Part shown: piece after piece, positions 1 through 64,000 of the stretch | Position numbering within the stretch: position 1 is the stretch's first letter | Layout of the letters: each line of letters opens with the position of its first letter | Source of the DNA: Nitrospinota bacterium | GTDB lineage: Bacteria > Nitrospinota > Nitrospinia > UBA9942 | Direction of reading: 5' to 3' | Length of the DNA: 64,000 bases | NCBI GenBank assembly: GCA_016194325.1 | Contig: JACQBS010000051.1 | Span: 7,855-71,854 of the forward strand | Translations under genes and position numbers: made by a program | Notes under the pieces: model-generated | Told to the model about the DNA's origin: nothing | What the model saw: the letters and a program-made list of their open reading frames with translations, nothing else | The model's database searches: none

Positions 1-1
1 T

Positions 2-1396
2 GTCGCTGTTTCTGACAAAGAGGATCAGGATGCCCTTAATGCGATAAGGATTGCAACCGGATTTGAGGTAAAGGCACTCAAGGCAAGTGATGAGGATATC
101 TTAAGGGCAATAGAACAGCACTATAAGGTAGGGCAGTCCAGTGTGGACGAGATTATTGGAGATATAGCAGCTCATGATCTTGAGGGGAGGATAAATGATG
201 AGGATATTGACCATTTAAGGGATATGGCCTCTGAGGCTCCTGTTGTGAGACTGGTTAACCATATTATAAGCAGTGCCATAGGGTGCAGGTCCAGTGATAT
301 ACACATTGAACCCTTTGAAAAAACACTGAAGGTAAGGTATAGAATAGATGACATCCTACATGAGAGAGAGATTCTTCCCAAGGCGCTTCAGTCAGCGGTT
401 GTATCCAGGGTTAAGATACTTGCTAATCTTAACATCGCCGAGAGGCGTCTCCCCCAGGATGGAAAAATCAATGCCAGATTAAGCGGTAAGGATATAGACC
501 TCAGGGTTGCCACCGTTCCTACTGTTCATGGAGAGGGGGTGGTGATAAGGATATTGGATAGGGGCGGACTTGTATTAGAACCTGGAGAGCTTGGTTTAGC
601 CGCAGAAAATAAAGAGAAATTTGAGCATATGATAACAAAGCCACATGGTATGATTCTCGTTACCGGACCCACAGGAAGCGGTAAAACTACAACACTATAT
701 GCCGCACTTGAAAAATTGAATACCACGGATAGGAAGATTATTACTATAGAAGACCCTGTAGAATATCAGCTTGAGGGTATCAATCAGATACAGGTAAAAC
801 CACAGATAGGACTGACCTTTGCTAATGGACTAAGGAATATTGTCCGGCAGGATCCGGATATCATTCTTGTTGGCGAGATAAGAGACAGGGAGACCGCTGA
901 GATAGCTATACATGCTGCATTGACAGGACATCTTGTATTCAGCACACTGCACACCAATGATGCGGCAGGCGCTATAACCCGCCTTATTGAAATGGGGCTA
1001 ACAGATTATCTTATCGCCTCTACCCTTATTGGAGTGGTGGCACAGAGATTGTTCAGGAGAATCTGCAAGAAATGCAAGAAGGCTGTTACACCGAATGAAT
1101 TGGAGATGAATGAACTCAAAGGTATTGCATGGAGTGTTAATAATATAAAAATATATAAGGGTGAAGGTTGTAATGAATGCGTATCAACAGGTTATTGGGG
1201 ACGAATAGCGGCATTTGAAATATTGGTAATAGATGATAATATAAGGTCGCTTATACTCAAAAGCCCTGGTGCAAACACGATAAGGTCTGCTGCTGTAAAT
1301 AGGGGGATGAAAACCCTTAAAGAGGATAGCCTGAGAATGGTTATGGAGGGCATTACAACTGTGGATGAGGTATTGAGGGTGATACAGGAAGATTGA
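2..1396 (+). CDS. Type II secretion / type IV pilus assembly ATPase (GspE/PilB family), 5'-truncated by window edge
   Basis: The frame is open from nt 2 (VAVSDKEDQDALNAIRIATGFEVKALKASDEDILRAIEQHY, a GspE/PilB N-terminal domain), so the listed ATG at 143 is internal. Motifs: Walker A GPTGSGKTTT, Walker B/Asp box DPDIILVGEIRD, His box TGHLVFSTLHTND, C-terminal tetracysteine CKKCKK...CNEC. Confidence 0.9.
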   Translation, partial: VAVSDKEDQDALNAIRIATGFEVKALKASDEDILRAIEQHYKVGQSSVDEIIGDIAAHDLEGRINDEDIDHLRDMASEAPVVRLVNHIISSAIGCRSSDIHIEPFEKTLKVRYRIDDILHEREILPKALQSAVVSRVKILANLNIAERRLPQDGKINARLSGKDIDLRVATVPTVHGEGVVIRILDRGGLVLEPGELGLAAENKEKFEHMITKPHGMILVTGPTGSGKTTTLYAALEKLNTTDRKIITIEDPVEYQLEGINQIQVKPQIGLTFANGLRNIVRQDPDIILVGEIRDRETAEIAIHAALTGHLVFSTLHTNDAAGAITRLIEMGLTDYLIASTLIGVVAQRLFRRICKKCKKAVTPNELEMNELKGIAWSVNNIKIYKGEGCNECVSTGYWGRIAAFEILVIDDNIRSLILKSPGANTIRSAAVNRGMKTLKEDSLRMVMEGITTVDEVLRVIQED

Positions 1397-1578
1397 TGCG
1401 TATAATATTTTATAGATTCTGTGTGAAAATACCCATCCCCTCTAAAACCCACTAATTCCTCATTTGTTAAGGTGAAATTTAAAAATGGGGTTGCAGGATA
1501 GGAGTTGATATATCAAACAGTTAGAGGTATTTAGAGTTTATAATTTTCTATGTATATATAGAGTGGAGTTTTGATTTA

Positions 1579-1594
1579 TGGCATAGAAAATGCA
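1579..1594 (+). promoter_or_regulatory. Candidate sigma-54 (-24/-12) promoter
   Basis: TGGCATagaaaATGCA has GG and GC spaced exactly as in the consensus TGGCAC-N5-TTGCA. It lies 81 nt upstream of ATG 1675. The same TGG-N9-TGCA pattern recurs at 7065. No enhancer-binding protein gene is in the window. Confidence 0.4.
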
Positions 1595-1674
1595 ATCTCA
1601 AGTTATTGATAGATAGGTTTGTTTATACTAAGTTAAATTCATTTGCTTTCACTATTTTTCTTAAAGGTTTAGCC

Positions 1675-3879
1675 ATGTTTAGAAAATACCCGAATAAAAA
1701 CCTGAATTTAACTACAGAAGCACAGAGGACACGGAGACACAGAGATTTTAAAAGCGGTTTAAACAGTTTAAACGGTTTAATCCGGTTTTTTCCTCAGTGC
1801 CTCAGTGTCTCTGTGGCTTATAACTTCCTGCTCAAAATAAAGCTGATATTACTTATTTTTTTAGTGGCAGTTGATTTTTTTCTTTTAATCCTTATCTATA
1901 CGCCGATTGTAGATGCAACAGGGGGGGCATTTCCATATACGAAACATGGAGGTGTTGCAGGGAATGGAGTGGATCGCTCTACAACAGGGAACTGGCCCCC
2001 TGCATCTGGTGCAGGCACATATCAGAAAGGTGAATGCACTCACTGTCATGAACCACATGCAAGCTTCGGTGGAGACGAACCCTATCCCAACTATACCAAT
2101 CACCCCTCCTTTATGACGCAGGAAGAAGCTCAGGGGCCAGACCCATATCTTCTATTTGCCGATGATAACGCAAATCTATGCTGGACATGCCATGAGACTT
2201 TTCAGTTTACAGGCAAACCATTAGGATGGGGGGCATATGGATTTTATCAGGGGAGGAGTGTCTATCTGTCATCAACACATGGTGACCCATTGAAAAATGC
2301 AAATATGTTATGGCCGGGTATTAGCGGTGCAACGGTTCATCCAAGAAAAGCCCGCCCATCTACACTCAATGGTGTTTCTCAAAAAGGTATATGTCTGAAC
2401 TGTCATACTCCTCATGGTATTCGCGGTAGTGAAGGGAATGCCTATGATACAGATGCAGTCCCTGAGTCAAAACAGCTTACAACGAGCAACCCTTCTGTTA
2501 CTGCGGATTATCTTATTCCCCGTCAGCTTAATGCATGGGAAGAGAAGCTATGTGAAACCTGTCATGACGCAAGTGGGCCTGCAATTAACAACATTCAGAG
2601 TGAAATTGATAAAAGAAGTCTTGGGGGAAGCGGCCACCCTGTGGATGATACAAATCTATCAGGGCGACATGTTGTCAATGAAACTTTTCCTATAACTTCA
2701 AAGCATGTGGAATGCTATGATTGTCATAACCCTCATGTCATTAAATCAAGCAGCAGGGTTGAAGGATTAAGATATGTAGATATAAGTGGTGTTCCAAAGG
2801 ATCCAGCAGCAGGTGATTCACAGCCTTATGTCTATCAAATATGTTTTAAATGCCATGGCGATGGATATGCTAATTTTATTCCTGCGAAAACCCATCCCGG
2901 TCCCGGGCTTAATCCAAATCATTCAAATCATCCACTGCGAACCAGTACTGGAAATCCTGCCTCAGGTAATACTAATGGGAGCAATAAAAGGCTTGAATTT
3001 AACCCTTCAAGCACAAGCTCTCAATCAGATTGCGGATCATACCAGGCATCTGATTGCAGGCCCAGCCCAAGTCAGAATACTGCCTATCATCCAGTAGCCT
3101 CTACTGGTAGGAATACATCGGCTGCTATACAGAGGCAATTACTGGCTGGTCTATCTCCTGACAAGACTATTATGTGCACTGATTGCCATAATTCCGAGGC
3201 AACAGGAAGCATACAGGGACCTGTAACAGAATCCAACTTAAGGGCTACAGACCTTCCATCGGGATATGCCGGAGTAAGCCCTATAGGTCCTCATGGCTCA
3301 CAACCACCTTCTGTAGGCGGTTACCAGACATATCGGATTTTAAGGGCCAATTACAATACGACATTAGGGGGGGCAACTGAGCCATTTACTTCTTACAATC
3401 GTGATAATTTTGCCCTCTGTTTTCTCTGCCATAATGAAGAGGCATTTACAAAACAGTGTGGTGACCCTTATTTTGAGTGTGGTAGCTGGACAGATGGGCC
3501 CAAGACAAACTTCTATAGCACATTATATGATATAAATCTCCATGCAACCCATATAGCCAAAAAACCTGTTTTTGCAACTACTGGAACTTCTACAACCTGT
3601 GCAAACTGTCATTATAATGTTCATTCCAATATAGAGGCTGCCAATACTATGTATAACGACAGCAATGATCCGAACTGGAAGAGACCTCTGGATGGCGGAA
3701 CTCGTCTTATTAATTTTTCTCCAATTGTTGGAGCCAGCTCATGGTGGACCTATAGCAGACCATTCTGGGGGTGCGTTAAAACGACTGGCATATGGAGGAA
3801 GGGGTGTGATTTTAACTGTCATGGCTTCGATATGGAATTATGGTATTCACCCCCTAATATTGCAGACAGCTGTTACTAA
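1675..3879 (+). CDS. Multihaem c-type cytochrome (9 CXXCH + 1 CX3CH), membrane-anchored or secreted
   Basis: Haem motifs: CTHCH, CWTCH, CLNCH, CETCH, CYDCH, CFKCH, CTDCH, CFLCH, CANCH plus CDFNCH, many in a CXXCHxPH context. Hydrophobic segment LILLIFLVAVDFFLLILIY. The C-terminal ~390 aa are paralogous to the C-terminus of 11392..16635. Start uncertain: the ORF opens at TTG 1606 and ATG 1675 was chosen. The N-terminus is read through hairpin element 1715..1816. Confidence 0.8.
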   Translation: MFRKYPNKNLNLTTEAQRTRRHRDFKSGLNSLNGLIRFFPQCLSVSVAYNFLLKIKLILLIFLVAVDFFLLILIYTPIVDATGGAFPYTKHGGVAGNGVDRSTTGNWPPASGAGTYQKGECTHCHEPHASFGGDEPYPNYTNHPSFMTQEEAQGPDPYLLFADDNANLCWTCHETFQFTGKPLGWGAYGFYQGRSVYLSSTHGDPLKNANMLWPGISGATVHPRKARPSTLNGVSQKGICLNCHTPHGIRGSEGNAYDTDAVPESKQLTTSNPSVTADYLIPRQLNAWEEKLCETCHDASGPAINNIQSEIDKRSLGGSGHPVDDTNLSGRHVVNETFPITSKHVECYDCHNPHVIKSSSRVEGLRYVDISGVPKDPAAGDSQPYVYQICFKCHGDGYANFIPAKTHPGPGLNPNHSNHPLRTSTGNPASGNTNGSNKRLEFNPSSTSSQSDCGSYQASDCRPSPSQNTAYHPVASTGRNTSAAIQRQLLAGLSPDKTIMCTDCHNSEATGSIQGPVTESNLRATDLPSGYAGVSPIGPHGSQPPSVGGYQTYRILRANYNTTLGGATEPFTSYNRDNFALCFLCHNEEAFTKQCGDPYFECGSWTDGPKTNFYSTLYDINLHATHIAKKPVFATTGTSTTCANCHYNVHSNIEAANTMYNDSNDPNWKRPLDGGTRLINFSPIVGASSWWTYSRPFWGCVKTTGIWRKGCDFNCHGFDMELWYSPPNIADSCY
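1715..1816 (+). repeat. Tandem-unit hairpin element, CACAGAG/CTCTGTG family with CGGTTTAAA-repeat loop (copy 1)
   Basis: Left arm cagaagcacagaggacacggagacacagag; right arm cctcagtgcctcagtgtctctgtgg, about 21/29 complementary. Loop aaaagcggtttaaacagtttaaacggtttaatccggtt. A near-identical element lies at 17537..17643. Confidence 0.85.
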
Positions 3880-3893
3880 TGGAAGGAAGAAAA

Positions 3894-3979
3894 AGTGCCA
3901 GTGAACAGTGTCAGTGTCAGTATAGGATAGAAGTTGAGAAGTTAAGAGGTTTTTCTCATCTTCCCATCTTCTCAACTTC
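3894..3979 (+). repeat. Heptamer block (GTGYCAG) followed by hairpin GAAGTTGAGAAG/CTTCTCAACTTC; possible terminator or RNA-processing hairpin
   Basis: agtgccagtgaacagtgtcagtgtcag occupies 3894..3920. A perfect 12-bp stem pairs gaagttgagaag (3931..3942) with cttctcaacttc (3968..3979) and is followed by cattttt. It sits between stop 3879 and start 4003. Confidence 0.6.
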
Positions 3980-4002
3980 CATTTTTAAGGGAGGTATTTA
4001 AA

Positions 4003-4290
4003 ATGAAACGAATGATTTTAATATTATGTTTCTGTATCCTGTTTTTAATTCTCCATATCCCGCTAATCCCGTTTTACAGCATAACGGGACAGGTCTATTC
4101 TGAGATAAAAAAACCTGCATTGGGGACAGAGATAAAACCTGATTGCAAGGAATGTCACAGCAGGAATGCGACGATAAGGGGGAGTGGAAAACCTGCTATA
4201 CCTGGCCAGCCTATGAAGGGGGATGGTAAACCTACCCCACCTCCAGACCACATCAGGAAAGATAAGAGGAAAAATAAAGGGCAGCAGTAA
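4003..4290 (+). CDS. Small secreted mono-haem (CXXCH) protein, hypothetical
   Basis: GGGAGG RBS 8 nt upstream of the ATG. Hydrophobic N-terminus MILILCFCILFLILHIPLI. Single CKECH motif. Lys/Pro-rich tail. Confidence 0.5.
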   Translation: MKRMILILCFCILFLILHIPLIPFYSITGQVYSEIKKPALGTEIKPDCKECHSRNATIRGSGKPAIPGQPMKGDGKPTPPPDHIRKDKRKNKGQQ

Positions 4291-4310
4291 ATAGGAAATT
4301 ATAAAAACTT

Positions 4311-4451
4311 GCCACAGAGTCACGGAGATTTCTTTAATTTATAGTACAGGAATTTAAATGTTGAGATTGCTTCACCTTCGGTTCGCAATGACAAACAAAA
4401 TTAATAGCAATCTAATTTATTTATTTCTCTGTGCCTCTGTGTCTCTGTGGC
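4311..4451 (+). repeat. Tandem-unit hairpin (CACAGAG/CTCTGTG family) spanning the start codon of the next gene
   Basis: The left arm gccacagagtcacggagat (4311..4329) is complementary in about 13/15 terminal positions to the right arm tctctgtgcctctgtgtctctgtggc (4426..4451). ATG 4388 lies in the loop. The right arm encodes LCASVSLWL of the signal peptide. Confidence 0.8.
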
Positions 4452-5122
4452 TTATTTTATTCTCAAGCATTGGTTGTAAAACAGCTACCCAAAAGGATGA
4501 AGTAAAAACAGATGTAGAAGTAATAGATAAAGAAGGGTTTGGTTCTGTCCCTTTTTTAGAAACTGGTAAACTTGCCTTCACAACAGAGGAGGCAAAGGCA
4601 AAGATGGAGGTGAGGTTGAAGAGAGAAAAAGAGGAACTTGAAAGAAAAAAAGGTGAATTTCAAGCCCAGGCAACAACCCGATGGACAACTGATTTCTGGA
4701 TACCCCCTCCAACGAATCCTCCGCTGGTATCCGCCCTTAGGGAATTTCCAAAAGATTCATTCGGTTATCCTGATTGGAGTATGGCTGTCAAAAGGGGTAT
4801 TATAAATCCGTTAGATTCAATTAAAGGGGAAAGAGTTAAAAAGGAGCAGGAAGAATTTAATCAAGATATAATATTTCAGATAAACGATAGGATGATGGCA
4901 AATGTCCGTTTCCCTCACAGTGTACATAATTACTGGCTTTCATGTAAGGTCTGTCATCCTGCTATCTTTATAGCAAAAAGAGGCGGCAATGATTTTGGAA
5001 TGACAGATATCTGGAATGGTAAATTTTGCGGGCGGTGTCATGGTAAGGTTTCGTATGCCCCTAAGGGATTTGAAAACTGCATCCGCTGTCACAGTGTGAG
5101 GAGAGAGAAGGTTGGTTTTTAG
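4388..5122 (+). CDS. Tri-haem c7-type cytochrome domain lipoprotein
   Basis: C-terminal VRFPHSVHNYWLSCKVCHPAIF...MTDIWNGKFCGRCHGKV...FENCIRCHS matches the c(7)-type tri-haem domain pattern (FPH..H....C..CH...C..CH...C..CH). The N-terminus has lipobox-like LFSSIGC. The ORF opens at 4358; ATG 4388 is preferred. Confidence 0.75.
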   Translation: MTNKINSNLIYLFLCASVSLWLILFSSIGCKTATQKDEVKTDVEVIDKEGFGSVPFLETGKLAFTTEEAKAKMEVRLKREKEELERKKGEFQAQATTRWTTDFWIPPPTNPPLVSALREFPKDSFGYPDWSMAVKRGIINPLDSIKGERVKKEQEEFNQDIIFQINDRMMANVRFPHSVHNYWLSCKVCHPAIFIAKRGGNDFGMTDIWNGKFCGRCHGKVSYAPKGFENCIRCHSVRREKVGF

Positions 5123-5151
5123 TTTGTTCATGTATAGGAAATTATAAAATT

Positions 5152-5228
5152 AACCACAGGTGAACACAGGTAAACGCTGAAAATAAAAAAAATAAAATAA
5201 CTGTGTTAATCTGTGTTTATCTGTGGTT
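5152..5228 (+). repeat. Decamer-unit hairpin element (AACCACAG-GTGAACACAG / CTGTGTTTAT-CTGTGGTT), empty loop
   Basis: Left arm aaccacaggtgaacacaggtaaac; A-rich loop; right arm ctgtgttaatctgtgtttatctgtggtt. Preceded by the TAGGAAATTATAAAA box (5135..5150). Same family as 10908/11307 and 54092..54172. Confidence 0.85.
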
Positions 5229-5249
5229 TCATTAAGTTTTTGTTCTTTT

Positions 5250-6752
5250 ATGAGAAATTTTTTTTTAAGATTAGTTCATGATAGTTGTAAGTTGTTGGTT
5301 GTCAGTTGTTGGTTATTTCTCTGTGCCTCTGTGTCTCTGTGTCTATTAGTTTTTTGTTCAATCCCTGCCTATGCGGAAAAGGGCGATGCGGTGGCAGGAA
5401 AAGAGGTTTTTGAGAAAAGATGCAGGCAGTGCCATGGTGATACAGGTGAGGGGAATGGCCGCGTAGCGGACAAGGTATATCCTCCGCCGAGAAATTTCAC
5501 ATGGGGTCTTTTCAAATACAAGACATCCCCTATGGACCAACCTCCAAGAGATGAGGATTTGTTAAGAACGATAAATGATGGATTTGGCGAGGCATCTATG
5601 CCTCCGTGGAGGGACATAATGACTGAGAAGGAAAAGCGGGATGTTATAGCCTATGAAAAGAATTTTTCGGATATTTTTGAGACAGAGAAACCGCCTGAAG
5701 AGATTGATTATGGCGAGGAGATTCTTTACTCAGAACAGAGCGCCATTAAAGGTAAGGAGCTTTTTAAAAAGGCAGGGTGCCCTGAGTGTCATGGTGAAAA
5801 TGGAAAAGGAGATGGTATAAAAAAACTGAAGGATGTATGGGGCACAAGGGAATGGCCCAGAAACCTGACAAAGCCATGGACATACAATGGCGGCAATAAA
5901 CCAAAGAATATATTTGCAAGGATAACGGTAGGCATACCGGGAACACAAATGCCATCATTTGCAGATAAAAATAGTACAAAATATTTTACTGAAGAGGAAC
6001 GTTGGCATATAGTAAATTATGTGAGGTCTCTTGCAGATGAGACGAAGAGGGTTAAGAAAGAAGAAGAGGATAAGCCTTTAAAGGCGAAATATATAAATGG
6101 GGAAATTCCTATGGATGTCCATGCTGATGAATGGAAAGGAGCACCATTTAAGGCAATTAAATTATTCCCGCAGGACCAAACAAAGGAGAAGTTTTTTAAA
6201 CCCACTAATGATGGGATTAAATGGAGGGTCCTCTTTAATGATAAGGAGATCGCATTTTTGTTAGAGTGGGATGATAGGACAAAGAGTGTCCCCGGAGATG
6301 CAGAGGCAGAGAAGCTGAGCGAGGGGGAAGTGTTTGAGGATGCAGTTGCAATTCAGTTTCCCACGGCAATATTGCCCAAGATACCAATAAAAGAACAATT
6401 ACCGTCAATTGAACATGGGGATATGGAGTTTGGTGTAAATATCTGGTATTGGAGTAGTGGAACTACCTTGAGCCCCCAGATGACAAAGGTTAAATATTCG
6501 TATGGTATTAAATCAGAAAGGGTTGAGCCAGAAATTAAAGCAGGTTTAAGCGGGAAAGGTGAATATGCAGGTGGTATATGGAAGGTGATATTAAAAAGAG
6601 GGCTCAAGACTTCAAATCCGAAGGATGACCTCCAGTTTGAAACAGATAAACTTATACCTATAGCATTTGGAAACTGGGATGGCTCAAATGGAGGGAAGGG
6701 AAATAAACATACTGCAACCCCGTGGGATTGGTTAATATTGGAAAAAGGGTAA
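5250..6752 (+). CDS. Di-haem cytochrome c fused to an EB_dh-like (ethylbenzene dehydrogenase / DMSO-reductase type II haem-b subunit-like) domain
   Basis: Two class-I cytochrome c motifs: GKEVFEKRCRQCHGDTGEGNG and GKELFKKAGCPECHGENGKGDG. The C-terminal half (WKGAP...AFLLEWDD...DAVAIQFP...NIWYWSS...WKVILKR...IAFGNWDGSNG) resembles the EB_dh haem-binding domain. The signal peptide ends AYA-EK. The ORF opens at GTG 5223 inside the hairpin; ATG 5250 is preferred. Confidence 0.75.
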   Translation: MRNFFLRLVHDSCKLLVVSCWLFLCASVSLCLLVFCSIPAYAEKGDAVAGKEVFEKRCRQCHGDTGEGNGRVADKVYPPPRNFTWGLFKYKTSPMDQPPRDEDLLRTINDGFGEASMPPWRDIMTEKEKRDVIAYEKNFSDIFETEKPPEEIDYGEEILYSEQSAIKGKELFKKAGCPECHGENGKGDGIKKLKDVWGTREWPRNLTKPWTYNGGNKPKNIFARITVGIPGTQMPSFADKNSTKYFTEEERWHIVNYVRSLADETKRVKKEEEDKPLKAKYINGEIPMDVHADEWKGAPFKAIKLFPQDQTKEKFFKPTNDGIKWRVLFNDKEIAFLLEWDDRTKSVPGDAEAEKLSEGEVFEDAVAIQFPTAILPKIPIKEQLPSIEHGDMEFGVNIWYWSSGTTLSPQMTKVKYSYGIKSERVEPEIKAGLSGKGEYAGGIWKVILKRGLKTSNPKDDLQFETDKLIPIAFGNWDGSNGGKGNKHTATPWDWLILEKG

Positions 6753-6826
6753 TTGTCCCAAAATACTGCTAAACTCACATCTATCCGAAGTAAGTAATAA
6801 ATCCATTTGATTCCCAGGAATTTTGA

Positions 6827-6851
6827 TCCCACACATAATTTATATGTGGGA
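6827..6851. promoter_or_regulatory. 25-bp palindrome TCCCACACATAA-T-TTATATGTGGGA (candidate upstream activator site or terminator stem)
   Basis: Near-perfect inverted repeat (one mismatch) ~215 bp upstream of the sigma-54-like site at 7065 and ~75 nt downstream of stop 6752. It shares the CACATAAT core with the palindrome at 6891..6903. Confidence 0.35.
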
Positions 6852-6890
6852 TTTATCATGTGTTATATTCTACAGGTATTGGGTTAAATC

Positions 6891-6912
6891 GCACATAATG
6901 TGCATTTTTTTT
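6891..6912 (+). terminator. Weak candidate intrinsic terminator
   Basis: gcacataatgtgc forms a short stem (gcaca/tgtgc) followed by atttttttt. The stem is short and AT-rich, so support is low. Confidence 0.3.
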
Positions 6913-7064
6913 CCATTTTCATAGGGTATCTGCAACCTTTTTATGGAACAAAAGACCAATAATAATGTATTAAAATACCGAATAGAGCATAATGCCGCTG
7001 ATTTTTATATAACCCATTATAAATATTAGGTTTATCCTGATTGTAAATCTTTTCTTTATATGAA

Positions 7065-7080
7065 TGGTATAAAAAATGCA
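7065..7080 (+). promoter_or_regulatory. Candidate sigma-54 (-24/-12) promoter
   Basis: TGGTATaaaaaATGCA has the same GG-N10-GC spacing as the site at 1579. It lies 51 nt upstream of ATG 7131, at the end of the largest non-coding gap in the window. Confidence 0.4.
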
Positions 7081-7130
7081 ATATTATAGAAGTGAAATTT
7101 GTAAATATAGTAGAATCTTCTTAATTTTCA

Positions 7131-10100
7131 ATGGACAACGACATGAGTAACCACAAATACACAAGCAAAAAATTAAAGCGAAATAGGGAAACTCTCTATC
7201 TTCCTCCTTTCCCTATTTTTCTTTTTGTGTTTTTGTGGTTAATTATTTTTTCTAATATAGCATTTGCAGAGATTGCTCCAACCACTGTTTATCTATCCGA
7301 TATTAAGAGTGGTCTCTCTGTCCCTGTCCACATAGCTACAGATAAATGGGCGAATATCTATGTAACCGATCCCGGCAGGCAGCAGGTTCATAAATTTAAT
7401 GCCATCGGTGACCTCAAGTTAACGATTACCGGTATTACCGCTCCACTTGGAGTAGCAGTAGATAGTCAGGGGAATATATATATAGGTGATGACAGTAATA
7501 ACAATGTCTCGGTTTTTGATTCTGCCGGTAAGTTTCTTCGCAAATTAGGCTCAGGCAATGATGAGTTTATCATGCCCAATGATATTGTCATAGAGCCATC
7601 TTCAGGACGAATATATGTCACTGATTCAAAGGCAAACATAGTCAAGGTCTACAATCCTGATGGTTCTTTATCCTTTAACATCAGCGGTATTCTTTTTCCA
7701 ACAGGTATTCATATAGATTCTAAGAAGGGGGAGCTTCTTATAGGTGACCTTATAAACTCTCAGGTAAAGGTCTTTGACCTCTCCGGAAATTTTCTAAGAA
7801 GTTTTGGCTCAAGTGGTGTGGGTGCTGGTCTTATTAGCAGTCTGCAGGGGCTGACTGTGGATAAGAGTGGAAGGATATATGTTGTTGATGCCCATAAGGG
7901 ATGGGTTCAGGTCTTTGATTCAGCAGGGAATTACCTTTCCTTTATTGGAAGTGGTAATCTATATACACCGCTGGATGTGATGATAGACCCATACAATAGA
8001 CTTATTGTCTCATCATCTTCTGATGGGAAGCTATCCATTTACGGTATTGATGGTGGTAACCTCCCATCTAATTGGAATGAAAATTACCTGCCTGATACTG
8101 ATGGAGATGGGATGCCTGATGCATGGGAGGAGGCAAACGGACTCAATCCAAATCTTAATGATGCCTCCCTTGACCCTGATAATGACGGCCTTACAAATCT
8201 CAATGAGTATCTATCCGGCTCAGACCCCCACAATCCTGATACTGATGGAGATGGTTTAAAAGACGGTGTTGACCCAAGCCCGGGAATAGCTACTAATAAT
8301 AAACCATCAGCAAATGCCGGTCCTGATATGACATATGACCCGGGTATTATTACTCTTAATGGAAACGGCAGCAGTGACCCAAATTCCCTGTCCCTTAAGT
8401 ATACATGGACAGAGAGCGGGACGAATCCTGCAAATGTAACTCTTTCAGATAATGGGACAGTAACAGCAATTAAACCAACATTTATTGCTACAAAAGCTGG
8501 AGTTTATAAATTTACTCTCAAGGTTGCGAATAACTATTTTGAAAGTAATCCCGATGATGTTCTGATTACAATCAGGAATTTTACTCCAACAGCCTATGCA
8601 GGGTTGGACCAGACTGTCAGTGGTAATACACAGGTCAATATTAGTGGAGCAGGCAGTTTAGATGCAAATGGAGATGCACTAACATATAAGTGGACACAGG
8701 TTTCAGGCACTCAGGTGAGCCTTATTGGAGGAAGCACGAGAGACGCAAATTTTACCCCACAGAGCTCAGGGGTATATATCTTCAGGCTTATCGTGAGTGA
8801 TGGTGTCAATACCAGTGCACCTGATGAGATAAACATAACAGTCAACAGTTCCAATACTGTCCCTGTGGCAGATGCAGGTGTTGACCAGGTCGTTTATTTG
8901 CCTGCTACAGTAACCTTAAACGGTAATAGAAGCAGTGATGGTGATGGAGACCCATTGACATATAGTTGGAATCTCTTATCCGGGCCAAAGGCTGTTACAT
9001 TATCCAATGCCGCTAATAAAAACCCCACATGGACAACTGATACCCCGGGTATCTATACCTTTGCCCTGACTGTCTCCGATGGAAAGGATAATAGCATCTC
9101 TGATAGTGTAAATATTACTGTAAACGGCGCAAATCAGGTTCCTGTTGCAAATGCAGGCACGGATCAGAATGTAATACTCTATTCAACTGTTACCTTAGGG
9201 GGAGGGATGAGCTACGACACGGATAATTCCCCCTCTCCTCTTACATATAAATGGACACAGGTATTTGGAACAACTGTCTCTCTTAACAATTCCACCAGCA
9301 TGACCCCGACATTTGTTCCAATCCACGAAGATGTGCTTAGATTTCAGCTCACCGTTAGTGATGGGCTGAATACCAGTCTATACGATGAGGTTGAGATAAA
9401 GGTAGCAGGCAGTAACATACCCCCTGTGGCTAATGCAGGGAATGACCAAACGGGTATAGTAGGCATATTTATCAAACTTAACGGAACAGGGAGTATGGAT
9501 AAGGATGGGGATACGCTGACCTATCAGTGGACACAGGTGAGAGGTGCATCAGTAATACTCTCCAACATATATTCAAGAGAGCCTACCTTCACACCTTCAC
9601 AACCGGGTATCTATGAATTTATGCTATTAGTGAAAGACAATATTACTTCAAGCTCCGATACAGTTATGATAACAGTTAATAGTCCGCAGAACTCCCTGCC
9701 GCTTGCCAATGCAGGAATAGACAGGATTGTGGAGGTTGATTCTACTGTCCTGCTTAATGGTGGAGGGAGTGATGCAGATGGAGACCCGCTAACCTACAGA
9801 TGGCAATTTGTAAGCGGGCCTGCCTCTATTATTTTATCCAGCACTTCAGCAGCAAATCCAGCTTTTGTGCCAAAGATTATAGGAAGCTACATATTCAGGC
9901 TTACTGTAAATGATACCAAAGGGGATAGCAGTCCTGATGATGTTCAGATTTCAGTGGCTCCTAAAGGTGCCATTGTATTCAATATTAAAAATGGGAAAGA
10001 CAATCTCCTTTCAGCAACCGATTTGACGATATATCCATGGGTTGACCTCTTGATTCCTAACGGGTCTGTAAATGGAAACATGGATATAGCAATTGCAGAA

Positions 10101-10883
10101 GAGAAGAATCCACCCCCAACACGGGTAGGAATAAAGATGATGAATACTGCAGTTGATTTTGCCCCTGATGGCGCAAAATTTAATTCAAAGGTTAAAGTAA
10201 AGATTCCATATACCCTGTCCAGATTATCTGAGGCGGGTATAAGTGACCCTAAGACACTTAAAGTATATACATATAAAAAGGAGACGCAAGTGTGGGAGGA
10301 GATTACCCCTACCAATATCAATGTAGAGAGTCAATATGTTGAATTTGAGACAGACCACTTTTCTATCTATGCACTTGGAAGCCCTGAAAAGACTGGAGGT
10401 TATGGAGATACAGGCGGGTCAGGGGGTTCAGGTGGGTCAAATGGTGGAGGTTCAGGCGGGTCAGGGGGGTCGGGTGGAACAGGTGGAACAGGTGGAACAG
10501 GCGGTGGAAATAGCAATACAGGAGGGCAGATGAGCAGTGGTTCATCTGGTGGCGGGGGCGGTGGTGGTTGTTTCATTGCCACAGCCTCATACGGCTCTTA
10601 TCTCCATCCCCATGTAAAGATATTCAGGGACTTCAGAGACCAGTATCTACTTCCCTATGCTCCGGGGAGATACTTTGTAAGCACCTATTACAAATATAGT
10701 CCTCCTATTGCTGATATAATTGCAGAGCATTGGACACTGAGGGTTTTGACAAGGATTATTCTCTTTCCATTTCTGTTAATTGCCGCATTTTTTGTGAAAG
10801 CTACAGCAATACAAAAGATATTTATTATTATAATAATTGTTGCTATAATGCACAGAAAAAAAATAATGAATTATGAATTTTGA
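7131..10883 (+). CDS. Secreted NHL-repeat beta-propeller / TSP3-like Ca-binding / 7x PKD-like Ig domain protein with Gly-rich linker and CFI-box-like C-terminal anchor
   Basis: - Six NHL-type blades ([75 protein letters not shown], ...).
- [12 protein letters not shown]...[13 protein letters not shown]...[12 protein letters not shown] repeats.
- Seven ~90-aa repeats of the form ANAG.DQ....V.L.G..S.D.DGD.LTY.W.
- A (GGS/GGT)n linker.
- C-terminal [27 protein letters not shown] plus a TM helix. Confidence 0.85.
7149..7240 (+). repeat. Nested hairpin encoding the signal peptide of the NHL/PKD protein
   Basis: Outer arms are aaccacaaatacacaagcaaaaa (7149..7171) and tttttgtgtttttgtggtt (7222..7240). 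Inner arms aaatagggaa (7181..7190) and ttccctattt (7209..7218) are perfectly complementary. The translation is [14 protein letters not shown]...[13 protein letters not shown]. Confidence 0.8.
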
Positions 10884-10907
10884 ATTAAAAGATTAAGGAA
10901 ATAATGA

Positions 10908-11335
10908 AACCACAGATAAACACAGATGAACACAGAAAAAGAATTCCTTTACAAAGAATTAACCGGGGAAATAATAGAGGCATCATATAATGTTCATAAT
11001 AGTCTGGGTTGTGGGTTACTTGAAAAGGTATATGAGAATTCACTTATATGGGAGATAGAATTAATGGGGAGAAAAGTTTCTTCACAAAGAGAGTTCAAAG
11101 TAATTTATCGTAAGAAAGAGGTTGGAATATATTATGCAGATTTAGTTGTAGAGGATAAGGTGATAGTTGAAGTGAAATCGGTAGAAAGGATAGATGATAT
11201 TCATCGTGCACAATTGTTAAACTATCTGAGAATATCTGGCTTAAGGGTTGGGTTGATTATAAACTTTGCCAGATCTAAATTAGAATATGAGAGATTGGTA
11301 GTTTAACCTGTGTTTATCTGTGTTCATCTGTGGTT
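10908..11335 (+). repeat. Inverted decamer-repeat arms bracketing the GxxExxY gene (gene-in-loop hairpin cassette)
   Basis: The left arm aaccacagataaacacagatgaacacaga (10908..10936) contains the ATG. The right arm cctgtgtttatctgtgttcatctgtggtt (11307..11335) starts 1 nt after the stop. The arms are complementary, with two decamer units swapped in order. Confidence 0.85.
10926..11306 (+). CDS. GxxExxY protein (PD-(D/E)XK nuclease superfamily)
   Basis: GLLEKVY is the eponymous G-x-x-E-x-x-Y motif. Length 126 aa, with the typical ...YYADLVVEDKVIVEVKS...HRAQLLNYL... core. Confidence 0.85.
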   Translation: MNTEKEFLYKELTGEIIEASYNVHNSLGCGLLEKVYENSLIWEIELMGRKVSSQREFKVIYRKKEVGIYYADLVVEDKVIVEVKSVERIDDIHRAQLLNYLRISGLRVGLIINFARSKLEYERLVV

Positions 11336-11391
11336 AATGCATAATTAAGGTAATTAGAAAATGGAAATTCTTAAAGGAGGAATACACAAAA

Positions 11392-14300
11392 GTGAAGAAC
11401 CTGTTCAGTAGGGACCAAGGAGAAAAAGTAAAAAGGAAGCCTGTCTGCCCAACAGGTAGAAAGGTATGGTTGGGGGTTACACTTGCACTTATACTTACAC
11501 TTACACTTACACTTTTTAAAGCACAAGGGGCAATTGACCCGCCTCATTATGACACAAGCACGACAAGCCCATTTTATTGTAGCGACTGTCATAAAGAGAG
11601 GACAGAATCAGATGTCCCGGGACTCTGTATGAGCTGCCACAACCCTGCCGGTAGGGCAAAGGCAAAGCCATTTGCCAGAACTGACCAGTCAACAATGGGG
11701 CAGGGAGTGGTTGGAGAGGACACTAAAGGGACCACTCACAGGTTTGATTCTGAAGGCTTGAAATATGTCAAGCTGTGGAAACCAAATAATAGCACGGGAA
11801 AGATAAAGATTGCAGGGGGCTCCATGTATTCAGGTGATTTTAGCACACAAAATGAAATGGAATATGAGTTTGAGATTGTTAACCCAGGGGATGTGGGTGC
11901 GGCAACCTTTAAATACCGTTGCCGCACAAGGAGTAAGCCTCAGCCAACCAGTTCTACCAACCCATTTAATACACCCGTATGGGACCGTGATGCAGACTGG
12001 AGCGGCTGGACATCTGCTTACACTACAGCAGCAAGCGTCTCATTAAACGACTCAATCTGCGGCGGCGATAAAGGTATCTCCCTATCCTTTGAGAATGGTT
12101 CAGGGAGCCCCAACTCCTTTGATGCAGGAACCGGAGGCAGGGTTTATGTAAAACTCCTAAACCAGCCGAGTAATGACAATATGAAATTAAGAGTGATGAA
12201 TAACAAAATCAACTGCTCAGTCTGCCACAATCAGCATTCTATGCAGCTTGACCGCCCCTACCTGAGGGCAGGTAATGTGGGAAATGCACTCTGCAAGCAC
12301 TGCCATGATGACAGGGATAGGAGTCATTATATGCAGGAGATGGGGACTGCTGATGATGGAACTGGGGATAGTTCCAATCAGACCACACTTCAGTTGGTGG
12401 ATATATCAAAGAACTGGACAGTAAACCAGTGGGTTGGAAAGCAAGTCTATTTCCAGAAGAACTTCAGGGGTGTGCAGGCGGCAGTAGATAATGAGGAAAA
12501 AAATCTTACAGGGACTTTGACCTTTACGCAGGGCTCTGCAACAGTAACGGGTGTAGGGACATTATTTTCAACAGAGATAAGCTCCCTGCAATTTATAAGG
12601 CTCTCATCATCCTCCAAATGGTATCCTGTAACATCTATAGGAACAAATACCTCATTAACCCTTTCAATACCATTTGAGGAAGCCACTGTTACGGGTAATG
12701 CCATGACTTCATCCTTCGCTGGTTTTTATCGTAAGATTACCTCCAATACTTCAAACACACTTGTTCTGGATGGCGCCTTAAATGCCAAAATTGATAATGG
12801 TCTCAGATACAGGATTGTAGATACTAATAATTACGGCAGTCATCCGGTTGGTATTAAATACTCACAGATGGATTTTGATACCCGCTTCAATTCTGATATA
12901 AAACCCCTGCCGCTTGATGACAATGGAACACCATCGGATACAAGTGATGACACTGTTCAGTGCATGACCTGCCATAGTCCGCATTTTACACATTCAGTAG
13001 GAACAGAAGGTGGTGCTGCAACATCAGGGACCACCACATCCCTTACAGATACAACAAAGAGTTGGACAGCAAATTCATTGGTAGGATACGAATTAAGGAT
13101 AAGAAATGAATGGACATCGGGGACATCCAATCAGAATCCGAACTGGCGAAAGAGGAGGTTTATCACCTCAAATACAGCGAATAAAGTTGAATGGCTGGAC
13201 CCACTCACCATCAGGAGTAACCCAAATGACAGTTCTGTGATGATTGACAGCCCTCCATCTGCGGGTGATGTTTATGAGATTGTTAATACCAGCGGGACCA
13301 ACCTGACCAACGGAATCGGTGATGGGTATATCTTAAGAAAGCCGAATGGTTATTCAAATGGGTATATACGGAAATATCAAAATATTGATGATGATAAAGT
13401 AATCTGTAAGACCTGCCATAAATATAAAAACCATTTTGGCGATGAAACTGCCGGTGGGTATGCCAGAAGCTGCATGGATTGTCATACACCGCATAATACA
13501 ACAAACAGATTCCTTTTGAGAGAGGTAATCAATAACCGTGAAGTCCGTATAAGACCGGGTGATAACTATGTAAACTCCTCCCGCACAGGCGTCTGTCAGG
13601 TCTGTCATACACAGACAAAACACTGGAGAAACGATGGGTCGGAGCCTCAGGCTCATTATGCCGAAGGGTGTCCTCAGTGCCACCAGCATGATAGTGAGGA
13701 GAGGAGCTGGATTTATATATGTAAAACATGTCATGGATACCCGCCTGTCCCAAAGGGAACTATTGTGGATAAAAAGGGTAATATACACACCAACATCAAT
13801 GATTCTATTTGTACCAACACCAGTGACCCTAATTATGCCGGTCCTTGTGCTGAGTATAATACCTTCAATCAAAATATACCTCATTCATCCTACCGTATTG
13901 AGGATTACGATGGCGGAGGCGGCGCACATCTTGTCCATGTGGTTGGGGCATTACAACAATTTGAATGTAAAATCTGCCACGGACATATGGGTTATGGGAA
14001 TGAGCATGGCGGCAGTGTGGGCAGAAAAACCCCGGACAGAAACAATATTACCTTTAATTTCCAGCTTGATTACAGTTTCAACGAGCGATTAGAGACAAAA
14101 CTTGGGTATCAGACAATAGACCCGCCTGTCTATCCGAAAATGATGGGTGTAGAGGTGGGGACATCGGCTACTTATATGAATCGTGCCGATGCCACAAATG
14201 GTTATGGACCCGGGAAAAAGCATATTGGTTCTGGTGCTACAAGTAACGGTGGGAACAACGAAGATGCTACTACACCGAGTATACTTGGCAGGGCGGTTAC

Positions 14301-16635
14301 TTCTTCTGACCCGCCAGAATGTTATGTAGGATGTCATAATCCGAGGAGGCTCTATATGCAGACTGAGCCTGAGTCTGATATGGTAGATACGGTGGGCTCA
14401 GGAAGAGTGGATCCGATAGAGAACGCTCAGAGAGAAGCCGATCCAACATATGGCGATTCTGGTTACGGAAACAAATTTAACTGGACATGGTATTTTAATT
14501 CATCCGGAGTGCAGGGAGGGGCAGGAGGATTACCGAGGGATGAGAACCCTGATGTGCCATGTGCAAAATGTCATGACGCTCAGGGGACCCTTGTGCAGGG
14601 GAATGAGGATAGTCCATCTAAATATAAAGGCGTCAATTATATATCAGCCCATCCGCCAGACCCAACTAAACGGACCGACTGCCTTGTCTGCCATGATTAT
14701 AATAATTCAACAAAACCGCATAAAAAGGGGACACCCTATCTGAATAATAAAGATGGCGGTGCATCTATTGAATTTGATATTACAAATCCATCATCCCTTG
14801 AGCCATTCTGTCTCTCCTGCCATGATAGTAATGGCGCTACTGATGGCAATACTGCTACAGGAAATCCAAAGAGACCCTTCAGTAAAGAGACAGATGTATC
14901 CAATGAGGTTCCAGATGTAAAAGTAAGGTGGACAGGTGCTGCACACTCTGCAAATATCTCCTGTTTCGGGGATGGAGTGTCTAATGGCTGTCACGGCAAT
15001 CCGCACGGCTCTGGAAAACGGGCACTCCTTGCACCGTATAGTGAATCAGTAGGTGAAGACCAGAAATACTTCTGCTTCAACTGTCATGGAAATAATCGTG
15101 ACAGACTTGTCCTTGCACCGAATATACAGGACCAGATAGAGAAAAGGTCAGTTATCTATGGGAGTGATGGAAATCAATATCGTTGTATTTTAAGCCATAC
15201 ATCGGCAGCAAGTAATAAACCTATAACAGGGGCAAGCTGGGCGACTTATTGGGTGGCAACAGGTGTAGCAACAGGAAGTGATAACTGGGTTAGCGGAAAA
15301 AATTATACAGGTGGCAGCGGTCATCCGATACCTGCTGCCGGTGAGCCGTGGCTCCACAAGCGGAAAGAGTCCATAATCGTGTCTAATAGGCATTCAGAAT
15401 GTATTGACTGCCATGACCCTATGGGTGATAGGAGCACCCACAGGCTGCATTCGCGGAGATATGTGGATATAGATGGAAACCCATGGAATCCTAATAAAAA
15501 TTCAGTGGCATCAACACATCCTATGTGGGGAGGGGATTCAACTACAAACTATGTCCGACAGCCATATGTATATGAAGTGTGCTTCCGCTGTCATGGACCA
15601 AATTATGGAACATTCTTTAAAGATTATATGCCTTTCCCTCAAGTTGCAAAAGACAGGGTCGGGATGGATGGGCATTTCAGTGACAAGAGGAAGGAGTTTG
15701 ACCCTCGGTCTAACCAGTTTGCAGATTATCCCGCAAGCGGGAACCTCGGCGCAAATACAGCCTATCATCCTGTAGCTGCCCCGGGCAGAAATGCAACAGA
15801 CCCGCTTTACAGACAATTACAGGAGGCATTTGATTTAACATCTGCGAATGATTTAAAGTCACTCACTATCCAGTGTCCGGACTGCCATAATAATAATGTG
15901 TTGGGAACTGCTTCCACAGGCTTAAGGGGACCTGTAACCTACTCCAACCGTCGTATTACTGATAAAACACCTGCGATTGTAAATACTCCCAATACCTTCA
16001 GTAATACAGATAACAGGCAGGATGACAATAGGATAGGGCCACATGGCTCAACAAACAGAAGAATCTTAAGGGCGCCTTATAATACCAATGTTTATAACAC
16101 AAGAACGGAAAGAGGCAGTTATGGAACGGTAGGGGCAACATTTGGCAGCGGCGGTGCGAGAGATAACTTACAACTCTGTTTCCTCTGTCATAAAGAGTCT
16201 GTTTTATTAGAAACGGATGGCGGGGCAGCAGGGACAAACTTTGGAGGCACAGGTAATGGGTGGTGGACGGCAAACCTCCATGCAGAACATCTTTCTGCGT
16301 CAACTTACTCAGGCAGTGAAGGGGGACAGGCTGTCTGCCATGAGTGTCATCATAATGTCCATAGCAATGTAGAGGCACAGAATACCATTTATGGAGATGG
16401 GCTCGGCGGTATGCTCCCGCCTGATAATGAGGATGGAATCCTTGATGGCGTCTCATCCACACATCTATTGAACTTTGCCCCTTCAGTTCAGGGTGCTACT
16501 GCACTCAAGCCGAGGTGGTATTACGACGGACAGTATTACAGATGTGATATGTATTGTCACGGTGCGAATATGAATTATTGCTGGTATAAACATGGACAGG
16601 CAGGAAGCATATCACAGTGGTGTGAGGATGACTAA
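11392..16635 (+). CDS. Giant multihaem c-type cytochrome (20 canonical CXXCH + 2-3 CX3CH variants), secreted
   Basis: GTG start 9 nt after AGGAGG. The (LT)n-containing signal region is LGVTLALILTLTLTLFKAQGA. I counted 20 CXXCH: CSDCH, CMSCH, CSVCH, CKHCH, CMTCH, CKTCH x2, CMDCH, CQVCH, CPQCH, CKICH, CAKCH, CLVCH, CLSCH, CFNCH, CIDCH, CFRCH, CPDCH, CFLCH, CHECH. CYVGCH and CDMYCH are additional variants. Long haem-free beta-rich inserts occur between haem clusters. Confidence 0.85.
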   Translation: MKNLFSRDQGEKVKRKPVCPTGRKVWLGVTLALILTLTLTLFKAQGAIDPPHYDTSTTSPFYCSDCHKERTESDVPGLCMSCHNPAGRAKAKPFARTDQSTMGQGVVGEDTKGTTHRFDSEGLKYVKLWKPNNSTGKIKIAGGSMYSGDFSTQNEMEYEFEIVNPGDVGAATFKYRCRTRSKPQPTSSTNPFNTPVWDRDADWSGWTSAYTTAASVSLNDSICGGDKGISLSFENGSGSPNSFDAGTGGRVYVKLLNQPSNDNMKLRVMNNKINCSVCHNQHSMQLDRPYLRAGNVGNALCKHCHDDRDRSHYMQEMGTADDGTGDSSNQTTLQLVDISKNWTVNQWVGKQVYFQKNFRGVQAAVDNEEKNLTGTLTFTQGSATVTGVGTLFSTEISSLQFIRLSSSSKWYPVTSIGTNTSLTLSIPFEEATVTGNAMTSSFAGFYRKITSNTSNTLVLDGALNAKIDNGLRYRIVDTNNYGSHPVGIKYSQMDFDTRFNSDIKPLPLDDNGTPSDTSDDTVQCMTCHSPHFTHSVGTEGGAATSGTTTSLTDTTKSWTANSLVGYELRIRNEWTSGTSNQNPNWRKRRFITSNTANKVEWLDPLTIRSNPNDSSVMIDSPPSAGDVYEIVNTSGTNLTNGIGDGYILRKPNGYSNGYIRKYQNIDDDKVICKTCHKYKNHFGDETAGGYARSCMDCHTPHNTTNRFLLREVINNREVRIRPGDNYVNSSRTGVCQVCHTQTKHWRNDGSEPQAHYAEGCPQCHQHDSEERSWIYICKTCHGYPPVPKGTIVDKKGNIHTNINDSICTNTSDPNYAGPCAEYNTFNQNIPHSSYRIEDYDGGGGAHLVHVVGALQQFECKICHGHMGYGNEHGGSVGRKTPDRNNITFNFQLDYSFNERLETKLGYQTIDPPVYPKMMGVEVGTSATYMNRADATNGYGPGKKHIGSGATSNGGNNEDATTPSILGRAVTSSDPPECYVGCHNPRRLYMQTEPESDMVDTVGSGRVDPIENAQREADPTYGDSGYGNKFNWTWYFNSSGVQGGAGGLPRDENPDVPCAKCHDAQGTLVQGNEDSPSKYKGVNYISAHPPDPTKRTDCLVCHDYNNSTKPHKKGTPYLNNKDGGASIEFDITNPSSLEPFCLSCHDSNGATDGNTATGNPKRPFSKETDVSNEVPDVKVRWTGAAHSANISCFGDGVSNGCHGNPHGSGKRALLAPYSESVGEDQKYFCFNCHGNNRDRLVLAPNIQDQIEKRSVIYGSDGNQYRCILSHTSAASNKPITGASWATYWVATGVATGSDNWVSGKNYTGGSGHPIPAAGEPWLHKRKESIIVSNRHSECIDCHDPMGDRSTHRLHSRRYVDIDGNPWNPNKNSVASTHPMWGGDSTTNYVRQPYVYEVCFRCHGPNYGTFFKDYMPFPQVAKDRVGMDGHFSDKRKEFDPRSNQFADYPASGNLGANTAYHPVAAPGRNATDPLYRQLQEAFDLTSANDLKSLTIQCPDCHNNNVLGTASTGLRGPVTYSNRRITDKTPAIVNTPNTFSNTDNRQDDNRIGPHGSTNRRILRAPYNTNVYNTRTERGSYGTVGATFGSGGARDNLQLCFLCHKESVLLETDGGAAGTNFGGTGNGWWTANLHAEHLSASTYSGSEGGQAVCHECHHNVHSNVEAQNTIYGDGLGGMLPPDNEDGILDGVSSTHLLNFAPSVQGATALKPRWYYDGQYYRCDMYCHGANMNYCWYKHGQAGSISQWCEDD

Positions 16636-16639
16636 ATTT

Positions 16640-16761
16640 AGCAATGAGCAATGAGTGCTAAGCGATGAGTAAAAACTTATTGCTAATCACACATTATGAA
16701 ATTATGATTCGCAATTTATTATTTACATTGCTCATTGCTCATTGCTTATCACTCATTGCTT
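16640..16761 (+). repeat. Octamer-unit hairpin (GCAATGAG/CTCATTGC) with the gene start codon in its loop
   Basis: The left arm agcaatgagcaatgagtgctaagcgatgagt pairs with the 3' part of the right arm (ctcattgcttatcactcattgct) in about 21/23 positions. The loop contains gaaattATGATTCGCAATTT (ATG 16704). The right arm encodes LLIAHCLSLIAYA. Confidence 0.8.
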
Positions 16762-17531
16762 ATGCAAGTGAGATGGTTCTTATACCGGAGGGTAAGTTTA
16801 TAATGGGAAGTCGTGGAGACGGCGGAGATGAAGGTGTCTTAGGGGTGGATGTTGGGGTTGACCAGATTCCGCAAAGGGAGGTCTTCTTGAAGGCTTTTTA
16901 TATGGACAAATATGAGGTTACTGTCCAAGAGTATAAGGAGTTTGCAAAGGCAACAGGTCATCCCCTTCCCGGTCTTTTGACAGGTGAAGACAACCCCCTA
17001 ACCCCCTTTATTAAGGGGGAATTTAATGTGAAGGAGTGGGCAGTTAAATATCCTCCCATAGAGGATGATTTTCCAATCAATGATGTAACTTATATGGATG
17101 CGGAGGCTTATTGTTCATGGGCAGGTAAAAGGCTGCCTACTGAAGAGGAATGGGAGAAGGCTGCGAGGGGGAAAGATGGGAGGTTATACCCATGGGGAAA
17201 TGATAAAACAATTGGAAAGGCGAATACAATAGAGTGGTCAAAGGAAAAGGTGGCAGCGGTTGCTGTCGGGAGTTTTCCGACAGATATAAGCCCTTATGGA
17301 GTTTACGATATGGCTGGAAATATCATGGAATGGACATCTTCATGGTATGAGGCATATCCGGGGAGCAAACTAAAACGAGCACAATTTGGAAAAAAGTATA
17401 AGGTGATGAAAGGCGGGGCATGGATGGGACCAATGACACCCTTTGCACGGGGAGCACATCGGTATGCAGCAGGTGTTACAGAGAGAAACCATCATCCCCA
17501 TTTTGGATTTAGATGTGCAAAGGATATATAA
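16704..17531 (+). CDS. Secreted FGE-sulfatase-fold (SUMF1/formylglycine-generating-enzyme family) protein, catalytic Cys pair absent
   Basis: MVLIPEGKFIMGS...YMDKYEVTVQEYKEF...VTYMDAEAYCSWAGKRLPTEEEWEKAARG.DGRLYPWGN...YGVYDMAGNIMEWT...GFRCAKD. No GGS(Y/F)LCH.SYC motif. The ORF opens at ATG 16665 within the repeat arm. ATG 16704 (MIRNLL...) is preferred by analogy with 17660 and 19169. Confidence 0.8.
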   Translation: MIRNLLFTLLIAHCLSLIAYASEMVLIPEGKFIMGSRGDGGDEGVLGVDVGVDQIPQREVFLKAFYMDKYEVTVQEYKEFAKATGHPLPGLLTGEDNPLTPFIKGEFNVKEWAVKYPPIEDDFPINDVTYMDAEAYCSWAGKRLPTEEEWEKAARGKDGRLYPWGNDKTIGKANTIEWSKEKVAAVAVGSFPTDISPYGVYDMAGNIMEWTSSWYEAYPGSKLKRAQFGKKYKVMKGGAWMGPMTPFARGAHRYAAGVTERNHHPHFGFRCAKDI

Positions 17532-17536
17532 AATTA

Positions 17537-17643
17537 GCCACGGAGACACGGAGGCACAGAGTTTTTAAAAGCGGTTTACACGGTTTGAACAGTTTAAACG
17601 GTTTAATCTGGTTTATATCTCTGTGTCTCTGTGACTCTGTGGC
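17537..17643 (+). repeat. Tandem-unit hairpin element, CACAGAG/CTCTGTG family with CGGTTTAAA-repeat loop (copy 2)
   Basis: Left arm gccacggagacacggaggcacagag; right arm tctctgtgtctctgtgactctgtggc, about 21/25 complementary. The loop aaaagcggtttacacggtttgaacagtttaaacggtttaatctggtt is homologous to the loop of 1715..1816. Confidence 0.85.
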
Positions 17644-17659
17644 AAGAAAGGGTGAAATT

Positions 17660-18697
17660 ATGATTCGTAAATTATTACTTAAAACAGTGTCAGTGAATAG
17701 TGTCAGTGACAGGAAAAAAATACTAACATTGATACTTACACTTACACTTACACTGACACTGTCACTTGCATCAGCAAGTGATATGCTCCTCATCCCTGCC
17801 GGAGAATTTATTATGGGGAGCGGGGCTGTTCAGGGAACAGACCCTTACACTGACACTCACACTTTTAAAGAGGGGATTGACTATGGAGTGGATGAGATTC
17901 CACAGAGGAAGGTTTTTGTCAAAGACTTTTATATTGACAGATTTGAAGTAACAAATGCCGAATACAAAGAATATCTTAAATATCTCATTAAGAACAGGGT
18001 GAGGCTTCCATTTTATGAGGATATAGGTATCCCTATCCCGGAGGATTGGAGATATCTAAGAAGCAGTGTCAAAGAGTCAGAGAGTCAAAGTGTCAAAGTA
18101 AAAAATACTGATACTGACACTGACACTTATACTTTTAAAGAAGGCATGGAATATCATCCTGTAAGTGATGTGGATTGGTATATGGCAAATAGTTATTGTC
18201 AATGGAAAGGCAAGAGATTACCTACAGAAAATGAGTGGGAGAAGGCTGCAAGGGGGACAGACGGCAGGCTCTATCCATGGGGGAATGAAGAGAATAAAGG
18301 ATATGCGAATACCAGAAAAAGCAGTGTCAAAGAGTCAGAGAGTCAAAGTGTCAAAGTAAAAAATACTGACACTGACACTAACACTGACACTGGCACTGTG
18401 GCGGCAGGCTTTTTTAAAAAAGATGTTAGTCCTTATGGTGTCCATGATATGGGGGGGAATGTGGCTGAATGGACATCATCTTTATATCGTCCATATCCGG
18501 GAAGTCCTGTGGCAGAAAGAGAGGCATTTAAGAGAGAGTTCTATGTTGTCAGGGGCGGGTCCTATTTAATTAATGCCCATGAATCGGCAAGGGCATCGGC
18601 GAGATACTATATGCTCCCGACCCGTATGCCAAGGGCAGCAGATGCCTGGCATGGTGACGGGATGGTGGGGTTCAGATGTGCAAAAGATAAAGAATAG
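17660..18697 (+). CDS. Secreted FGE-sulfatase-fold protein carrying two in-frame hairpin-repeat insertions
   Basis: The leader is MIRKLLLKTVSVNSVSDRKKILTLILTLTLTLTLSLASA. FGE-family motifs: LLIPAGEFIMGS, RFEVTNAEYKEY, WYMANSYCQWKGKRLPTENEWEKAARGTDGRLYPWGN, YGVHDMGGNVAEWT, GFRCAKD. GGSYLINAHESARASARYY replaces the FGE motif GGS.LCH.SYC..YR, so both Cys are lost. The listed ORF start at 17513 is read-through of element 17537..17643. Confidence 0.8.
   Translation: MIRKLLLKTVSVNSVSDRKKILTLILTLTLTLTLSLASASDMLLIPAGEFIMGSGAVQGTDPYTDTHTFKEGIDYGVDEIPQRKVFVKDFYIDRFEVTNAEYKEYLKYLIKNRVRLPFYEDIGIPIPEDWRYLRSSVKESESQSVKVKNTDTDTDTYTFKEGMEYHPVSDVDWYMANSYCQWKGKRLPTENEWEKAARGTDGRLYPWGNEENKGYANTRKSSVKESESQSVKVKNTDTDTNTDTGTVAAGFFKKDVSPYGVHDMGGNVAEWTSSLYRPYPGSPVAEREAFKREFYVVRGGSYLINAHESARASARYYMLPTRMPRAADAWHGDGMVGFRCAKDKE
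18065..18136 (+). repeat. In-frame hairpin insertion 1 in FGE-like CDS (AGTCAAAG arm / A-loop / CTGACAC arm)
   Basis: Sequence: agtgtcaaagagtcagagagtcaaagtgtcaaag-taaaaaat-actgatactgacactgacacttatactttt. It is 72 nt (24 codons) and encodes SVKESESQSVKVKNTDTDTDTYTF. Confidence 0.85.
18323..18398 (+). repeat. In-frame hairpin insertion 2 in FGE-like CDS
   Basis: The left arm and loop (agcagtgtcaaagagtcagagagtcaaagtgtcaaagtaaaaaatactga) are identical to insertion 1, which lies 258 nt upstream. The right arm is actgacactgacactaacactgacactggcactg. It encodes SVKESESQSVKVKNTDTDTNTDTGT. Confidence 0.85.
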
Positions 18698-19160
18698 TAT
18701 CAAAGTGTCAGAGTATCAGAGTGTCAGAGTTTTTTACTTTGACACTATATAAAAGTGTCAGAGGTAATATGGAAGAGAAAAAGGGTTACAAAAAACTGAG
18801 GGTATGGGAAAAGGCACATCAACTTGCAATGGAAATTTATAATACTACTAAAATATTTCCAAAAGAAGAGTTGTATGGATTAACTTCACAGATTAGAAGA
18901 GCAGCGTTTTCAGTTCCTTTAAATATAGTAGAGGGACATGCAAGTATTAGCAAGAAAGAATTTTTGAATTTTCTTAATATGGCAAATAGGTCCCTTGTTG
19001 AGACAGAATATCTGTTAGAGATAGTGAGAGAATTAAGCTTTTTAAATGAACCCGAGTATCAAAGGTTAGAGAAAATACGCAGTGAAGTTGCAGTTATATT
19101 AAACGCTTTTCGAAAAAGTATCAAACTTTGATACTTTGACACTCTGACACTTTGACACTT
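18696..19160 (+). repeat. Inverted octamer-repeat arms bracketing the four-helix-bundle gene (gene-in-loop hairpin cassette)
   Basis: The left arm is agtatcaaagtgtcagagtatcagagtgtcagag (18696..18729), followed by the mini-hairpin ctttgacact/aagtgtcagag (18737..18762). The right arm ctttgatactttgacactctgacactttgacactt (19126..19160) overlaps the stop codon. Confidence 0.85.
18769..19131 (+). CDS. Four-helix-bundle protein (23S rRNA intervening-sequence protein family; Avd-like fold)
   Basis: MEEKKGYKKLRVWEKAHQLAMEIYNTTKIFPKEELYGLTSQIRRAAFSVPLNIVEGHASISKKEFLNFLNMANRSLVETEYLLEI matches the family pattern (L.VW.KA....iY..t..FPk.E.ygL.sQirRAa.S...NI.EG). The ORF opens at GTG 18721 in the repeat; ATG 18769 after GAGGT is preferred. 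Confidence 0.85.
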   Translation: MEEKKGYKKLRVWEKAHQLAMEIYNTTKIFPKEELYGLTSQIRRAAFSVPLNIVEGHASISKKEFLNFLNMANRSLVETEYLLEIVRELSFLNEPEYQRLEKIRSEVAVILNAFRKSIKL

Positions 19161-19168
19161 TAAAACTT

Positions 19169-22100
19169 ATGATTCGCAAATTGCTGCAAATATTACTATT
19201 TACACTGACACTGACACTGTCACTTTCCCCTGTGTTTGCTACGATCTCTACTGTTGACTCACAGGGTGGTGCGTATAGCTCTATTAAGCTCCAATCTGAT
19301 GGTAAGCCTGCGGTTGCCTACTTTGACCATAAAACCGGGGAGTTGAGGTATTCTTACTGGACAGCGAATGGGACAGTGAATCAATGGATTCGCACTGTCG
19401 TGGAAGAAAAAGGTGTAACAGGGTATGTCTCCCTATGGTTAGGCAGCGGAAATAAGCCCTACATAAGCTACTATCACAACATAAGTAAGAATAACAGCAC
19501 AGGCTCAGATATAAACGGTAAATACGGCAACCACATGGTAGGTGCACTCAAATATGCCTATTGTTCTACTACAACCTGTCTTACACCTGAGGACTGGACA
19601 AAGGTAACTGTGGCAGAGATTGGTCAATCACAAAACGGGCATACTGGAGGGTTTACATCCCTTGCCTTTGATTCGTCAGGAAATCCGAGGATAGCCTATT
19701 ATGACTTTTCTCATAAGATAGATGCCAATGACATAAAGAAAGGTGCATTAAAACTTGCCTATTGTGACAGTAATTGCAGCAGTAGTAGTAGCTGGTCAAT
19801 AAGCACAGTTGATACTGATGGCGGCAGGTCTGCCTCTATGGTTATAAATTCCAGCAATAAGGTGATGTTCAGCTATGATGCTGATGAAGTGCAGACAGTA
19901 AGGTATGCGGAAGGCTCACCCCCATTTTCATCATGGACTAAAGCGGATATAGATACAATTGTAAACACGAGTAATTTATTCAGGGATACATCAATAGCAA
20001 TTCATCCAACCACGGGGAAGCCGAGGCTTATATATCAATATCAAGGGCAGGCTGACTATGGAACAGGCGGTACTTGTAGTTCTTGTACCCGGTCTGTCAG
20101 CGATCGATATTATGGTTACAATACTCCCGGGATTATAACCCGTCGTGATGCATACTATGCCTATTGTGATGCTGCTGATTGCACAGTTTCTACAAACTGG
20201 ACAAAAAATGTTGTTTTAGAGAGTAATGAGAGATATTTGAGGGGATATACATCTTCAATTAAGGTTGGGAGTGACGGTCCAAAGATTGCGTATCATTACT
20301 GGGGGCATAGGGCAAATAGTGCTTATTCTATTGGGCTTACTCAGAACCTCCAATATGTTAACTGTACTACCGCGAATTGTTCAAGTAAGAACATCTCCAC
20401 TATTGATTCAACAGAGAACACAGGGCTTTATTCTTCCATTGCACTTGATTCCTCTAACAATCCTTTGATTTCTTATTACGATTATGATTCAAACCAATTA
20501 AAGCTTTACCATCCGACAAACTCTTATACTGATGCTGGTATTACAGCAGATACCCGTGCAAGCGATACATCCAATGGAGGCACAGGACTACAGAGTGGGG
20601 ATAGCTTCAAAATCCTCTTTTCAGGTGCTACTAATGGAGCAGCATGCTCTATTACTACTGCTAATATAGACAGTATCCTCAAACTCTCAAATGGTCATTC
20701 CTGGGTATGCTCGGGGAGCAGTATAACAGCTACATGGAGTAACACCTACAATACAAACGATACACTAACAATCACGGTTACTTCCGGCACAGGTGGCTGT
20801 GTGCCTACAGTGGAGGTTGGGGATAGGGTATCTCTGAATGGAACCTGTATATTAGATGGGAGTGGTAATCCTATTATTTTACAGACAGAGATAAGGGGTA
20901 GCACCGGAGTCAAGGTTCCAACCGGCGCTGTAGCATATTGGAAGATGGATGAAGGTGCGAAGCTTACTGCCTGGGACAGTGTAGGTCCACATAATGCATC
21001 TTTGAACAATGGTGTTACATGGACAACAGGTCTTAGTGGCTCTGGACTCTCTCTTGATGGCAGTGATGACTATCTGATTGTCCCCGGAAACCCTGTTGAT
21101 TTAGATATTAAAGGGGGGAAGATTACCATTGAGGCATGGCTCAAGCCGAATAATTTATTTAGCACAAATTATACTGTCCTCAGTAAAGAGAATAGTTATG
21201 CAATGACATCAAATGGTCAGTGTGCCATAGAAACATCCGATACAGGAACAACATGGGCATGGTATGGGGGAGCGAGTATGAGCAGATTGCAAAGAAATTA
21301 TTCAGGAAATAAGGATATATGGAGACAGGTTGTCTGCACATACGATGGAACAACACAGAAGGTTTATATAGATGGCATCTTTGATGGAAGTCTATCACGG
21401 ACAGGAACTGTAAGCGCCTCAAATTATCCTTTTGTAATGGGGAGGAGGGAACTGTCAACATGGCCTACGAACAGAGGATATGATAGTAATGGTTGTCCTG
21501 GTACCGTCAGCGGTTGCAGTGGTGAAAACTACTGGGGGACAAATTATTACAATGGGAAAATGGATGAGGTTGTTATATATAATACTGCACTTTCACAGAC
21601 TGAAATTTTAAATCGTTTCAGCTCATTACCTGCCCAGTTTGAGAGGGCAGATGCAAATGATACATCTATGAGTGGCTATGGGCTTCAGGCAGGGGATACT
21701 ATAGCAATAAGGTTCACGAATGAGACAAATGCCCCTACAATAAATGCAGGAAATATAAATACAGTCCTCTCAGTTACTGGAAAGACATGGAAGGATGGGA
21801 GTGGAAATATAGGTAGTGCAGTATGGAGTCAAACAAGATTCACTAATGATACACTATTAATCACATTAAGCACAGCAACCAGTGCCCCCACAGTTGCAAC
21901 AGGAGATATAATAACCCTATCGGGAGGAATAATAAAAGAGAAAACCGGGATCAACTCTATTACAGGCTCCACTAAAATCAGGGGAAGTTATGATTTGAAT
22001 GGTGCTGTTGCATACTGGAATCTTGACGAGAGCAGCGGGGATCCATCAGACAGTGTCGGGCAGTATAATACCGGGACACTTGCTTGTGTTGGTACGGGTT

Positions 22101-25100
22101 GCACTAATCCAACCTATGCCGCAGGTAAATATGGCAATGCTATGACATTTGCCAGCGCCTCATCTCAATATGTTTCTGTCTCAAACTACCCTGATTTAAA
22201 CCCATCTACCTCTATCACAGTAGAGGCATGGGTTAGCCTTAGTGATACAGGGGCTGAGCATGTTATATTATCAAAGAATAATCAGTATCTTCTTAGATAT
22301 TCTACAAACAACAAATTCTCCTTTTATTTGTATGATGGGACCGATTGGGAACCAGGTGTTCATAGCGCTACATTACCAAGCTCCAATACATGGTATCATG
22401 TTGTAGGAACATGGGATGGGACAAATCAAAAAATTTATGTAAATGGAGTATTGGAAAATACTGTTACCCATAACTTCACGTCTGCCTCTACTACAAATGC
22501 AGTAGAAATTGGAAAATGGTCTGCATATATGAACGGTCTTATTGACGAAGTTGTGATTTACAATCGTGCCATTACGGATGATGAGGTTCGGAAGCGGAAT
22601 AGTTCAAGGCTTAAGACTGCTGTGGCTAAAGATGCCTCAGGCTTATCAGGTATTCAGGCGGGGGATAAGGTTATAATTACATTTGATGCACCCACAGGCG
22701 CCACTTCAATAACAAGCGCCAATATAGGTACCGCCCTATCCCTCTCCAGCAGTCATTCATGGAAGGATGGTGCTGGAAATATAGGAAGTGCTGTATGGAG
22801 CACAACAACCTATACAAATGATACACTTACAATAACTTTAAGTACAGGGACAAGTGTTCCAACTGTTGCTGTCGGGGATACGATTACACTCGGTACCACA
22901 ATAAAAGATACATTTAATAGAACAATAACAGGCTCGCTAACTATAGGTGGAACATTCGGGACTGCACTTCCATCCGGGAGTGTAGCATACTATAACTTTG
23001 ATGAGCAGAGTGGAGGGACAGCACACGATTCAATAGGAAACAATCATGGAACGCTAAATAATTCCTTCTGGAAGACTGAGCGGCTCTTCAAGGGACTCTA
23101 CTTTGATGGCAGCAGATATGTTGATGTCCCGGATAGTTCTGACTTTGACCTCTCATCCTATACAATAGATGCGTGGGTGAAGGTGCCTGATGGATTAACT
23201 ACTACTACCCAATACAGACAAATTATCTCACAGGATGATGGTGCAAACTACTGGAGGATGAGGCTGAATAATAACACACTTGAGCTCTGTGACAGCAGGC
23301 TCACAATGAGCGACTCAACTACATGCTTTAAAACAGCCACAACTATTAATGATGGAGAATGGCATCATGTAGCAGTTGTCCGGGATGGGACAAATAATCA
23401 GGTTTTACTATATATAGATGGTGTCCCCCTCGCAACAGATAATACTACAGGTGGAGGGACCGCCCACAATATCTCGGCTGCGGTTCAGCTCGGCAGGAAA
23501 TATGATAGCACAGGATATTTTTATGGAATGATAGATGAGGTTGTCCTCTATAACAGGGCACTAACGGCTACGGATATACAGAGTAGATACCGTGCACCAT
23601 TAAAATCAGCCTTCACAAGTGATATATACTTTAATTCAGGAAAACAGGCAGGTGATAAGGTTATTATCAGGTTCCATGGGAAGACGAATGGCTCTACTCC
23701 TGCGATTGATGCTACCAATATCAATACAATCCTTCAACTCTCAAGCGGTTCATGGAAAGATGGTGCAAATCAGATTGGCAGTGCGGTATGGTCAACATAT
23801 AAATGGACAAATGATACATTAACCATAACATTGAGTGCAGGAACAAGCGCCCCTACAATAGCATCAGGTGCTACCATAACAGTGAATGGGACATATATAA
23901 AAGACACATTTAATAATGCCATATCCGATTCAATAACATTAAGTAAAGACTTTGACTTTAACCTGCCAGAGGGTGCAGTGGCGTACTATAAGATGGAGAA
24001 TAATAATGACAGCTTTGGCACGAATAATATAACAACTAACACTGGCACAGGAGGTGCATGTAAGTTTGGCAATTGCTACACCTATGGTGCAAATCAATAT
24101 GCCTCTATTACTAACTCCTACACTCTAAACCCTGAGAGGATTACAGTAGAGGCATGGGTTAATCCCGGCACCTCAACTGCAACATGGGCTACCGGAAATG
24201 CATACTTCTTCTATGGAGCCAATTCTGTTCAGTTCTATGGTGCAGCCGGTGCAGCCACAGTTCGTTTCAGTGTATATGTAAATGGTGCATGGACGAATAT
24301 GAATTATACGCCCTCAAGTATCTCCGGATGGCATCACTATGTTGGGACATATGATGGTGCAAACTTAAGACTCTATATGGATGGTGTGGCAGTGGGGACC
24401 CCTGTTACATTATCGGGAGTTATAAATCAATTTGATACTGGCACTTTCTACCTTACTCAACCTGCAACCGCAAATAATCCATCTGTTTCTATAGATGATG
24501 TCGCTGTCTATAACCGTGCATTGACAGCAGAAGAGGTTCTTGGCCGTTATGGAGATTATACAGTTACTGCCATTGCAAGGGATACATCTGGAGGAGGACC
24601 TGGTATTCAGGCAGGGGATACAGTTACATTCAAGTTCTCAGGACCAACAAATGGTGCTGTTATTGATGCTGCCAATATAGATAATGCCCTTGCCATTTAT
24701 GAGCTAAACACATGGAAGGATGGGAGTGGGAATATAGGGAGTGCAGTATGGAGTTCTCCTACCTATTCAAACGATACACTGACAATTACATTAAGCACAG
24801 GGACGAGTGTCCCCACTGTTGCACCACTGAATAATATTACAATAGGCTCGCCAATAGGCTCAAAATACAGGGCATTCACAAAGAGTGCAAAAATCGGAGG
24901 ATTATTTGGGGATAATCTTCCTGCTTCGGGTAACAAGGTAGTCTACTATAACTTTAATGAGCAGAATGGAACTACTGCCTATGATTCAATTGGAAGCAAT
25001 CATGGGACGCTAAATAATTCCTTCTGGAGGACGGAGCAGACATTCAAAGGACTTTATTTTGATGGCAGCAGATATGTTGATATTCCTGATAGTGATGATT

Positions 25101-28100
25101 TTAACCTCTCATCTTATACAATAGATGCATGGGTGAAGGTGCCAGATGGCTTGACTACAGGCATTAGACAAATTATCTCACAGGATAATGGAACGAGCTA
25201 CTGGAGGATGAGGCTAAATAATAACACACTTGAGCTTTGTGACAGCAGGCTCACAAGTCCGTGTAATAATACAGCCACAACTATTAATGATGGAGAATGG
25301 CATCATATAGCAGTTGTTCGTGATGATGCATTGGATAAGGTTTTATTTTATATAGATGGTGTGAATATCTGGACAGTCTCATCACTTACAGAAACAGGGA
25401 CACATGCTATAAATGCTAATATTCAAATAGGCAGGAAGTATAATGGCACAGAATATTTTTATGGAATGATAGATGAGGTTGTCCTCTATAACAGGGTGCT
25501 GACAGATGCAGAAATACAGACCAGATACCGTGCCCCTGTAAAATCTGCCTTCACAAGTGATTCATATTTTAGCTCAGGAATAGTCTCAGGGAAAGATAAG
25601 GTTGTTATAAGATTCCATGGAAAGACGAATGTGGCGACGGCAATAGATAGCACTAATATCAATACAATTCTTCCAATAACAGGAAAGACGACAGGATGGG
25701 GAACTGTCCAGGGTGCAGTATGGTCAACATATCCTACTGGTGGAACTATGACAAATAATACACTGACCATAACATTAGGCACAGGGGCAACAATAGCAAA
25801 GGGGGATACAATAACAACAAACGGCACATATATCAAAGATTTATATCTCAATTCCATATCCGATTTAATAACATTGAGCGGAGATTTTAACCTTAATCTG
25901 CCTGAAGGTGCAGGAGCATACTGGAGATTTGATGAGACTACCGGGACTACTGCATCCGACAGTTTCAATGGTAATAGCGGGACACTTATAAATTCCACAT
26001 GGACTACTGGAAAAATCAATAATGCCCTCCAGTTTGGTGGACCCTTGACTTATACTAAACTTTCAGCAGGCACAGCCACTGCCATCAGCACCAGTGCTAA
26101 TTATAGACTGAATGGACCACAAGATGGTCAGGGGAGTACCGTTGGAACTTGCACCTCCACTACCAGTACCTGTTATACCTGGCGTGCTAATACCGCTGTT
26201 AACAATGAGTGGTGGCAGGTAAACTTCGGAAGTTCTCAAACAATTTCAAGGGTAAAAGTGTATGCATATACAACAGGCACAACTGCAACTTATAAAGTGC
26301 AGACATCACCAGATGGCTCAACATGGACAGATAGGGGGAGCACAACAACGAACGGATGGACTACTTTTGATTTCTCTCCGATAACATCGCAATATGTCCG
26401 GGTGTATGAGACCGCTAATGCCGGCGATGGCTTTCTCTATATATCAGAAGTAGAGGTTTATAATGATAATAGTGGTAATAATTATGCTCAAGTCAATAAC
26501 TCCTACTCCCTGAACCCTGAAAGGCTCACAGTAGAGGCGTGGGCAAAGAGTGGTGCAGCTTCATGGAATGTTACTGATGCACTTGTAACTAAGGCTTCTG
26601 CTTACAAACTCTCTACAACTTCCGGTTCCAAAAATATGTCCTTCTACATATATGCAGGCGGGGCATGGCGGGGTCCTGCTACATTTACTGCTGATGGGAG
26701 CTTTGACATCACACAGTGGCACCATTATGCAGGGACCTATGATGGGGCAAATTTAAAAATTTATGTTGATGGTGTGCTTAAGAATACTACTGCCTATACA
26801 GGAGTGATAAATATCACTGATACAACGGGTCTTTACATAGGCAGTGATAATGGAACAACAAACTATTTGAATGCCAATATAGATGAGGTTGCAATTTATA
26901 ACCGTGCATTGACATTAGAAGAGGTGATTGGTCGTTACGGAGATTATAGCCCAATTACAGCCTTTGCAAATGACCCTGCACCTGATGTTTCGGGTATTCA
27001 GGCTGGGGATACAGTTGAAATAAGGTTCCCTGGACCAACAAATGGCGCTTTCATTGATGCAAGTAATATAGATAATTTCCTTACCCTATCAAATACCCAT
27101 TCATGGAAGGATGGGAGTCTTGCAATAGGTAGTGCAGTATGGAGCACAAGGGTATATGAGAATGATACATTGACAATTACATTAAGTGCAACTACAAGTG
27201 CACCTACTGTTGCACCACAGGATACAATCTCAATAGGCGGTGCCGGAGAGATAAATGCGAAATACAGGGCAGCCGCATGGAACCCGAAAATCAGCGGGAC
27301 ATTTGGAGAGCCGTTACCCGGGACACCCGCAGCATTTTGGAAGATGGATGAGAATACCGGCAATATTGCCTTTGACACTGTAGGGACGAATGATGGAACC
27401 CTTTCTGGCACAACTATCCCGGCATGGGGGACAGGCTTCTTCAACTATGGGCTGGACTTTAACAGCAGCACTGCCTATATGAATGTCGGTAGTATAATAT
27501 TAATTGGTGATTGGTCTATAGAGGGATGGTTCAAGTATCCTCTACCTATTGTTACAGGTACATATAATTCTCTTACAGGAGACCGCCGTGTTGTAGTCCA
27601 GAGAACAACAATGAAACTTGGGACATATAATGGTGCATTTGTTGATCTGGATACTCCTTATTTGATGAGTGGACTCGTATCAGGCTGGCATCATATTGCA
27701 GCAGTAGGTGATTCTACTGTTGGTGGATGTTCGCCCTTGCCCGACGGATGTACAAAGTTTTATATTGATAGTGTCCTTGTAGGAACAGCAAATTATAAGA
27801 CCACTGCTGCATTGACGACTATAGGTAATACAACTGCAGGTAATGAGCAGTTCGGTCTTATAGATGAGCTCGCTGTTTACTCAAGCGCCCTCACAGCAGA
27901 TGAGGTAGCCTCCCGCTATCTTGTCTTCTTTAAGGAAATCTATGCAAAAGATACGAGTAATGGTGGTGCTAATGTCCAGAATGGGGACCAGGTCATTGTC
28001 AGATTTGATGGACCTACAGGTGCAACATTTATAGATGGTAATAATATAGCTAATGCCCTGCAGTTATCTGCCGGCAGTTGGGGGACTATAACCTCTGCTA

Positions 28101-36403: not shown

Positions 36404-36439
36404 GAGAAGAAAATTGGAAATTCTTATAGGAGGATTACC

Positions 36440-39400
36440 ATGAACAGAAAAGAAATAGTGTTAGTGAATAGTGTCAGTGTCAGAAAGAAAATGCTTACAC
36501 TTACACTTACACTTACACTTACACTAATGCTTTCAGTTTATGCCTTTCCATGGAGTGAGCCGGTTATTATAGACTCAGGACCTTTCAATGCCTACAGGAC
36601 TGATATTGCATTTGACTCCAGGGGTAATGCCATAAGTGTATTTGAACAGAAGAGTGGTGATTTCTATAGAATATTTGCTAACAGATATGTCAATGGCAAG
36701 GGTTGGCAGGGGACGGTTACAATAGATGCTAATAGCGGTGATGCCTATAGGGCTCAGGTGGCATTAGATAAAGAAGGGAATGCTATGGCAGTATTCAAAC
36801 AAGCAAACAGGGTCTTTGCCAACCGATATATTTATAATGAGGGTTGGCAGGGGACTGTCCCTATTGATAATGGCACAGGTAATGTCGATGGGCAGGATAT
36901 AGTCTTTGACAGTGAGGGGAATGCTGCTGCAGTCTTTGAGGAGTATAATGGTAAGGAATTTGGAATATATGTAAATCTCTATTCTTCTACTGACACTAAT
37001 ACTAACACTGACACTTCTAAAAGTAGCTGGTCTGGGGCTTTCCGGATAGATACTGGTCATGGTAATGCCTTTTTCCCATATCCACTATTTGATGACAAAG
37101 GTAATCTTTATGTAATTTATTATAAGGAAGAGTCCAGTGGGCTGGAGGTTTATGTCAGCCGGTTACAGAAGCCAGAAGTTAGAAGCCAGAAGTTAGAAGC
37201 CAGAAGTCAGAAGATAACTTATGGAAACATAGTACACAAGAAAGAGAAATGGGTTGAAAAGAAAAGTGAAATAGGGAGAGGAATTAAGTCTGTATATAAT
37301 CCCATGTTTTTAAGTGAGCTCAAAAAGAGGATATATTCGGGGAACTACTCCTACTCCCGCTGGGAGACCCCTTCAAAAATAGATTCAAGGTTCAGAGATG
37401 CATACAGACCAACCCTTCTTGCTAATGGGAATGGAGAGGTAACTGCACTATTTGTAAAATGGGATGGCGAATATTTAAGTGGCTATATGGTTAGCCACAG
37501 AAATGGTAAATGGGGCAAAATAGAGGAGATTGATGCAGGGAAGGGTGATGTGGAGCATATAAGAGGTGCAGTAAATTTCAAAGGTGAAATGGCAGTCGTA
37601 TTTACACAGTGGGTGGATGATAAACAAGGGGCAAGGGGCAAGGGGCAAGGGGCAAGGGGTAATGAAAATTTAAGGATACATGCAAGGATATATTCCCCCT
37701 TAACAAAGGGGGATAGGGGGTTGTCTGGCTGGGGGGAGGCTAAAATCATAGACGGAGGTAAAAAAGATGCCTACAATCCAAGTATTATATTTACCAATAG
37801 TGGTGAAATTATTGCTGTCTGGTGTCAGTGGGAGAAAGCGAATGTTAAGTCATATACAAATATTTACAGAAATGGAATAGGGTGGGGAAATGCAGAACGG
37901 CTTGAGAATAAAGAGGGTGAGACCTGTGGTGTAAGGATTGCATCAGGATCGGATGGTAAGGTCATTGCTATATTTGAGCAGGATGGTGTTAATTCAGAAG
38001 CCAGAAGCCAGAAGATAGAAGTAGTAGCCGTTTCTGACGGCGATAAAGCAAGAAGCCTGCCCCTGCATGATGTAAGCAGGGGAATAAACAGGATATTTGC
38101 AGTGGAATTTAAAAACACTGACACTGTCACTAACACGGACACTTATACCGTAAGAAAGCTTACCAGTGGAGATAGGGAGGATTATTATGCGGAGTTCAGT
38201 CCTGATGGAAAAATGATTGTCTTTGTTTCAAAACATGGAAAATATTCTAATCTCTATATTATGGATGCGGATGGAAAGAACATGAGACAATTAACTTCCG
38301 GTGATGTAACTGATACAGCCCCTGTTTTTACACCTGATGGAGGAAAGATTATCTTTGCCTCAAACAGGATTGCTGAAGGATGGGATATCTGGTCTGTCCG
38401 CCCCGATGGCTCTGAGCTTACCCGTATTACAAAATGGAGCAGAAACGAATACTCTCCACATCCCACATCTGATGGTAAAGGTGTGCTCTATGTCTCTACT
38501 GCAGGTGGTGACCATGCCATCTGGAGTATGGATATAAATGGAGATAATCCGAGACGATTAACCTCAGGAGGAACAGGTGATTGGTTCCCTGCAATGAATC
38601 CGAATGGTAGAGAAATTGTCTTTGTAAGCACGAGGCTGGGATATGGCGATATATGGACGATAGATCCGGTGGAAAAGAAATATCATAGATTGACCTATTC
38701 TGACCTGCCAGAGTTTTCACCGGCATGGAGCCCTGATGGCTCAAAGATTGCCTATGTGACTAACAAAGGTGGGGAATTTGATATCTGGATTATGGATAGA
38801 GACGGAAAAAATAAGAAGAGGCTGACAAAAGGGATATCAGATAGAAATTGGGGAAATAGGTTCTCGGCGATTAAGATAATGGAGACCGCCGGGTATTATC
38901 ATCTCTCATGGCATCCTGACGGGACAAAAATCCTTTTTACAGAATGGGGGGATAATGAAAAAGAGAGCTGCATTTCAATACTTGATTTTGATAAGGCTAT
39001 TATAGATAGATTGGAAGCAGATGGAACATCTATCCCAGAGTATACCTTGATTGGAGAGGGGGAACTGACAAAAGGCGAATGGGAGGATTTTGCTCCCTCA
39101 TTTAGTCCTGATGGTATATCCCTCACCTTTTCATCCAACAGGAGCGGTAACTGGAATATATGGAGTATGGAATTTAATGGAGAAAACTTAAGGCAGCTTA
39201 CGGATGAGAAGGCTGATGCTCTTGCCCCTGTCTTCAGTCCCGACGGCAAAGAAATAGCCTTTTTGAGAAGCCAGAAGCCAGAAGTCAGAAGCCAGAAGGA
39301 TGAAACAAATTTTGAAAATCGTCAATCTTCAATCGTCAATCTTCAATATGATTTGTGGCTAATGAAAAGTGATGGGAGTGGTGCGAGGCAGGTTACAAAA

Positions 39401-39985
39401 GATATTCAGGTTATATCTTATCCTGCATGGAATCCGAATGGTAAAGAAATAGCCTTTGTCGCTCAAGGGAAGGATGTTCCTGAAATATGGACATACAACT
39501 TTGAAAACTCTAAAGTGCGAAGACTTATCACGGCTTACAACTCACAACTCAAGACTCAAGATTCATTAAGCTATCCCTTCATAAAGTTCTTGTATCGTAT
39601 AGGGTATAATCCTGCTGGTGATAAAATTACCTTTGAATCTAATCGTTCAGGAAATGTAGAGATATGGACAATGAGGAGTGATGGGACTAATCTTGCCCGT
39701 ATTACAAATGGGGATAGTCCGCACTGGAATCCTATCTGGAGTCCTGATGGGAAGATGATAGCCTATACAACCGATAAGTTAGGGGAAAAAGCAGGACATC
39801 ATAACTGGCGTAATTACAATATTTGGGTAGCTGATCCAGAGACACATGAAGAGATGCTCATTACAGGTGAAGAGCAGATAGACTGGAATCCTGTATGGAG
39901 CCCCGATGGTAAAAAAATCGTCTATGTTACAAACCGTTCAGGTGATTTTAAACATTTCAACCTGTGGGTGCTGTATTTGAAGTGA
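36440..39985 (+). CDS. Secreted two-part beta-propeller protein: novel N-terminal repeat region + TolB-like PD40 repeats; carries at least 10 repeat-derived in-frame segments
   Basis: The leader is MNRKEIVLVNSVSVRKKMLTLTLTLTLTLMLSVYA. The N-terminal half has ~45-aa repeats (W.G...ID.G...AY....A.D..GNA.AVF.Q......IFANRY). The C-terminal half has PD40 blades (FSPDGK.I.F.S...G..NIW.M..DG.N.RQLT). The conserved tail is NRSGDFKHFNLWVLYLK. Confidence 0.8.
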   Translation: MNRKEIVLVNSVSVRKKMLTLTLTLTLTLMLSVYAFPWSEPVIIDSGPFNAYRTDIAFDSRGNAISVFEQKSGDFYRIFANRYVNGKGWQGTVTIDANSGDAYRAQVALDKEGNAMAVFKQANRVFANRYIYNEGWQGTVPIDNGTGNVDGQDIVFDSEGNAAAVFEEYNGKEFGIYVNLYSSTDTNTNTDTSKSSWSGAFRIDTGHGNAFFPYPLFDDKGNLYVIYYKEESSGLEVYVSRLQKPEVRSQKLEARSQKITYGNIVHKKEKWVEKKSEIGRGIKSVYNPMFLSELKKRIYSGNYSYSRWETPSKIDSRFRDAYRPTLLANGNGEVTALFVKWDGEYLSGYMVSHRNGKWGKIEEIDAGKGDVEHIRGAVNFKGEMAVVFTQWVDDKQGARGKGQGARGNENLRIHARIYSPLTKGDRGLSGWGEAKIIDGGKKDAYNPSIIFTNSGEIIAVWCQWEKANVKSYTNIYRNGIGWGNAERLENKEGETCGVRIASGSDGKVIAIFEQDGVNSEARSQKIEVVAVSDGDKARSLPLHDVSRGINRIFAVEFKNTDTVTNTDTYTVRKLTSGDREDYYAEFSPDGKMIVFVSKHGKYSNLYIMDADGKNMRQLTSGDVTDTAPVFTPDGGKIIFASNRIAEGWDIWSVRPDGSELTRITKWSRNEYSPHPTSDGKGVLYVSTAGGDHAIWSMDINGDNPRRLTSGGTGDWFPAMNPNGREIVFVSTRLGYGDIWTIDPVEKKYHRLTYSDLPEFSPAWSPDGSKIAYVTNKGGEFDIWIMDRDGKNKKRLTKGISDRNWGNRFSAIKIMETAGYYHLSWHPDGTKILFTEWGDNEKESCISILDFDKAIIDRLEADGTSIPEYTLIGEGELTKGEWEDFAPSFSPDGISLTFSSNRSGNWNIWSMEFNGENLRQLTDEKADALAPVFSPDGKEIAFLRSQKPEVRSQKDETNFENRQSSIVNLQYDLWLMKSDGSGARQVTKDIQVISYPAWNPNGKEIAFVAQGKDVPEIWTYNFENSKVRRLITAYNSQLKTQDSLSYPFIKFLYRIGYNPAGDKITFESNRSGNVEIWTMRSDGTNLARITNGDSPHWNPIWSPDGKMIAYTTDKLGEKAGHHNWRNYNIWVADPETHEEMLITGEEQIDWNPVWSPDGKKIVYVTNRSGDFKHFNLWVLYLK
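37166..37214 (+). repeat. In-frame (YAGAAGN)7 heptamer tandem repeat
   Basis: cagaagc cagaagt tagaagc cagaagt tagaagc cagaagt cagaaga encodes QKPEVRSQKLEARSQK. Related blocks lie at 37995..38022, 39265..39299, 46664..46691 and 60542..60569. Confidence 0.9.
37625..37659 (+). repeat. In-frame perfect (CAAGGGG)5 heptamer tandem repeat
   Basis: caagggg x5 (35 nt, not a multiple of 3) encodes QGARGKGQGARG within the TolB-like 1 CDS. Confidence 0.95.
39265..39344 (+). repeat. In-frame composite repeat (SAGAAGY)5 + (AATCKTC)4 at the variable loop of TolB-like paralogue 1
   Basis: gagaagc cagaagc cagaagt cagaagc cagaagg ... aatcgtc aatcttc aatcgtc aatcttc encodes RSQKPEVRSQKDETNFENRQSSIVNLQ. Confidence 0.9.
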
Positions 39986-39990
39986 TAATT

Positions 39991-40073
39991 AGTGCAGAGT
40001 ATCAAAGTATCAAAGAGTCAAAGTATCATAGATTAAAGACTTTGACACTCTGACACTTTGACACTTTGACTCT
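39991..40073 (+). repeat. Intergenic octamer-unit hairpin (AGTCAAAG/CTTTGACA) between TolB-like genes 1 and 2
   Basis: Left arm agtgcagagtatcaaagtatcaaagagtcaaagtatca; 9-nt loop; right arm gactttgacactctgacactttgacactttgactct. It starts 6 nt after stop 39985 and ends 16 nt before ATG 40089. No T-tract. Confidence 0.85.
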
Positions 40074-40088
40074 ATAAGGGGGTTTACT

Positions 40089-42122
40089 ATGAATATAAAA
40101 AAACTGACACTCACACTCACACTGACACTCACACTCACACTGACACTCACACTGGCATATGCGCAGGAGCTTCCCTATACTGTCAGGAATATTACCGATG
40201 GAGAGAGAATAGATTTTCATCCGGAATTCAGCCCTGATGGGAATGAGCTCGTATTTGCCTCTAAAACAGAGATAAGCGAAGATGATAAAAAGAAAGAGTT
40301 TTGGGGTACCAGTCCCTATTATGTGAACTTATGGCTCATGAACTCAGACGGAAGGAACAAACGGCAGTTGACCACTGATAAAGCAATAGATTGTTATCCA
40401 TCGTTTACCACTGATGGAGAAAAGGTTCTTTTTGTCTCCAACAGGGGTGGGCAGTGGGATATCTGGTCTATAAAAAAAGATGGCTCAGGACTTACCCGTC
40501 TTACAAATAATACTGATAAAGATTACTCGCCAAAGGTAACACCGGATGGTAAACATATTCTATTCTTCAGCACACCAACATCAAGTGAAGTTGGTTATAT
40601 TACAGAAAGTGTATGGATTATGGATATGGATGGAAAGAATGCAAAGAGATTGACCTCCGGAGGCAAGGGGGATTGGTATCCCTCTATGAACCCTGATGGT
40701 AAGGAAATTATATTTGCAAGCATGCGGCTTATAGGTGGCAGTCTCTGGACAATAGATAGGGAAGGAAAGAATTACAGGAGATTGACCTATGGAAAGGTGC
40801 TGGAGTTTTTTCCCAACTGGAGTCCTGATGGGGAAAAAATCGCCTATGTTTCAAGAAGGGAGCATGCCTCCTTTGATACTGTAGGCGATACCGAGAAAGA
40901 CCCGCTTGAAATCTGGATTATGGACAGAGACGGAAATAATAAAAGGCAATTAACAAAAAATATATCAGGGGGTATATGGGATTCAAGATTCAACTTAAGA
41001 AAACCCCTTGATTTTATCAGTTATTATCATTTGTCATGGCACCCTGACGGCACAAAGATTGCTCTTACTACATGGGATAGAGGACAAAAGGGTAGCTATA
41101 TCAGTGTAATTGAGTTCGGCAGAGATACTTTAAATAAATTGCCTGCCTTAAAAAACGATACACTTCCTCAATATACTTTGATTGGAGAAAGGGAGCTTAC
41201 TGCCGGTGAGTGGGAGGATTTCGGTCCCTCCTTCAGTCCTGATGGTAATACGATAGCCTTTTCATCAAACAGGTCGGGTAATTGGGATATCTGGAGTATA
41301 GGGGCTGATGGTGAGGGAGTGAAGCAACTTACAAAAAATCCATCCACAGAAATTGCCCCTGTCTTCAGTCCTGATGGTAAAGAGATAGCCTACCTCAAAG
41401 AGGCAAATCCAAAATCCGAAATCAGAAATCCGAAATATAATATGTGGATAATGAAAAGCAACGGGGAGGAGGCACGAGAGGTTACAGGAGCGATTCCTGT
41501 TCTATCTTATCCTGCATGGCATCCTGCTGGTAATGAGATTGCCTTTATATCAAAAGGGGATGAGGGAATTGGAATATGGGTTTACAATGTCATTCAACAA
41601 AAGAGCAAAAAGGTAGCTACTATATGGAATAGCGAAAGAGAACAAGAGGCAAGAATACGTGCAGGGGAGGCTTTAGCCTCCCAAAGAGGCAAAAGGTATT
41701 ATCCCTTTAATGAGCTATTCCTCTACCGAATAGATTATAATAATAAAGGAGATAAAATTACCTTTGAGTCAAATCTTTCTGGTAATGTAGAAATATGGGT
41801 AATGAACAGTGATGGAAGGGATATGAGTAAGGTTACAACAGGGAGTAGTCCGCACTGGAATCCTGTATGGAGTCCTGATGGAAATAGAATAGCTTATGCA
41901 ACAGAGAAACTTGCTTCAAACTTAGGGCCTCCTTTTTGGCCAGATAATAATTATAATATCTGGCTGGCTGATATGAGTACAGGAAAAGAAGAGGCACTTA
42001 CAGCAGAGGAGCAAACCGATTGGAATCCTGCATGGAGCCCGGACGGAAAAAGAATCGCATATGTAACCAACAGGTCAGGTGATTTTAAACATTTCAGTAT
42101 ATGGCTGTTGTATTTGAAATAG
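40089..42122 (+). CDS. Secreted TolB-like PD40 beta-propeller repeat protein (about 12 blades)
   Basis: The signal peptide MNIKKLTLTLTLTLTLTLTLTLAYA is encoded by (CTGACACTCACACTCACA)3. It has about 12 blades with FSPDG/WSPDG...I.F.SNRSG.WDIW. The tail is NRSGDFKHFSIWLLYLK. Confidence 0.85.
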   Translation: MNIKKLTLTLTLTLTLTLTLTLAYAQELPYTVRNITDGERIDFHPEFSPDGNELVFASKTEISEDDKKKEFWGTSPYYVNLWLMNSDGRNKRQLTTDKAIDCYPSFTTDGEKVLFVSNRGGQWDIWSIKKDGSGLTRLTNNTDKDYSPKVTPDGKHILFFSTPTSSEVGYITESVWIMDMDGKNAKRLTSGGKGDWYPSMNPDGKEIIFASMRLIGGSLWTIDREGKNYRRLTYGKVLEFFPNWSPDGEKIAYVSRREHASFDTVGDTEKDPLEIWIMDRDGNNKRQLTKNISGGIWDSRFNLRKPLDFISYYHLSWHPDGTKIALTTWDRGQKGSYISVIEFGRDTLNKLPALKNDTLPQYTLIGERELTAGEWEDFGPSFSPDGNTIAFSSNRSGNWDIWSIGADGEGVKQLTKNPSTEIAPVFSPDGKEIAYLKEANPKSEIRNPKYNMWIMKSNGEEAREVTGAIPVLSYPAWHPAGNEIAFISKGDEGIGIWVYNVIQQKSKKVATIWNSEREQEARIRAGEALASQRGKRYYPFNELFLYRIDYNNKGDKITFESNLSGNVEIWVMNSDGRDMSKVTTGSSPHWNPVWSPDGNRIAYATEKLASNLGPPFWPDNNYNIWLADMSTGKEEALTAEEQTDWNPAWSPDGKRIAYVTNRSGDFKHFSIWLLYLK

Positions 42123-42135
42123 GGGAGGATTTACC

Positions 42136-44403
42136 ATGAACAGAAAAAAAATAGTGTCAGTGAACAGTGTCAGTGTCAGTAAAAAAAACAGTGTTAGCAA
42201 AAGGATACTAATACTGATACTAATACTGACACTAACACTGACACTTGAAGATGCCTTTGCGGACTCAAAGGGGAGACCCGACCACATGTCAAAGGAGATA
42301 ATAAAGACTAAAGAAGTAGTCCCTGTTCCTCCCGATATTCAGGTGCCTTACTCGGTCAAGAGGATTAGTGACGGCAGTTCCATTGATTACCATCCGGAGT
42401 TTAGCCATGATGGAAAACAGATTGTATTTATTAGAAAAATAGATAATGATGAAAATATGAAAAAGGGGGAATTCTGGCACAAGACACCTTATTCCCTGAA
42501 TCTATGGCTCATGGATTCAGATGGCAATAACAGAAGACAGTTAACATCAGGGGATGTGATGGACTTTGCTCCAAGGTTTACACCTGATGGAAAAAGGGTC
42601 ATTTTTGTCTCCAATCGCAGGGATGGCAGATGGGATATATGGTCAATAGATATTGATGGTTCAAACCTTAACAGAATTACAGAGACAGAAGGGAATACAG
42701 GGCTATGGGAAAGGTCACACTATCCTTTCCCTACGCCAGATGGTAAGGAGATGATTTTCGTAATCTATAAAAAATCCCACGGAAGTGTATGGCTTATGGA
42801 TATGAAAAGCAGAAATATAAGAAGAATAACTTCAGGGGGATTTGGAGATGACTTTCCGATGATGTCCCCTGATGGTAAAGAGATTGTCTTCAAAAGCACG
42901 AGACAGGGAAATGGAGATGTATGGTCAATAGATAGAACAGGAAAAAATTACAAAAGATTGACCTATGAGGATTACCCGGAATTTTACCCTGCATGGAGTC
43001 CGGATGGGACTAAAATATCCTATGTCACCAACAAAGGGGGTATCTTTGATATATGGATAATGAATAGGGATGGTAAACACAAAAAGAAGCTGACAAAATT
43101 CCTCTCGCAGGGGGCATGGGGAAAAAGGTTTGATTATAACGACCTTGTAGAGACCGGATATTATCATGTCTCATGGCATCCGGATGGAACAAAGCTTGCC
43201 CTGACCATCTGGGATCCTGATAAAAAAGAAAGTTATTTGACAACACTCGACTTTGGAAAGGATATTGGCAGGGTAATGGATAGCCTGCCTGATGAAAAGG
43301 AGACCCTTCCTGATTACACCCTTATTGGAGAGAAAGATATTACCGGCGGTGGAAGCTGGGATGATTTTGGACCATCTTTCAGCCCCGATGGAAAAACAAT
43401 AGCCTTTGCTTCTAATAGAAAGGGGAACTGGGATATCTGGAGTATCAGCGCAGAGGGTGAGGGATTGAAACAGATGACGGAGGACACTGGTAGTGAGCTT
43501 GCCCCCGTATTCAGTCCTGATGGTAAAGAGATAGCATTTTTAAAAGAAATTGGACAGGATATACAGGATGGACAGGAAAAAAATATAAATCCAGTAAATC
43601 CTGTTAATCCTGTCAAAAAATACTATTCATTATGGCTCATGAATAGTGATGGGAGTGGTGCAAGGCAGATTACTGAGGGTATTAAGGCTATATCTTATCC
43701 TGCATGGAATCCAGATAGTAAAGAGATTGCCTTTGTAGCAAAAGGAGATAAAGGTCCTGAGATACAATTAATCCCCCTTAATAAAGGGGGGCAGGAGGTT
43801 GTTACTGTGAGCCGTGTTATTTCTATATGGGACACAGAGAAGCCTAATCCTTCTATGTTTCCTTTTGCAAAGGATACAAAGGATGAGGAGTTTACTCCTG
43901 AGGAAATGGCAAAGATGAAAAAACTATTCCCGAATGCAAAAGTCGGGATGGGTGGATTGACCCCCTTTACAAAGGGTGAAACCATAGATGTTCCTTATCC
44001 ATTGAAAGAGTTTCTCTACCGTGTAGATTATAATGCCGCAGGTGACAAAATCATATTTGAGTCTAATAAAAGCGGGAATATAGATATATGGTCGGTAAAA
44101 AAAGATGGGACAGAGATGACTCGTATTACAAAAGAAAGTGGACCGCATCTAAATCCTGTCTTTAGCCCTGATAATAAAAGAATCGCCTATGCCCGCAGAA
44201 AATTGGAGTTAAGCTCATATAATGAAGTAAATTATAACATCTGGGTTGCCGATGCGCATACCGGTGAAGAAATGCCTATTAACGGTGAGGAGCAGACAGA
44301 CTGGAATCCTGCATGGAGTCCGGATGGAAAAAAAATCGCCTATGTTACTAATCGTTCAGGGGAATTTAAGCATTATAATATATGGATGCTGTATTTAAAA
44401 TAG
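42136..44403 (+). CDS. Secreted TolB-like PD40 beta-propeller repeat protein
   Basis: The leader is MNRKKIVSVNSVSVSKKNSVSKRILILILILTLTLTLEDAFA, followed by PD40 blades throughout. The tail is NRSGEFKHYNIWMLYLK. Confidence 0.85.
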   Translation: MNRKKIVSVNSVSVSKKNSVSKRILILILILTLTLTLEDAFADSKGRPDHMSKEIIKTKEVVPVPPDIQVPYSVKRISDGSSIDYHPEFSHDGKQIVFIRKIDNDENMKKGEFWHKTPYSLNLWLMDSDGNNRRQLTSGDVMDFAPRFTPDGKRVIFVSNRRDGRWDIWSIDIDGSNLNRITETEGNTGLWERSHYPFPTPDGKEMIFVIYKKSHGSVWLMDMKSRNIRRITSGGFGDDFPMMSPDGKEIVFKSTRQGNGDVWSIDRTGKNYKRLTYEDYPEFYPAWSPDGTKISYVTNKGGIFDIWIMNRDGKHKKKLTKFLSQGAWGKRFDYNDLVETGYYHVSWHPDGTKLALTIWDPDKKESYLTTLDFGKDIGRVMDSLPDEKETLPDYTLIGEKDITGGGSWDDFGPSFSPDGKTIAFASNRKGNWDIWSISAEGEGLKQMTEDTGSELAPVFSPDGKEIAFLKEIGQDIQDGQEKNINPVNPVNPVKKYYSLWLMNSDGSGARQITEGIKAISYPAWNPDSKEIAFVAKGDKGPEIQLIPLNKGGQEVVTVSRVISIWDTEKPNPSMFPFAKDTKDEEFTPEEMAKMKKLFPNAKVGMGGLTPFTKGETIDVPYPLKEFLYRVDYNAAGDKIIFESNKSGNIDIWSVKKDGTEMTRITKESGPHLNPVFSPDNKRIAYARRKLELSSYNEVNYNIWVADAHTGEEMPINGEEQTDWNPAWSPDGKKIAYVTNRSGEFKHYNIWMLYLK
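43552..43615 (+). repeat. Complete hairpin element inserted in frame in TolB-like paralogue 3 (GGACAGGAT / AATCCTGT units)
   Basis: Sequence: ggacaggatatacaggatggacagga-aaaaaatat-aaatccagtaaatcctgttaatcctgtc. The arms are reverse-complementary. It encodes GQDIQDGQEKNINPVNPVNPV at the same loop that carries other repeats in the three paralogues. Confidence 0.9.
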
Positions 44404-44460
44404 TGAAAGTGTAAGTGAAAGTGTAAGTGAAAAGAGTTAACTTACACTTACACTTGCACT
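44402..44460 (+). repeat. Intergenic hexamer/heptamer hairpin (AGTGTAAGTGAAAG / CTTACACTTACA) between TolB-like genes 3 and 4
   Basis: Sequence: agtgaaagtgtaagtgaaagtgtaagtgaaaag-agttaa-cttacacttacacttgcact. It overlaps stop codon 44401..44403 and ends 13 nt before ATG 44474. Confidence 0.85.
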
Positions 44461-44473
44461 ATAAGGAGGAGCC

Positions 44474-46636
44474 ATGAATAGAAAAAAAATAGTGAGGGGG
44501 TTAGTCCCCCTTAATAAAGGGGGATTGAGGGGGTTGTTGATTTCACTTACACTTTCACTTACACTTACACATGCACTTGCACAGGAGCTTCCATATACTG
44601 TCACTGATATCACTAATGGAGATACTGTAGATTTTCACCCTGAGTTCAGTCCGGATGGGAAGTATATTGTTTTTTCCTCCATGGCAGTGGACGGCAGCTA
44701 TTTCACTGATATGCACTTATGGATTATGGATGCTGATGGAAAGAACAGGCGGCGGATAACATCAAAGAGTGCGATGTATCTTCAGCCGACCTTCACTCCT
44801 GATGGGGAAAGGATTGTTTTTATTTCCAATATAGAGGGCGGCTCATGGGATATCTGGTCAATTAAAATTAACGGTTCAGGGCTTACTCGCCTGACGAGAG
44901 ATAATCAGAAAGAATACTTCCCTATTGTAACATCCGATAGTAAAAGTCTTGTTTTTATAAGAAGATATGGTGGAACAGACAGCGTGTGGACCATGGATAT
45001 TGATGGAAACAACATGAGGAGATTGAGTTCCGGAGGGAATGGAGACTCCTTTCCGGCGATTTGCCATGATGGAAAGGAGATTATTTTTTCTACCACTCGG
45101 CTTGGTAACAGCAATCTCTGGACGATAGACAGAGAAGGGAAAGAGTATAAGAGACTTACCTTTGAAGATACAATAGAGTTTTCACCCTCATGCAGCCCAG
45201 ATGGAGCTAAGATTGCTTATGTTGCTATAGAGGGAGGGGCAAAGACTTACAGTAAGGCACGGAAGGGGTTTGAGTTCAAAGAGATATCCTACAGGGAAAG
45301 GTCCTTTGATATATGGCTAATCAACAGAGATGGAAGTGGCAGAAGGCAGATTGCCAGAAATATATTTGAGGTAGGTCCAGGTATGAAGCTATTCAAGTCT
45401 GTAGATATTATAGAAGGAATCAACTACTACCACATCTCATGGCATCCCAGTGGTAAGAAGATTGCGTTGACCAGGTGGAATAAGGATAGACCGGGGAGTC
45501 GTATTAGCACTCTTGAATTTGATATGGACATTATTGAGAGACTGCCGGTTACAGAAACACCCGTTCCAGAGTATTCACTGCTCAGGGAAAAAGACCTCAC
45601 CGGTGGAAGTTGGGATGACCTTGCCCCGAGCTTTGCCCCTGATGGCAAAAGCATAGCCTTTGCCTCCAACAGGAGCGGCAACTGGGATATATGGAGACTT
45701 AGGATTGCGGATTGCGGATTGCGGATTGCGGATTGCAAATCAGAGTTTGATGATGCAAAGCTGGAACAGCTTACAAAAGGGGATGACTATGAGTTAGCAC
45801 CTGCATACAGCCCGGATGGGAAAGAGATAGCATTTTTGAGAAGACAGAAGCCTGCCCTGAGCAGAGCCGAAGGGACAGAAGACAGACTTCAATACGATAT
45901 ATGGCTCATGAATAGTGATGGGAGCAACGCAAGGCAAATTACAAAAGGTGTACCTGTTCTTTCCTATCCTGCATGGAATCCTGATGGGAAAGAGATTGTT
46001 TTTATATCGGAAGGGAATGGATATGCTCCAGAGATATGGGGATACAGCATCGCTGAAAGCAGCCTTAAAAAGATTACGGTCATAAAGGATGCTTCTGTCC
46101 TCGCCTCCAGATTAAACTTGTCCCCGCAAGCTTTAAGCGGGGATAATAAAACGAAGATTGGCCTCATCGCCGACCAGCGATATCCGGATGCCTCCAATCC
46201 TCTATCAATCGGTGCAGGCGGTATTTATCCTTATAATGAATTCCTTTATCGTATAAATTATAGCCCTCGCGGTGACAGAATCATCTTTGAATTGGATAGA
46301 AATGGCAGTGTAGGTATCTGGAATGTCAATAGTGATGGCAATAGTCTCGCCCGTGTTCTGACAGATGATTTACTCCGCTGGACTCCGACATTCAGTCCTG
46401 ACGGCAGAAAGATAGCCTATTCTAAAAAGGCTGATAAACAGTTTGCCCCGATATACTGGACAGATTACAATATCTGGATAACCGATGCTGAGAGCGGTGA
46501 AGAGATGAGGATTAACGGTGAAGAACAGATAGACTGGTTTCCCTCATGGAGTCCAGATGGAAGAAAAATCGCCTATGTTACTAATCGCTCAGGAGATTTT
46601 AAGCATTTTAATATATGGCTGCTGTATTTGAAATAG
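44474..46636 (+). CDS. Secreted TolB-like PD40 beta-propeller repeat protein
   Basis: The leader MNRKKIVRGLVPLNKGGLRGLLISLTLSLTLTHALA contains the G5/C5 palindrome element. PD40 blades follow. The tail is NRSGDFKHFNIWLLYLK. Confidence 0.85.
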   Translation: MNRKKIVRGLVPLNKGGLRGLLISLTLSLTLTHALAQELPYTVTDITNGDTVDFHPEFSPDGKYIVFSSMAVDGSYFTDMHLWIMDADGKNRRRITSKSAMYLQPTFTPDGERIVFISNIEGGSWDIWSIKINGSGLTRLTRDNQKEYFPIVTSDSKSLVFIRRYGGTDSVWTMDIDGNNMRRLSSGGNGDSFPAICHDGKEIIFSTTRLGNSNLWTIDREGKEYKRLTFEDTIEFSPSCSPDGAKIAYVAIEGGAKTYSKARKGFEFKEISYRERSFDIWLINRDGSGRRQIARNIFEVGPGMKLFKSVDIIEGINYYHISWHPSGKKIALTRWNKDRPGSRISTLEFDMDIIERLPVTETPVPEYSLLREKDLTGGSWDDLAPSFAPDGKSIAFASNRSGNWDIWRLRIADCGLRIADCKSEFDDAKLEQLTKGDDYELAPAYSPDGKEIAFLRRQKPALSRAEGTEDRLQYDIWLMNSDGSNARQITKGVPVLSYPAWNPDGKEIVFISEGNGYAPEIWGYSIAESSLKKITVIKDASVLASRLNLSPQALSGDNKTKIGLIADQRYPDASNPLSIGAGGIYPYNEFLYRINYSPRGDRIIFELDRNGSVGIWNVNSDGNSLARVLTDDLLRWTPTFSPDGRKIAYSKKADKQFAPIYWTDYNIWITDAESGEEMRINGEEQIDWFPSWSPDGRKIAYVTNRSGDFKHFNIWLLYLK
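45702..45736 (+). repeat. In-frame perfect (GGATTGC)5 heptamer tandem repeat
   Basis: ggattgc x5 (35 nt) encodes LRIADCGLRIADC. It replaces the SxxxDGEG turn that is conserved in the other three paralogues (NWDIWSIGADGEGVKQLT). Confidence 0.95.
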
Positions 46637-46649
46637 TGGAGGGTTTACT

Positions 46650-47607
<958 letters not shown>

Positions 47608-47618
<11 letters not shown>

Positions 47619-48510
47619 CAAAAGTGTCAGTGACAGTGTCAGGAAAAAAATACTTACAGTTGTATTGACACTTACACTTACACTACCAATTGTTGTTAAT
47701 GCGGAAGAGGGAAAGGATGCAGAAGCACCTATAGAAATGGTCTTCGTTAAAGGGGGTTGTTTCCAGATGGGTGACCCCTTTGGAGATGGGGAGAATGATG
47801 AAGTGCCAGTCCATGAGGTTTGCGTGAATGATTTTTATATCGGCAAGTATGAAGTGACAGTAGAAGAGTTTGGAAAGTTTGTGAAAGAGACAGGTTACAG
47901 CACTGATGCAGAAAAAATGGGCGGTTGTTTTGGAAAGGTTGGTTACAAGTGGAGAAAAAGAAAGGATTTTAACTGGAGTAAGGTGGATTTCCCTCAGACA
48001 GATAGACACCCCGCAGTTTGTATAAGCTATAATGATGCAAATGAATTTATGAAATGGCTGAATAAAAAATTTGTGGTGAGCAAAACGAATTCATCGGGTG
48101 GTAAATACCGTCTGCCTACAGAGGCTGAATGGGAATATGCAGAGAGGAGCGGCGGTAAGGCGGAAAAATGGGCAGGGACAAATAACGAGTCGGAGGTTTC
48201 GGATTATGTATGGTATGATAAAAATTCCGGAGGTAAAACGCATCCTGTGGGTCAGAAAAAACCCAACGGCTTGGGTTTATACGATATGAGCGGCAATGTA
48301 TGGGAGTGGGTAGAGGATTGGTATGAAGTTGATTATTATGATAAAACTCCTAAAACCAATCCGTTAAATGCGAAGCCCAGCCATGCAAAGTCAATGCGCA
48401 GTGGTCCATGGAGCGTTCCTTTGCATGCAGTAAGGGTCTTTTATCGCGGCAGCGATATACCATATAGTATATGCGACGGACTCGGTTTTCGGGTTGCAAA
48501 GACCCCTTGA
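47608..48510 (+). CDS. Secreted FGE-sulfatase-fold protein (second subfamily)
   Basis: The leader is MQDDKSVSDSVRKKILTVVLTLTLTLPIVVNA. Motifs: MVFVKGGCFQMGD, FYIGKYEVTVEEFGKFVKETGY, HPAVCISYNDANEFMKWLN, YRLPTEAEWEYAERSGG, GLYDMSGNVWEWVEDWY, GFRVAKTP. The start overlaps the upstream stop by 11 nt; the listed ORF start at 47497 is out-of-frame read-through of the upstream gene. Confidence 0.8.
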
Positions 48511-48627
48511 AGGATTATAAAAATAATGGAACACGAATTACACGAAAAAGGTGTCAGTGAACAGTGTCAGTGTCAGAAAAAATACTTACATATTCCCCCC
48601 TTAATAAAGGGGGTGAGGGGGTTGTTA

Positions 48628-49491
48628 ATGAGAAGGGTTGCACTCATACTTACACTCACACTTACACTTATTTCAGATAGTGTAAACGCTAAGGAATGCA
48701 CACTGCTGGAGCCTGAGGCACTGAAAAGGGCTATAGAAAATAAATCTATATATGAGATGATTATATTTGATGTTCGTCCGCGGTATACTCCTGACTCGAA
48801 GCGTAGGTTTGATCTTGAGACTAATGTGAAGCGTATCCCGTCGAGTCTCTGGGCGCCTCTTGAAAAGATTGAACTGGACCTGGTTGGTAAGGTGGAGGAA
48901 CTTATTGATAGGAATGTTATTCTGGTGGGGGAGAATACAGAGTCCGCAGAAAGTGTATGCAGGTTTATGATGAAAAAAGATTATGGAATTCGTAATATAT
49001 ATGTCTTAAAAGGGGGTATGGAGAAATGGGATGGTCCTATTAAAGATGATATTACAAAAGTTGAATGTGCGATGATTACCTCCAGAGAGTTGATGAATAT
49101 GATGAAATCTGGAAAAAATGTTGAGATAGTTGACAAACGTTTAGCAGATGAATATCATGAGGGACATATACCAGGTGCAGTATTACGACCTGGCGAAATG
49201 AGACAGCCTTCACTAAAATATCTTATAACAAAACGGGAATTGCGTATAAAAAGGGCGCGGGAGAATACTATCGTCGTCTATGTGTATGATAATGAAGTTC
49301 AAACCATGCTGGATTGTAAGTATGAAAAATATTTCTCACATCCTGCATGGTATCCTGATGGTAATAATGATAATAAGAAAGCAAAAAAAGATGTTTATGT
49401 GCTTAGAGGCGGAATGAAGGTATGGGAAGGAGAAGTAAAAAAAGATTATCTGGAAATATTGAAAAAGAGAGTTAAGGAGAAACTGAAATGA
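48628..49491 (+). CDS. Secreted tandem rhodanese-homology-domain protein lacking the active-site Cys
   Basis: The signal peptide is MRRVALILTLTLTLISDSVNA. There are two rhodanese-like units: IIFDVRP...ILVGENTESAES...VLKGGMEKW and VEIVDKRLADEYHEGHIPGAV...VVYVYDNEVQT...VLRGGMKVW. The positions of the catalytic C-x5-R loop carry no Cys. The ORF-track start at 48526 translates repeat elements. Confidence 0.7.
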   Translation: MRRVALILTLTLTLISDSVNAKECTLLEPEALKRAIENKSIYEMIIFDVRPRYTPDSKRRFDLETNVKRIPSSLWAPLEKIELDLVGKVEELIDRNVILVGENTESAESVCRFMMKKDYGIRNIYVLKGGMEKWDGPIKDDITKVECAMITSRELMNMMKSGKNVEIVDKRLADEYHEGHIPGAVLRPGEMRQPSLKYLITKRELRIKRARENTIVVYVYDNEVQTMLDCKYEKYFSHPAWYPDGNNDNKKAKKDVYVLRGGMKVWEGEVKKDYLEILKKRVKEKLK

Positions 49492-49494
49492 ATT

Positions 49495-49563
49495 AAGTGT
49501 AAGTGAACAGTGACAGTGTCAGTTAAAGGTCTTTTGCTGACACTAACACTAATCACTGACACT
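49495..49563 (+). repeat. Intergenic heptamer hairpin (GTGTCAG/CTGACAC) between the two rhodanese-like genes
   Basis: Sequence: aagtgtaagtgaacagtgacagtgtcagt-taaaggtcttttg-ctgacactaacactaatcactgacact. It starts 4 nt after stop 49491, and RBS AGGAGG follows at 49570. Confidence 0.85.
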
Positions 49564-49580
49564 TTATTAGGAGGTGCAAT

Positions 49581-50378
49581 ATGAAAAAATTATTATATAT
49601 AATTTCAGCCTTTTTCTTTGTGTCCTTCGTGTTCTTCGTGGTTAATCAGGTTTTTATCCCTTCATCATCGGAGGCATCGGAATGTATCCTTATTGAGCCT
49701 GAAGATATGAAGATGAGATATGAAGATAGAGCAATTCTTTTAAATGATATGTTCATATTTGATGTTCGCCCTTATCTGATAGCCAATAAGGGGAAACGTA
49801 TTCCGATGTCTATGGCTATTACTTATGAGTCTCTTGAAAATGAGCTTACTTATGAGATAGAAGTGTGGAAAGGGAAAGATATCTATCTGGTAGGTGAAGA
49901 TACTGAATCAACAGAGAATTTTTGCAAAGTCATGCTGAAGAAAAATTATCCAATTGATGATATTTATGTTTTAAAGGGCGGAATGAAGTCATGGAATGGA
50001 CCTGTTATTGCGGGGAAGTTTGAGGATGTGATATGTGAAGAGATAGATTTGCAGGATGTATTGAACTTGAAAGATTCGGAAAGAAAAGTTGAATTTGTTG
50101 ATATGCGTTCACTAAAAGATTATGAGAATGGGCATATACCCGGTGCAGTAGGTGAGGGTGCATTCAGCCGGGAAAATCTATGCTTAACAGGTGTATTCTC
50201 AAGGGCGGTACGGGAGGATGGTCTTGTGGTTTTTGTAGGATATACCGAGCCAGAAACTTTGCATAGATGCAGGGTGCTGAAATGGGCAGTTGGATATAAC
50301 AATATGCATGCCCTTAAAGGAAACATGAAGGCATGGAAAGGGTTGCTGGAAAAGGGTAGATTCGCAGGTCGTTATTAA
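49581..50378 (+). CDS. Secreted tandem rhodanese-homology-domain protein lacking the active-site Cys (paralogue)
   Basis: AGGAGG RBS. The signal peptide is MKKLLYIISAFFFVSFVFFVVNQVFIPSSSEA. Motifs: FIFDVRP...IYLVGEDTESTEN...VLKGGMKSW and VEFVDMRSLKDYENGHIPGAV...VVFVGYTEPET...ALKGNMKAW. Confidence 0.7.
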   Translation: MKKLLYIISAFFFVSFVFFVVNQVFIPSSSEASECILIEPEDMKMRYEDRAILLNDMFIFDVRPYLIANKGKRIPMSMAITYESLENELTYEIEVWKGKDIYLVGEDTESTENFCKVMLKKNYPIDDIYVLKGGMKSWNGPVIAGKFEDVICEEIDLQDVLNLKDSERKVEFVDMRSLKDYENGHIPGAVGEGAFSRENLCLTGVFSRAVREDGLVVFVGYTEPETLHRCRVLKWAVGYNNMHALKGNMKAWKGLLEKGRFAGRY

Positions 50379-50440
50379 GAGAGTCAAAGAGAGACTGAAT
50401 TGGTTAAGGTTTTGACTATTTGATATTTATTCTTTCGGCT

Positions 50441-51355
50441 ATGAAGAAATATGGAATACTTTTAGTGATATTTTTTTTCTACTCCATTTCCCCGCAGGTT
50501 GTAAGCGGAGAAGATATGGTTTTTGTCAAAGGCGGGTGTTTTCAGATGGGAGATACTTTTGGAGATGCAGAGAGTAAAAATAGAGAGAGCAAAGAAAAAC
50601 CTGTGCATAAGGAAGGTGACGAAAAGCCTGTGCATGAGGTATGTGTGGATGATTTTTATATAGGGAAGTATGAAGTAACAGTGGGTGAGTTCAGGGAATT
50701 TTTAAATACTACAGGATACATGACGGAAGATGAAATTGGAGATGGCTGTTTTGTCTTTGTAGGAAGAGAATGGAAAAAGGACAAAAGCAGGAATTGGCGT
50801 AATCCTGGTTTTTTACAGGATGATACTCATCCAGTATGCTGTGTATCATGGAATGATGCTGTAGCTTATGCTGAGTGGTTTTCAGGTAAGCTTGCCCCTG
50901 CAGGCAGTAAGCAGGGGACAGGCTTGTCCTCGCAAGCTATAAGCGGGGAAAAGAGGTATCGTCTGCCAACAGAGGCGGAGTGGGAGTATGCGGCAAGGAG
51001 CGGAGGGAAAAGGGAGAAATATTCTGGTGGTAACGATTTAGACAGTGTAGCGTGGTATGCTAACAACTCAGGCAGTAAAACCCATCCGGTAGGACAGAAA
51101 AATCCAAATGTATTGGGATTATATGACATGACAGGGAATCTATGGGAATGGTGTTCAGACTGGTATGATGAGAAATATTACAGTAATAGTCCAAAGGATA
51201 ATCCTAAAGGTGCTGTTAGCGGAATTTATCATGTTTTGCGCGGCGGTTCATGGTACAATGTTTCGCATCGCTTAGGAACTTTTGTCCGCGCCCAGCGCGA
51301 GCCTGAGAAGCGGGCTGACGGCAGTGGGTTTCGGCTTGCAGCCTCCGTGAAATAA
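50441..51355 (+). CDS. Secreted FGE-sulfatase-fold protein (second subfamily) with tandem stem-loop insertion
   Basis: The signal peptide is MKKYGILLVIFFFYSISPQVVSG. Motifs: MVFVKGGCFQMGD, FYIGKYEVTVGEFREFLNTTGY, HPVCCVSWNDAVAYAEWFS, YRLPTEAEWEYAARSGG, GLYDMTGNLWEWCSDWY, LRGGSW, GFRLA. Relative to the paralogue at 47608, the insert GKLAPAGSKQGTGLSSQAISGEK is extra. Confidence 0.8.
   Translation: MKKYGILLVIFFFYSISPQVVSGEDMVFVKGGCFQMGDTFGDAESKNRESKEKPVHKEGDEKPVHEVCVDDFYIGKYEVTVGEFREFLNTTGYMTEDEIGDGCFVFVGREWKKDKSRNWRNPGFLQDDTHPVCCVSWNDAVAYAEWFSGKLAPAGSKQGTGLSSQAISGEKRYRLPTEAEWEYAARSGGKREKYSGGNDLDSVAWYANNSGSKTHPVGQKNPNVLGLYDMTGNLWEWCSDWYDEKYYSNSPKDNPKGAVSGIYHVLRGGSWYNVSHRLGTFVRAQREPEKRADGSGFRLAASVK
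50891..50949 (+). repeat. Two adjacent copies of the 27-nt stem-loop element CTTGYCCYYGCA-N7-GCRGGGA, in frame in the CDS
   Basis: The two copies are cttgcccctgcaggcagtaagcagggga (50891..50918) and cttgtcctcgcaagctataagcgggga (50923..50949), with stems cccctgc/gcagggg and tcctcgc/gcgggga. Other copies lie at 38056..38083, 46117..46143, 53578..53604 and 54839..54865. Confidence 0.9.
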
Positions 51356-51422
51356 GAGTCAAAGAGTTAAAGTGTCAGAGAGTCAGGGCTTTGATACTTT
51401 GATACTCTGATACTTTGACACT
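51355..51422 (+). repeat. Intergenic octamer hairpin (AGTCAAAG/CTTTGATA) downstream of FGE-like gene
   Basis: Sequence: agagtcaaagagttaaagtgtcagagagtcag-gg-ctttgatactttgatactctgatactttgacact. It starts at the stop codon of 50441..51355. Confidence 0.85.
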
Positions 51423-51445
51423 ATTATATATCCCCACAAAATTCC

Positions 51446-53947
51446 ATGCAAAAGTTTCCGGACACTTATAAAATACATGTCCTCGAATGTTTTTATCTGG
51501 GATTGGTGCTGTTTTTTGCTATTACGATTATCTCAAGCCCTCTCCTTGCCTCTGAAATGCCTGCCCCTGAACGATTTAATCAGGGGGCTGAAATATTTGT
51601 ACAGATGGGGCATTCAGGTTCGGTTCTCTCTGTAGCATTTTCTCCTGATGGACAATATGTATTATCCGGTGGTAAGGATAAAATCCTCATACTATGGGAA
51701 GCATCCACAGGCAGGGAGATACGTAAATTTGAAGGACATACTAATAATGATATCAATTCAGTTGCCTTCAGCCCTGATGGAAGAACTCTGGCTTCAGGAA
51801 GCAGGGATAAAACCATAATCCTCTGGGATATTGAAACAGGAAATGCCATAAAGATACTCAAAGGACATATTGCTTCTGTAAGATCAGTCGCCTTTAGTCC
51901 TGATGGAAAACTTCTCGCATCAGGCAGTTGGGATAAGACTATAATCTTGTGGGATATTGAAACCGGCAGCGCCATAAAAACACTTACAGGACATAATGAC
52001 TATATTGATTCGGTTGCCTTTAGTCCCGATGGAAAGACTCTCGCATCGGGAAGTCAGGATAAAACTATCAGACTATGGGAAGTATCTACAGGTAAGGAGC
52101 TCCGGAGATTTGAAGGACATACCGGTCATGTCAAATCAGTTGCCTTCAGTCATGATGGAAAGATTCTCGCATCAGGGATTGATAAAACCGTAACTCTCTG
52201 GGATATTGAAACAGGCAGTGCTATAAAGACACTTAAAGGACATACTGATATAGTTTTGTCGGTTGCCCTTAGTCCTGATGGAAAAGTTCTCGCATCGGGA
52301 AGTTTTGATAAAACCATAATCCTCTGGGATATTGAAACAGGCAGTGCCATAAAGACACTCAAAGGACATACTGACTATATCGGTTCAGTTGCCTTAAATC
52401 CTGATGGAAAGACTCTGGCGTCAGGGGGGTTTGATGATGCCATAATCCTCTGGGATGTGGAAACAGGCAGTGCCAAAAAGACACTAAAAGGGTATACTTT
52501 TTATGCCAAATCAATAGCCTTCAGTCATGATGGAAGGATTCTGGCATCAGAGAGCTATGACACTATAATCCTCTGGGATATAGCAGCAGGGAGTGCCATA
52601 AAAACACTAAAAGGACATAATGAATGGGTCTCTGCAATAACCTTTAGTCCTGATGGAAGGGTTCTCGCATCAGGGGGCTGGGATAACACCATAATCCTCT
52701 GGGATGTGGCAAAAGGGAGTGCCATAAAGACGTTCAAGGGACATACTTCATGGGTCAAATCAGTTGCTTTTAGTCCTGATGGAAAGACTCTGGTATCTGT
52801 TGGTCAGGATAATGCTATAATCTTGTGGGATGTGGCAGCAGGCAATGCTATAAAAACACTAAAAGGACATTGGGTCAAATCAGTTGCTTTTAATCCTGAT
52901 GGAAGAAGCATAGCAACAGGGGGTGATTACAATGTAACCCTCTGGGATATTGCAACAGGTAATGTGATAAAGACTTTCACAGGACATACTGATTGGGTTG
53001 TACCTGTTACCTTTAGCCCTGATGGAAAGACTCTGGCATCAGGGAGTGTTGATAAAAACGTAATCCTATGGGATGTGGCAGCAGGGAGTGCCATAAAGAC
53101 ACTAAAAGGACATACAAGTAATGTCGTAACAGTTACCTTTAGCCCTGATGGAAAGACTCTGGCATCAGGGAGTGTTGATAAAAACGTAATCCTATGGGAT
53201 GTGGCAGCAGGCAGAGCCTTGAAAACACTTATAGGACATAATGATATACTCCTGTCAGTTGCCTTCAGTCCTGATGGAAAATTTCTGGTATCAGGGAGTG
53301 GCGATGGCACGAGCAGATGCTGGGATATAAATAGAGGCAGGGAGATTGCACAGTTTATAAGTTTCAGAGATGCTGAGTGGATTGTGATTACGCCTGAAGG
53401 CTATTACAATTCCTCTGCAAATGGTGATAAGCTTCTGAATGTAAGGATTGGCAATAATGTGCATGGAATGGACCGGTTTCGCTCGGTATTCTATAAACCT
53501 CAGATTGTGGAGACTGCATTAAGACTTGGCGATACACAGAAAGCTATTTCAGAAGTTATTGGAGAACAAAAAGCGGACTTGTCCTCGCATGTATTAAGCG
53601 GGGAATTGCCCGCTATTTCTACTATTCAGAATATAGAGCCTCCGTTTATTACAATTAAATCCCCTGAAGATGGGAAAAAGATTGTCTCAACAGATGCTGA
53701 AATCTCTATTTATATTGAGGAGAGGAATAAGACAATAAAAAGCGTAAAGGTCTTTATAAATAGAAAACTTGTAACATCTTCTGATGAAGGGATTGGTGTT
53801 AAGATTGCAGGTGTTATCCCTGAAAAGGAAAAGACTCTAAATTTAAAAATCCCTGTCCATTTGGATATTGGAGAGAATTTAATTGAGGTAACAGCATTTA
53901 ATGGTTTTTCAGAGGGGAGAAAATCTATACGCATTTATGTTGAATAA
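51446..53947 (+). CDS. WD40-repeat protein (about 14 blades) with N-terminal hydrophobic signal/anchor and C-terminal non-WD domain
   Basis: About 14 canonical WD40 units (GH...V.SVAFSPDGK.LASGS.DKTIILWD...G..IKTLKGH). The N-terminus is YLGLVLFFAITIISSPLLA. The C-terminal ~220 aa (EWIVITPEGYYNSSANGDKLLNVRIGN...) is non-WD. An 80-bp perfect internal repeat lies at 53006..53085 and 53132..53211. Confidence 0.9.
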   Translation: MQKFPDTYKIHVLECFYLGLVLFFAITIISSPLLASEMPAPERFNQGAEIFVQMGHSGSVLSVAFSPDGQYVLSGGKDKILILWEASTGREIRKFEGHTNNDINSVAFSPDGRTLASGSRDKTIILWDIETGNAIKILKGHIASVRSVAFSPDGKLLASGSWDKTIILWDIETGSAIKTLTGHNDYIDSVAFSPDGKTLASGSQDKTIRLWEVSTGKELRRFEGHTGHVKSVAFSHDGKILASGIDKTVTLWDIETGSAIKTLKGHTDIVLSVALSPDGKVLASGSFDKTIILWDIETGSAIKTLKGHTDYIGSVALNPDGKTLASGGFDDAIILWDVETGSAKKTLKGYTFYAKSIAFSHDGRILASESYDTIILWDIAAGSAIKTLKGHNEWVSAITFSPDGRVLASGGWDNTIILWDVAKGSAIKTFKGHTSWVKSVAFSPDGKTLVSVGQDNAIILWDVAAGNAIKTLKGHWVKSVAFNPDGRSIATGGDYNVTLWDIATGNVIKTFTGHTDWVVPVTFSPDGKTLASGSVDKNVILWDVAAGSAIKTLKGHTSNVVTVTFSPDGKTLASGSVDKNVILWDVAAGRALKTLIGHNDILLSVAFSPDGKFLVSGSGDGTSRCWDINRGREIAQFISFRDAEWIVITPEGYYNSSANGDKLLNVRIGNNVHGMDRFRSVFYKPQIVETALRLGDTQKAISEVIGEQKADLSSHVLSGELPAISTIQNIEPPFITIKSPEDGKKIVSTDAEISIYIEERNKTIKSVKVFINRKLVTSSDEGIGVKIAGVIPEKEKTLNLKIPVHLDIGENLIEVTAFNGFSEGRKSIRIYVE

Positions 53948-54091
53948 CTTATAAGTGTCCAATTTTACGAATATACAATGTTCTAATACCTATAGCGGAA
54001 TAGTTCTTGCTTAATTACGGGGTTATTTATAAAATATCCATTTTTGGGTATTTTTGCACATGCAATTTTAAAAAGAACAAAAACCTGATGA

Positions 54092-54172
54092 AACCACAGA
54101 TAAACACAGATGGACGCAGATATTTTTTAAAATCTTTTTTCTATCTGTGTTTATCCGTGTTCATCTGTGGTT
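54092..54172 (+). repeat. Decamer-unit hairpin element (AACCACAGATAAACACAG family), empty loop
   Basis: The left arm aaccacagataaacacagatggacgcagata and the right arm tatctgtgtttatccgtgttcatctgtggtt are 26/31 complementary, with a 19-nt AT loop. It is followed by the reverse complement of the AGGAAATTATAAAA box (54175..54189). Confidence 0.9.
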
Positions 54173-54191
54173 GCTTTTATAATTTCCTACA

Positions 54192-54725
54192 ATGAGAAAA
54201 ATTATAATTATAGTAAATATAATAATAACCTTTTTAAGTTGTAATTGTTTTGCAGAGGTAAACTCTCAGAAAATGGAAGAACCTATAAGGGAGTTAATAA
54301 TCAGGTTAAATAATGAATATATTTCTCTTGAGGAGTCATTAAGAAAATTTGAGAAGAACATTTGGGATTTCCCTACCACAATTTTAAATCTATCCATCAT
54401 AAAACGTAGCAGTGATATAAATATAACTTCTATAGAAATTTATGATAATAGTAAATTGTTAGAGGGGCATATTTATACACCTATTGAAAACGAGGCGATT
54501 AATTCGGGTGGCCGCCATCAGCTTTACAATAAGGAGATAGCAGGAGGGAACCGCAATCTCGGAATAATATATTTCTGGACAGAAAAAGATAAACCTCAAC
54601 AAAAAGGGGAGTTATCTATCCCTCTGAATATATCGCGAGGTAAGGATGTTTATATAGAACTGTCTCTTGAAAAGAGGAAAGATAAAGTAGAGTTGCGGGT
54701 ATCTAAGTTTGAATTTGATGGATGA
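54192..54725 (+). CDS. Hypothetical small secreted protein or lipoprotein
   Basis: The hydrophobic N-terminus IIIIVNIIITFLSCNC is lipobox-like. No recognisable domain and no clear RBS. Confidence 0.5.
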   Translation: MRKIIIIVNIIITFLSCNCFAEVNSQKMEEPIRELIIRLNNEYISLEESLRKFEKNIWDFPTTILNLSIIKRSSDINITSIEIYDNSKLLEGHIYTPIENEAINSGGRHQLYNKEIAGGNRNLGIIYFWTEKDKPQQKGELSIPLNISRGKDVYIELSLEKRKDKVELRVSKFEFDG

Positions 54726-54787
54726 CTAATAGCTAAAGTGTGATTTTAAGAAATATCTTATAACTATTTGATATGTCAATGTAATAC

Positions 54788-56686
54788 ATGATTTACTACC
54801 TACAGATATTTTTTCTTTTATTGTTTCCGCAGATATTACTTGTCCCTGCAAGTTTTAGGCAGGGAAATGCGGCAGAACTTCTGCCATCACTAAAGGCTTC
54901 ATCTCATGCTGAAATTGAAGAGGTTCGGATTCCTTTGAGTGAATATCAGTATCAAAATGCCCTCTATCTTTATCTTACAGGTGACTATCTCTCATCATCA
55001 ATATTGAGCAGTAACATTATAAATAATCCCTCTAAAATTAAGGATAAGGCAATTCTTCTCCTGAAGCAATCAGATATAAACAGATTGTCTAAAATGAGAG
55101 AGTATCCCATGTTTTCATTTCAATCCTTTCCTAAGGAAATATCTGAGAGAGTGAAATTATTGGATGTTATTTACGAAATGAGTGAATATGAGAGGTTGTT
55201 TTTGAGTAAAGAGCTGGATAATTTAGAGACTGCAAACTATTTTGAGGGAATTAGCCTTTTAAGGCTGAATAGGTTAACTGATTCAAAAAGACTTCTATTG
55301 CAGATTTCAAGAGATAATAAGCTTTATCCATATGCCAGAATTTCCATTGCCCAGATAGAGGTAATGAAACAGAATTATGAAGAGGCAGAGAATATATTAA
55401 GAGATATCCTCAATCATCCTGTCATAGAAAAAGAGAATCTCTCCGAAAGAATTCATCTCTTGCTCGGGCAGGTTTTATTTGAAATGGGGTCTTACTCCAA
55501 TGCCTTGAATGAGTTTTTATCGGTATCACAAAAGAGTCAATTTTATAGGGAAGCCATTATCGGACAGGCATGGAGTCTTATAAAGCTGGGTTATTATGAA
55601 AATGCAATCCCCATCCTTAAGGTAATAAAACCTCTCCCTCCGTATAATCATGAAGATCAGGAGATTCAGATAGTCTTAGGCTACTGTTATCTTAAGACAG
55701 GCATGATTAAGGAAGCTGCTGAACATTTCCAATTTTTATCAAATGTATATTCAGAGACAGAGGGCAGATTGAAACAGATAATCAGTGATAAAACTATAAG
55801 AAGACAGTATATTTCCAATCTTATTGAGAGAAACTCAGTATCTTTGAGTGATGAGGAACGTTACTACCTTTCGGAGTTACACAGAAATCCGAATCTATCT
55901 GACATTGTAGAGGAATACAAGCTTCTGAATATATTAAGGAACGGCTTTTTAAGAAAAAAAGAAAAGGTTATTAATAAAGAGATTTATGTTGATAACATAA
56001 TAAGATGGATGGAGGATATGCAGAGGAAGATAGGGGAAGATATAGAGTATGTTAAAAACAGTCTGCTTACTATAAGTGGAACGGAAGGAAAAAATAAAGA
56101 GATACTCTTGTTAAAAGGGGTTGAGATAGCCAAAAATCAAATACTAAATGACTACTGGCAGAAAACAGTAAAACACCAGATGACTGAGACTGAAAAAAAG
56201 ATTGTTGAAGCTATTCTCCATGAAGCTGTAGAGGGAATGGGATGTCTTGATTCTCCTGTAACATGCCCTATTTATAGCCATGTAATAGACAGGGGAGTTA
56301 AAATGGTTAAATATGATAAATTAGAAGATTTAAAGAGGATAGTGCTGGTAATTGAGAAGTTTGGAAGGGATATAGATAAGATAAAGAAGAAAGATAAGAT
56401 AGAATTTGAGAATGCTTTATCAAGGGTGATGCCAATCTTTGAGAAGAGGATAGGTAAGGGACGAGAAGACCTGAAGGAACTGGGAATGATAAAGGAGAGG
56501 CTCAATAAGGATATAATAGATACAGAGAGGGCATTGGATGAGACGATGAATAGACTGGATAACCATGTGGCAGAAAGGCTTGCAAAAATAAAATTTGAGC
56601 TTGCAGATTTTAAGGGTGATATTATTGCAGGAATGGATAGTGCAAAAATGAGTGCTGAAAAGGCGGCAAAAGATAAAGGAAAGTAA
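54788..56686 (+). CDS. Secreted TPR-like / coiled-coil protein
   Basis: The signal-like N-terminus is MIYYLQIFFLLLFPQILLVPA. There are several TPR-like helical pairs (YFEGISLLRLNRLTDSKRLL, LLLGQVLFEMGSYSNALNEFLSV, AIIGQAWSLIKLGYYENAIPIL, LGYCYLKTGMIKEAAEHF). The C-terminal third is K/E-rich and coiled-coil-like. Confidence 0.6.
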   Translation: MIYYLQIFFLLLFPQILLVPASFRQGNAAELLPSLKASSHAEIEEVRIPLSEYQYQNALYLYLTGDYLSSSILSSNIINNPSKIKDKAILLLKQSDINRLSKMREYPMFSFQSFPKEISERVKLLDVIYEMSEYERLFLSKELDNLETANYFEGISLLRLNRLTDSKRLLLQISRDNKLYPYARISIAQIEVMKQNYEEAENILRDILNHPVIEKENLSERIHLLLGQVLFEMGSYSNALNEFLSVSQKSQFYREAIIGQAWSLIKLGYYENAIPILKVIKPLPPYNHEDQEIQIVLGYCYLKTGMIKEAAEHFQFLSNVYSETEGRLKQIISDKTIRRQYISNLIERNSVSLSDEERYYLSELHRNPNLSDIVEEYKLLNILRNGFLRKKEKVINKEIYVDNIIRWMEDMQRKIGEDIEYVKNSLLTISGTEGKNKEILLLKGVEIAKNQILNDYWQKTVKHQMTETEKKIVEAILHEAVEGMGCLDSPVTCPIYSHVIDRGVKMVKYDKLEDLKRIVLVIEKFGRDIDKIKKKDKIEFENALSRVMPIFEKRIGKGREDLKELGMIKERLNKDIIDTERALDETMNRLDNHVAERLAKIKFELADFKGDIIAGMDSAKMSAEKAAKDKGK

Positions 56687-56698
56687 TCCCAAAAAAAA

Positions 56699-56762
56699 GT
56701 GTAAGTGTAAGTGTAAGTTAAAGGAATCGTTTTTTTCTGACACTGACACTGACACTGACACT
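56699..56762 (+). repeat. Intergenic hexamer hairpin (GTGTAA)n / (CTGACA)n
   Basis: Sequence: agtgtaagtgtaagtgtaagt-taaaggaatcgttttttt-ctgacactgacactgacactgacact. The arms are complementary in 5 of 6 positions per unit. Confidence 0.9.
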
Positions 56763-56770
56763 ATATAGAA

Positions 56771-59560
56771 ATGTGTATAAAGTTTATTTACATATTAATT
56801 CTCATATTTCTTATCTCCTCCTGTAAAACAATGGAAGGGAGAAAGACAGAGAAATCTGCTATTAATCTTAATGAGACTTCTTCAGAAAAGAGATTTTTAA
56901 AGGAACGGATAAAAGAGTGGGAAGATTATATGAATCTTACAGGGCATAAAGACCTTTCACTTGATACAATTTTAAGGCTTACAGAAGGTTATCTTGAGGC
57001 AAAAGATATTTTGTATAAAAAAGATATGGAGGAATATGAGAAGGCACTGGCTGCTGAGAAAGGTTCGTTAAAAGAAGAGATTCGGCAGCCTGAACAGGAT
57101 TATAGCTCCATTATAAGACATTTCAGGATTCTATCGGATGAGTACCGCTACAGAAAGGGTGCGGATGCAGTCCACTATGCCCTTGGTTATGCCCTCTACG
57201 AGCAGGGGGAAAGGGATGAGGCTGTAAAGGTATTTGAGGGGATTATAAAAAACTATCCCCAGAGTATCTATCTGCCAGAGGTAAATTTCAGGCTTGGTGA
57301 GTTTTATTTTGAGACGGGACAGATGGGGGAAGCAAGAGACTCATATAGGAGGGTGTTAAATTACCCTCAGTCTATATTTTATGACAAGGCAGTATATAAA
57401 CTTGGCTGGGTCTATTATAAAATTGATGATTTTAAAAATGCATCGGATTTATTCATGTCACTAATAGATAGGACATGGGAAGGTAAGTTTAAGGAAGCAG
57501 GGTTAACTGATGATTCTGTCTCTTGTCTTGTAATGAGCTTAACCCATTTTAATAAGATAGATGAGGCTGTGGAATATCTGCAATCTAAGGGGGTAAGGGG
57601 ATATGCAACATTAGTATTAGAAAAGATTGGCGAGGTGCTTACACAGGAGACAAGATATGAAAATGCCATATATGTTTACGATTCTCTGATAAAAAATTTC
57701 CCTGACAATCCAAATATCCCGTTTATGTATGAAAAAATGGCTGCTCTCCTTGAAGTTAATGGGGATAAAGAAACCGCTATTGCTAAAAGGGAGATACTGG
57801 CACACCAGTATAATTACACAACAGCATGGTACAAGAAAAACCATCCGGACGGTTCAGAGAAGATTGATAGTCTCATTTTCAGAACGATTGTTGATGTGTC
57901 TAAGGAATATCATTTGAAAGGGAAAAGTGAGGCTAACATAAAGTATCTGCAGAGTGCAATTGATGGTTATCGTAATTTTTTATTGCTCTTTCCTAAGTCT
58001 CAAAATTATAAGGAGATAAATCTTTTGCTTGCAGAGGCACTGTTTGATGCCGGGACATATAATGAGGCAGCTATGGAATATGAAAAAACTGCCAAACTCT
58101 ATCAGGAAACTTTAAAAAGAGGGGATATAGCCTATTCCGCCTTCTTGACTCATGCAGTAATCTTTAATAAGTCTGAAGGTGACAGGAGGGCGGTTATAAA
58201 CAATGCAGCTCGTATATTGGAGGCATACGAAAAAGATTTTTCTTTGAGCGGTAAGCTGGAGAAGGCACACTACACAATATCTGATATGTATGCCCGGATA
58301 AAGGCATACGATAAGGCAAGGGATATCATTATGCCACTGACAAAGGGGAAGGATTTTGCCAATGCCTATAAGAGGATTGCTGAACTTTATCTTGAAGAGG
58401 GCAACCTTGGTTCCTCTGAAGATATATATTCAAAGTTGTTCTCTACATCAAAAGACCCCGAGCTGCAGGAAATTCTTGCAAAACTCCGCTACAGGCTTGG
58501 TGATGAATATCTGAAGGCTGGCAAGCTGAATGAGGCGGTTGAGAAATTTAATTCAGCATTTACAGTTTATCCTGATTCCGATATTGGAGAGGGTTCCCTG
58601 ATGAAGATAGGACATATTCATATTCAGAGAAAAAACATAAGTGGCATTAGAGATGTGGTTGGACGAATGGCGAAGGCATATCCAAACTCATCCGGGTCTC
58701 TATCCCTCCTTGTAGAGGCAGGACAGCAGATAGAAAATGATGAGCCCTTGAAGGCTGCAATGCTTTATGAGGAGGCATCCTCTATAACATCTGATTCTAA
58801 AAATATTCAGAAACTATTATTTGCGGCAGGTATAATATATGAAAAAAACAAGGAATACAATAAGGCGGTAGAGGTATTTAAAAAATGTTTATTAAAAAAT
58901 GAAATACCACCTGATAGAGAGGCGGAAGCGAGATACAGGTTAGGTTATTCACAAATTAAATTGGGTAAAAAAGAAGAGGGTATGGAAACCTTTAGCAGGT
59001 TAAAAGAGCGGAGCGGGCAAACAGACAATATTTTTGTTGCAAAGGCAGAGTTTTTAATTTTAAAGGAGAGGATAAATGTGTATTTAGATATGAAGATTAC
59101 ACAGCCCTTTGAAGAAACACTAAGTAAAAAGACCGAACTTTTAAATCACCTTATTAAAGACTATTCTGATATGGCAAGGTATAAAATGCCGGAGCTTCTG
59201 ACCGAGATGTTTTTTTCAATGGGGATTGCCCTTGAGAATTTCAGGGATTCCATCCTTCATTCTGAAAGACCATCAGATTTAACAAAAGAAGAACTTGAGG
59301 AGTATAGCTTCCTGCTGGAAGAAAAGGCATATCCCTATGATGAAAAGGCTGTCAGGGTATATGAAAACAGCCTGCAGATTAGCAGGGAATATAAGGTGTA
59401 TAACGAATGGATGCGAAAGGGTCTGGAAAGACTCGTAAATCTTAGACCCGCACTATATAAAAGGGGATTTGCATTTAAAGATGTAAAACCTGTTTTTATA
59501 TATCCCGAGCCTGTAATGATGGAGGCAGGTCATGCTGAGCAGAGATACAGTAAAAATTAG
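56771..59560 (+). CDS. Large TPR-repeat outer-envelope lipoprotein (YbgF/BamD-like TPR units)
   Basis: Lipobox LILIFLISSC. There are multiple TPR units, for example AVHYALGYALYEQGERDEAVKVFEGIIKNYPQSIYLPEVNFRLGEFYFETGQMGEARDSYRRVLNYPQSIFYDKAVYKLGWVYYKIDDFKNA. Confidence 0.75.
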   Translation: MCIKFIYILILIFLISSCKTMEGRKTEKSAINLNETSSEKRFLKERIKEWEDYMNLTGHKDLSLDTILRLTEGYLEAKDILYKKDMEEYEKALAAEKGSLKEEIRQPEQDYSSIIRHFRILSDEYRYRKGADAVHYALGYALYEQGERDEAVKVFEGIIKNYPQSIYLPEVNFRLGEFYFETGQMGEARDSYRRVLNYPQSIFYDKAVYKLGWVYYKIDDFKNASDLFMSLIDRTWEGKFKEAGLTDDSVSCLVMSLTHFNKIDEAVEYLQSKGVRGYATLVLEKIGEVLTQETRYENAIYVYDSLIKNFPDNPNIPFMYEKMAALLEVNGDKETAIAKREILAHQYNYTTAWYKKNHPDGSEKIDSLIFRTIVDVSKEYHLKGKSEANIKYLQSAIDGYRNFLLLFPKSQNYKEINLLLAEALFDAGTYNEAAMEYEKTAKLYQETLKRGDIAYSAFLTHAVIFNKSEGDRRAVINNAARILEAYEKDFSLSGKLEKAHYTISDMYARIKAYDKARDIIMPLTKGKDFANAYKRIAELYLEEGNLGSSEDIYSKLFSTSKDPELQEILAKLRYRLGDEYLKAGKLNEAVEKFNSAFTVYPDSDIGEGSLMKIGHIHIQRKNISGIRDVVGRMAKAYPNSSGSLSLLVEAGQQIENDEPLKAAMLYEEASSITSDSKNIQKLLFAAGIIYEKNKEYNKAVEVFKKCLLKNEIPPDREAEARYRLGYSQIKLGKKEEGMETFSRLKERSGQTDNIFVAKAEFLILKERINVYLDMKITQPFEETLSKKTELLNHLIKDYSDMARYKMPELLTEMFFSMGIALENFRDSILHSERPSDLTKEELEEYSFLLEEKAYPYDEKAVRVYENSLQISREYKVYNEWMRKGLERLVNLRPALYKRGFAFKDVKPVFIYPEPVMMEAGHAEQRYSKN

Positions 59561-60533
59561 TCAAGTTGGCTCAGCCAAGAAACTTGTCCCGTTATGTCTT
59601 AAAACGGGATGGGCATGCGGCACTCTTTTCTTTATTCTATTATTTTTAACAGGATGTGTAACTAATCAGAAGGAGGGATATTCGCTAAAAAATAGGATTC
59701 GTGCTGAATCAGAGGCATTGGTAAAAAAACAGCAGGATGATGAAAGGCAAAGGAAGGCAATAGTACTATTCAATAACGGATTTCAGCTTATAAATAATGA
59801 TCCGATAGGTGCAAATGCACTTTATCGTGAGGGCATAATACTTATGCCGGAGAGATGGGAGGCTTATTATAATCTCGGCATTACTTATATGAAGCTTTAC
59901 GACCACGAGAGGGCAATAAAGGAATTCTCTAATGCGTTAAAATACAATGCACCACAATCTAAGGTGTATAATGCCATTGGAGTAACATACCAATCTATGG
60001 GAAGAAACGGAGATGCAATAAAGTATTTTAAAAAGGCACTCTCTTTAGAAAAGTCGCCAATTGTAATTATGAATATTGCAAACATTTATCAGGATATGGG
60101 GCAGAAAGAGGAATCAATAAAGCTCTATCATCAGATTGAGTTTGTAGATATTTCAAAATTACCCCTTCATAATAACATAGGCAGTCTGAAATATAAGATG
60201 GGCGATTTTAAAGGTGCCAGGGATGAGTTTAATATGGCGTTAGAAAAAGAAGGGGAAAATATACAGGTGCTTTATTATCAGGCACAGACTCTTCTGATGC
60301 TTGAAGAATATGAGAATGCCTTGAATGTTTATAAGAAAATAGCAGCCAAAAACTCTGCTGACCCTGAGCCTTACAGAAATATGGGTATAATATATGAGAT
60401 TTATCTTGGAGATATGGCAAGTGCATATGAGAATTATACTGCGTATATAAAAAACGGAGGAGAGAAGACTAAGGATATGGAATCATGGATAGAGGTGGTA
60501 AAGGTGAAAATGGTAAAGAAGGAGGGGCAATGA
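59532..60533 (+). CDS. TPR-repeat lipoprotein
   Basis: Lipobox LLFLTGC. TPR units: AYYNLGITYMKLYDHERAIKEFSNALKYNP.., VYNAIGVTYQSMGRNGDAIKYFKKALSLE, NIANIYQDMGQKEESIKLY, and others. It overlaps the upstream gene by 29 nt and the downstream start by ATGA. Confidence 0.7.
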   Translation: MLSRDTVKISQVGSAKKLVPLCLKTGWACGTLFFILLFLTGCVTNQKEGYSLKNRIRAESEALVKKQQDDERQRKAIVLFNNGFQLINNDPIGANALYREGIILMPERWEAYYNLGITYMKLYDHERAIKEFSNALKYNAPQSKVYNAIGVTYQSMGRNGDAIKYFKKALSLEKSPIVIMNIANIYQDMGQKEESIKLYHQIEFVDISKLPLHNNIGSLKYKMGDFKGARDEFNMALEKEGENIQVLYYQAQTLLMLEEYENALNVYKKIAAKNSADPEPYRNMGIIYEIYLGDMASAYENYTAYIKNGGEKTKDMESWIEVVKVKMVKKEGQ

Positions 60534-60868
60534 ACAGGAGACAGAAGTCAGAAGTCAGAAGTCAGAAGTCAGATTTTATGTTCTCTGTCCTCTGTCTTCT
60601 GTCCTCTGTCTTCTGTCTCCTGTTAATTATTACCCCTGCATATAGTGCCAATAAGGGGATAATGAGAGGAGATGAACCTGCAGTGGTTGAGCATATGATA
60701 AAGATAGAGGGGAGTGTTGAAAGGCCGAGGGTTATTTTTATTGTGCCGAGGTCAAAATTATGGAGAGACGATATTTTTAAAAAGAGTTTTATTGCGGATA
60801 TATTGAGACCTGTATATCCAAAACTTTCAATAAAGGAAGGGGGTCCCGATAAGGATTCAAGGAGGTAA
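60530..60868 (+). CDS. Small secreted hypothetical protein whose signal peptide is encoded by a 38-bp-stem hairpin
   Basis: AGGAGG RBS and an ATGA overlap with the upstream stop. The leader is MNRRQKSEVRSQKSDFMFSVLCLLSSVFCLLLIITPAYSA. The mature part has no recognisable domain. The ORF-track start at 60485 is inside the upstream gene. Confidence 0.55.
   Translation: MNRRQKSEVRSQKSDFMFSVLCLLSSVFCLLLIITPAYSANKGIMRGDEPAVVEHMIKIEGSVERPRVIFIVPRSKLWRDDIFKKSFIADILRPVYPKLSIKEGGPDKDSRR
60535..60622 (+). repeat. Hairpin (CAGAAGT)4 / (TCTGTCY)5 covering codons 2-31 of the CDS
   Basis: The left arm is caggagacagaagtcagaagtcagaagtcagaagtcag (60535..60572). The reverse complement of the right arm (60585..60622) is caggagacagaagacagaggacagaagacagaggacag. 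About 32/38 positions are complementary, and the loop is 12 nt. Confidence 0.9.
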
Positions 60869-60873
60869 ATTAT

Positions 60874-61512
60874 ATGGAGATATTAGCAAGTTTTTTTAAG
60901 GATGGTGGATTATTCATGTATTTTATACTAATGGCATCTGTTATTGGAATAGCCATAGTGGTGGAGCGTGGTATTACTTTACTATTCAGATATAATGTAG
61001 ATGCCCGCATTCTATGGGAGAGGGTCAGCAAATTTATAGCGGATGGAGATATAGAAAAGGCAAGGTTACTATGCAAAGATTCCAACGCACCTCTTTTCAA
61101 GATATTATATGCCGGTCTTTTAGTATCTGATAGGACGGAAAGGGAAATTCAAAATTCCATAGATGAGGTTGCTCTGGAAATAGTACCTGCAATAGATAAG
61201 AGGGTTTCTTATCTCTCTACCCTTGCCAATATTGCAACCCTTTTAGGTCTGCTTGGCACTATTCAGGGATTGATCCAGGCCTTTGCTGCAGTTGGAGTTG
61301 CAGACCCTTCTCAAAAAGCATCACTCCTTGCTAATGGTATTTCCGTAGCCCTATATACAACCGCCTTTGGTCTTATTGTAGCCATACCGTTACTTGCTAT
61401 GTATACAGTTCTTCAGGCAAAGGCACATAGATTAATAGATGAAATAGATGAGTTTTCCGTAAAATTTATCAATCTGTTGAACAGGAGGAAGAGTGGCATA
61501 CAGACCCAGTAA
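60874..61512 (+). CDS. MotA/TolQ/ExbB proton-channel family protein
   Basis: Three TM segments and the family signature LSTLANIATLLGLLGTIQGLIQAF. Confidence 0.9.
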   Translation: MEILASFFKDGGLFMYFILMASVIGIAIVVERGITLLFRYNVDARILWERVSKFIADGDIEKARLLCKDSNAPLFKILYAGLLVSDRTEREIQNSIDEVALEIVPAIDKRVSYLSTLANIATLLGLLGTIQGLIQAFAAVGVADPSQKASLLANGISVALYTTAFGLIVAIPLLAMYTVLQAKAHRLIDEIDEFSVKFINLLNRRKSGIQTQ

Positions 61513-61975
61513 GAGAAGGCGTCATTCTATATCAGATACTGATCTCAATCTGACCCCTGTAATGAATCTCTTTATGGTTATTATACCCTTTCTCCTCCTT
61601 ACAGCAGTCTTTGCAAAGACTGCAATAATTGATGCATATCTACCACAAGAGAGTGGAAATGGGGGAGGGAGCCAAACTGCTGCCCCCAAAATACTTATTG
61701 TAAAAGCAACAGAGAAGGGGATTGAACTTGGAGGAATAGGGGAAGGAATTTTTATTCCGATGCTTGAAGGAAATTTGAATTATAAACAGCTTTCTATAGA
61801 ACTGGCGAGGCTTAAAAATTCGCATCCTGATAAAGAAGATGCGGTTCTTTTGTTTCCCCCGCAGATAGCTTATGACCATGTAGTTCAGATAATGGATGCA
61901 GCGAGGGAAACAACCGGTGAAAATGGTATAAAAAAGACACTCTTTCCAATAATCTCGCTTGGAGAAAATAAATAA
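61493..61975 (+). CDS. ExbD/TolR biopolymer transport protein
   Basis: GTG start after AGGAGG, overlapping the upstream gene by 20 nt. The N-terminus is RRRHSISDTDLNLTPVMNLFMVIIPFLLL (ExbD/TolR TM signature) and is followed by a periplasmic domain. Confidence 0.85.
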   Translation: MAYRPSKRRRHSISDTDLNLTPVMNLFMVIIPFLLLTAVFAKTAIIDAYLPQESGNGGGSQTAAPKILIVKATEKGIELGGIGEGIFIPMLEGNLNYKQLSIELARLKNSHPDKEDAVLLFPPQIAYDHVVQIMDAARETTGENGIKKTLFPIISLGENK

Positions 61976-61976
61976 T

Positions 61977-62052
61977 GTGTCAGAGAGTTAAAGTATCAAA
62001 GAGTCAAAATTTTTTTACTATGATACTTTGAACTCTGAGATACTTTGACTCT
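61977..62052 (+). repeat. Intergenic octamer hairpin between the two ExbD/TolR genes
   Basis: Left gtgtcagagagttaaagtatcaaagagtcaaaa; loop tttttttacta; right tgatactttgaactctgagatactttgactct. In the best register about 20/23 positions pair, and alternative registers are possible. Confidence 0.8.
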
Positions 62053-62062
62053 AAAAATAGCT

Positions 62063-62557
62063 ATGCCCTTTCAACCATCTAAAAAAAAGAAGAGAAGATC
62101 AAGGCTTACTGAGGCAACATTGACACTCACCTCGATGATGGATATGTTTACCATCATCCTGCTTTTCCTTTTGGTCAACTATTCTGCTGAAGGTATTGTA
62201 GTTACCGACCCTAAAAAGCTGAGCCTGCCAATCTCTACATCGCAGAAGATGCCGACAAGGAAACTTGATATTCAGATTACTACTGAAGATATTATAGTGG
62301 AAGGGGCAAAGATTATGGGTGTAAAAGAGGCGGCGGATAACCATGACTACATTATAAAACCGCTGCTTGATGCATTAGACGAAAACACGAAGAAGGTAAA
62401 ATTTATTGAAAAAAATAATCCTTCCTTTAAGTTTACTGGGGGGGTCATGATTCAAGGTGATAAGGGAATACCCTTTATCCTTCTCGAGAAGGTTATGTAT
62501 ACCTGCGGACAGGCAGGTTACAGCGGTATATCTCTGACAGTTATATCTCGTGGTTAA
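62063..62557 (+). CDS. ExbD/TolR biopolymer transport protein (second copy)
   Basis: MPFQPSKKKKRRSRLTEATLTLTSMMDMFTIILLFLLV is an ExbD/TolR N-terminus. The ORF opens at TTG 62045 inside the hairpin; ATG 62063 is preferred. Confidence 0.85.
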   Translation: MPFQPSKKKKRRSRLTEATLTLTSMMDMFTIILLFLLVNYSAEGIVVTDPKKLSLPISTSQKMPTRKLDIQITTEDIIVEGAKIMGVKEAADNHDYIIKPLLDALDENTKKVKFIEKNNPSFKFTGGVMIQGDKGIPFILLEKVMYTCGQAGYSGISLTVISRG

Positions 62558-63980
62558 AAAAAGAAAGGTTTTTTTTGTATCTCTTCATAAAACAGGTAAA
62601 GGGGTTAAAGAGTTTTTTCCCGAACAGTTTCTGAGTATCGGGAAAAAACCTGACTGTGAAATTAATCCCGTACCAGGATTTTCAGAAGGACATAAACTAA
62701 TTGAAAAATCTAAAATAGGGTATAACCTTATAATCCCTGCAGATTTAGAGGGAACTATTGCCAGAGGGGAGATTATCCTTCCCCTTAAAGGGATTATCGG
62801 GTTTGGTTTTTTAAAGAAAAAGGGCAATTCCTATATCTTTCCATTAACCACAGAAGAATGTATTTTTAAGTTAGCAGGCCACACTTTTACCTTTGGCTAT
62901 AAAGAAATAGTCCCTTCCGAGAAGAAGCCTGCAAAAATTGATAAATTATTAAAGAGGCCATGGATAACAAGAGAGGATTATTCTTTTCTGGTAATCTTTT
63001 TACTCTCCACTATTATCAATTTCTCAACAGTTGGTTATTTAAACTCTTTAGAAATAAAAAAAGAGAAGCCGATAGACGCTATTAAGAAGATACCCCAGAG
63101 GTTTGCAAAGCTCATACTTCAACCGCCTCAAAAGAAGGTTTTAAAGACTGCTATAGACAAAATGCCGATAGAAAAAAAGGAAGAAAAGGTTGAGAATAAG
63201 AAAGAAGATGAGAACAAAAAGGAAGAAATAAAACCGTCGGACGAAGTCAAAGAGATTGATACTGTAAAAAAAGGTAAAGAGGAGATACAAGATATAGAGA
63301 ATCATGAGAAAGAAGTTGCCATGCTTAACCCTCCGGAGAAACTTACATCATCAATAAATAGAGAGGCGGTGAGGGAAAAAGTGAAAACTAAGGGGCTTCT
63401 GGGCGTCATAATGGCAAAGGCGCTGCCGGATGAAGTCTCAAGTGATATTGTCTTTAGGGATATTGACAAGATAGTAAAGGGTATTGAGAAAGGGAGTGGT
63501 GATAAAGAGGGAGAGGGTTTACTTGATATAAGGGGTTCAGGAAAGACTGATGATTTGTCAAAGAAGATTAATGAGACCACTCGAAAAATAAAACAAAGGG
63601 ATACCAGTGAAATAATAGCTGAAAAAAGAGAAATAATAAAAGAAGAATTGAATAAAAATAAGGAGGGTCTTTCTTCTGCCGAAAGGAAGAGGAATGAGGC
63701 AGAGGTATATAGGACAGTCAGTACATATATAGGGGGACTTAAGTATTTATATAACAATACACTCAGAAAAAATCCATCCTTGAAAGGAAAAATAACTGTA
63801 AAGATAGTTATTTCTCAGGATGGCAAGGTTGTTAAATCGGAGGTTGTATCATCAACACTTGGCTTTCCTGAATTGGAAGAGGCAATTATTAACAGAATAT
63901 ATAGGTGGAGGTTTTCTGAGTTAGACGATGTAGAAGATTTTACAATAGATTATACATTTGATTTTGCCCCTGTTGGCTGA
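62550..63980 (+). CDS. TonB C-terminal-domain protein with cytoplasmic N-domain, one TM and a long K/E-rich spacer (TonB/GltG-like energy transducer)
   Basis: TM segment FLVIFLLSTIINFSTVGYL. The K/E-rich spacer is EKKEEKVENKKEDENKKEEIKPSDE. The C-terminal LKGKITVKIVISQDGKVVKSEVVSSTLGFPELEEAIINRIYRWRF resembles TonB_C. It overlaps the upstream gene by 8 nt. Confidence 0.75.
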   Translation: MVKKRKVFFVSLHKTGKGVKEFFPEQFLSIGKKPDCEINPVPGFSEGHKLIEKSKIGYNLIIPADLEGTIARGEIILPLKGIIGFGFLKKKGNSYIFPLTTEECIFKLAGHTFTFGYKEIVPSEKKPAKIDKLLKRPWITREDYSFLVIFLLSTIINFSTVGYLNSLEIKKEKPIDAIKKIPQRFAKLILQPPQKKVLKTAIDKMPIEKKEEKVENKKEDENKKEEIKPSDEVKEIDTVKKGKEEIQDIENHEKEVAMLNPPEKLTSSINREAVREKVKTKGLLGVIMAKALPDEVSSDIVFRDIDKIVKGIEKGSGDKEGEGLLDIRGSGKTDDLSKKINETTRKIKQRDTSEIIAEKREIIKEELNKNKEGLSSAERKRNEAEVYRTVSTYIGGLKYLYNNTLRKNPSLKGKITVKIVISQDGKVVKSEVVSSTLGFPELEEAIINRIYRWRFSELDDVEDFTIDYTFDFAPVG

Positions 63981-64000
63981 ATAAATTTAACAAGATAGAT

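What the first reader, a model, noticed from the sequence alone, without database searches (positions are those of the whole stretch)
39262..39350. One loop, four paralogues, four different tandem-repeat inserts: a hypervariable site in the TolB-like array
In all four TolB-like proteins the conserved flanks (A)PVFSPDGKEIAFL(K/R) and (Y/L)xxW(L/I)M(K/N)SDG enclose a segment that differs in each copy. Each is built from its own micro-repeat:
- Paralogue 1 (39265..39344): (SAGAAGY)5 + (AATCKTC)4, giving SQKPEVRSQKDETNFENRQSSIVNLQ.
- Paralogue 2 (41404..41438): (NAAATCN)5, giving ANPKSEIRNPK.
- Paralogue 3 (43552..43615): a complete GGACAGGAT/AATCCTGT hairpin, giving GQDIQDGQEKNINPVNPVNPV.
- Paralogue 4 (45838..45893): CAGAAG remnants, giving RQKPALSRAEGTEDRLQ.

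An ordinary PD40 blade linker is only a few residues long. Independent acquisition at the identical position implies one of two things. Either there is a targeted insertion or repair hotspot, or there is a diversification mechanism acting on a surface loop.
Basis: partly seen in the sequence, partly recalled or inferred. Interest (0 to 1): 0.82.

Follow-up and report, generated by a model that had tools for sequence, protein, structure and literature searches.

The report
Repeat-built hypervariable loop in propeller paralogues
One surface turn of four neighbouring beta-propeller genes in an uncultivated groundwater bacterium has been enlarged by short tandem DNA repeats that are swapped among the gene copies; this is a local case of a repeat load covering the whole genome, not a dedicated diversification machine.

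Summary
All four PD40 double-propeller paralogues carry an in-frame, repeat-built insert at the same beta-turn: 26, 12, 26 and 17 residues. Distant homologues have 6-7 residues there, and the nearest outgroup has 5 (RDETN).

- **Not four independent acquisitions.** Every one of about 45 homologues from this Nitrospinota clade has an insert at this site. The "spacer" of the paralogue-1 insert is the ancestral DETN turn, flanked by two heptamer arrays.
- **Cassettes are shared and swapped.** About five cassette types recur, and they do not follow orthology.
- **The site is hypervariable.** In a genome 91-95% identical, all four loops differ from the window's. Two replacements carry donor-type flanking bases, as expected of short-patch gene conversion between paralogues.
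- **The phenomenon is genome-wide.** The window has 99 short tandem-repeat loci against about 13 expected, many of them hairpin pairs. They sit between genes, in signal-peptide regions and in frame in other protein loops.
- **No dedicated machinery seen.** I found no reverse transcriptase and no template repeat.

Best reading: a permissive loop holding selfish or neutral repeat cassettes that turn over by slippage, deletion, nested insertion and paralogue gene conversion. It resembles in-frame Rickettsia palindromic elements and cyanobacterial heptamer repeats. An adaptive loop-variation role is not excluded.

The parts
36440..39985 (+). P1: secreted PD40 double-propeller protein (1181 aa) with a long N-terminal extension. 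It hosts the focal loop.
   Evidence: ORF. Pfam PD40, E = 3.5e-71. AlphaFold model of the C-terminal 661 aa has pLDDT 85. Foldseek matches tricorn, S9-peptidase and TolB propellers.
39222..39268 (+). Conserved left flank, encoding APVFSPDGKEIAFLR (two blade strands). It can serve as a homology arm for exchange between paralogues.
   Evidence: Repeat family D9: 78-86% DNA identity among P1, P2 and P3 here, against 61-67% for other blades. Strands 407-412 and 418-424 of the model.
39269..39298 (+). Module A: a 30-nt heptamer array (AGCCAGA/AGTCAGA, equivalent to CAGAAGY), read as SQKPEVRSQK.
   Evidence: TRF; sequence. The same unit family occurs at 37166, 37995, 46664 and 60542. The unit is stop-free in all three frames.
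39299..39310 (+). Ancestral turn core GATGAAACAAAT (DETN).
   Evidence: The outgroup orthologue L111 reads TTGAGA|GATGAGACAAAT|TCGCTTTGG, i.e. ILR-DETN-SLW, with no repeats.
39311..39346 (+). TTTGAAAAT plus module C: heptamer array (CGTCAAT/CTTCAAT) x~4, read as FENRQSSIVNLQ.
   Evidence: TRF 39317-39347; sequence. In the clade loci examined, the core plus C combination is found only in PD40 loops.
39347..39487 (+). Right flank (YDLWLMKSDG...), the stretch with the highest synonymous-site identity among the four paralogues.
   Evidence: Third-codon-position identity is 0.64-0.73 here against about 0.4-0.58 elsewhere. Family D16.
41400..41435 (+). P2 loop, type IV: (AAATCCR) x4.6, read as EANPKSEIRNPK. 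Not a hairpin.
   Evidence: In the 91%-identical relative this loop is replaced by the P3-type hairpin together with P3-type flanking bases.
43546..43623 (+). P3 loop, type III: a 9-mer array plus its complement, forming a strong hairpin. Read as EIGQDIQDGQEKNINPVNPVNPVKKY.
   Evidence: TRF. Fold z = -8.1. In the 95%-identical relative it is replaced by a type I cassette.
45842..45892 (+). P4 loop: CAGAAGA units interrupted by a small palindrome (about 45851-45878), plus a CTTCAA remnant of module C. Read as RQKPALSRAEGTEDRLQ.
   Evidence: Fold z = -2.1. The same palindrome family occurs at 38056 and 51560.
45702..45736 (+). (GGATTGC)5: a perfect heptamer array inserted in frame in P4 only. 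This one is stable.
   Evidence: TRF. Present only in P4. Identical in L004. The unit motif is also present at the corresponding P4-type site in L003.
40089..46636 (+). P2, P3 and P4: tandem paralogues (677, 755 and 720 aa), 49-54% identical to the P1 C-terminal part. They are the donors and recipients of cassette exchange.
   Evidence: The outgroup locus has a single PD40 gene.

Best explanation
**What it is.** The segment is an in-frame, lineage-specific enlargement of one beta-turn in a blade of the second propeller of a secreted PD40 double-propeller protein. The turn joins the strand ending ..EIAFL to the strand starting YDLWLM.. .

**How it is built.** The ancestral 4-5-residue turn (DETN) is still present in the middle of the P1 insert. 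A heptanucleotide tandem array lies on each side of it.

**History (inferred).** The insert most likely arose once, before or during the tandem duplication that produced the four paralogues. The site has kept repeat-built cassettes ever since.

**How the cassettes turn over.**
1. Slipped-strand expansion and contraction, which homogenises unit variants across an array.
2. Deletions, and nested insertion of small palindromes.
3. Short-patch gene conversion between the tandem paralogues, using the well-conserved PD40 flanks as homology arms. This moves whole cassettes from one paralogue to another.

**Why it persists.** This lineage's genome carries a heavy load of 6-10-nt tandem repeats, often as hairpin pairs, plus small palindromes. 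In coding DNA they are found where they are in frame and stop-free, in signal-peptide regions and in what look like surface turns.

**Shown:** the anatomy, the ancestral state, the genome-wide repeat load, the differences between close genomes, and the donor-type flanks.
**Inferred:** the slippage and gene-conversion mechanisms, the neutrality of the variation, and any role of hairpin-induced breaks in starting the conversion.
For: **Ancestral state**
- Distant homologues have a 6-7-residue SNRSGN-type turn; clade members carry roughly 9-40 residues there.
- Outgroup L111 has RDETN, with DNA that aligns to the P1 "spacer".

**Shared cassettes**
- Type I (A + DETNF + C) is exactly 78 nt in W1, L003-820, L003-2956 and L002-5342.
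- The type I core and module C, and the type II-C, III and IV modules, occur in the clade loci only in PD40 loops. Module A is dispersed across the genome.

**Cassette type does not follow orthology**

| Orthologue | Window | Close relative (L001/L004) | L002 | L003 |
|---|---|---|---|---|
| P2 | IV | III | II | I |
| P3 | III | I with nested palindrome | Ia | IV |

**Turnover between genomes 91-95% identical**
- Every indel and divergence hot spot falls on a repeat site, including the P3 and P4 loops.
- The P1 array changed unit in concert, AGAAGCC to AGATGCA, and lost the core and module C.

**Gene-conversion footprints**
- The relative's P2 patch carries P3-type flanks: GCATTTTTAAAAGAA... 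and ...TATTCATTGTGG.
- The relative's P3 patch carries P4-type TATGACATCTGG.
- Synonymous-site identity among paralogues is highest just 3' of the loop.

**Genome-wide load**
- 99 repeat loci against 6-20 in shuffled sequence.
- 15-29 loci per 10 kb in clade loci against a median of 3.5 in other phyla.
- 12 of 32 adjacent repeat pairs fold as strong hairpins.
- 14 of 18 internal arrays whose period is not a multiple of three are stop-free in all frames, against 7 of 18 intergenic ones.

**Other in-frame insert sites**
- Two near-identical ~75-nt cassettes lie inside one FGE-sulfatase gene and are absent from its four paralogues.
- Small palindromes sit in frame in nine ORFs.
- By my reading of the alignment against repeat coordinates, nearly every length difference between P1 and its outgroup orthologue is a repeat or a palindrome.

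**Location and exclusion**
- The loop has low model confidence, between two confident strands.
- No reverse transcriptase and no Rfam family were found.
Against: - The type I cassette keeps exactly 78 nt and a similar peptide in several genomes and paralogues. That could reflect functional constraint rather than neutrality.
- Types I and IV are not hairpins, so a hairpin-break trigger cannot be general.
- Where types II, III and V came from is unknown.
- Only one closely related genome was available, and all the data are metagenome assemblies with no read-level population data.
- The synonymous-site signal is modest and its pairwise comparisons are not independent.
- The stable (GGATTGC)5 array shows that slippage is not uniformly fast.
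Confidence: 0.7

Rival explanations
1. Adaptive loop-variation system. The paralogue array would work as a cassette-exchange system. Gene conversion, possibly started at the repeat or hairpin DNA, would deliberately reshuffle a binding-face loop to diversify secreted propellers, in the manner of pilE/pilS or vlsE antigenic variation.
For: - Cassette types are shuffled among paralogues between genomes 91-95% identical.
- Most cassette modules are specific to the loop.
- The flanks are conserved, and synonymous identity is raised next to the loop.
- The proteins have signal peptides.
- One contig, L080, carries two alternative cassettes side by side.
Against: - Identical kinds of repeats sit in many other places, including intergenic DNA and unrelated proteins.
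- There are no silent donor cassettes; every copy is a full-length gene.
- The proteins have signal peptides but their final location is unknown; they may be periplasmic rather than surface-exposed.
- No evidence of selection is available.
- The cassettes encode low-complexity peptides dictated by the repeat unit.
Confidence: 0.15
2. Recurrent targeted insertion. Mobile hairpin or repeat elements would home independently into this one turn in each paralogue, as the first reader proposed with its insertion hot spot.
For: - Dispersed cassettes do reach new sites: two near-identical copies lie at non-homologous positions of one FGE-sulfatase gene.
- A small palindrome is nested in the P4 loop and in the relative's P3 loop.
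- Types II and III are hairpins with no trace of the ancestral core.
Against: - There are no conserved element ends or target duplications around the (CAGAAGN)n tracts.
- Type I contains the ancestral turn, so it grew in place.
- The loop-specific modules are not found elsewhere in the loci examined.
- The whole clade has the site occupied.
- Replaced patches include paralogue-type flanking bases, which insertion would not bring along.
Confidence: 0.08
3. Contingency locus. Heptamer copy-number changes would shift the reading frame and switch the C-terminal part of the propeller on and off (phase variation).
For: - Heptamer units are not multiples of three.
- One metagenome contig, L080, has a frameshift and stop at the loop.
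- Simple-repeat phase variation is well known in pathogens (the paper's introduction).
Against: - All 17 loops read at the DNA level are in frame.
- The module lengths of 30, 21 and 27 nt are each multiples of three.
- (GGATTGC)5 is identical in two genomes.
- The L080 case is a duplication of the flank with two cassettes, not a one-unit slip.
Confidence: 0.04
4. Diversity-generating retroelement or other templated hypermutation acting on the loop.
For: An Avd-like PF05635 gene and five FGE-sulfatase-fold genes (typical retroelement target folds) are in the window.
Against: - No reverse transcriptase is present in any ORF.
- The FGE-sulfatase C-termini have no non-coding template-like copy in the window.
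- Differences between loops are whole-cassette replacements and repeat-unit changes, not adenine-specific substitutions.
Confidence: 0.01
5. Assembly artefact. The repeat-rich loops would have been mis-assembled in the metagenome-assembled genomes.
For: All sequences are short-read metagenome assemblies. Cassettes share stretches of about 45 nt between paralogues. L080 looks like two alleles joined end to end.
Against: - The same architecture is seen in independent projects and assemblies, including Rifle, NC groundwater, JGI and ENA.
- Each replaced cassette is flanked on both sides by the correct orthologous sequence.
- The flanks are only 64-70% identical between paralogues, too divergent for k-mer mis-joins.
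Confidence: 0.02

Closest known systems
Rickettsia palindromic elements (RPEs): selfish repeats inserted in frame in protein-coding genes
   Same: Dispersed short repeat elements sit in frame inside unrelated genes. Their positions are predicted to be compatible with the protein fold, and they add a peptide segment without destroying the protein (MITE review PMC10969869). Here the in-frame cassettes are in the PD40 loops, in an FGE-sulfatase gene and in many P1 sites.
   Different: - RPEs are about 150-bp elements of defined families, each encoding a conserved peptide.
- Here the inserts are 30-100 nt built from 6-10-nt tandem units, often paired with the complementary array.
- One site is shared by all paralogues, and its cassettes are exchanged among them.
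Long simple-sequence repeats of 5-11 nt: STRR heptamers of heterocystous cyanobacteria, TAACTGA repeats of Beggiatoaceae, GGGNATC repeats of Xanthomonas and Nostoc
   Same: Lineage-specific, genome-wide excess of heptamer-class tandem repeats of a few units. They are concentrated between genes and just upstream of or at gene starts, with rare stop-free arrays inside ORFs at protein peripheries (PMC4679880; PMC4692102). Here.
   Different: - Many unit families (6-10 nt) are present rather than one dominant unit.
- Arrays are frequently paired with the complementary array to form hairpins.
- In-frame use is frequent, including signal-peptide regions and an internal propeller turn.
- The lineage is Nitrospinota, which the papers read here do not mention for such repeats.
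Gene-conversion antigenic variation (Neisseria pilE/pilS, Borrelia vlsE); comparison from my own knowledge
   Same: A variable segment bounded by conserved flanks is replaced by the corresponding segment of a paralogous copy. A DNA secondary structure near the site can start the exchange.
   Different: - There are no silent cassettes and no known initiating element.
- There is no evidence of programmed or high-frequency switching, and no evidence of selection.
- All copies are intact genes, and the proteins may be periplasmic rather than surface-exposed.
Simple-repeat contingency loci (phase variation) of Haemophilus and Neisseria
   Same: Tandem repeats lie inside ORFs of secreted or envelope proteins, and the unit length is not a multiple of three (PMC2651432 listed; introduction of PMC4679880).
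   Different: Arrays here are short (about 4 units), and each module is held at a multiple of three. No frame-shifted alleles were seen among the 17 loops.
Diversity-generating retroelements
   Same: They produce a hypervariable surface segment in a ligand-binding protein.
   Different: There is no reverse transcriptase, no template repeat and no adenine-directed substitution pattern.

Membership tests
PD40 (WD40-like) beta-propeller proteins | Multiple PD40 repeats above the Pfam gathering score | tested here: met
   PF07676 E-values of 3.5e-71, 1.4e-64, 7.8e-69 and 2e-56 for P1-P4.
PD40 (WD40-like) beta-propeller proteins | Beta-propeller fold | tested here: met
   AlphaFold2 model with pLDDT 85 and pTM 0.85, all-beta. 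Foldseek matches tricorn protease, S9 peptidase propellers and the TolB propeller, the last with local rmsd 2-4 A over 225-247 columns.
TolB proper (Tol-Pal system) | N-terminal TolB domain (PF04052) followed by one six-bladed propeller | tested here: not met
   No PF04052 hit in P1-P4. The proteins model as a much larger all-beta structure than one propeller. "TolB-like" applies only to the repeat type.
Diversity-generating retroelement target | Reverse transcriptase gene nearby | tested here: not met
   Pfam scan of all ORFs of 110 aa or more in the window found none. The rest of the genome was not available.
Diversity-generating retroelement target | Template repeat matching the variable region, with adenine-specific differences | tested here: not met
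   Loop differences are cassette replacements and repeat-unit changes. The FGE-sulfatase C-termini have no non-coding copy in the window, and the shown repeat families include none.
Long simple-sequence repeats (5-11-nt class; STRR/TAACTGA-like) | Tandem arrays of 5-11-nt units in significant excess over expectation | tested here: met
   99 loci against 6-20 in dinucleotide shuffles. 15-29 per 10 kb in clade loci against a median of 3.5 in other phyla.
Long simple-sequence repeats (5-11-nt class; STRR/TAACTGA-like) | The same unit recurs at many non-homologous loci | tested here: met
   (CAGAAGN)n at 37166, 37995, 39272, 46664 and 60542. Hexamer and octamer families D10 and D12.
Long simple-sequence repeats (5-11-nt class; STRR/TAACTGA-like) | Identity with the published units (CCCCAGT, TTGGTCA, CAACAGT, TAACTGA, GGGNATC) | tested here: not met
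   None of those units appears among the TRF consensus units. Same kind of repeat, different families.
In-frame selfish palindromic elements (RPE-like) | Dispersed element copies inserted in frame in unrelated genes | tested here: met
   Two ~75-nt near-identical cassettes inside FGE-sulfatase gene 17513..18697, related to intergenic copies. The CCCCCTTAATAAAGGGGG-type palindrome sits in frame in six ORFs.
In-frame selfish palindromic elements (RPE-like) | Homology to the Rickettsia RPE families | not tested
   No RPE sequences were compared. The unit structure and length clearly differ from the ~150-bp RPEs described in PMC10969869.
MITE (miniature inverted-repeat transposable element) | Defined terminal inverted repeats and target-site duplications | tested here: not met
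   No conserved ends or duplications flank the (CAGAAGN)n tracts or the loop cassettes.
Gene-conversion cassette variation | Replaced patch carries donor-paralogue flanking substitutions | tested here: met
   The L001 P2 patch has P3-type flanks, and the L004 P3 patch has the P4-type TATGACATCTGG.
Gene-conversion cassette variation | High-frequency switching within a population | not testable with these tools
   No reads or isolates were available. Only two close genomes exist in the protein collection.

The most novel reading that the evidence does not exclude
The short tandem-repeat hairpins of this lineage could be a family of mobile, structure-defined elements, with some copies carrying small genes in the hairpin loop. 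One example is a PDDEXK_3 nuclease gene bracketed exactly by inverted arrays of a 10-mer, an arrangement seen in most of the metagenome contigs examined. Another is an Avd-like four-helix-bundle gene lying between inverted octamer arrays. Gene-less copies would act like miniature derivatives. Breaks made at these hairpins would drive both the spread of cassettes and the cassette-swapping gene conversion at the propeller loop. That would make the PD40 array a real, repeat-driven loop-diversification system.
Probability: 0.12. Interest if true: 0.75.

Novelty: new variant of a known kind. Interest (0 to 1): 0.5.

Why it matters
- **Protein evolution.** In an uncultivated Nitrospinota lineage, short tandem repeats and small palindromes shape protein sequence as well as intergenic DNA. 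They build what look like signal-peptide cores (LTLTLT) and enlarge loops in frame.
- **How loops grow.** One propeller turn records the whole process: the ancestral turn, the flanking repeat arrays, nested insertions, deletions, and exchange between paralogues. This is a concrete natural example of loop growth and diversification by repeat dynamics plus gene conversion.
- **An open question.** It also offers a system for asking how heptamer-class repeats spread in bacterial genomes, a question the TAACTGA study read here leaves open (no transmission mechanism was evident).
- **Annotation.** Such low-complexity segments should not be mistaken for functional motifs or for retroelement targets.

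Tried and rejected
- **Diversity-generating retroelement.** I scanned every ORF of 110 aa or more with Pfam (one search failed on a length limit and was redone). I also looked for template-like copies of the FGE-sulfatase C-terminal regions. No reverse transcriptase or template turned up.
- **Known RNA families.** The Rfam gathering-threshold scan of the window found nothing.
- **Hairpin as a general property of the loop cassettes.** Rejected. The P1 and P2 loops and type IV fold no better than shuffled sequence.
- **Mobile element with defined ends.** No conserved flanks were found around the CAGAAG tracts.
- **PARCEL repeats of Mollicutes.** Read and set aside. They are a 25-residue protein motif, a different thing.
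- **Population variation within 90%-identity protein clusters.** Only the source genome and one relative exist in the collection, so no allele frequencies could be obtained.
- **Literature on PDDEXK_3 / 23S rRNA intervening-sequence proteins flanked by tandem-repeat arms.** Nothing relevant was found.
- ** must be ignored.** The real arms were read and compared.
- **Face of the propeller.** I could not determine which face the loop lies on, because model coordinates are not exposed.
Full report
**1. What is at the coordinates**

The region holds four tandem + strand ORFs: P1 36440..39985 (1181 aa), P2 40089..42122 (677 aa), P3 42136..44403 (755 aa) and P4 44474..46636 (720 aa). All are PD40-repeat proteins with no TolB N-terminal domain. 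A model of the P1 C-terminal 661 residues is confident (pLDDT 85, pTM 0.85). It matches tricorn, S9-peptidase and TolB propellers.

The four proteins align well except for a few variable segments.
- P1: (AGAAGCC) x4.7 at 39266-39298 and (AATCKTC) x4.4 at 39317-39347.
- P2: (AAATCCG) x4.6 at 41405-41436.
- P3: two complementary 9-mer arrays at 43553-43613.
- P4: CAGAAG units split by a small palindrome.

Only the P3 insert is a strong hairpin (z = -8.1). P4 folds weakly (z = -2.1). P1 and P2 do not fold better than shuffled sequence. In the model the P1 insert is a low-confidence segment (pLDDT about 50-64) between strands 418-424 and 450-456 of one blade. It is therefore a turn within a blade, not a linker between blades.

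**2. Ancestral state**

Distant homologues (26-34% identity) have a 6-7-residue SNRSGN-type turn at this position. Every one of the roughly 45 close homologues examined, all labelled Nitrospinae or Nitrospinota where named, carries roughly 9-40 residues there.

The nearest relative without the insert is a Thermodesulfobacteriota MAG. Its locus has a similar gene neighbourhood but only one PD40 gene. It reads ILR-DETN-SLWVM, with DNA TTGAGA|GATGAGACAAAT|TCGCTTTGG. P1 of the window reads TTGAGA|[30-nt heptamer array]|GATGAAACAAAT|[TTTGAAAAT + 27-nt heptamer array + TATGAT]|TTGTGG. The "spacer" of the P1 insert is thus the ancestral turn, and the two arrays grew on either side of it.

**3. Cassette types and their distribution**

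Reading 17 loops at the DNA level gives about five recurring types:

| Type | Structure | Examples |
|---|---|---|
| I | array A (CAGAAGN or GCAAGAR) + DETNF core + array C (AATCKTC), exactly 78 nt | W1, L003-820, L003-2956, L002-5342 |
| Ia | A + a CTTCAA remnant | L002-9741; the window's P4, which adds a nested palindrome |
| II | (GAAGATGA)n + (CTCAACCT)n | L002-7482, L003-9548, L005 |
| III | 9-mer hairpin | window P3, L001 P2 |
| IV | (AAATCCN)n | window P2, L003-5159, L080 |
| V | (AATACGA)n | L003-7397 |

Type does not follow orthology. P2 orthologues carry IV, III, II and I in four genomes. P3 orthologues carry III, I, Ia and IV. Paralogues that are listed with the same longest-contig length, and so are probably on one contig, often share a loop: P0005/P0041 are identical, and P0031/P0045 and P0003/P0021 are nearly so.

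In the clade loci, the type I core and array C and the modules of types II-C, III and IV occur only in PD40 loops. Array A belongs to a family dispersed across the genome.

**4. Hypervariability between close genomes**

The Nitrospinota MAG JACRGN01 aligns to window 38378..41626 at about 91% identity (L001) and to 41486..51693 at about 94-95% (L004). Every indel and divergence hot spot between the two genomes falls on a repeat site, including the P3 and P4 loops. All four loops differ:
- **P1.** All array units changed in concert, AGAAGCC to AGATGCA, and the core and array C were lost.
- **P2.** The relative carries the type III hairpin.
- **P3.** The relative carries a type I cassette with a nested palindrome.
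- **P4.** The relative carries a full type I.

The replaced patches bring a few donor-type flanking bases with them:
- The relative's P2 has P3-type GCATTTTTAAAAGAA... and ...TATTCATTGTGG, then returns to P2 sequence.
- The relative's P3 has the P4-type TATGACATCTGG.

These are patches of about 110-130 nt, as expected of short-patch gene conversion. Two further observations fit:
- Among the window's four paralogues, synonymous-site identity is highest (0.64-0.73 against about 0.4-0.58) in the ~100 nt just 3' of the loop.
- The left flank is also unusually similar between paralogues (family D9).

One JGI contig (L080) has the left flank duplicated. Cassette II follows the first copy and cassette IV the second, and the join creates a frameshift. 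This is either a recombination intermediate or two co-existing alleles joined by the assembler. Not every array is unstable: (GGATTGC)5 in P4 is identical in the window and L004, and the same unit motif is present in L003.

**5. Genome-wide context**

- The window has 99 merged tandem-repeat loci of period 5-18, against 6-20 in dinucleotide shuffles.
- Clade loci have 15-29 loci per 10 kb, against a median of 3.5 in PD40 loci of other phyla.
- The repeats concentrate in 3.5 kb of intergenic DNA (28 loci) and in the first 60 codons of ORFs (29 loci). The 55 kb of internal coding sequence holds 40, many of them weak.
- Twelve of 32 adjacent array pairs fold as strong hairpins.
- Internal arrays whose period is not a multiple of three are nearly always stop-free in all three frames (14 of 18, against 7 of 18 intergenic).

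In-frame inserts are not confined to the PD40 loop:
- One FGE-sulfatase gene carries two near-identical ~75-nt octamer/hexamer cassettes at non-homologous positions. Its four paralogues lack them, and related copies lie between genes.
- CCCCCTTAATAAAGGGGG-type and CCCCTGC-N9-GCAGGGG-type palindromes sit in frame in nine ORFs.
- Comparing the alignment with the repeat coordinates, nearly every length difference between P1 and its outgroup orthologue is a tandem repeat or a palindrome. Other P1 orthologues carry such inserts at still other sites, including the equivalent turn of another blade.

The focal loop is therefore one permissive site among many. What sets it apart is that it is occupied in every paralogue and every genome of the clade.

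**6. Mechanism**

Shown:
- The anatomy and the ancestral core.
- Cassette sharing, and non-orthologous distribution of types.
- Donor-type flanks on replaced patches.
- The genome-wide repeat load, and the frame and stop-codon filter.

Inferred:
- One early acquisition, before or during the paralogue duplication.
- Slipped-strand turnover with concerted homogenisation of units.
- Deletion and nested insertion.
- Short-patch gene conversion between tandem paralogues.
- Possibly, conversion started by breaks at hairpin-forming cassettes. This cannot be general, because types I and IV are not hairpins.

No reverse transcriptase, no template repeat and no Rfam family are present.

**7. Comparison with known systems**

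- **Long simple-sequence repeats.** The repeat load is of the same kind as the 5-11-nt long simple-sequence repeats, the cyanobacterial STRR heptamers and the TAACTGA repeats of Beggiatoaceae (PMC4679880; PMC4692102). The unit families differ, hairpin pairing is frequent, and coding use is much greater.
- **Rickettsia palindromic elements.** The in-frame occupation of permissive protein sites works like these elements (PMC10969869).
- **Antigenic-variation systems.** The cassette swapping works like gene-conversion antigenic variation. The defining features of such systems were either not met or not testable: silent donors, programmed high-frequency switching, and selection.

**8. Verdict**

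The hypervariability is confirmed and extended. Independent acquisition and a dedicated diversification mechanism are not supported. This is a new variant of known kinds of repeat-driven protein variation. It is of moderate interest in itself, and rather more as a window on an unusually repeat-shaped genome.

**Caveats.** All the data are metagenome assemblies. Only one close relative exists. No read-level population data were available. Neutrality against adaptive value is unresolved; the conserved 78-nt type I cassette hints at some constraint.

Noticed in passing
window 17682-17767, 36453-36538, 42149-42234, 47612-47697 (partial at 40063-40148): An ~86-nt dispersed cassette sits at the 5' end of non-homologous genes (FGE-sulfatase and PD40). 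It is made of (AGTGTC)n plus the complementary (GACACT/ACTTAC)n and is a strong hairpin (z = -7.8). Read in frame it gives KIVSVNSVSVSKK..LTLTLTLTL, ending in an AxA-type site, so it looks as if it supplies the charged and hydrophobic parts of the signal peptide. In the 95%-identical relative the P3 copy is replaced by a different-unit hairpin, (ATGCAGT)n/(ACTGCNT)n, z = -4.9.
   Followed up: partly
window 18062-18136 and 18320-18401: Two near-identical ~75-nt octamer/hexamer repeat cassettes (SSVKESESQSVKVKNTDTDT) are inserted in frame at two different positions of one FGE-sulfatase gene. The four paralogues lack them. Related copies lie between genes at 18693, 39995, 51344 and 61965.
   Followed up: yes
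window 10909-11333; loci L081-L105: A PDDEXK_3 nuclease gene (10926..11306) is bracketed exactly by 26-nt inverted arms built of tandem 10-mers (CCACAGATAAACACAGATGAACACAG / CTGTGTTTATCTGTGTTCATCTGTGG). The start codon lies inside the left arm, and the right arm begins just after the stop codon. Gene-less hairpins of the same unit are at 5151-5225 and 54095-54169. In about 15 of 19 metagenome loci carrying homologues (61-98% identical), the same kind of arms (AACCACRGATRAACACRG...) flank the gene. I found no published description.
   Followed up: partly
window 18696-19161: A PF05635 gene (23S rRNA intervening-sequence protein; by my recollection the family that includes the Avd accessory proteins of diversity-generating retroelements) lies between the inverted octamer arrays (AGTATCAR)4.4 and (ACTTTGAC)4.6. 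It sits directly downstream of an FGE-sulfatase-fold gene. No reverse transcriptase or template repeat is in the window.
   Followed up: partly
window 17002, 37695, 43773, 44506, 47043, 48595 (CCCCCTTxxxAAGGGGG type); 38060, 46122, 50895 (CCCCTGC/CCCCGC type): Small G/C-clamped palindromes are inserted in frame in at least nine ORFs, giving peptides such as PLNKGG, PLTKGDRGL and PPLIKGVRGL. One type is nested inside the P4 loop and inside the relative's P3 loop.
   Followed up: partly
window 35867-36415 versus L002 1721-2268: The Uma2-family endonuclease gene is 93% identical to its counterpart in RIFCSPHIGHO2_02_FULL_39_82, while the genes on either side are only 74-78% identical. This suggests recent transfer or concerted evolution of this small nuclease gene. 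A very strong 9-mer repeat hairpin (z = -10.2) lies just upstream at 35703-35822.
   Followed up: no
L080 4347-4640 (JGI 3300025011): The left flank of the loop is duplicated (~77 nt). A type II cassette follows the first copy and a type IV cassette the second, and the join creates a frameshift and stop. This is either a recombination intermediate or two population alleles concatenated by the assembler.
   Followed up: partly
window 39500-39570 versus L001 1078-1175: A second variable region of P1, after EIWTYNF, is entirely different in the 91%-identical relative. There it contains a REP-like palindrome (CCCGTTCGGGGAACGGG...GTGCGTTCC..GAACGCA). In P2-P4 the same region carries long unrelated inserts.
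   Followed up: no
window 45702-45736: The perfect (GGATTGC)5 array, inserted in frame in P4 only (RIADCGLRIADC), is identical in L004, and the same unit motif is present in L003. This heptamer array is stable, unlike the loop cassettes. Its unit is close to the reverse complement of the P2 loop unit, AATCCGC against AATCCGA.
   Followed up: partly
window 1-64000 (gene content): All ORFs of 110 aa or more are on the + strand. The content is as follows.
- A type II/IV secretion ATPase.
- Several multihaem cytochromes, one of 1668 aa.
- A 5499-aa Laminin_G_3 repeat protein.
- Five FGE-sulfatase-fold proteins.
- Two rhodanese proteins.
- A 13-repeat WD40 protein with a 126-nt DNA periodicity (51732-53300).
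- TPR proteins.
- ExbB/ExbD genes.
   Followed up: no

Follow-up and report, generated by a model that had tools for sequence, protein, structure and literature searches.

In-frame, repeat-derived segments in the loops of a three-propeller protein gene of a Nitrospinota bacterium

The gene described here contains short segments of repeat origin that are lineage specific, lie in loops of the encoded protein, are sorted by reading frame and have been replaced wholesale between closely related genomes. The gene is situated in the window, a 64-kb stretch from a metagenome-assembled genome of Nitrospinota. We put at roughly 0.7 the probability that the segments are selfish, modular repeats resembling the Rickettsia palindromic elements (RPEs), which selection filters and which turn over as whole cassettes are exchanged in a functional, secreted three-propeller protein. 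This would be a natural case of selfish DNA making and remaking segments of a protein.

The gene and its product

36440..39985 (+): PD40 multi-propeller CDS, 1181 aa, 1181 open codons

The open reading frame (ORF) is preceded, 7 nt before its start, by AGGAGG, a strong Shine-Dalgarno sequence, and is entered at NCBI as MBI3583170.1, 'PD40 domain-containing protein [Nitrospinota bacterium]'. The protein consists of an N-terminal beta-propeller with 'GNA.AVF' blades (aa ~40-557) followed by two PD40 propellers (aa ~565-1181). PF07676 (PD40) matches at least seven stretches with an E value of 3.5e-71, in keeping with the repeated blades of PD40 propellers, and the Foldseek matches are the propellers of tricorn protease, TolB and LRP6. 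The propeller proteins of this family carry signal peptides.

The initial annotation called the product TolB-like, a label that is right for the PD40 propellers only. The TIGR02800 equivalog score is 301 bits, below the cut-off of 343, with only the propeller part matched, and Pfam reported no TolB N-terminal domain in the 1181-aa protein. TolB has an alpha/beta N-terminal domain and one six-bladed propeller in ~430 aa, as opposed to three propellers in 1181 aa. TolB1 to TolB4 are used below merely as names for this gene and its tandem paralogues.

The gene is functional and its core is under purifying selection. The core dN/dS, measured against two orthologues, is 0.165-0.18, compared with 0.6-1.1 within the repeat segments, and the synteny around the ORF is kept among relatives.

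Repeat segments within the ORF

The frame had been described as staying open for 1181 codons despite at least ten repeat-derived segments, nine of them listed, from many sequence families. This was confirmed. All nine are present within 1 nt of the positions first given, and two more, the arms of a hairpin, lie in the signal peptide.

36446..36532 (+): signal-peptide repeat hairpin, codons 3-31; RNA fold -23.9 kcal/mol, z -3.4
36989..37016 (+): ACTNAY (ACTGAC-type) hexamer array, TDTNTNTDT, aa 184-193
37166..37214 (+): (YAGAAGN)7, read as QKPEVRSQKLEARSQK, aa 243-259
37625..37659 (+): perfect (CAAGGGG)5, read as QGARGKGQGARG, aa 396-407
37693..37725 (+): G5/C5 palindrome, CCCCCTTAACAAAGGGGG + AGGGGGTTGT, SPLTKGDRGLS, aa 418-429
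37995..38083 (+): 30-aa loop with (YAGAAGN)4 and a 27-nt stem-loop, aa 518-548
38116..38145 (+): ACTNAY (ACTGAC-type) hexamer array, NTDTVTNTDT, aa 559-569
39265..39344 (+): composite (AGAAGCC)4.7 - GGATGAAACAAATTTTGAAAATC - (AATCKTC)4.4, read as RSQKPEVRSQKDETNFENRQSSIVNLQ, aa 942-969
39541..39564 (+): (CTCAMRA)3, NSQLKTQDS, aa 1034-1042, variable loop

The tenth and eleventh segments are the AGTGTC-type arm of the signal-peptide hairpin (36454-36479), which encodes ..NSVSVRKK, and its (CTTACA)5.3 arm (36494-36525, found by TRF), which encodes the (LT)n h-region. The first internal array, 36989..37016, is placed in an inter-blade turn between ..NLYSS and SWSG, with pLDDT<50 at residues 185-193; it is missing from five of nine orthologues, and in two a G5/C5 element takes its place.

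The array at 37166..37214 has an identical length of 49 nt in three species (the window and the related loci L001 and L004), and the orthologues P0006, P0007 and P0009 have other palindromic elements at its site. It is the only segment array that reaches a predicted strand, lying partly within E254-258 of the AlphaFold model. This array is old, conserved and of fixed length, and not every segment is thus a neutral passenger.

The (CAAGGGG)5 array, which matches the canonical G-quadruplex motif, belongs to a 15-codon insert in the turn between blade strands C and D (pLDDT<50 at 395-407). It is found at this site in the window alone; L002 has (GTCACCA)4 there and L001 nothing. The palindrome at 37693-37725, written CCCCCTTAACAAAGGGGG..AGGGGG, is a partial copy of a nested palindrome of ~46 nt and is likewise present at its site only in the window.

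The loop at 37995..38083 includes a 17-codon insert, which only the window has among the orthologues. Its (YAGAAGN)4 array (37995-38022) is separated by 33 nt from the stem-loop (38056-38083), which reads CCCCTGC-N9-GCAGGGG (CTGCCCCTGC-N9-GCAGGGGA). Further stem-loops of this type occur at 50895 and at L001 7570, and a closely related genome, described below as the sister genome, has one nested inside a CAGAAGC array. Both elements had been listed separately; they are there, but are probably a single composite cassette.

The array at 38116..38145 falls in the linker that joins the PD40 domain to the N-terminal propeller (pLDDT<50 at 560-567) and is the surviving arm of a AGTGTCAA/ACTGAC hairpin that L001 and L002 have whole (RVKVSESQSVKVKNTDTDTNT). 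The composite at 39265..39344 is placed in a PD40 blade turn and forms no hairpin (z +1.0). The loop at 39541..39564 has pLDDT<50 at 1032-1044; its L001 counterpart is (CTCACGA/CTCATGG), and in the sister genome the place is taken by an unrelated insert of greater length that contains small palindromes.

At least seven repeat families are represented in the ORF, and four of these were found again at related loci or at other places in the window. No more than two of the internal segments on the list have a better fold than their shuffles. The z-score is -2.5 for the 38056 stem-loop, -0.3 for the G5/C5 region and 0 to +1 for the heptamer arrays and the composite.

Distribution of the repeats in the window

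TRF found 13 arrays in the ORF, compared with a mean of 0.84 and a maximum of 3 in 50 codon shuffles; two of the 13 (38528 and 38641; period 10, two copies) are at chance level. The whole window has 98 arrays, where 20 dinucleotide shuffles gave 5-16 (about 11 expected). Mechanically called ORFs contain 71 of the 98, and about nine lie within the single propeller fold. The neighbouring 5498-aa ORF has just the background density, 0.42 arrays/kb, and loop tolerance alone does not account for the difference.

The G5/C5 palindrome occurs seven times in the window (0.24 expected), always in CDS and in all three frames, the frame-0 copy being a loop variant without TAA. Across the orthologues it occupies at least eight distinct sites. 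The ACTNAY arrays are read as (LT)n in 12 of 12 N-terminal (signal-peptide) copies and as (TD)n in 14 of 14 internal copies, with none of either set in the TGA frame. CAGAAGY is found at five sites in the window and in 8 of 11 related loci, and AATCKTC at three loci. The repeats also extend to genes unrelated to the propeller gene and to non-coding DNA:

18065..18398 (+): repeat cassettes in an FGE-sulfatase-family gene, two AGTGTCAA/ACTGAC hairpin copies, read as SVKESESQSVKVKNTDTDTDT
39998..40070 (no strand assigned): intergenic hairpin with tandem octamers, (AGTATCAA)4 and (ACTTTGAC)4, as arms; z -4.4

The second cassette copy of the sulfatase-family gene (18323-18398) adds 18 aa compared with two paralogues, and inserts of the same kind occur in FGE-sulfatase paralogues. 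The intergenic hairpin, which the sister genome lacks, is the non-coding equivalent of the coding inserts. The 64-kb window showed no transposase, RAYT or other recombinase, and none of the 31 ORFs read was RAYT-like.

Location of the segments in the predicted structure and among orthologues

Mapping the segments onto a structural model, as the initial annotation had proposed, placed them in loops between confidently predicted strands rather than in core strands, with the partial exception of 37166-37214. Only 18 of the 119 segment residues fall in a strand or helix, where 58 would be expected, and none of 20000 random placements was equally extreme. In the AlphaFold model, which was built from a 10-sequence alignment and has a pTM of 0.52, 89 of the 119 residues have pLDDT<50 compared with 16.8 expected, a low confidence that is partly an effect of alignment gaps.

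All nine listed segments coincide with indel hot spots among 10 orthologues, and at the DNA level the equivalent loops hold other repeat families or none. Where DNA was available, in seven orthologues, arrays account for 34-66% of the residues in indel columns and 3-8% in the core. P0008, an insert-poor orthologue on a repeat-poor contig (L012, 0.79 arrays/kb) that serves as a control, has tight turns at the insert sites: two residues at the (CAAGGGG)5 site and four at the composite site, where the window has inserts of 15 and 25 aa. All orthologues are intact ORFs, and similar inserts, in frame throughout, are present in at least 10 relatives that were assembled independently.

Replacement of segments in a closely related genome

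The sister genome, GCA_016234205.1, is 96.7% and 98.8% identical to the window outside divergent blocks. Eleven of the 12 divergent blocks are repeat sites. Of 38 arrays compared, 16 are replaced or absent and 21 unchanged or almost unchanged. None of the changes seen among these 38 breaks a frame, in a comparison of two metagenome-assembled genomes at repeats, which are places where assemblers err. In the part of ORF 36440..39985 covered by the sister genome, all four genuine arrays are replaced wholesale. Cleaved signal peptides and intergenic hairpins are exchanged at a similar frequency. The picture of tolerated insertions first drawn is supported, but as a static one it misses the principal feature, the wholesale replacement of cassettes between near-identical genomes.

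The 80-nt composite at 39265..39344 is at least 90% alike in TolB1 of the window, TolB1 of L004, and TolB3 and TolB4 of the sister genome. One of these copies has a nested 27-nt stem-loop, giving a pair of filled and empty sites, in which no terminal inverted repeats with target duplication were found. At the composite site, TolB1 of the sister genome has (AGATGCA)4.5. The matching loops of the other paralogues are as follows:

41405..41436 (+): TolB2 loop, (AAATCCG)4.6, NPKSEIRNPK; in the sister genome, a (GACAGGATA)/(TAAATCCTG) composite
43553..43613 (+): TolB3 loop, (GACAGGATA)2.8 + (TAAATCCTG)3.1, read as GQDIQDGQEKNINPVNPVNPV; in the sister genome, the TolB1-type composite with nested stem-loop
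45844..45895 (+): TolB4 loop, truncated CAGAAGA composite; in the sister genome, the full composite

Both flanks of every replaced block remain with one and the same paralogue.

Origin and turnover of the segments

We suggest that short modular repeats, spread through the lineage, colonised the signal peptide, blade turns and inter-domain linkers of the propeller gene. The modules are tandem arrays of 6-10-nt units, hairpins with such arrays as arms, and G/C palindromes of 18-46 nt, which join into cassettes of 25-110 nt. Cassettes may arise or land widely, selection then retaining those that are in frame, free of stops and suited in peptide to their context: hydrophilic in loops, leucine-rich in signal-peptide cores. 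Because propeller turns tolerate cassettes, a propeller gene would gather many. The segments are presumably translated. After arrival most cassettes would be near-neutral passengers, later swapped for others at the same sites, probably through recombination or gene conversion, both between dispersed copies and between the four tandem paralogues, or through insertion that depends on hairpins. The cassettes do not seem to turn over by adding or losing single units.

It is possible, but unlikely, that the cassettes are instead retained as diversifiers of the exposed loops and N-termini of secreted propeller proteins. Such a system would include an exchange among paralogues and dispersed copies, dedicated or semi-dedicated and comparable to antigenic variation by gene conversion. 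The replacement of every covered TolB1 array and of the homologous TolB2, TolB3 and TolB4 loops in a genome 97-99% identical, the apparent permutation of cassettes among paralogues, the re-occupation of equivalent loops by different families in every orthologue and the signal peptides on these proteins all agree with it. However, replacement is equally frequent at cleaved signal peptides and at intergenic hairpins, which points to a mutational process rather than to selection on the mature protein. Furthermore, many arrays are identical in both genomes, the segment dN/dS is consistent with neutrality, and the comparison extends to two genomes only.

Selfish repeats are also far preferable to a contingency locus, in which slipped-strand gain and loss of 7-nt units would toggle the gene by shifting its frame. 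As in the contingency loci of Haemophilus, Neisseria and neuO, the unit within the CDS has a length not divisible by three (heptamer arrays at 37166, 37625, 37995, 39266 and 39317); the (CAAGGGG)5 array is perfect and the (AGAAGCC)4.7 array 92% regular. Some genes, neuO among them, do undergo phase variation through heptanucleotide tracts (PMC13001214). Nevertheless, no copy-number difference that switches the frame was seen, either among the 38 arrays compared with the sister genome or in (YAGAAGN)7, 49 nt long in three species. The sister genome has unchanged copies of (GGATTGC)5 and (CAGAAGA)4.4, and where an array does differ, it has been replaced without a shift of frame. The arrays are situated mid-gene, and also between genes and in many other genes genome-wide, and every orthologue is an intact ORF.

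Even less probable is growth of each array in place, by replication slippage from chance proto-repeats with no movement between sites. It would account for tandem structure as such, and the TolB1 array of the sister genome is in register with that of the window and has the same two changes in each unit (AGAAGCC compared with AGATGCA), which fits contraction followed by re-expansion. Against this, single units and entire composites, together with a 19-nt spacer that is not itself repeated, are found again at unrelated sites, in paralogues and in species only 68% identical, and palindromes, which are not tandem, behave in the same way. Finally, a decaying pseudogene or assembly artefact, suggested by the errors of short-read assemblies at repeats and by the metagenomic origin of the window, is already largely refuted by the 1181 intact codons with a canonical ribosome-binding site, the core dN/dS of 0.17 (0.17-0.18 over the comparisons) with conserved synteny, and the similar in-frame inserts in independent assemblies of at least 10 relatives.

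Relation to known repeat systems

RPEs, reportedly described by Ogata et al. in 2000 and 2002, are said to be palindromes of 100-150 bp in a few Rickettsia-specific families, whose insertions are mostly old and shared across species. The repeats of the window have in common with them a small size, many dispersed copies in coding and non-coding DNA, and in-frame reading in functional genes where extra residues are tolerated and the fold is undisturbed. The initial annotation was thus apt in likening the segments to RPEs as tolerated in-frame insertions, but they are not members of that family. The host, by which membership was judged without RPE sequence models, is Nitrospinota and not Rickettsia. 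The modules, at 24-110 nt (24-80 nt for the segments), are not of RPE size and are mostly tandem arrays of 6-10-nt units, with few palindromes and at least seven families; among the internal segments only the 38056 stem-loop beats shuffles. The cassettes are, in addition, replaced between genomes 97-99% identical. About nine sites lie in a single 3.5-kb gene, compared with 85 in-ORF RPEs in the entire genome of R. felis (PMC1166351).

The four-times-heptanucleotide elements of Geobacter metallireducens are a single family read as regulatory RNA elements (PMC2700814), in a study that does not go into reading frame or protein structure, nor into orthologues or turnover. Heptamer repeats (STRR) of cyanobacteria, Xanthomonas and Beggiatoaceae (PMC4692102; PMC4679880) are similar in being lineage-specific tandem heptamers of 2-7 units, present in hundreds of copies and sometimes as inverted pairs. 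CAGAAGY and AATCKTC likewise form arrays of about 3-7 units with the same unit at many loci, and (CAAGGGG)5 could form a G-quadruplex as G-rich STRR heptamers do. However, STRRs are found chiefly between genes and are depleted in coding regions (PMC4692102), and TAACTGA, which in one orientation has stops in all frames, is peripheral when inside ORFs (PMC4679880). The arrays of the propeller gene lie deep within a conserved fold, and most arrays of the window are in called ORFs.

REP/BIME elements and MITEs, including MITEs inserted in frame, are also small dispersed palindromes (PMC3733652, PMC10969869, PMC2759123). A REP is an imperfect palindrome of 20-40 nt with a conserved GTAG or CGTC head (PMC3733652), which is absent from the aligned window copies; their heads are AACCCCCT/CCCCCTT and AAGCCTGCCCCTGC. 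The window also has pairs of hairpins with and without an ORF, an arrangement that recalls autonomous elements and their MITE derivatives.

The PD40 gene and its repeat segments

The gene that carries the repeat-derived segments is an ORF of 1181 codons without a stop, with AGGAGG 7 nt 5' of its ATG. The initial annotation, which saw a single CDS staying open in spite of these segments, is borne out. PD40 repeats occupy residues ~555-1181 (Pfam, E 3.5e-71), and the N-terminal half is an additional propeller having blades of the pattern 'ID.G.GNAYR..FD..GNA.AVFEQ...RIFANRY..GW'. Foldseek matches the gene product to the propeller arrays of tricorn protease, TolB and LRP6. The name "TolB-like" holds for the propeller only, because the score against the TolB equivalog model (301 bits) is under the cut-off of 343 and Pfam finds no TolB N-terminal domain in the 1181-residue protein; identity with true TolB is therefore rejected. 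The NCBI record of the product (MBI3583170.1) reads 'PD40 domain-containing protein [Nitrospinota bacterium]'. The features discussed most are as follows.

36440..39985 (+), TolB1, the PD40 gene
36454-36479, inside TolB1, signal-peptide array, AGTGTC-type arm, additional to the nine listed segments
36494-36525, inside TolB1, signal-peptide array, (CTTACA)5.3, additional to the nine listed segments
37625-37659, inside TolB1, (CAAGGGG)5
37693-37725, inside TolB1, G5/C5 palindrome
38056-38083, inside TolB1, stem-loop
39265-39344, inside TolB1, composite of (AGAAGCC)4.7, a spacer and (AATCKTC)4.4
40089, 42136 and 44474, three PD40-only paralogues in tandem after TolB1 (TolB2, TolB3, TolB4)

All nine segments first listed were found in TolB1 where they had been placed. 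Tandem Repeats Finder detects 13 arrays in the ORF, compared with a mean of 0.84 and a maximum of 3 in 50 codon shuffles, and 98 arrays in the window, compared with 5-16 in 20 dinucleotide shuffles. The segments are therefore real and far beyond chance. Two of the 13 ORF arrays (period 10, two copies) are at chance level.

The (CAAGGGG)5 array is a canonical G-quadruplex motif (at least four G4 runs, 3-nt loops) on the sense strand and is thus present in the mRNA too; it could slow translation or replication. An exact flank search of metagenome contigs for variants of 3-7 copies gave no match, and (CAAGGGG)n was rejected as a dispersed family, being absent from every related locus.

Insertion sites, structure and selection

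Ten orthologues align over their full length at 52-78% identity; the orthologues given by alignment scans of genomes and metagenomes are 64-70% identical. Each listed segment coincides with a gap or with a different repeat peptide in orthologues, and orthologues lacking the segments, with which a comparison had been proposed, exist. At the DNA level, the (CAAGGGG)5 site holds (GTCACCA)4 in the related locus L002, a short CAGAGAG stretch in L003 and nothing in L001. At the site of the G5/C5 palindrome, L002 has a different palindromic element and the orthologous protein P0005 a full SV/TD hairpin, a cassette with ACTNAY hexamers. There are ~23 indel hot spots among 11 orthologues, and the G5/C5 'PL.KGG' element is found at no fewer than eight different ones, varying by lineage. 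Arrays account for 34-66% of indel-column residues, but for 3-8% of core residues, in the seven orthologues that have DNA. The orthologue with the fewest indel residues, P0008, lies on a contig with 0.79 arrays/kb versus 1.5-3.9 in the others. The (YAGAAGN)7 array is common to five orthologues and measures 49 nt in all three that have aligned DNA, CAGAAGY repeats occur in further orthologous loci, and the composite is common to three orthologues; (CAAGGGG)5, the G5/C5 copy and a 17-codon insert at residues 521-538 are confined to the window. The segments are of unequal age.

An AlphaFold2 model computed from a shallow alignment of 10 sequences has a mean pLDDT of 73.8 and a pTM of 0.52. The stretches with pLDDT <50 (residues 185-193, 247-250, 395-407, 422-428, 518-547, 560-567, 947-967 and 1032-1044) correspond almost exactly to the segments, with confident strands on both sides of each, the low values of the inserts being caused in part by alignment gaps. 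Low-confidence positions account for 89 of the 119 segment residues (16.8 expected) and predicted strand or helix for 18 (58 expected); among 20000 random placements there was not one as extreme. On the question raised earlier, whether the segments fall in loops or in strands, the model thus favors loops, the exception being (YAGAAGN)7, for the second half of which a strand is predicted (E254-258). Inserts in the N-terminal propeller are confined to two turn types, 'FEQ..RIFA' and 'ANRY..GW'. In the model of the insert-poor P0008 the order of strands is unchanged, and turns of 2 and 4 residues correspond to window inserts of 15 and 25 residues. The segments are also more hydrophilic than the remaining protein (Kyte-Doolittle hydropathy -1.34 versus -0.56).

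The dN/dS ratio of the core is 0.165 against L001 and 0.18 against L002, and that of the alignable segment codons is 0.6-1.1. These values indicate that the gene is maintained by purifying selection and that the segments evolve close to neutrality. A pseudogene, which the initial annotation had named as a possible refutation, is not what the core ratio describes. Both a pseudogene and an assembly artefact are rejected on this ratio and on the intact ORFs of the orthologues.

Replacement of cassettes in a sister genome

A sister genome, GCA_016234205.1 (contigs L014 and L015), was reached through the 90%-cluster mate MBI5748635.1 and two more proteins. Both genomes are metagenome-assembled, and TolB1 is covered over residues 647-1181, its N-terminal half being missing from the sister. 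Outside divergent blocks the DNA is 96.7% (2889 columns) and 98.8% (9601 columns) identical, and 11 of the 12 divergent blocks are repeat sites. The shared region contains 38 window arrays, of which the sister has 21 in identical or nearly identical form and one in a partly changed form; the other 16 are replaced or absent. Within the covered part of TolB1 all four genuine arrays differ. There, (AGATGCA)4.5 stands in place of the composite, and a longer insert that contains small palindromes takes the place of the CTCAMRA region. The sister lacks the intergenic hairpin at 39998-40070, and other families of repeats make up the rebuilt N-termini of its TolB2, TolB3, TolB4 and a rhodanese-like ORF.

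Copies of the 80-nt composite that match to at least 90%, the non-repeated spacer of 19 nt included, are present in TolB1 of the window, TolB1 of another species (L004), and TolB3 and TolB4 of the sister. The cassette of window TolB3 is carried by sister TolB2. Sister TolB3 has a copy of the 27-nt stem-loop nested in a CAGAAGC array, giving a filled and an empty site; no target duplication is seen at this single pair. In view of the nesting, (YAGAAGN)4 and the stem-loop of the window gene probably form one cassette.

The best-supported explanation is that the segments are selfish modular repeats which are filtered by selection and turn over by replacement of cassettes. The permutation of cassettes among paralogues with homologous flanks (..EIAFL.. 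/ ..Y.LW.M..) points to gene conversion at the composite loop, and the nested stem-loop together with the eight G5/C5 sites points to insertion. The in-register change of unit from AGAAGCC to AGATGCA leaves room for contraction followed by re-expansion. Adaptive diversification of the loops by cassettes is a weakened alternative, since turnover is equally fast in cleaved signal peptides and intergenic hairpins. Purely local slippage is contradicted by the recurrence of the 80-nt composite, spacer included, in paralogues and other species. Phase variation is contradicted by the constant length of (YAGAAGN)7, by (GGATTGC)5 and (CAGAAGA)4.4, which do not differ between the two genomes, and by the fact that no frame-breaking change in copy number was seen between window and sister arrays.

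The perfect (GGATTGC)5 at 45702-45736 in TolB4 encodes RIADCGLRIADC, a peptide also present in the more distant P0010; unlike its neighbours, this heptamer array has stayed perfect over a long divergence. A small stem-loop, CCCCTGA..TCAGGGG, lies at 51571-51588 in the N-terminal region of a WD40-repeat protein (ORF 51446-53947), and the sister genome has a second in-frame stem-loop of 27 nt at this site. The same ORF has ~12 WD40 units, each 126 nt long and 72% alike.

Repeat families and reading frames

The window is full of modules of the kinds found in TolB1. The intergenic copies are hairpins with arms of octamers or decamers in tandem, such as the one at 39998-40070 (z -4.4). A hairpin of matching type forms the 5' end of TolB1 (36446-36532, z -3.4), where the two arms encode, respectively, ..SVSVRKK and the (LT)n signal-peptide core. 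Because the heptamer arrays and the composite fold no better than shuffles, a hairpin model for every segment is rejected.

The pattern CCCCCTTNNNNAAGGGGG occurs seven times in the window (0.24 expected), always in CDS and in all three frames, the single frame-0 copy being a loop variant without TAA. An FGE-like gene contains a second copy of the 27-nt stem-loop, in frame, at 50895, and L001 has another. The SV/TD hairpin is in frame in FGE-sulfatase paralogues, one copy forming an 18-residue insert relative to two paralogues. All 12 N-terminal copies of the ACTNAY arrays encode (LT)n, all 14 internal ones encode (TD)n, and none is in the TGA frame; the copies are partly of common ancestry, and the window-only split is 7 versus 3. 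The frame pattern of ACTNAY and CCCCCTTNNNNAAGGGGG is the signature of a filter on insertions arriving in any frame.

Signal-peptide cores derived from tandem arrays, mostly (LT)n, are found in at least 12 ORFs:

11477, 17722, 19202, 36494, 40103, 42204, 44541, 46741, 47668, 48641, 60542-60623 and others, array-encoded signal-peptide cores

In several, a purine-rich arm encodes the charged n-region and the complementary arm the hydrophobic core. The signal peptide at 60527, MNRRQKSEVRSQKS followed by FSVLCLLSSVFCLLL, is made from (CAGAAGT)4.6 and (TGTCCTC)5.6. Genes with array-built signal peptides have N-termini made of wholly different repeats in the sister genome. Three-part composites at 1721-1815 and 17539-17641, (CACAGAGA)3 - (CGGTTTAAA)3-5 - (TCTCTGTG)3, are hairpins with tandem arrays in the stem and in the loop alike; they are situated in 5' portions of mechanically called ORFs, with peptides such as TEAQRTRRHR..SGLNSLNGLI..LCLSVSV.

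Hairpins containing ORFs

At 10908-11336, a GxxExxY-family ORF (TIGR04256, 138 bits) is flanked by two 28-nt arms of CACAGATAAA-type decamers, 93% complementary, the left of which contains its start codon. The same family has ORF-less hairpins at 5151-5225 and 54095-54169, and the set looks like an autonomous element with miniature derivatives. At 18696-19168, a four-helix-bundle ORF of the 23S-rRNA-intervening-sequence type (TIGR02436, weakly Avd-like) has arms of 45-51 nt, made of AGTATCAA/ACTTTGAC octamers and 78-84% complementary; ORF-less hairpins of its family are at 39998-40070 and 51354-51422. In layout it matches the intervening sequence of Coxiella, in which a hairpin carries an S23p ORF (PMC4990558), but its own position is intergenic.

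A diversity-generating retroelement is rejected. The Avd score of the four-helix-bundle ORF (18721) is 27 bits against a cut-off of 80, and the sister differences are swaps of cassettes, not adenine-specific substitutions. No reverse transcriptase, template repeat or transposase was recognised among the window ORF translations read.

It is conceivable, but improbable, that this lineage has an active, sequence-guided exchange of cassettes, hairpin-dependent or mediated by gene conversion, with short modular repeats as substrates. Such exchange would rewrite the loops of secreted propellers and build signal peptides from hairpin arms (purine-rich for the charged n-region, complementary for the hydrophobic core). 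The hairpins with GxxExxY nuclease-like and four-helix-bundle ORFs would be its autonomous forms and the short cassettes ORF-less derivatives.

Relation to known systems

Rickettsia is the main known source of selfish repeats in frame within genes; such repeats are old there, with few in any one gene. The likeness to Rickettsia palindromic elements noted initially stands for behaviour, in which these are the closest system, and fails for membership on host, size and form. Unlike the Rickettsia case, one conserved fold here has ~9 sites and at least seven families, which agrees with the earlier remark that many families share one gene; one DNA unit gives (LT)n in signal peptides and (TD)n in loops; and the cassettes differ between genomes otherwise 97-99% identical. 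Many families per fold, sorting of frame by context and replacement of cassettes in near-identical genomes are unreported for the known systems compared. TAACTGA repeats are located at the ORF periphery (PMC4679880).

Together, these features amount to a natural experiment on the origin of new protein segments, and possibly of secretion signals, from non-coding repeats, on the beta-propeller positions that accept insertions, and on the speed of segment turnover. A practical warning is that indel-rich 'low-complexity' protein stretches in these lineages are repeat DNA and breakpoints of assemblies.

Gene neighbourhood

The cluster of multihaem cytochrome, FGE-sulfatase, PD40 and rhodanese genes retains its synteny in relatives. 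The neighbourhood at 1606-18697 and 46650-51355, found also on L012, L013 and L015, is a conserved set with two very large multihaem (CxxCH-rich) proteins, several FGE-sulfatase/SUMF1-family proteins, PD40 propeller paralogues and rhodanese-domain proteins, and its synteny extends from Nitrospinota to a MAG labelled Thermodesulfobacteriota.

Rifle-aquifer Nitrospinae MAGs contain copies, at least 90% identical, of the Uma2-family endonuclease gene (35873-36403) directly upstream of TolB1, whereas TolB1 orthologues in related genomes are only 64-70% identical. The corresponding slot of L013 is occupied by a piece of a 23S-IVS-type gene, and in the window a repeat hairpin (35695-35828) stands before the Uma2 gene. 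Small mobile genes appear to reside in this slot. The 5498-residue ORF at 19169-35665, with DUF2341/LamG repeats, has 0.42 arrays/kb, a background density, versus 3.7/kb in the PD40 gene; the exception is its (LT)n signal peptide.

Follow-up and report, generated by a model that had tools for sequence, protein, structure and literature searches.

A 27-nt REP-like hairpin, inserted as a discrete unit in genes of a Nitrospinota bacterium and dispersed across phyla

Among the systems closest to the element reported here are the REPs, short palindromic units of 20–40 bp (or 21–65 nt) that form a stem-loop (PMC3733652, PMC6006769). REPs share with the ends of IS200/IS605 elements a short hairpin preceded on its 5' side by a tetranucleotide, and REPs have been described as species-specific (PMC6006769). 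Intragenic REPs and Rickettsia palindromic elements (RPEs) are both documented (PMC3733652). In the CGTC-1 family of REPs the tag is CGTC or TGTC, the 8-bp stem starts with AT, the loop has 4 nt and the tail is CCA; the family includes Neisseria dRS3 and Rickettsia RPE-6; RPE-4 and RPE-6 are both CGTC REPs, and CGTC REPs are without a known transposase (Di Nocera et al. 2013, PMC3733652). The 64-kb stretch of Nitrospinota DNA analysed here in full (hereafter the window) carries a hairpin repeat, element X, that resembles these systems in kind. Its consensus is (AAG)/CYTG-YCCCYGC-ANGYNKTAR-GCRGGGR, the slash here and below marking the point of insertion: a 4-nt tag, CYTG, lies directly 5' of the hairpin foot and is followed by a 7-bp G+C-rich stem enclosing a conserved 9-nt loop, ANGYNKTAR, for a total of 27 nt.

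A sequence-only reading of the window had listed six copies of this hairpin on the + strand. All six are present, and their host genes are as it described them (two PD40/TolB-like, an FGE-sulfatase, a WD40 and a TPR protein). The spacing it gave was off by one, as the pattern with seven intervening nucleotides (GCA-N7-GCR) has no match, whereas the exact pattern with the real spacing, N8, matches five times against 0.00 expected in shuffles; the sixth copy (38056) differs from the exact pattern only by its CCTG start. A covariance model built on the six reported copies, and run on the window without filters, adds five more, which brings the window to eleven copies per 64 kb where none would be expected (Table 1). 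The tags of the model's matches, found independently of the CYTG pattern, are CCTG, CTTG, CATG or CATT. Location on the + strand, claimed for all copies, holds for the six originally listed and fails for the copy at 4067–4093. The ORF that this copy crosses has a signal-peptide-like N-terminus and a CKECH motif (both read by eye). X1 and X2, 5 nt apart in the FGE gene, form the only tandem pair in the window, which is itself rich in slippage-prone tandem and inverted repeats.

Table 1. Copies of element X in the window, written as tag-stem-loop-stem, with a probable remnant. Source: listed, reported from the sequence alone; model, added by the covariance model.
Position (nt)	Strand	Feature	Sequence	Source	Host and offset	Peptide	Remarks
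4067..4093	-	X copy	CCTG-TCCCGTT-ATGCTGTAA-AACGGGA	model	antisense in short + strand ORF 4004-4291		
38056..38082	+	X copy	CCTG-CCCCTGC-ATGATGTAA-GCAGGGG	listed	TolB-like gene 36440-39985, offset 2	SLPLHDVSRG	after AAG
45845..45882	+	decayed X remnant (probable)	CCTGCCCTGAGCAGAGCCGAAGGG		heptamer cassette, TolB-like gene 4		weak model match only
46117..46143	+	X copy	CTTG-TCCCCGC-AAGCTTTAA-GCGGGGA	listed	TolB-like gene 44474-46636, offset 2	LSPQALSGD	
50485..50511	+	degenerate X copy	CATT-TCCCCGC-AGGTTGTAA-GCGGAGA	model	FGE signal-peptide end, offset 2	SISPQVVSGE	one stem mismatch
50891..50917	+	X1	CTTG-CCCCTGC-AGGCAGTAA-GCAGGGG	listed	FGE gene 50420-51355, offset 0	LAPAGSKQG	
50923..50949	+	X2	CTTG-TCCTCGC-AAGCTATAA-GCGGGGA	listed	FGE loop shared with X1, offset 2	LSSQAISGE	
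51476..51502	+	degenerate X copy	CATG-TCCTCGA-ATGTTTTTA-TCTGGGA	model	WD40 gene N-terminus, offset 0	HVLECFYLG	
51560..51586	+	X copy	CCTG-CCCCTGA-ACGATTTAA-TCAGGGG	model	WD40 gene, offset 0	APERFNQGA	stem end A-T compensated
53578..53604	+	X copy	CTTG-TCCTCGC-ATGTATTAA-GCGGGGA	listed	WD40 gene 51446-53947, offset 2	LSSHVLSGE	
54839..54865	+	X copy	CTTG-TCCCTGC-AAGTTTTAG-GCAGGGA	listed	aa 18 of TPR ORF 54788-56686, offset 0	LVPASFRQG	
59583..59609	+	X copy	CTTG-TCCCGTT-ATGTCTTAA-AACGGGA	model	aa 18 of TPR ORF 59532-60533, offset 0		three compensated stem pairs

That the 7-bp stems are kept by compensatory changes, as had been proposed, is borne out: in the six reported copies the stem is paired in 42 of 42 cells (100%), with double-sided changes at two positions, and three of the added copies have stems altered on both sides (CCCCTGA/TCAGGGG once, TCCCGTT/AACGGGA twice). 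Folded as single-stranded DNA, each of the six 27-mers gives the hairpin predicted for it (-4.9 to -8.3 kcal/mol, z -2.2 to -3.9). Use of two reading frames, also part of the earlier claim, is equally evident, as the six reported copies start at codon position 1 in two cases and at codon position 3 in four, and frame usage among the ten sense copies within window ORFs is 5:5:0. Both used frames are stop-free; the unused third sense frame of the element carries TAA in the loop. Because this TAA-carrying frame is never used by genic sense copies, the element must be translated and filtered by selection; and since 27 nt amount to nine codons with a single stop-carrying sense frame, insertions within genes survive as nine-residue additions in two frames (across the insert the predicted peptide would read, for example, ..WFSGKLAPAGSKQGTGLSSQAISGEKRYR..). 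The evidence shows purifying selection against the stop-containing frame, following propagation by insertion. It does not demonstrate selection for a hairpin function in mRNA. Ten of the 11 window copies lie in sense within ORFs (10–11 of 11 lie inside ORFs), at no fixed place in the genes: N-terminus, middle and C-terminal parts are all hit, and the mapped insertion sites fall in a loop between conserved motifs (FGE, LigA) or in N-terminal signal-peptide-like regions. Peptides read in the same frame are alike (LSPQALSGD, LSSQAISGE, LSSHVLSGE). Hydrophobic, signal-peptide-like stretches at the N-terminus contain, or end in, the copies at 50485, 51476 and 54839, with the copy at 51560 just downstream of one.

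Comparison with orthologues lacking the element, suggested as a check when the copies were reported, identifies six window copies as net nine-codon insertions, three of which are resolved as exact 27-nt insertions. The relatives of the window include the Nitrospinota MAG JACRGN01 (locus L041), 97–99.7% identical to it, and a more distant, syntenic one (L122/L123). In the FGE gene, X1 adds exactly 27 nt behind AAG: L122, with the orthologue P0006, has the empty site (..AAG/ACAGGT.., in P0006 ..TCAAATAAG/ACAGGTAAAAGG..), L120 and L124 have the filled one, and in P0003 and P0002 exactly 27 nt (CTTGCCC...GGGR) separate AAG from ACAGGT. In the window the gene carries X1 together with a second 27-nt unit, X2, after ACAGG; X2 is missing from the X1-only orthologues P0002 and P0003, and is a later insertion than X1. 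At the protein level, human FGE, whose structure is solved, has WAGK and RLPTEAEWEY contiguous (..WAGK/RLPTEAEWEY), and the window protein has 24 extra residues there. This loop is a hot spot: in other FGE orthologues it is filled by a different insert that derives from a palindrome. In TolB-like gene 4, comparison with the L122 orthologue shows the copy at 46117..46143 to be an insertion of exactly 27 nt, which turns the empty site AGATTAAA/TAAGAAAAC (../TAA..) into AGATTAAA-(27 nt)-TAATAAAAC. Three copies in the WD40 gene (51476, 51560, 53578) match nine-residue gaps in the L122 orthologue; the copy at 53578 is a net addition of nine amino acids whose exact boundary is ambiguous. At the three sites resolved to the nucleotide, insertion is directly 3' of AAG, AGG or AAA, and none of the three has a target-site duplication. 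X thus enters DNA as a discrete 27-nt unit, without target-site duplication, 3' of AAG, AGG or AAA. The 20-kb syntenic region at the L122/L123 locus contains no copy, from which it follows that the element expanded in the window's lineage, and the X content of homologous cassettes differs between the window and the 97–99.7% identical strain. Close strains also differ by the replacement of entire cassettes.

X also occurs well beyond this genome. A census, for which one genome per species was scanned with a 38-bit pattern, returned at least 124 copies in at least 119 contigs from more than 80 genomes, against approximately four chance matches by an arithmetic estimate; the census result that had been named in advance as a refutation, chance frequency or a lack of stem covariation, did not occur. 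The contigs belong to Nitrospinota, Nitrospirota, Thermodesulfobacteriota and other 'Deltaproteobacteria', several orders of Planctomycetota, Methylomirabilis, Omnitrophota, Latescibacterota, Elusimicrobia, Tectimicrobiota, Calditrichaceae, Gemmatimonas, Gamma- and Betaproteobacteria and one ANME-1 archaeal bin, single contigs being possible binning errors; among the census matches listed, several contigs of the same MAGs carry the element. In 121 distinct copies, conservation is confined to positions -3 to 27 (AAG/CYTG YCCCYGC ANGYNKTAR GCRGGGR), with tag positions 1, 3 and 4 invariant by design of the search. Stem positions 5 and 27 are complementary in 113/121 copies and positions 9 and 23 in 117/121, and for these two pairs, which the search pattern left untied, Fisher's test on the 121 independent copies gives p ~1e-26 and 3e-29. 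Part of this covariation reflects two subfamilies, CCTG-CCCCTGC and CTTG-TCCCYGC. Upstream, AAG or AAA precedes 60/121 copies and G stands at position -1 in 94/121. Copies are as diverse within one genome as between phyla. REPs do not usually keep nearly the same sequence in a dozen or more distant phyla, as X does, which raises the question of horizontal transfer. A viral origin was considered and rejected, as 2.9 million viral contigs contained only two matches.

Elsewhere, X appears to be mostly intergenic and is depleted from long open frames: in other genomes, frames of 200 codons or more hold 31% of copies compared with 74% of random sites, with 26 copies in sense and 13 antisense in such ORFs. 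Both orientations, opposite-strand intragenic copies and intergenic copies are found. Orientation bias is modest (G-rich strand 54 vs 34; co-orientation with local ORFs 51 vs 28) and mixes replication and transcription effects that are not separable. Many copies are nested in other repeats. In 45/130 cases, compared with ~2% of controls, a perfectly paired outer stem (6 bp or longer) has the element in its loop, always right after ..AAG. Most of these outer hairpins read cGTC-ATTCCCGC-GAAR-[X]-GCGGGAAT-CCAg, with the features of the CGTC-1 REP family, and a CGTC-1-type hairpin hosts X in at least 33 loci; others are reversed, with a 9-nt loop (GGATTCCCGC-TAAAG-[X]-ACAT-GCGGGAATGAC), and here too X follows AAG. 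Heptamer arrays, (GGGCAAG)n, (GGTCAAG)n and (GCCAGAA)n, also host the element, in phase and after ..CAAG or ..GAAG. A sister family, TGTC-A-TTCCCGC-ATGNNTTWA-GCGGGAA-T-CCA, is CGTC-tagged and has the 9-nt loop consensus in common with X. Amongst low-GC groundwater MAGs, in-frame copies occur in genes for LigA, LysRS, LeuRS, MtnA, TldD, a Mur ligase, RibD, a Xer recombinase and DnaX, hosts named by reading translations, with LigA confirmed by alignment: compared with E. coli LigA (2owo), ~23 extra residues lie between IPLKL and IPARLEVRGEV.

Taken together, X is probably a 27-nt miniature mobile DNA element of REP type, likely to have been moved as single-stranded DNA by an HUH/Y1-like enzyme. 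The view that the target of selection or propagation is the nucleic-acid hairpin rather than a peptide motif, first put forward from the sequence alone, is supported by the use of two frames, occurrence in both orientations and between genes in other genomes, stem covariation, conservation limited to positions -3 to 27 and insertion as a discrete nine-codon unit. Under this model the element would move as single-stranded DNA, its hairpin and 5' tag being recognised by a trans-acting enzyme as in HUH/Y1 systems (IS200/IS605 TnpA, TnpA-REP/RAYT), and insertion would favour places where DNA becomes single-stranded for a time, for example in hairpin loops, in slipped repeats or on the lagging-strand template. 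X does occupy single-strand-prone sites, namely the loops of other hairpins and heptamer arrays.

Several observations weigh against this explanation: Firstly, the window encodes no transposase and no Y1_Tnp. In a motif and HMM screen of all ORFs in the 119 X-bearing loci (8-kb pieces), Y1_Tnp was found only at L012 and L078, both in one Pirellulales genome, where it is flanked by its own GGTTAG-tagged hairpins and not by X; these genes are a classic REPtron of another family. No RAYT flanked by X was found in the window or in the 8-kb pieces of the 119 loci, and the genes between inverted X pairs at L095 and L049 are ordinary, comprising flagellar genes and an MFS transporter. Secondly, the diversity of copies within genomes is unlike that of a recent burst from one master copy. 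Thirdly, X is almost invariant across phyla, unlike the species-specific REPs (PMC6006769). Finally, the orientation bias is modest and the preference for AAG is not absolute within the window. Pairing of the CYTG tag with the upstream target is at most hinted at by position -2, which is A in 40/44 CTTG copies and also in 43/77 CCTG copies. We put forward, tentatively and as less probable than the general model, the idea that X and its CGTC-tagged sister hairpins are substrates of one widespread enzyme that inserts a 27-nt hairpin 3' of AAG in single-stranded DNA. If so, a single enzyme would explain the spread of CGTC-type REPs, and no smaller bacterial mobile unit than X would have insertion sites resolved to the nucleotide; X could then remodel essential proteins across twelve or more phyla.

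Three other readings must be weighed against a mobile element of REP type. It is unlikely, in our judgement, that X spreads without an enzyme, through template switching during replication or gene conversion, with quasi-palindrome correction instead of selection keeping the hairpin. Such copying would suit a window full of slippage-prone repeats and the swapping of cassettes between close strains, could use as microhomology the AAG before X and the AAGC within it (positions 19–22), and would fit the failure to find a transposase linked to X in the window or the 119 X-bearing loci. However, sites that are unrelated have exact and identical 27-nt boundaries and lack microhomology 3' of the element, the same unit occurs in more than 80 genomes of many phyla, and template switching would not maintain conserved bases in an unpaired tag and loop. 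We give little credence to the reading of X as a functional mRNA structure, whether an RNase or RNA-binding-protein site or an element affecting stability or translational pausing, with the hairpin under selection. REPs in general are regarded as elements that work in the RNA downstream of genes (PMC3733652), loop and stem pairing are conserved, and intragenic copies are mostly in sense, both in the window and in the long ORFs of other genomes; yet copies occur in both orientations, between genes and within other DNA repeats, hold no fixed position relative to gene features, are missing at orthologous sites of a syntenic relative and vary between near-identical strains. Nor is there an Rfam family to which X belongs, as the window has no match at gathering thresholds and E-value mode returned only chance-level matches for the window and a composite locus. 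A short peptide module under selection in the protein, for instance as a linker or the end of a signal peptide, is effectively refuted by the frame and orientation data, for despite the similarity of the one-frame peptides and the position of four copies in or near signal-peptide-like stretches, the two frames are used equally often and their peptides are unrelated, some copies are antisense or intergenic, the consensus includes synonymous positions and covariation tracks base pairing rather than codons.

Some more specific candidates were also rejected. A diversity-generating retroelement, of which FGE-type domains are typical targets, does not fit copies that do not lie in a C-terminal variable region, and neither a reverse transcriptase nor a template repeat accompanies them. 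Although the stem resembles that of a type I-E CRISPR repeat, copies are dispersed, form no array and include other stems. The stop-containing frame is never used, which implies that the insert is translated and excludes its removal by translational bypass or splicing.

Small palindromic repeats in frame within genes are a known kind of element; the family described here, its conservation across phyla and its clean insertion sites are new. Searches of the literature by sequence fragment, peptide or keyword did not find X, those for intragenic palindromes returning work on REPs, RPEs and MITEs, and the CTTG and CCTG tags are absent from the REP classification paper (PMC3733652). The spread of REP-type hairpin repeats has long been inferred, not seen, and clean insertion sites, together with the insertions nested in single-stranded loops of other REPs, give predictions on enzyme and mechanism that can be tested. 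Since two of its frames are free of stops, an element nine codons long can scatter short peptide inserts through essential genes, including those for LigA and aminoacyl-tRNA synthetases, and both annotators and builders of protein families who work with groundwater and sediment genomes should expect to meet them.

How, then, does X compare with the systems already described? Like REPs in general, X is a dispersed hairpin within the 20–40 bp range (27 nt, with a 7-bp stem) that has an unpaired tetranucleotide at its 5' foot and compensated stem variants, and REPs, as X appears to be outside the window, are largely intergenic in the majority of genomes, though some copies lie within genes, those for DNA ligase and tRNA synthetases among them. 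In contrast, its conserved loop of 9 nt exceeds the 2–5 nt usual in REPs, and it inserts as a single unit rather than as a REP doublet, with no RAYT flanked by X in the loci screened. The CYTG tag falls outside the tags of the GTAG and CGTC (TGTC, CCTC) superfamilies, and X differs from the CGTC-1 family in its 7-bp stem, YCCCYGC, which does not start with AT, in its 9-nt loop and in having no conserved tail or CCA; it sits in the loops of CGTC-1 REPs (cGTC-ATTCCCGC-GAAR-GCGGGAAT-CCA). One such REP, Neisseria dRS3 (ATTCCC-N8-GGGAAT), is the same kind of hairpin as those that host X and is itself a target for the insertion of other mobile DNA, and whereas dRS3 receives phages or IS110-type elements, the insert here is a 27-nt hairpin.

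In the IS200/IS605 family, IS608 and ISDra2 insert directly 3' of a short specific sequence without duplication, as single-stranded DNA and through a Y1 HUH transposase. X resembles the IS200/IS605 group in this mode of insertion and in the preference for single-strand-prone targets, as well as in having a 4-nt guide on the 5' side of the hairpin foot (PMC6006769). Each IS200/IS605 element has a pair of unlike subterminal hairpins and, as a rule, carries or derives from tnpA/tnpB, whereas X is one 27-nt hairpin with no linked gene in the loci screened. In behaviour X also parallels the RPEs, palindromic selfish DNA found in frame in coding genes, essential ones included, tolerated as an extra peptide and absent from orthologues. 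RPE-1 is ~100–150 bp long and restricted to Rickettsia. The likeness between RPEs and X is one of behaviour only, as their sequences are unrelated and X is 27 nt long and occurs across phyla; X behaves like Rickettsia palindromic elements and like intragenic REPs.

Several multihaem cytochromes and a LamG-repeat protein (see table) are among the genes around X, a 27-nt REP-like hairpin element with a 4-nt CYTG tag, a 7-bp stem and a conserved 9-nt loop. Downstream of them lie four TolB-like genes, several FGE-like genes and two rhodanese genes, all on one strand. The 16.5-kb giant gene, encoding the 5498-aa LamG-repeat protein, holds no X copies. The minus-strand copy lies antisense within a short ORF at 4004-4291 (+), whose product, read by eye, begins with a signal-peptide-like stretch and contains the haem-binding motif CKECH.

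X shares the window with other repeats. Tandem repeats of 6-10 nt, laid out as inverted pairs such as (CACGGAGA)3-(CGGTTTAAA)5-(TCTCTGTG)3, are dense throughout, with 133 TRF rows in the repeat annotation, and occupy intergenic DNA, the 5' ends of ORFs and ORF linkers. CTCTGTG motifs resembling these tandem repeats flank X in Planctomycetota contigs. On a contig assigned by binning to a Methanophagales archaeon (ANME-1 bin), X is flanked by (TGTGTTC)n repeats. Two IMG/VR viral contigs also carry X. Comparison with L041, a near-identical Nitrospinota MAG (JACRGN01), revealed entire repeat cassettes swapped for other repeat units within flanking DNA that is 97-99.7% identical, for example (GCCAGAA)n+X+(TCTTCAA)n versus (GGACAGGAT)3...(ATCCTGTNA)3; these cassettes are located at the beginning of genes and within blades of PD40 repeats.

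A second palindrome of the window, CCCCCTTAATAAAGGGGG, has six copies where 0.01 would be expected; judged by coordinates, all six are inside listed ORFs. Orthologues of the FGE-sulfatase gene at 50420-51355, which carries two X copies in one loop, have 'PLNKGGQG'-type inserts in that same loop, which may derive from a CCCCCTTAATAAAGGGGG-like palindrome. In low-GC groundwater MAGs, housekeeping genes contain in-frame inserts made of heptamer arrays, (GGTCAAG)n and (GGGCAAG)n among them, with or without X; the arrays encode 'QGSRVKG'-like peptide repeats. Some X copies open with CTTGCCCC, an 8-nt stretch identical to the reverse complement of GGGGCAAG.

Coordinates and loci of repeats, genes and related hairpins
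Feature	Location	Detail
Genes around X	window 1606-35665	T2SS ATPase, several multihaem cytochromes, PKD/NHL protein, 5498-aa LamG-repeat protein
Inverted-pair tandem repeats (examples)	window 1721-1815, 17539-17641, 43553-43613, 46664-46730, 51354-51422, 54095-54169	
Cassettes swapped in L041	window 43541-43633, 45851-45887, 42148-42255, 44433-44544	
Second palindrome	window 17002, 37695, 43773, 44506, 47043, 48596	
In-frame heptamer arrays	L085, L052, L051, L092, L098, L119	LigA (L085), TldD (L052)
Y1_Tnp genes, Pirellulales MAG	L012 4119-6079; L078 1037-1594	two genes in L012
CGTC/TGTC-tagged hairpins with X-type loop	L003, L081, L099, L102, L108, L110-L112	

A second hairpin family, tagged CGTC/TGTC (TGTC-A-TTCCCGC-ATGNNTTWA-GCGGGAA-T-CCA), has a 9-nt loop consensus identical to that of X, and because the loops match, the sequences suggest that a common recognition factor could serve both. 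An X-bearing Pirellulales MAG encodes three Y1_Tnp (IS200-like) transposases; in one of its loci, inverted GGTTAG-tagged hairpins bracket each of two such genes, 0.5-1 kb or less from copies of X, in a layout resembling that of REPtrons, in which a transposase gene is flanked by copies of its own REP hairpin.
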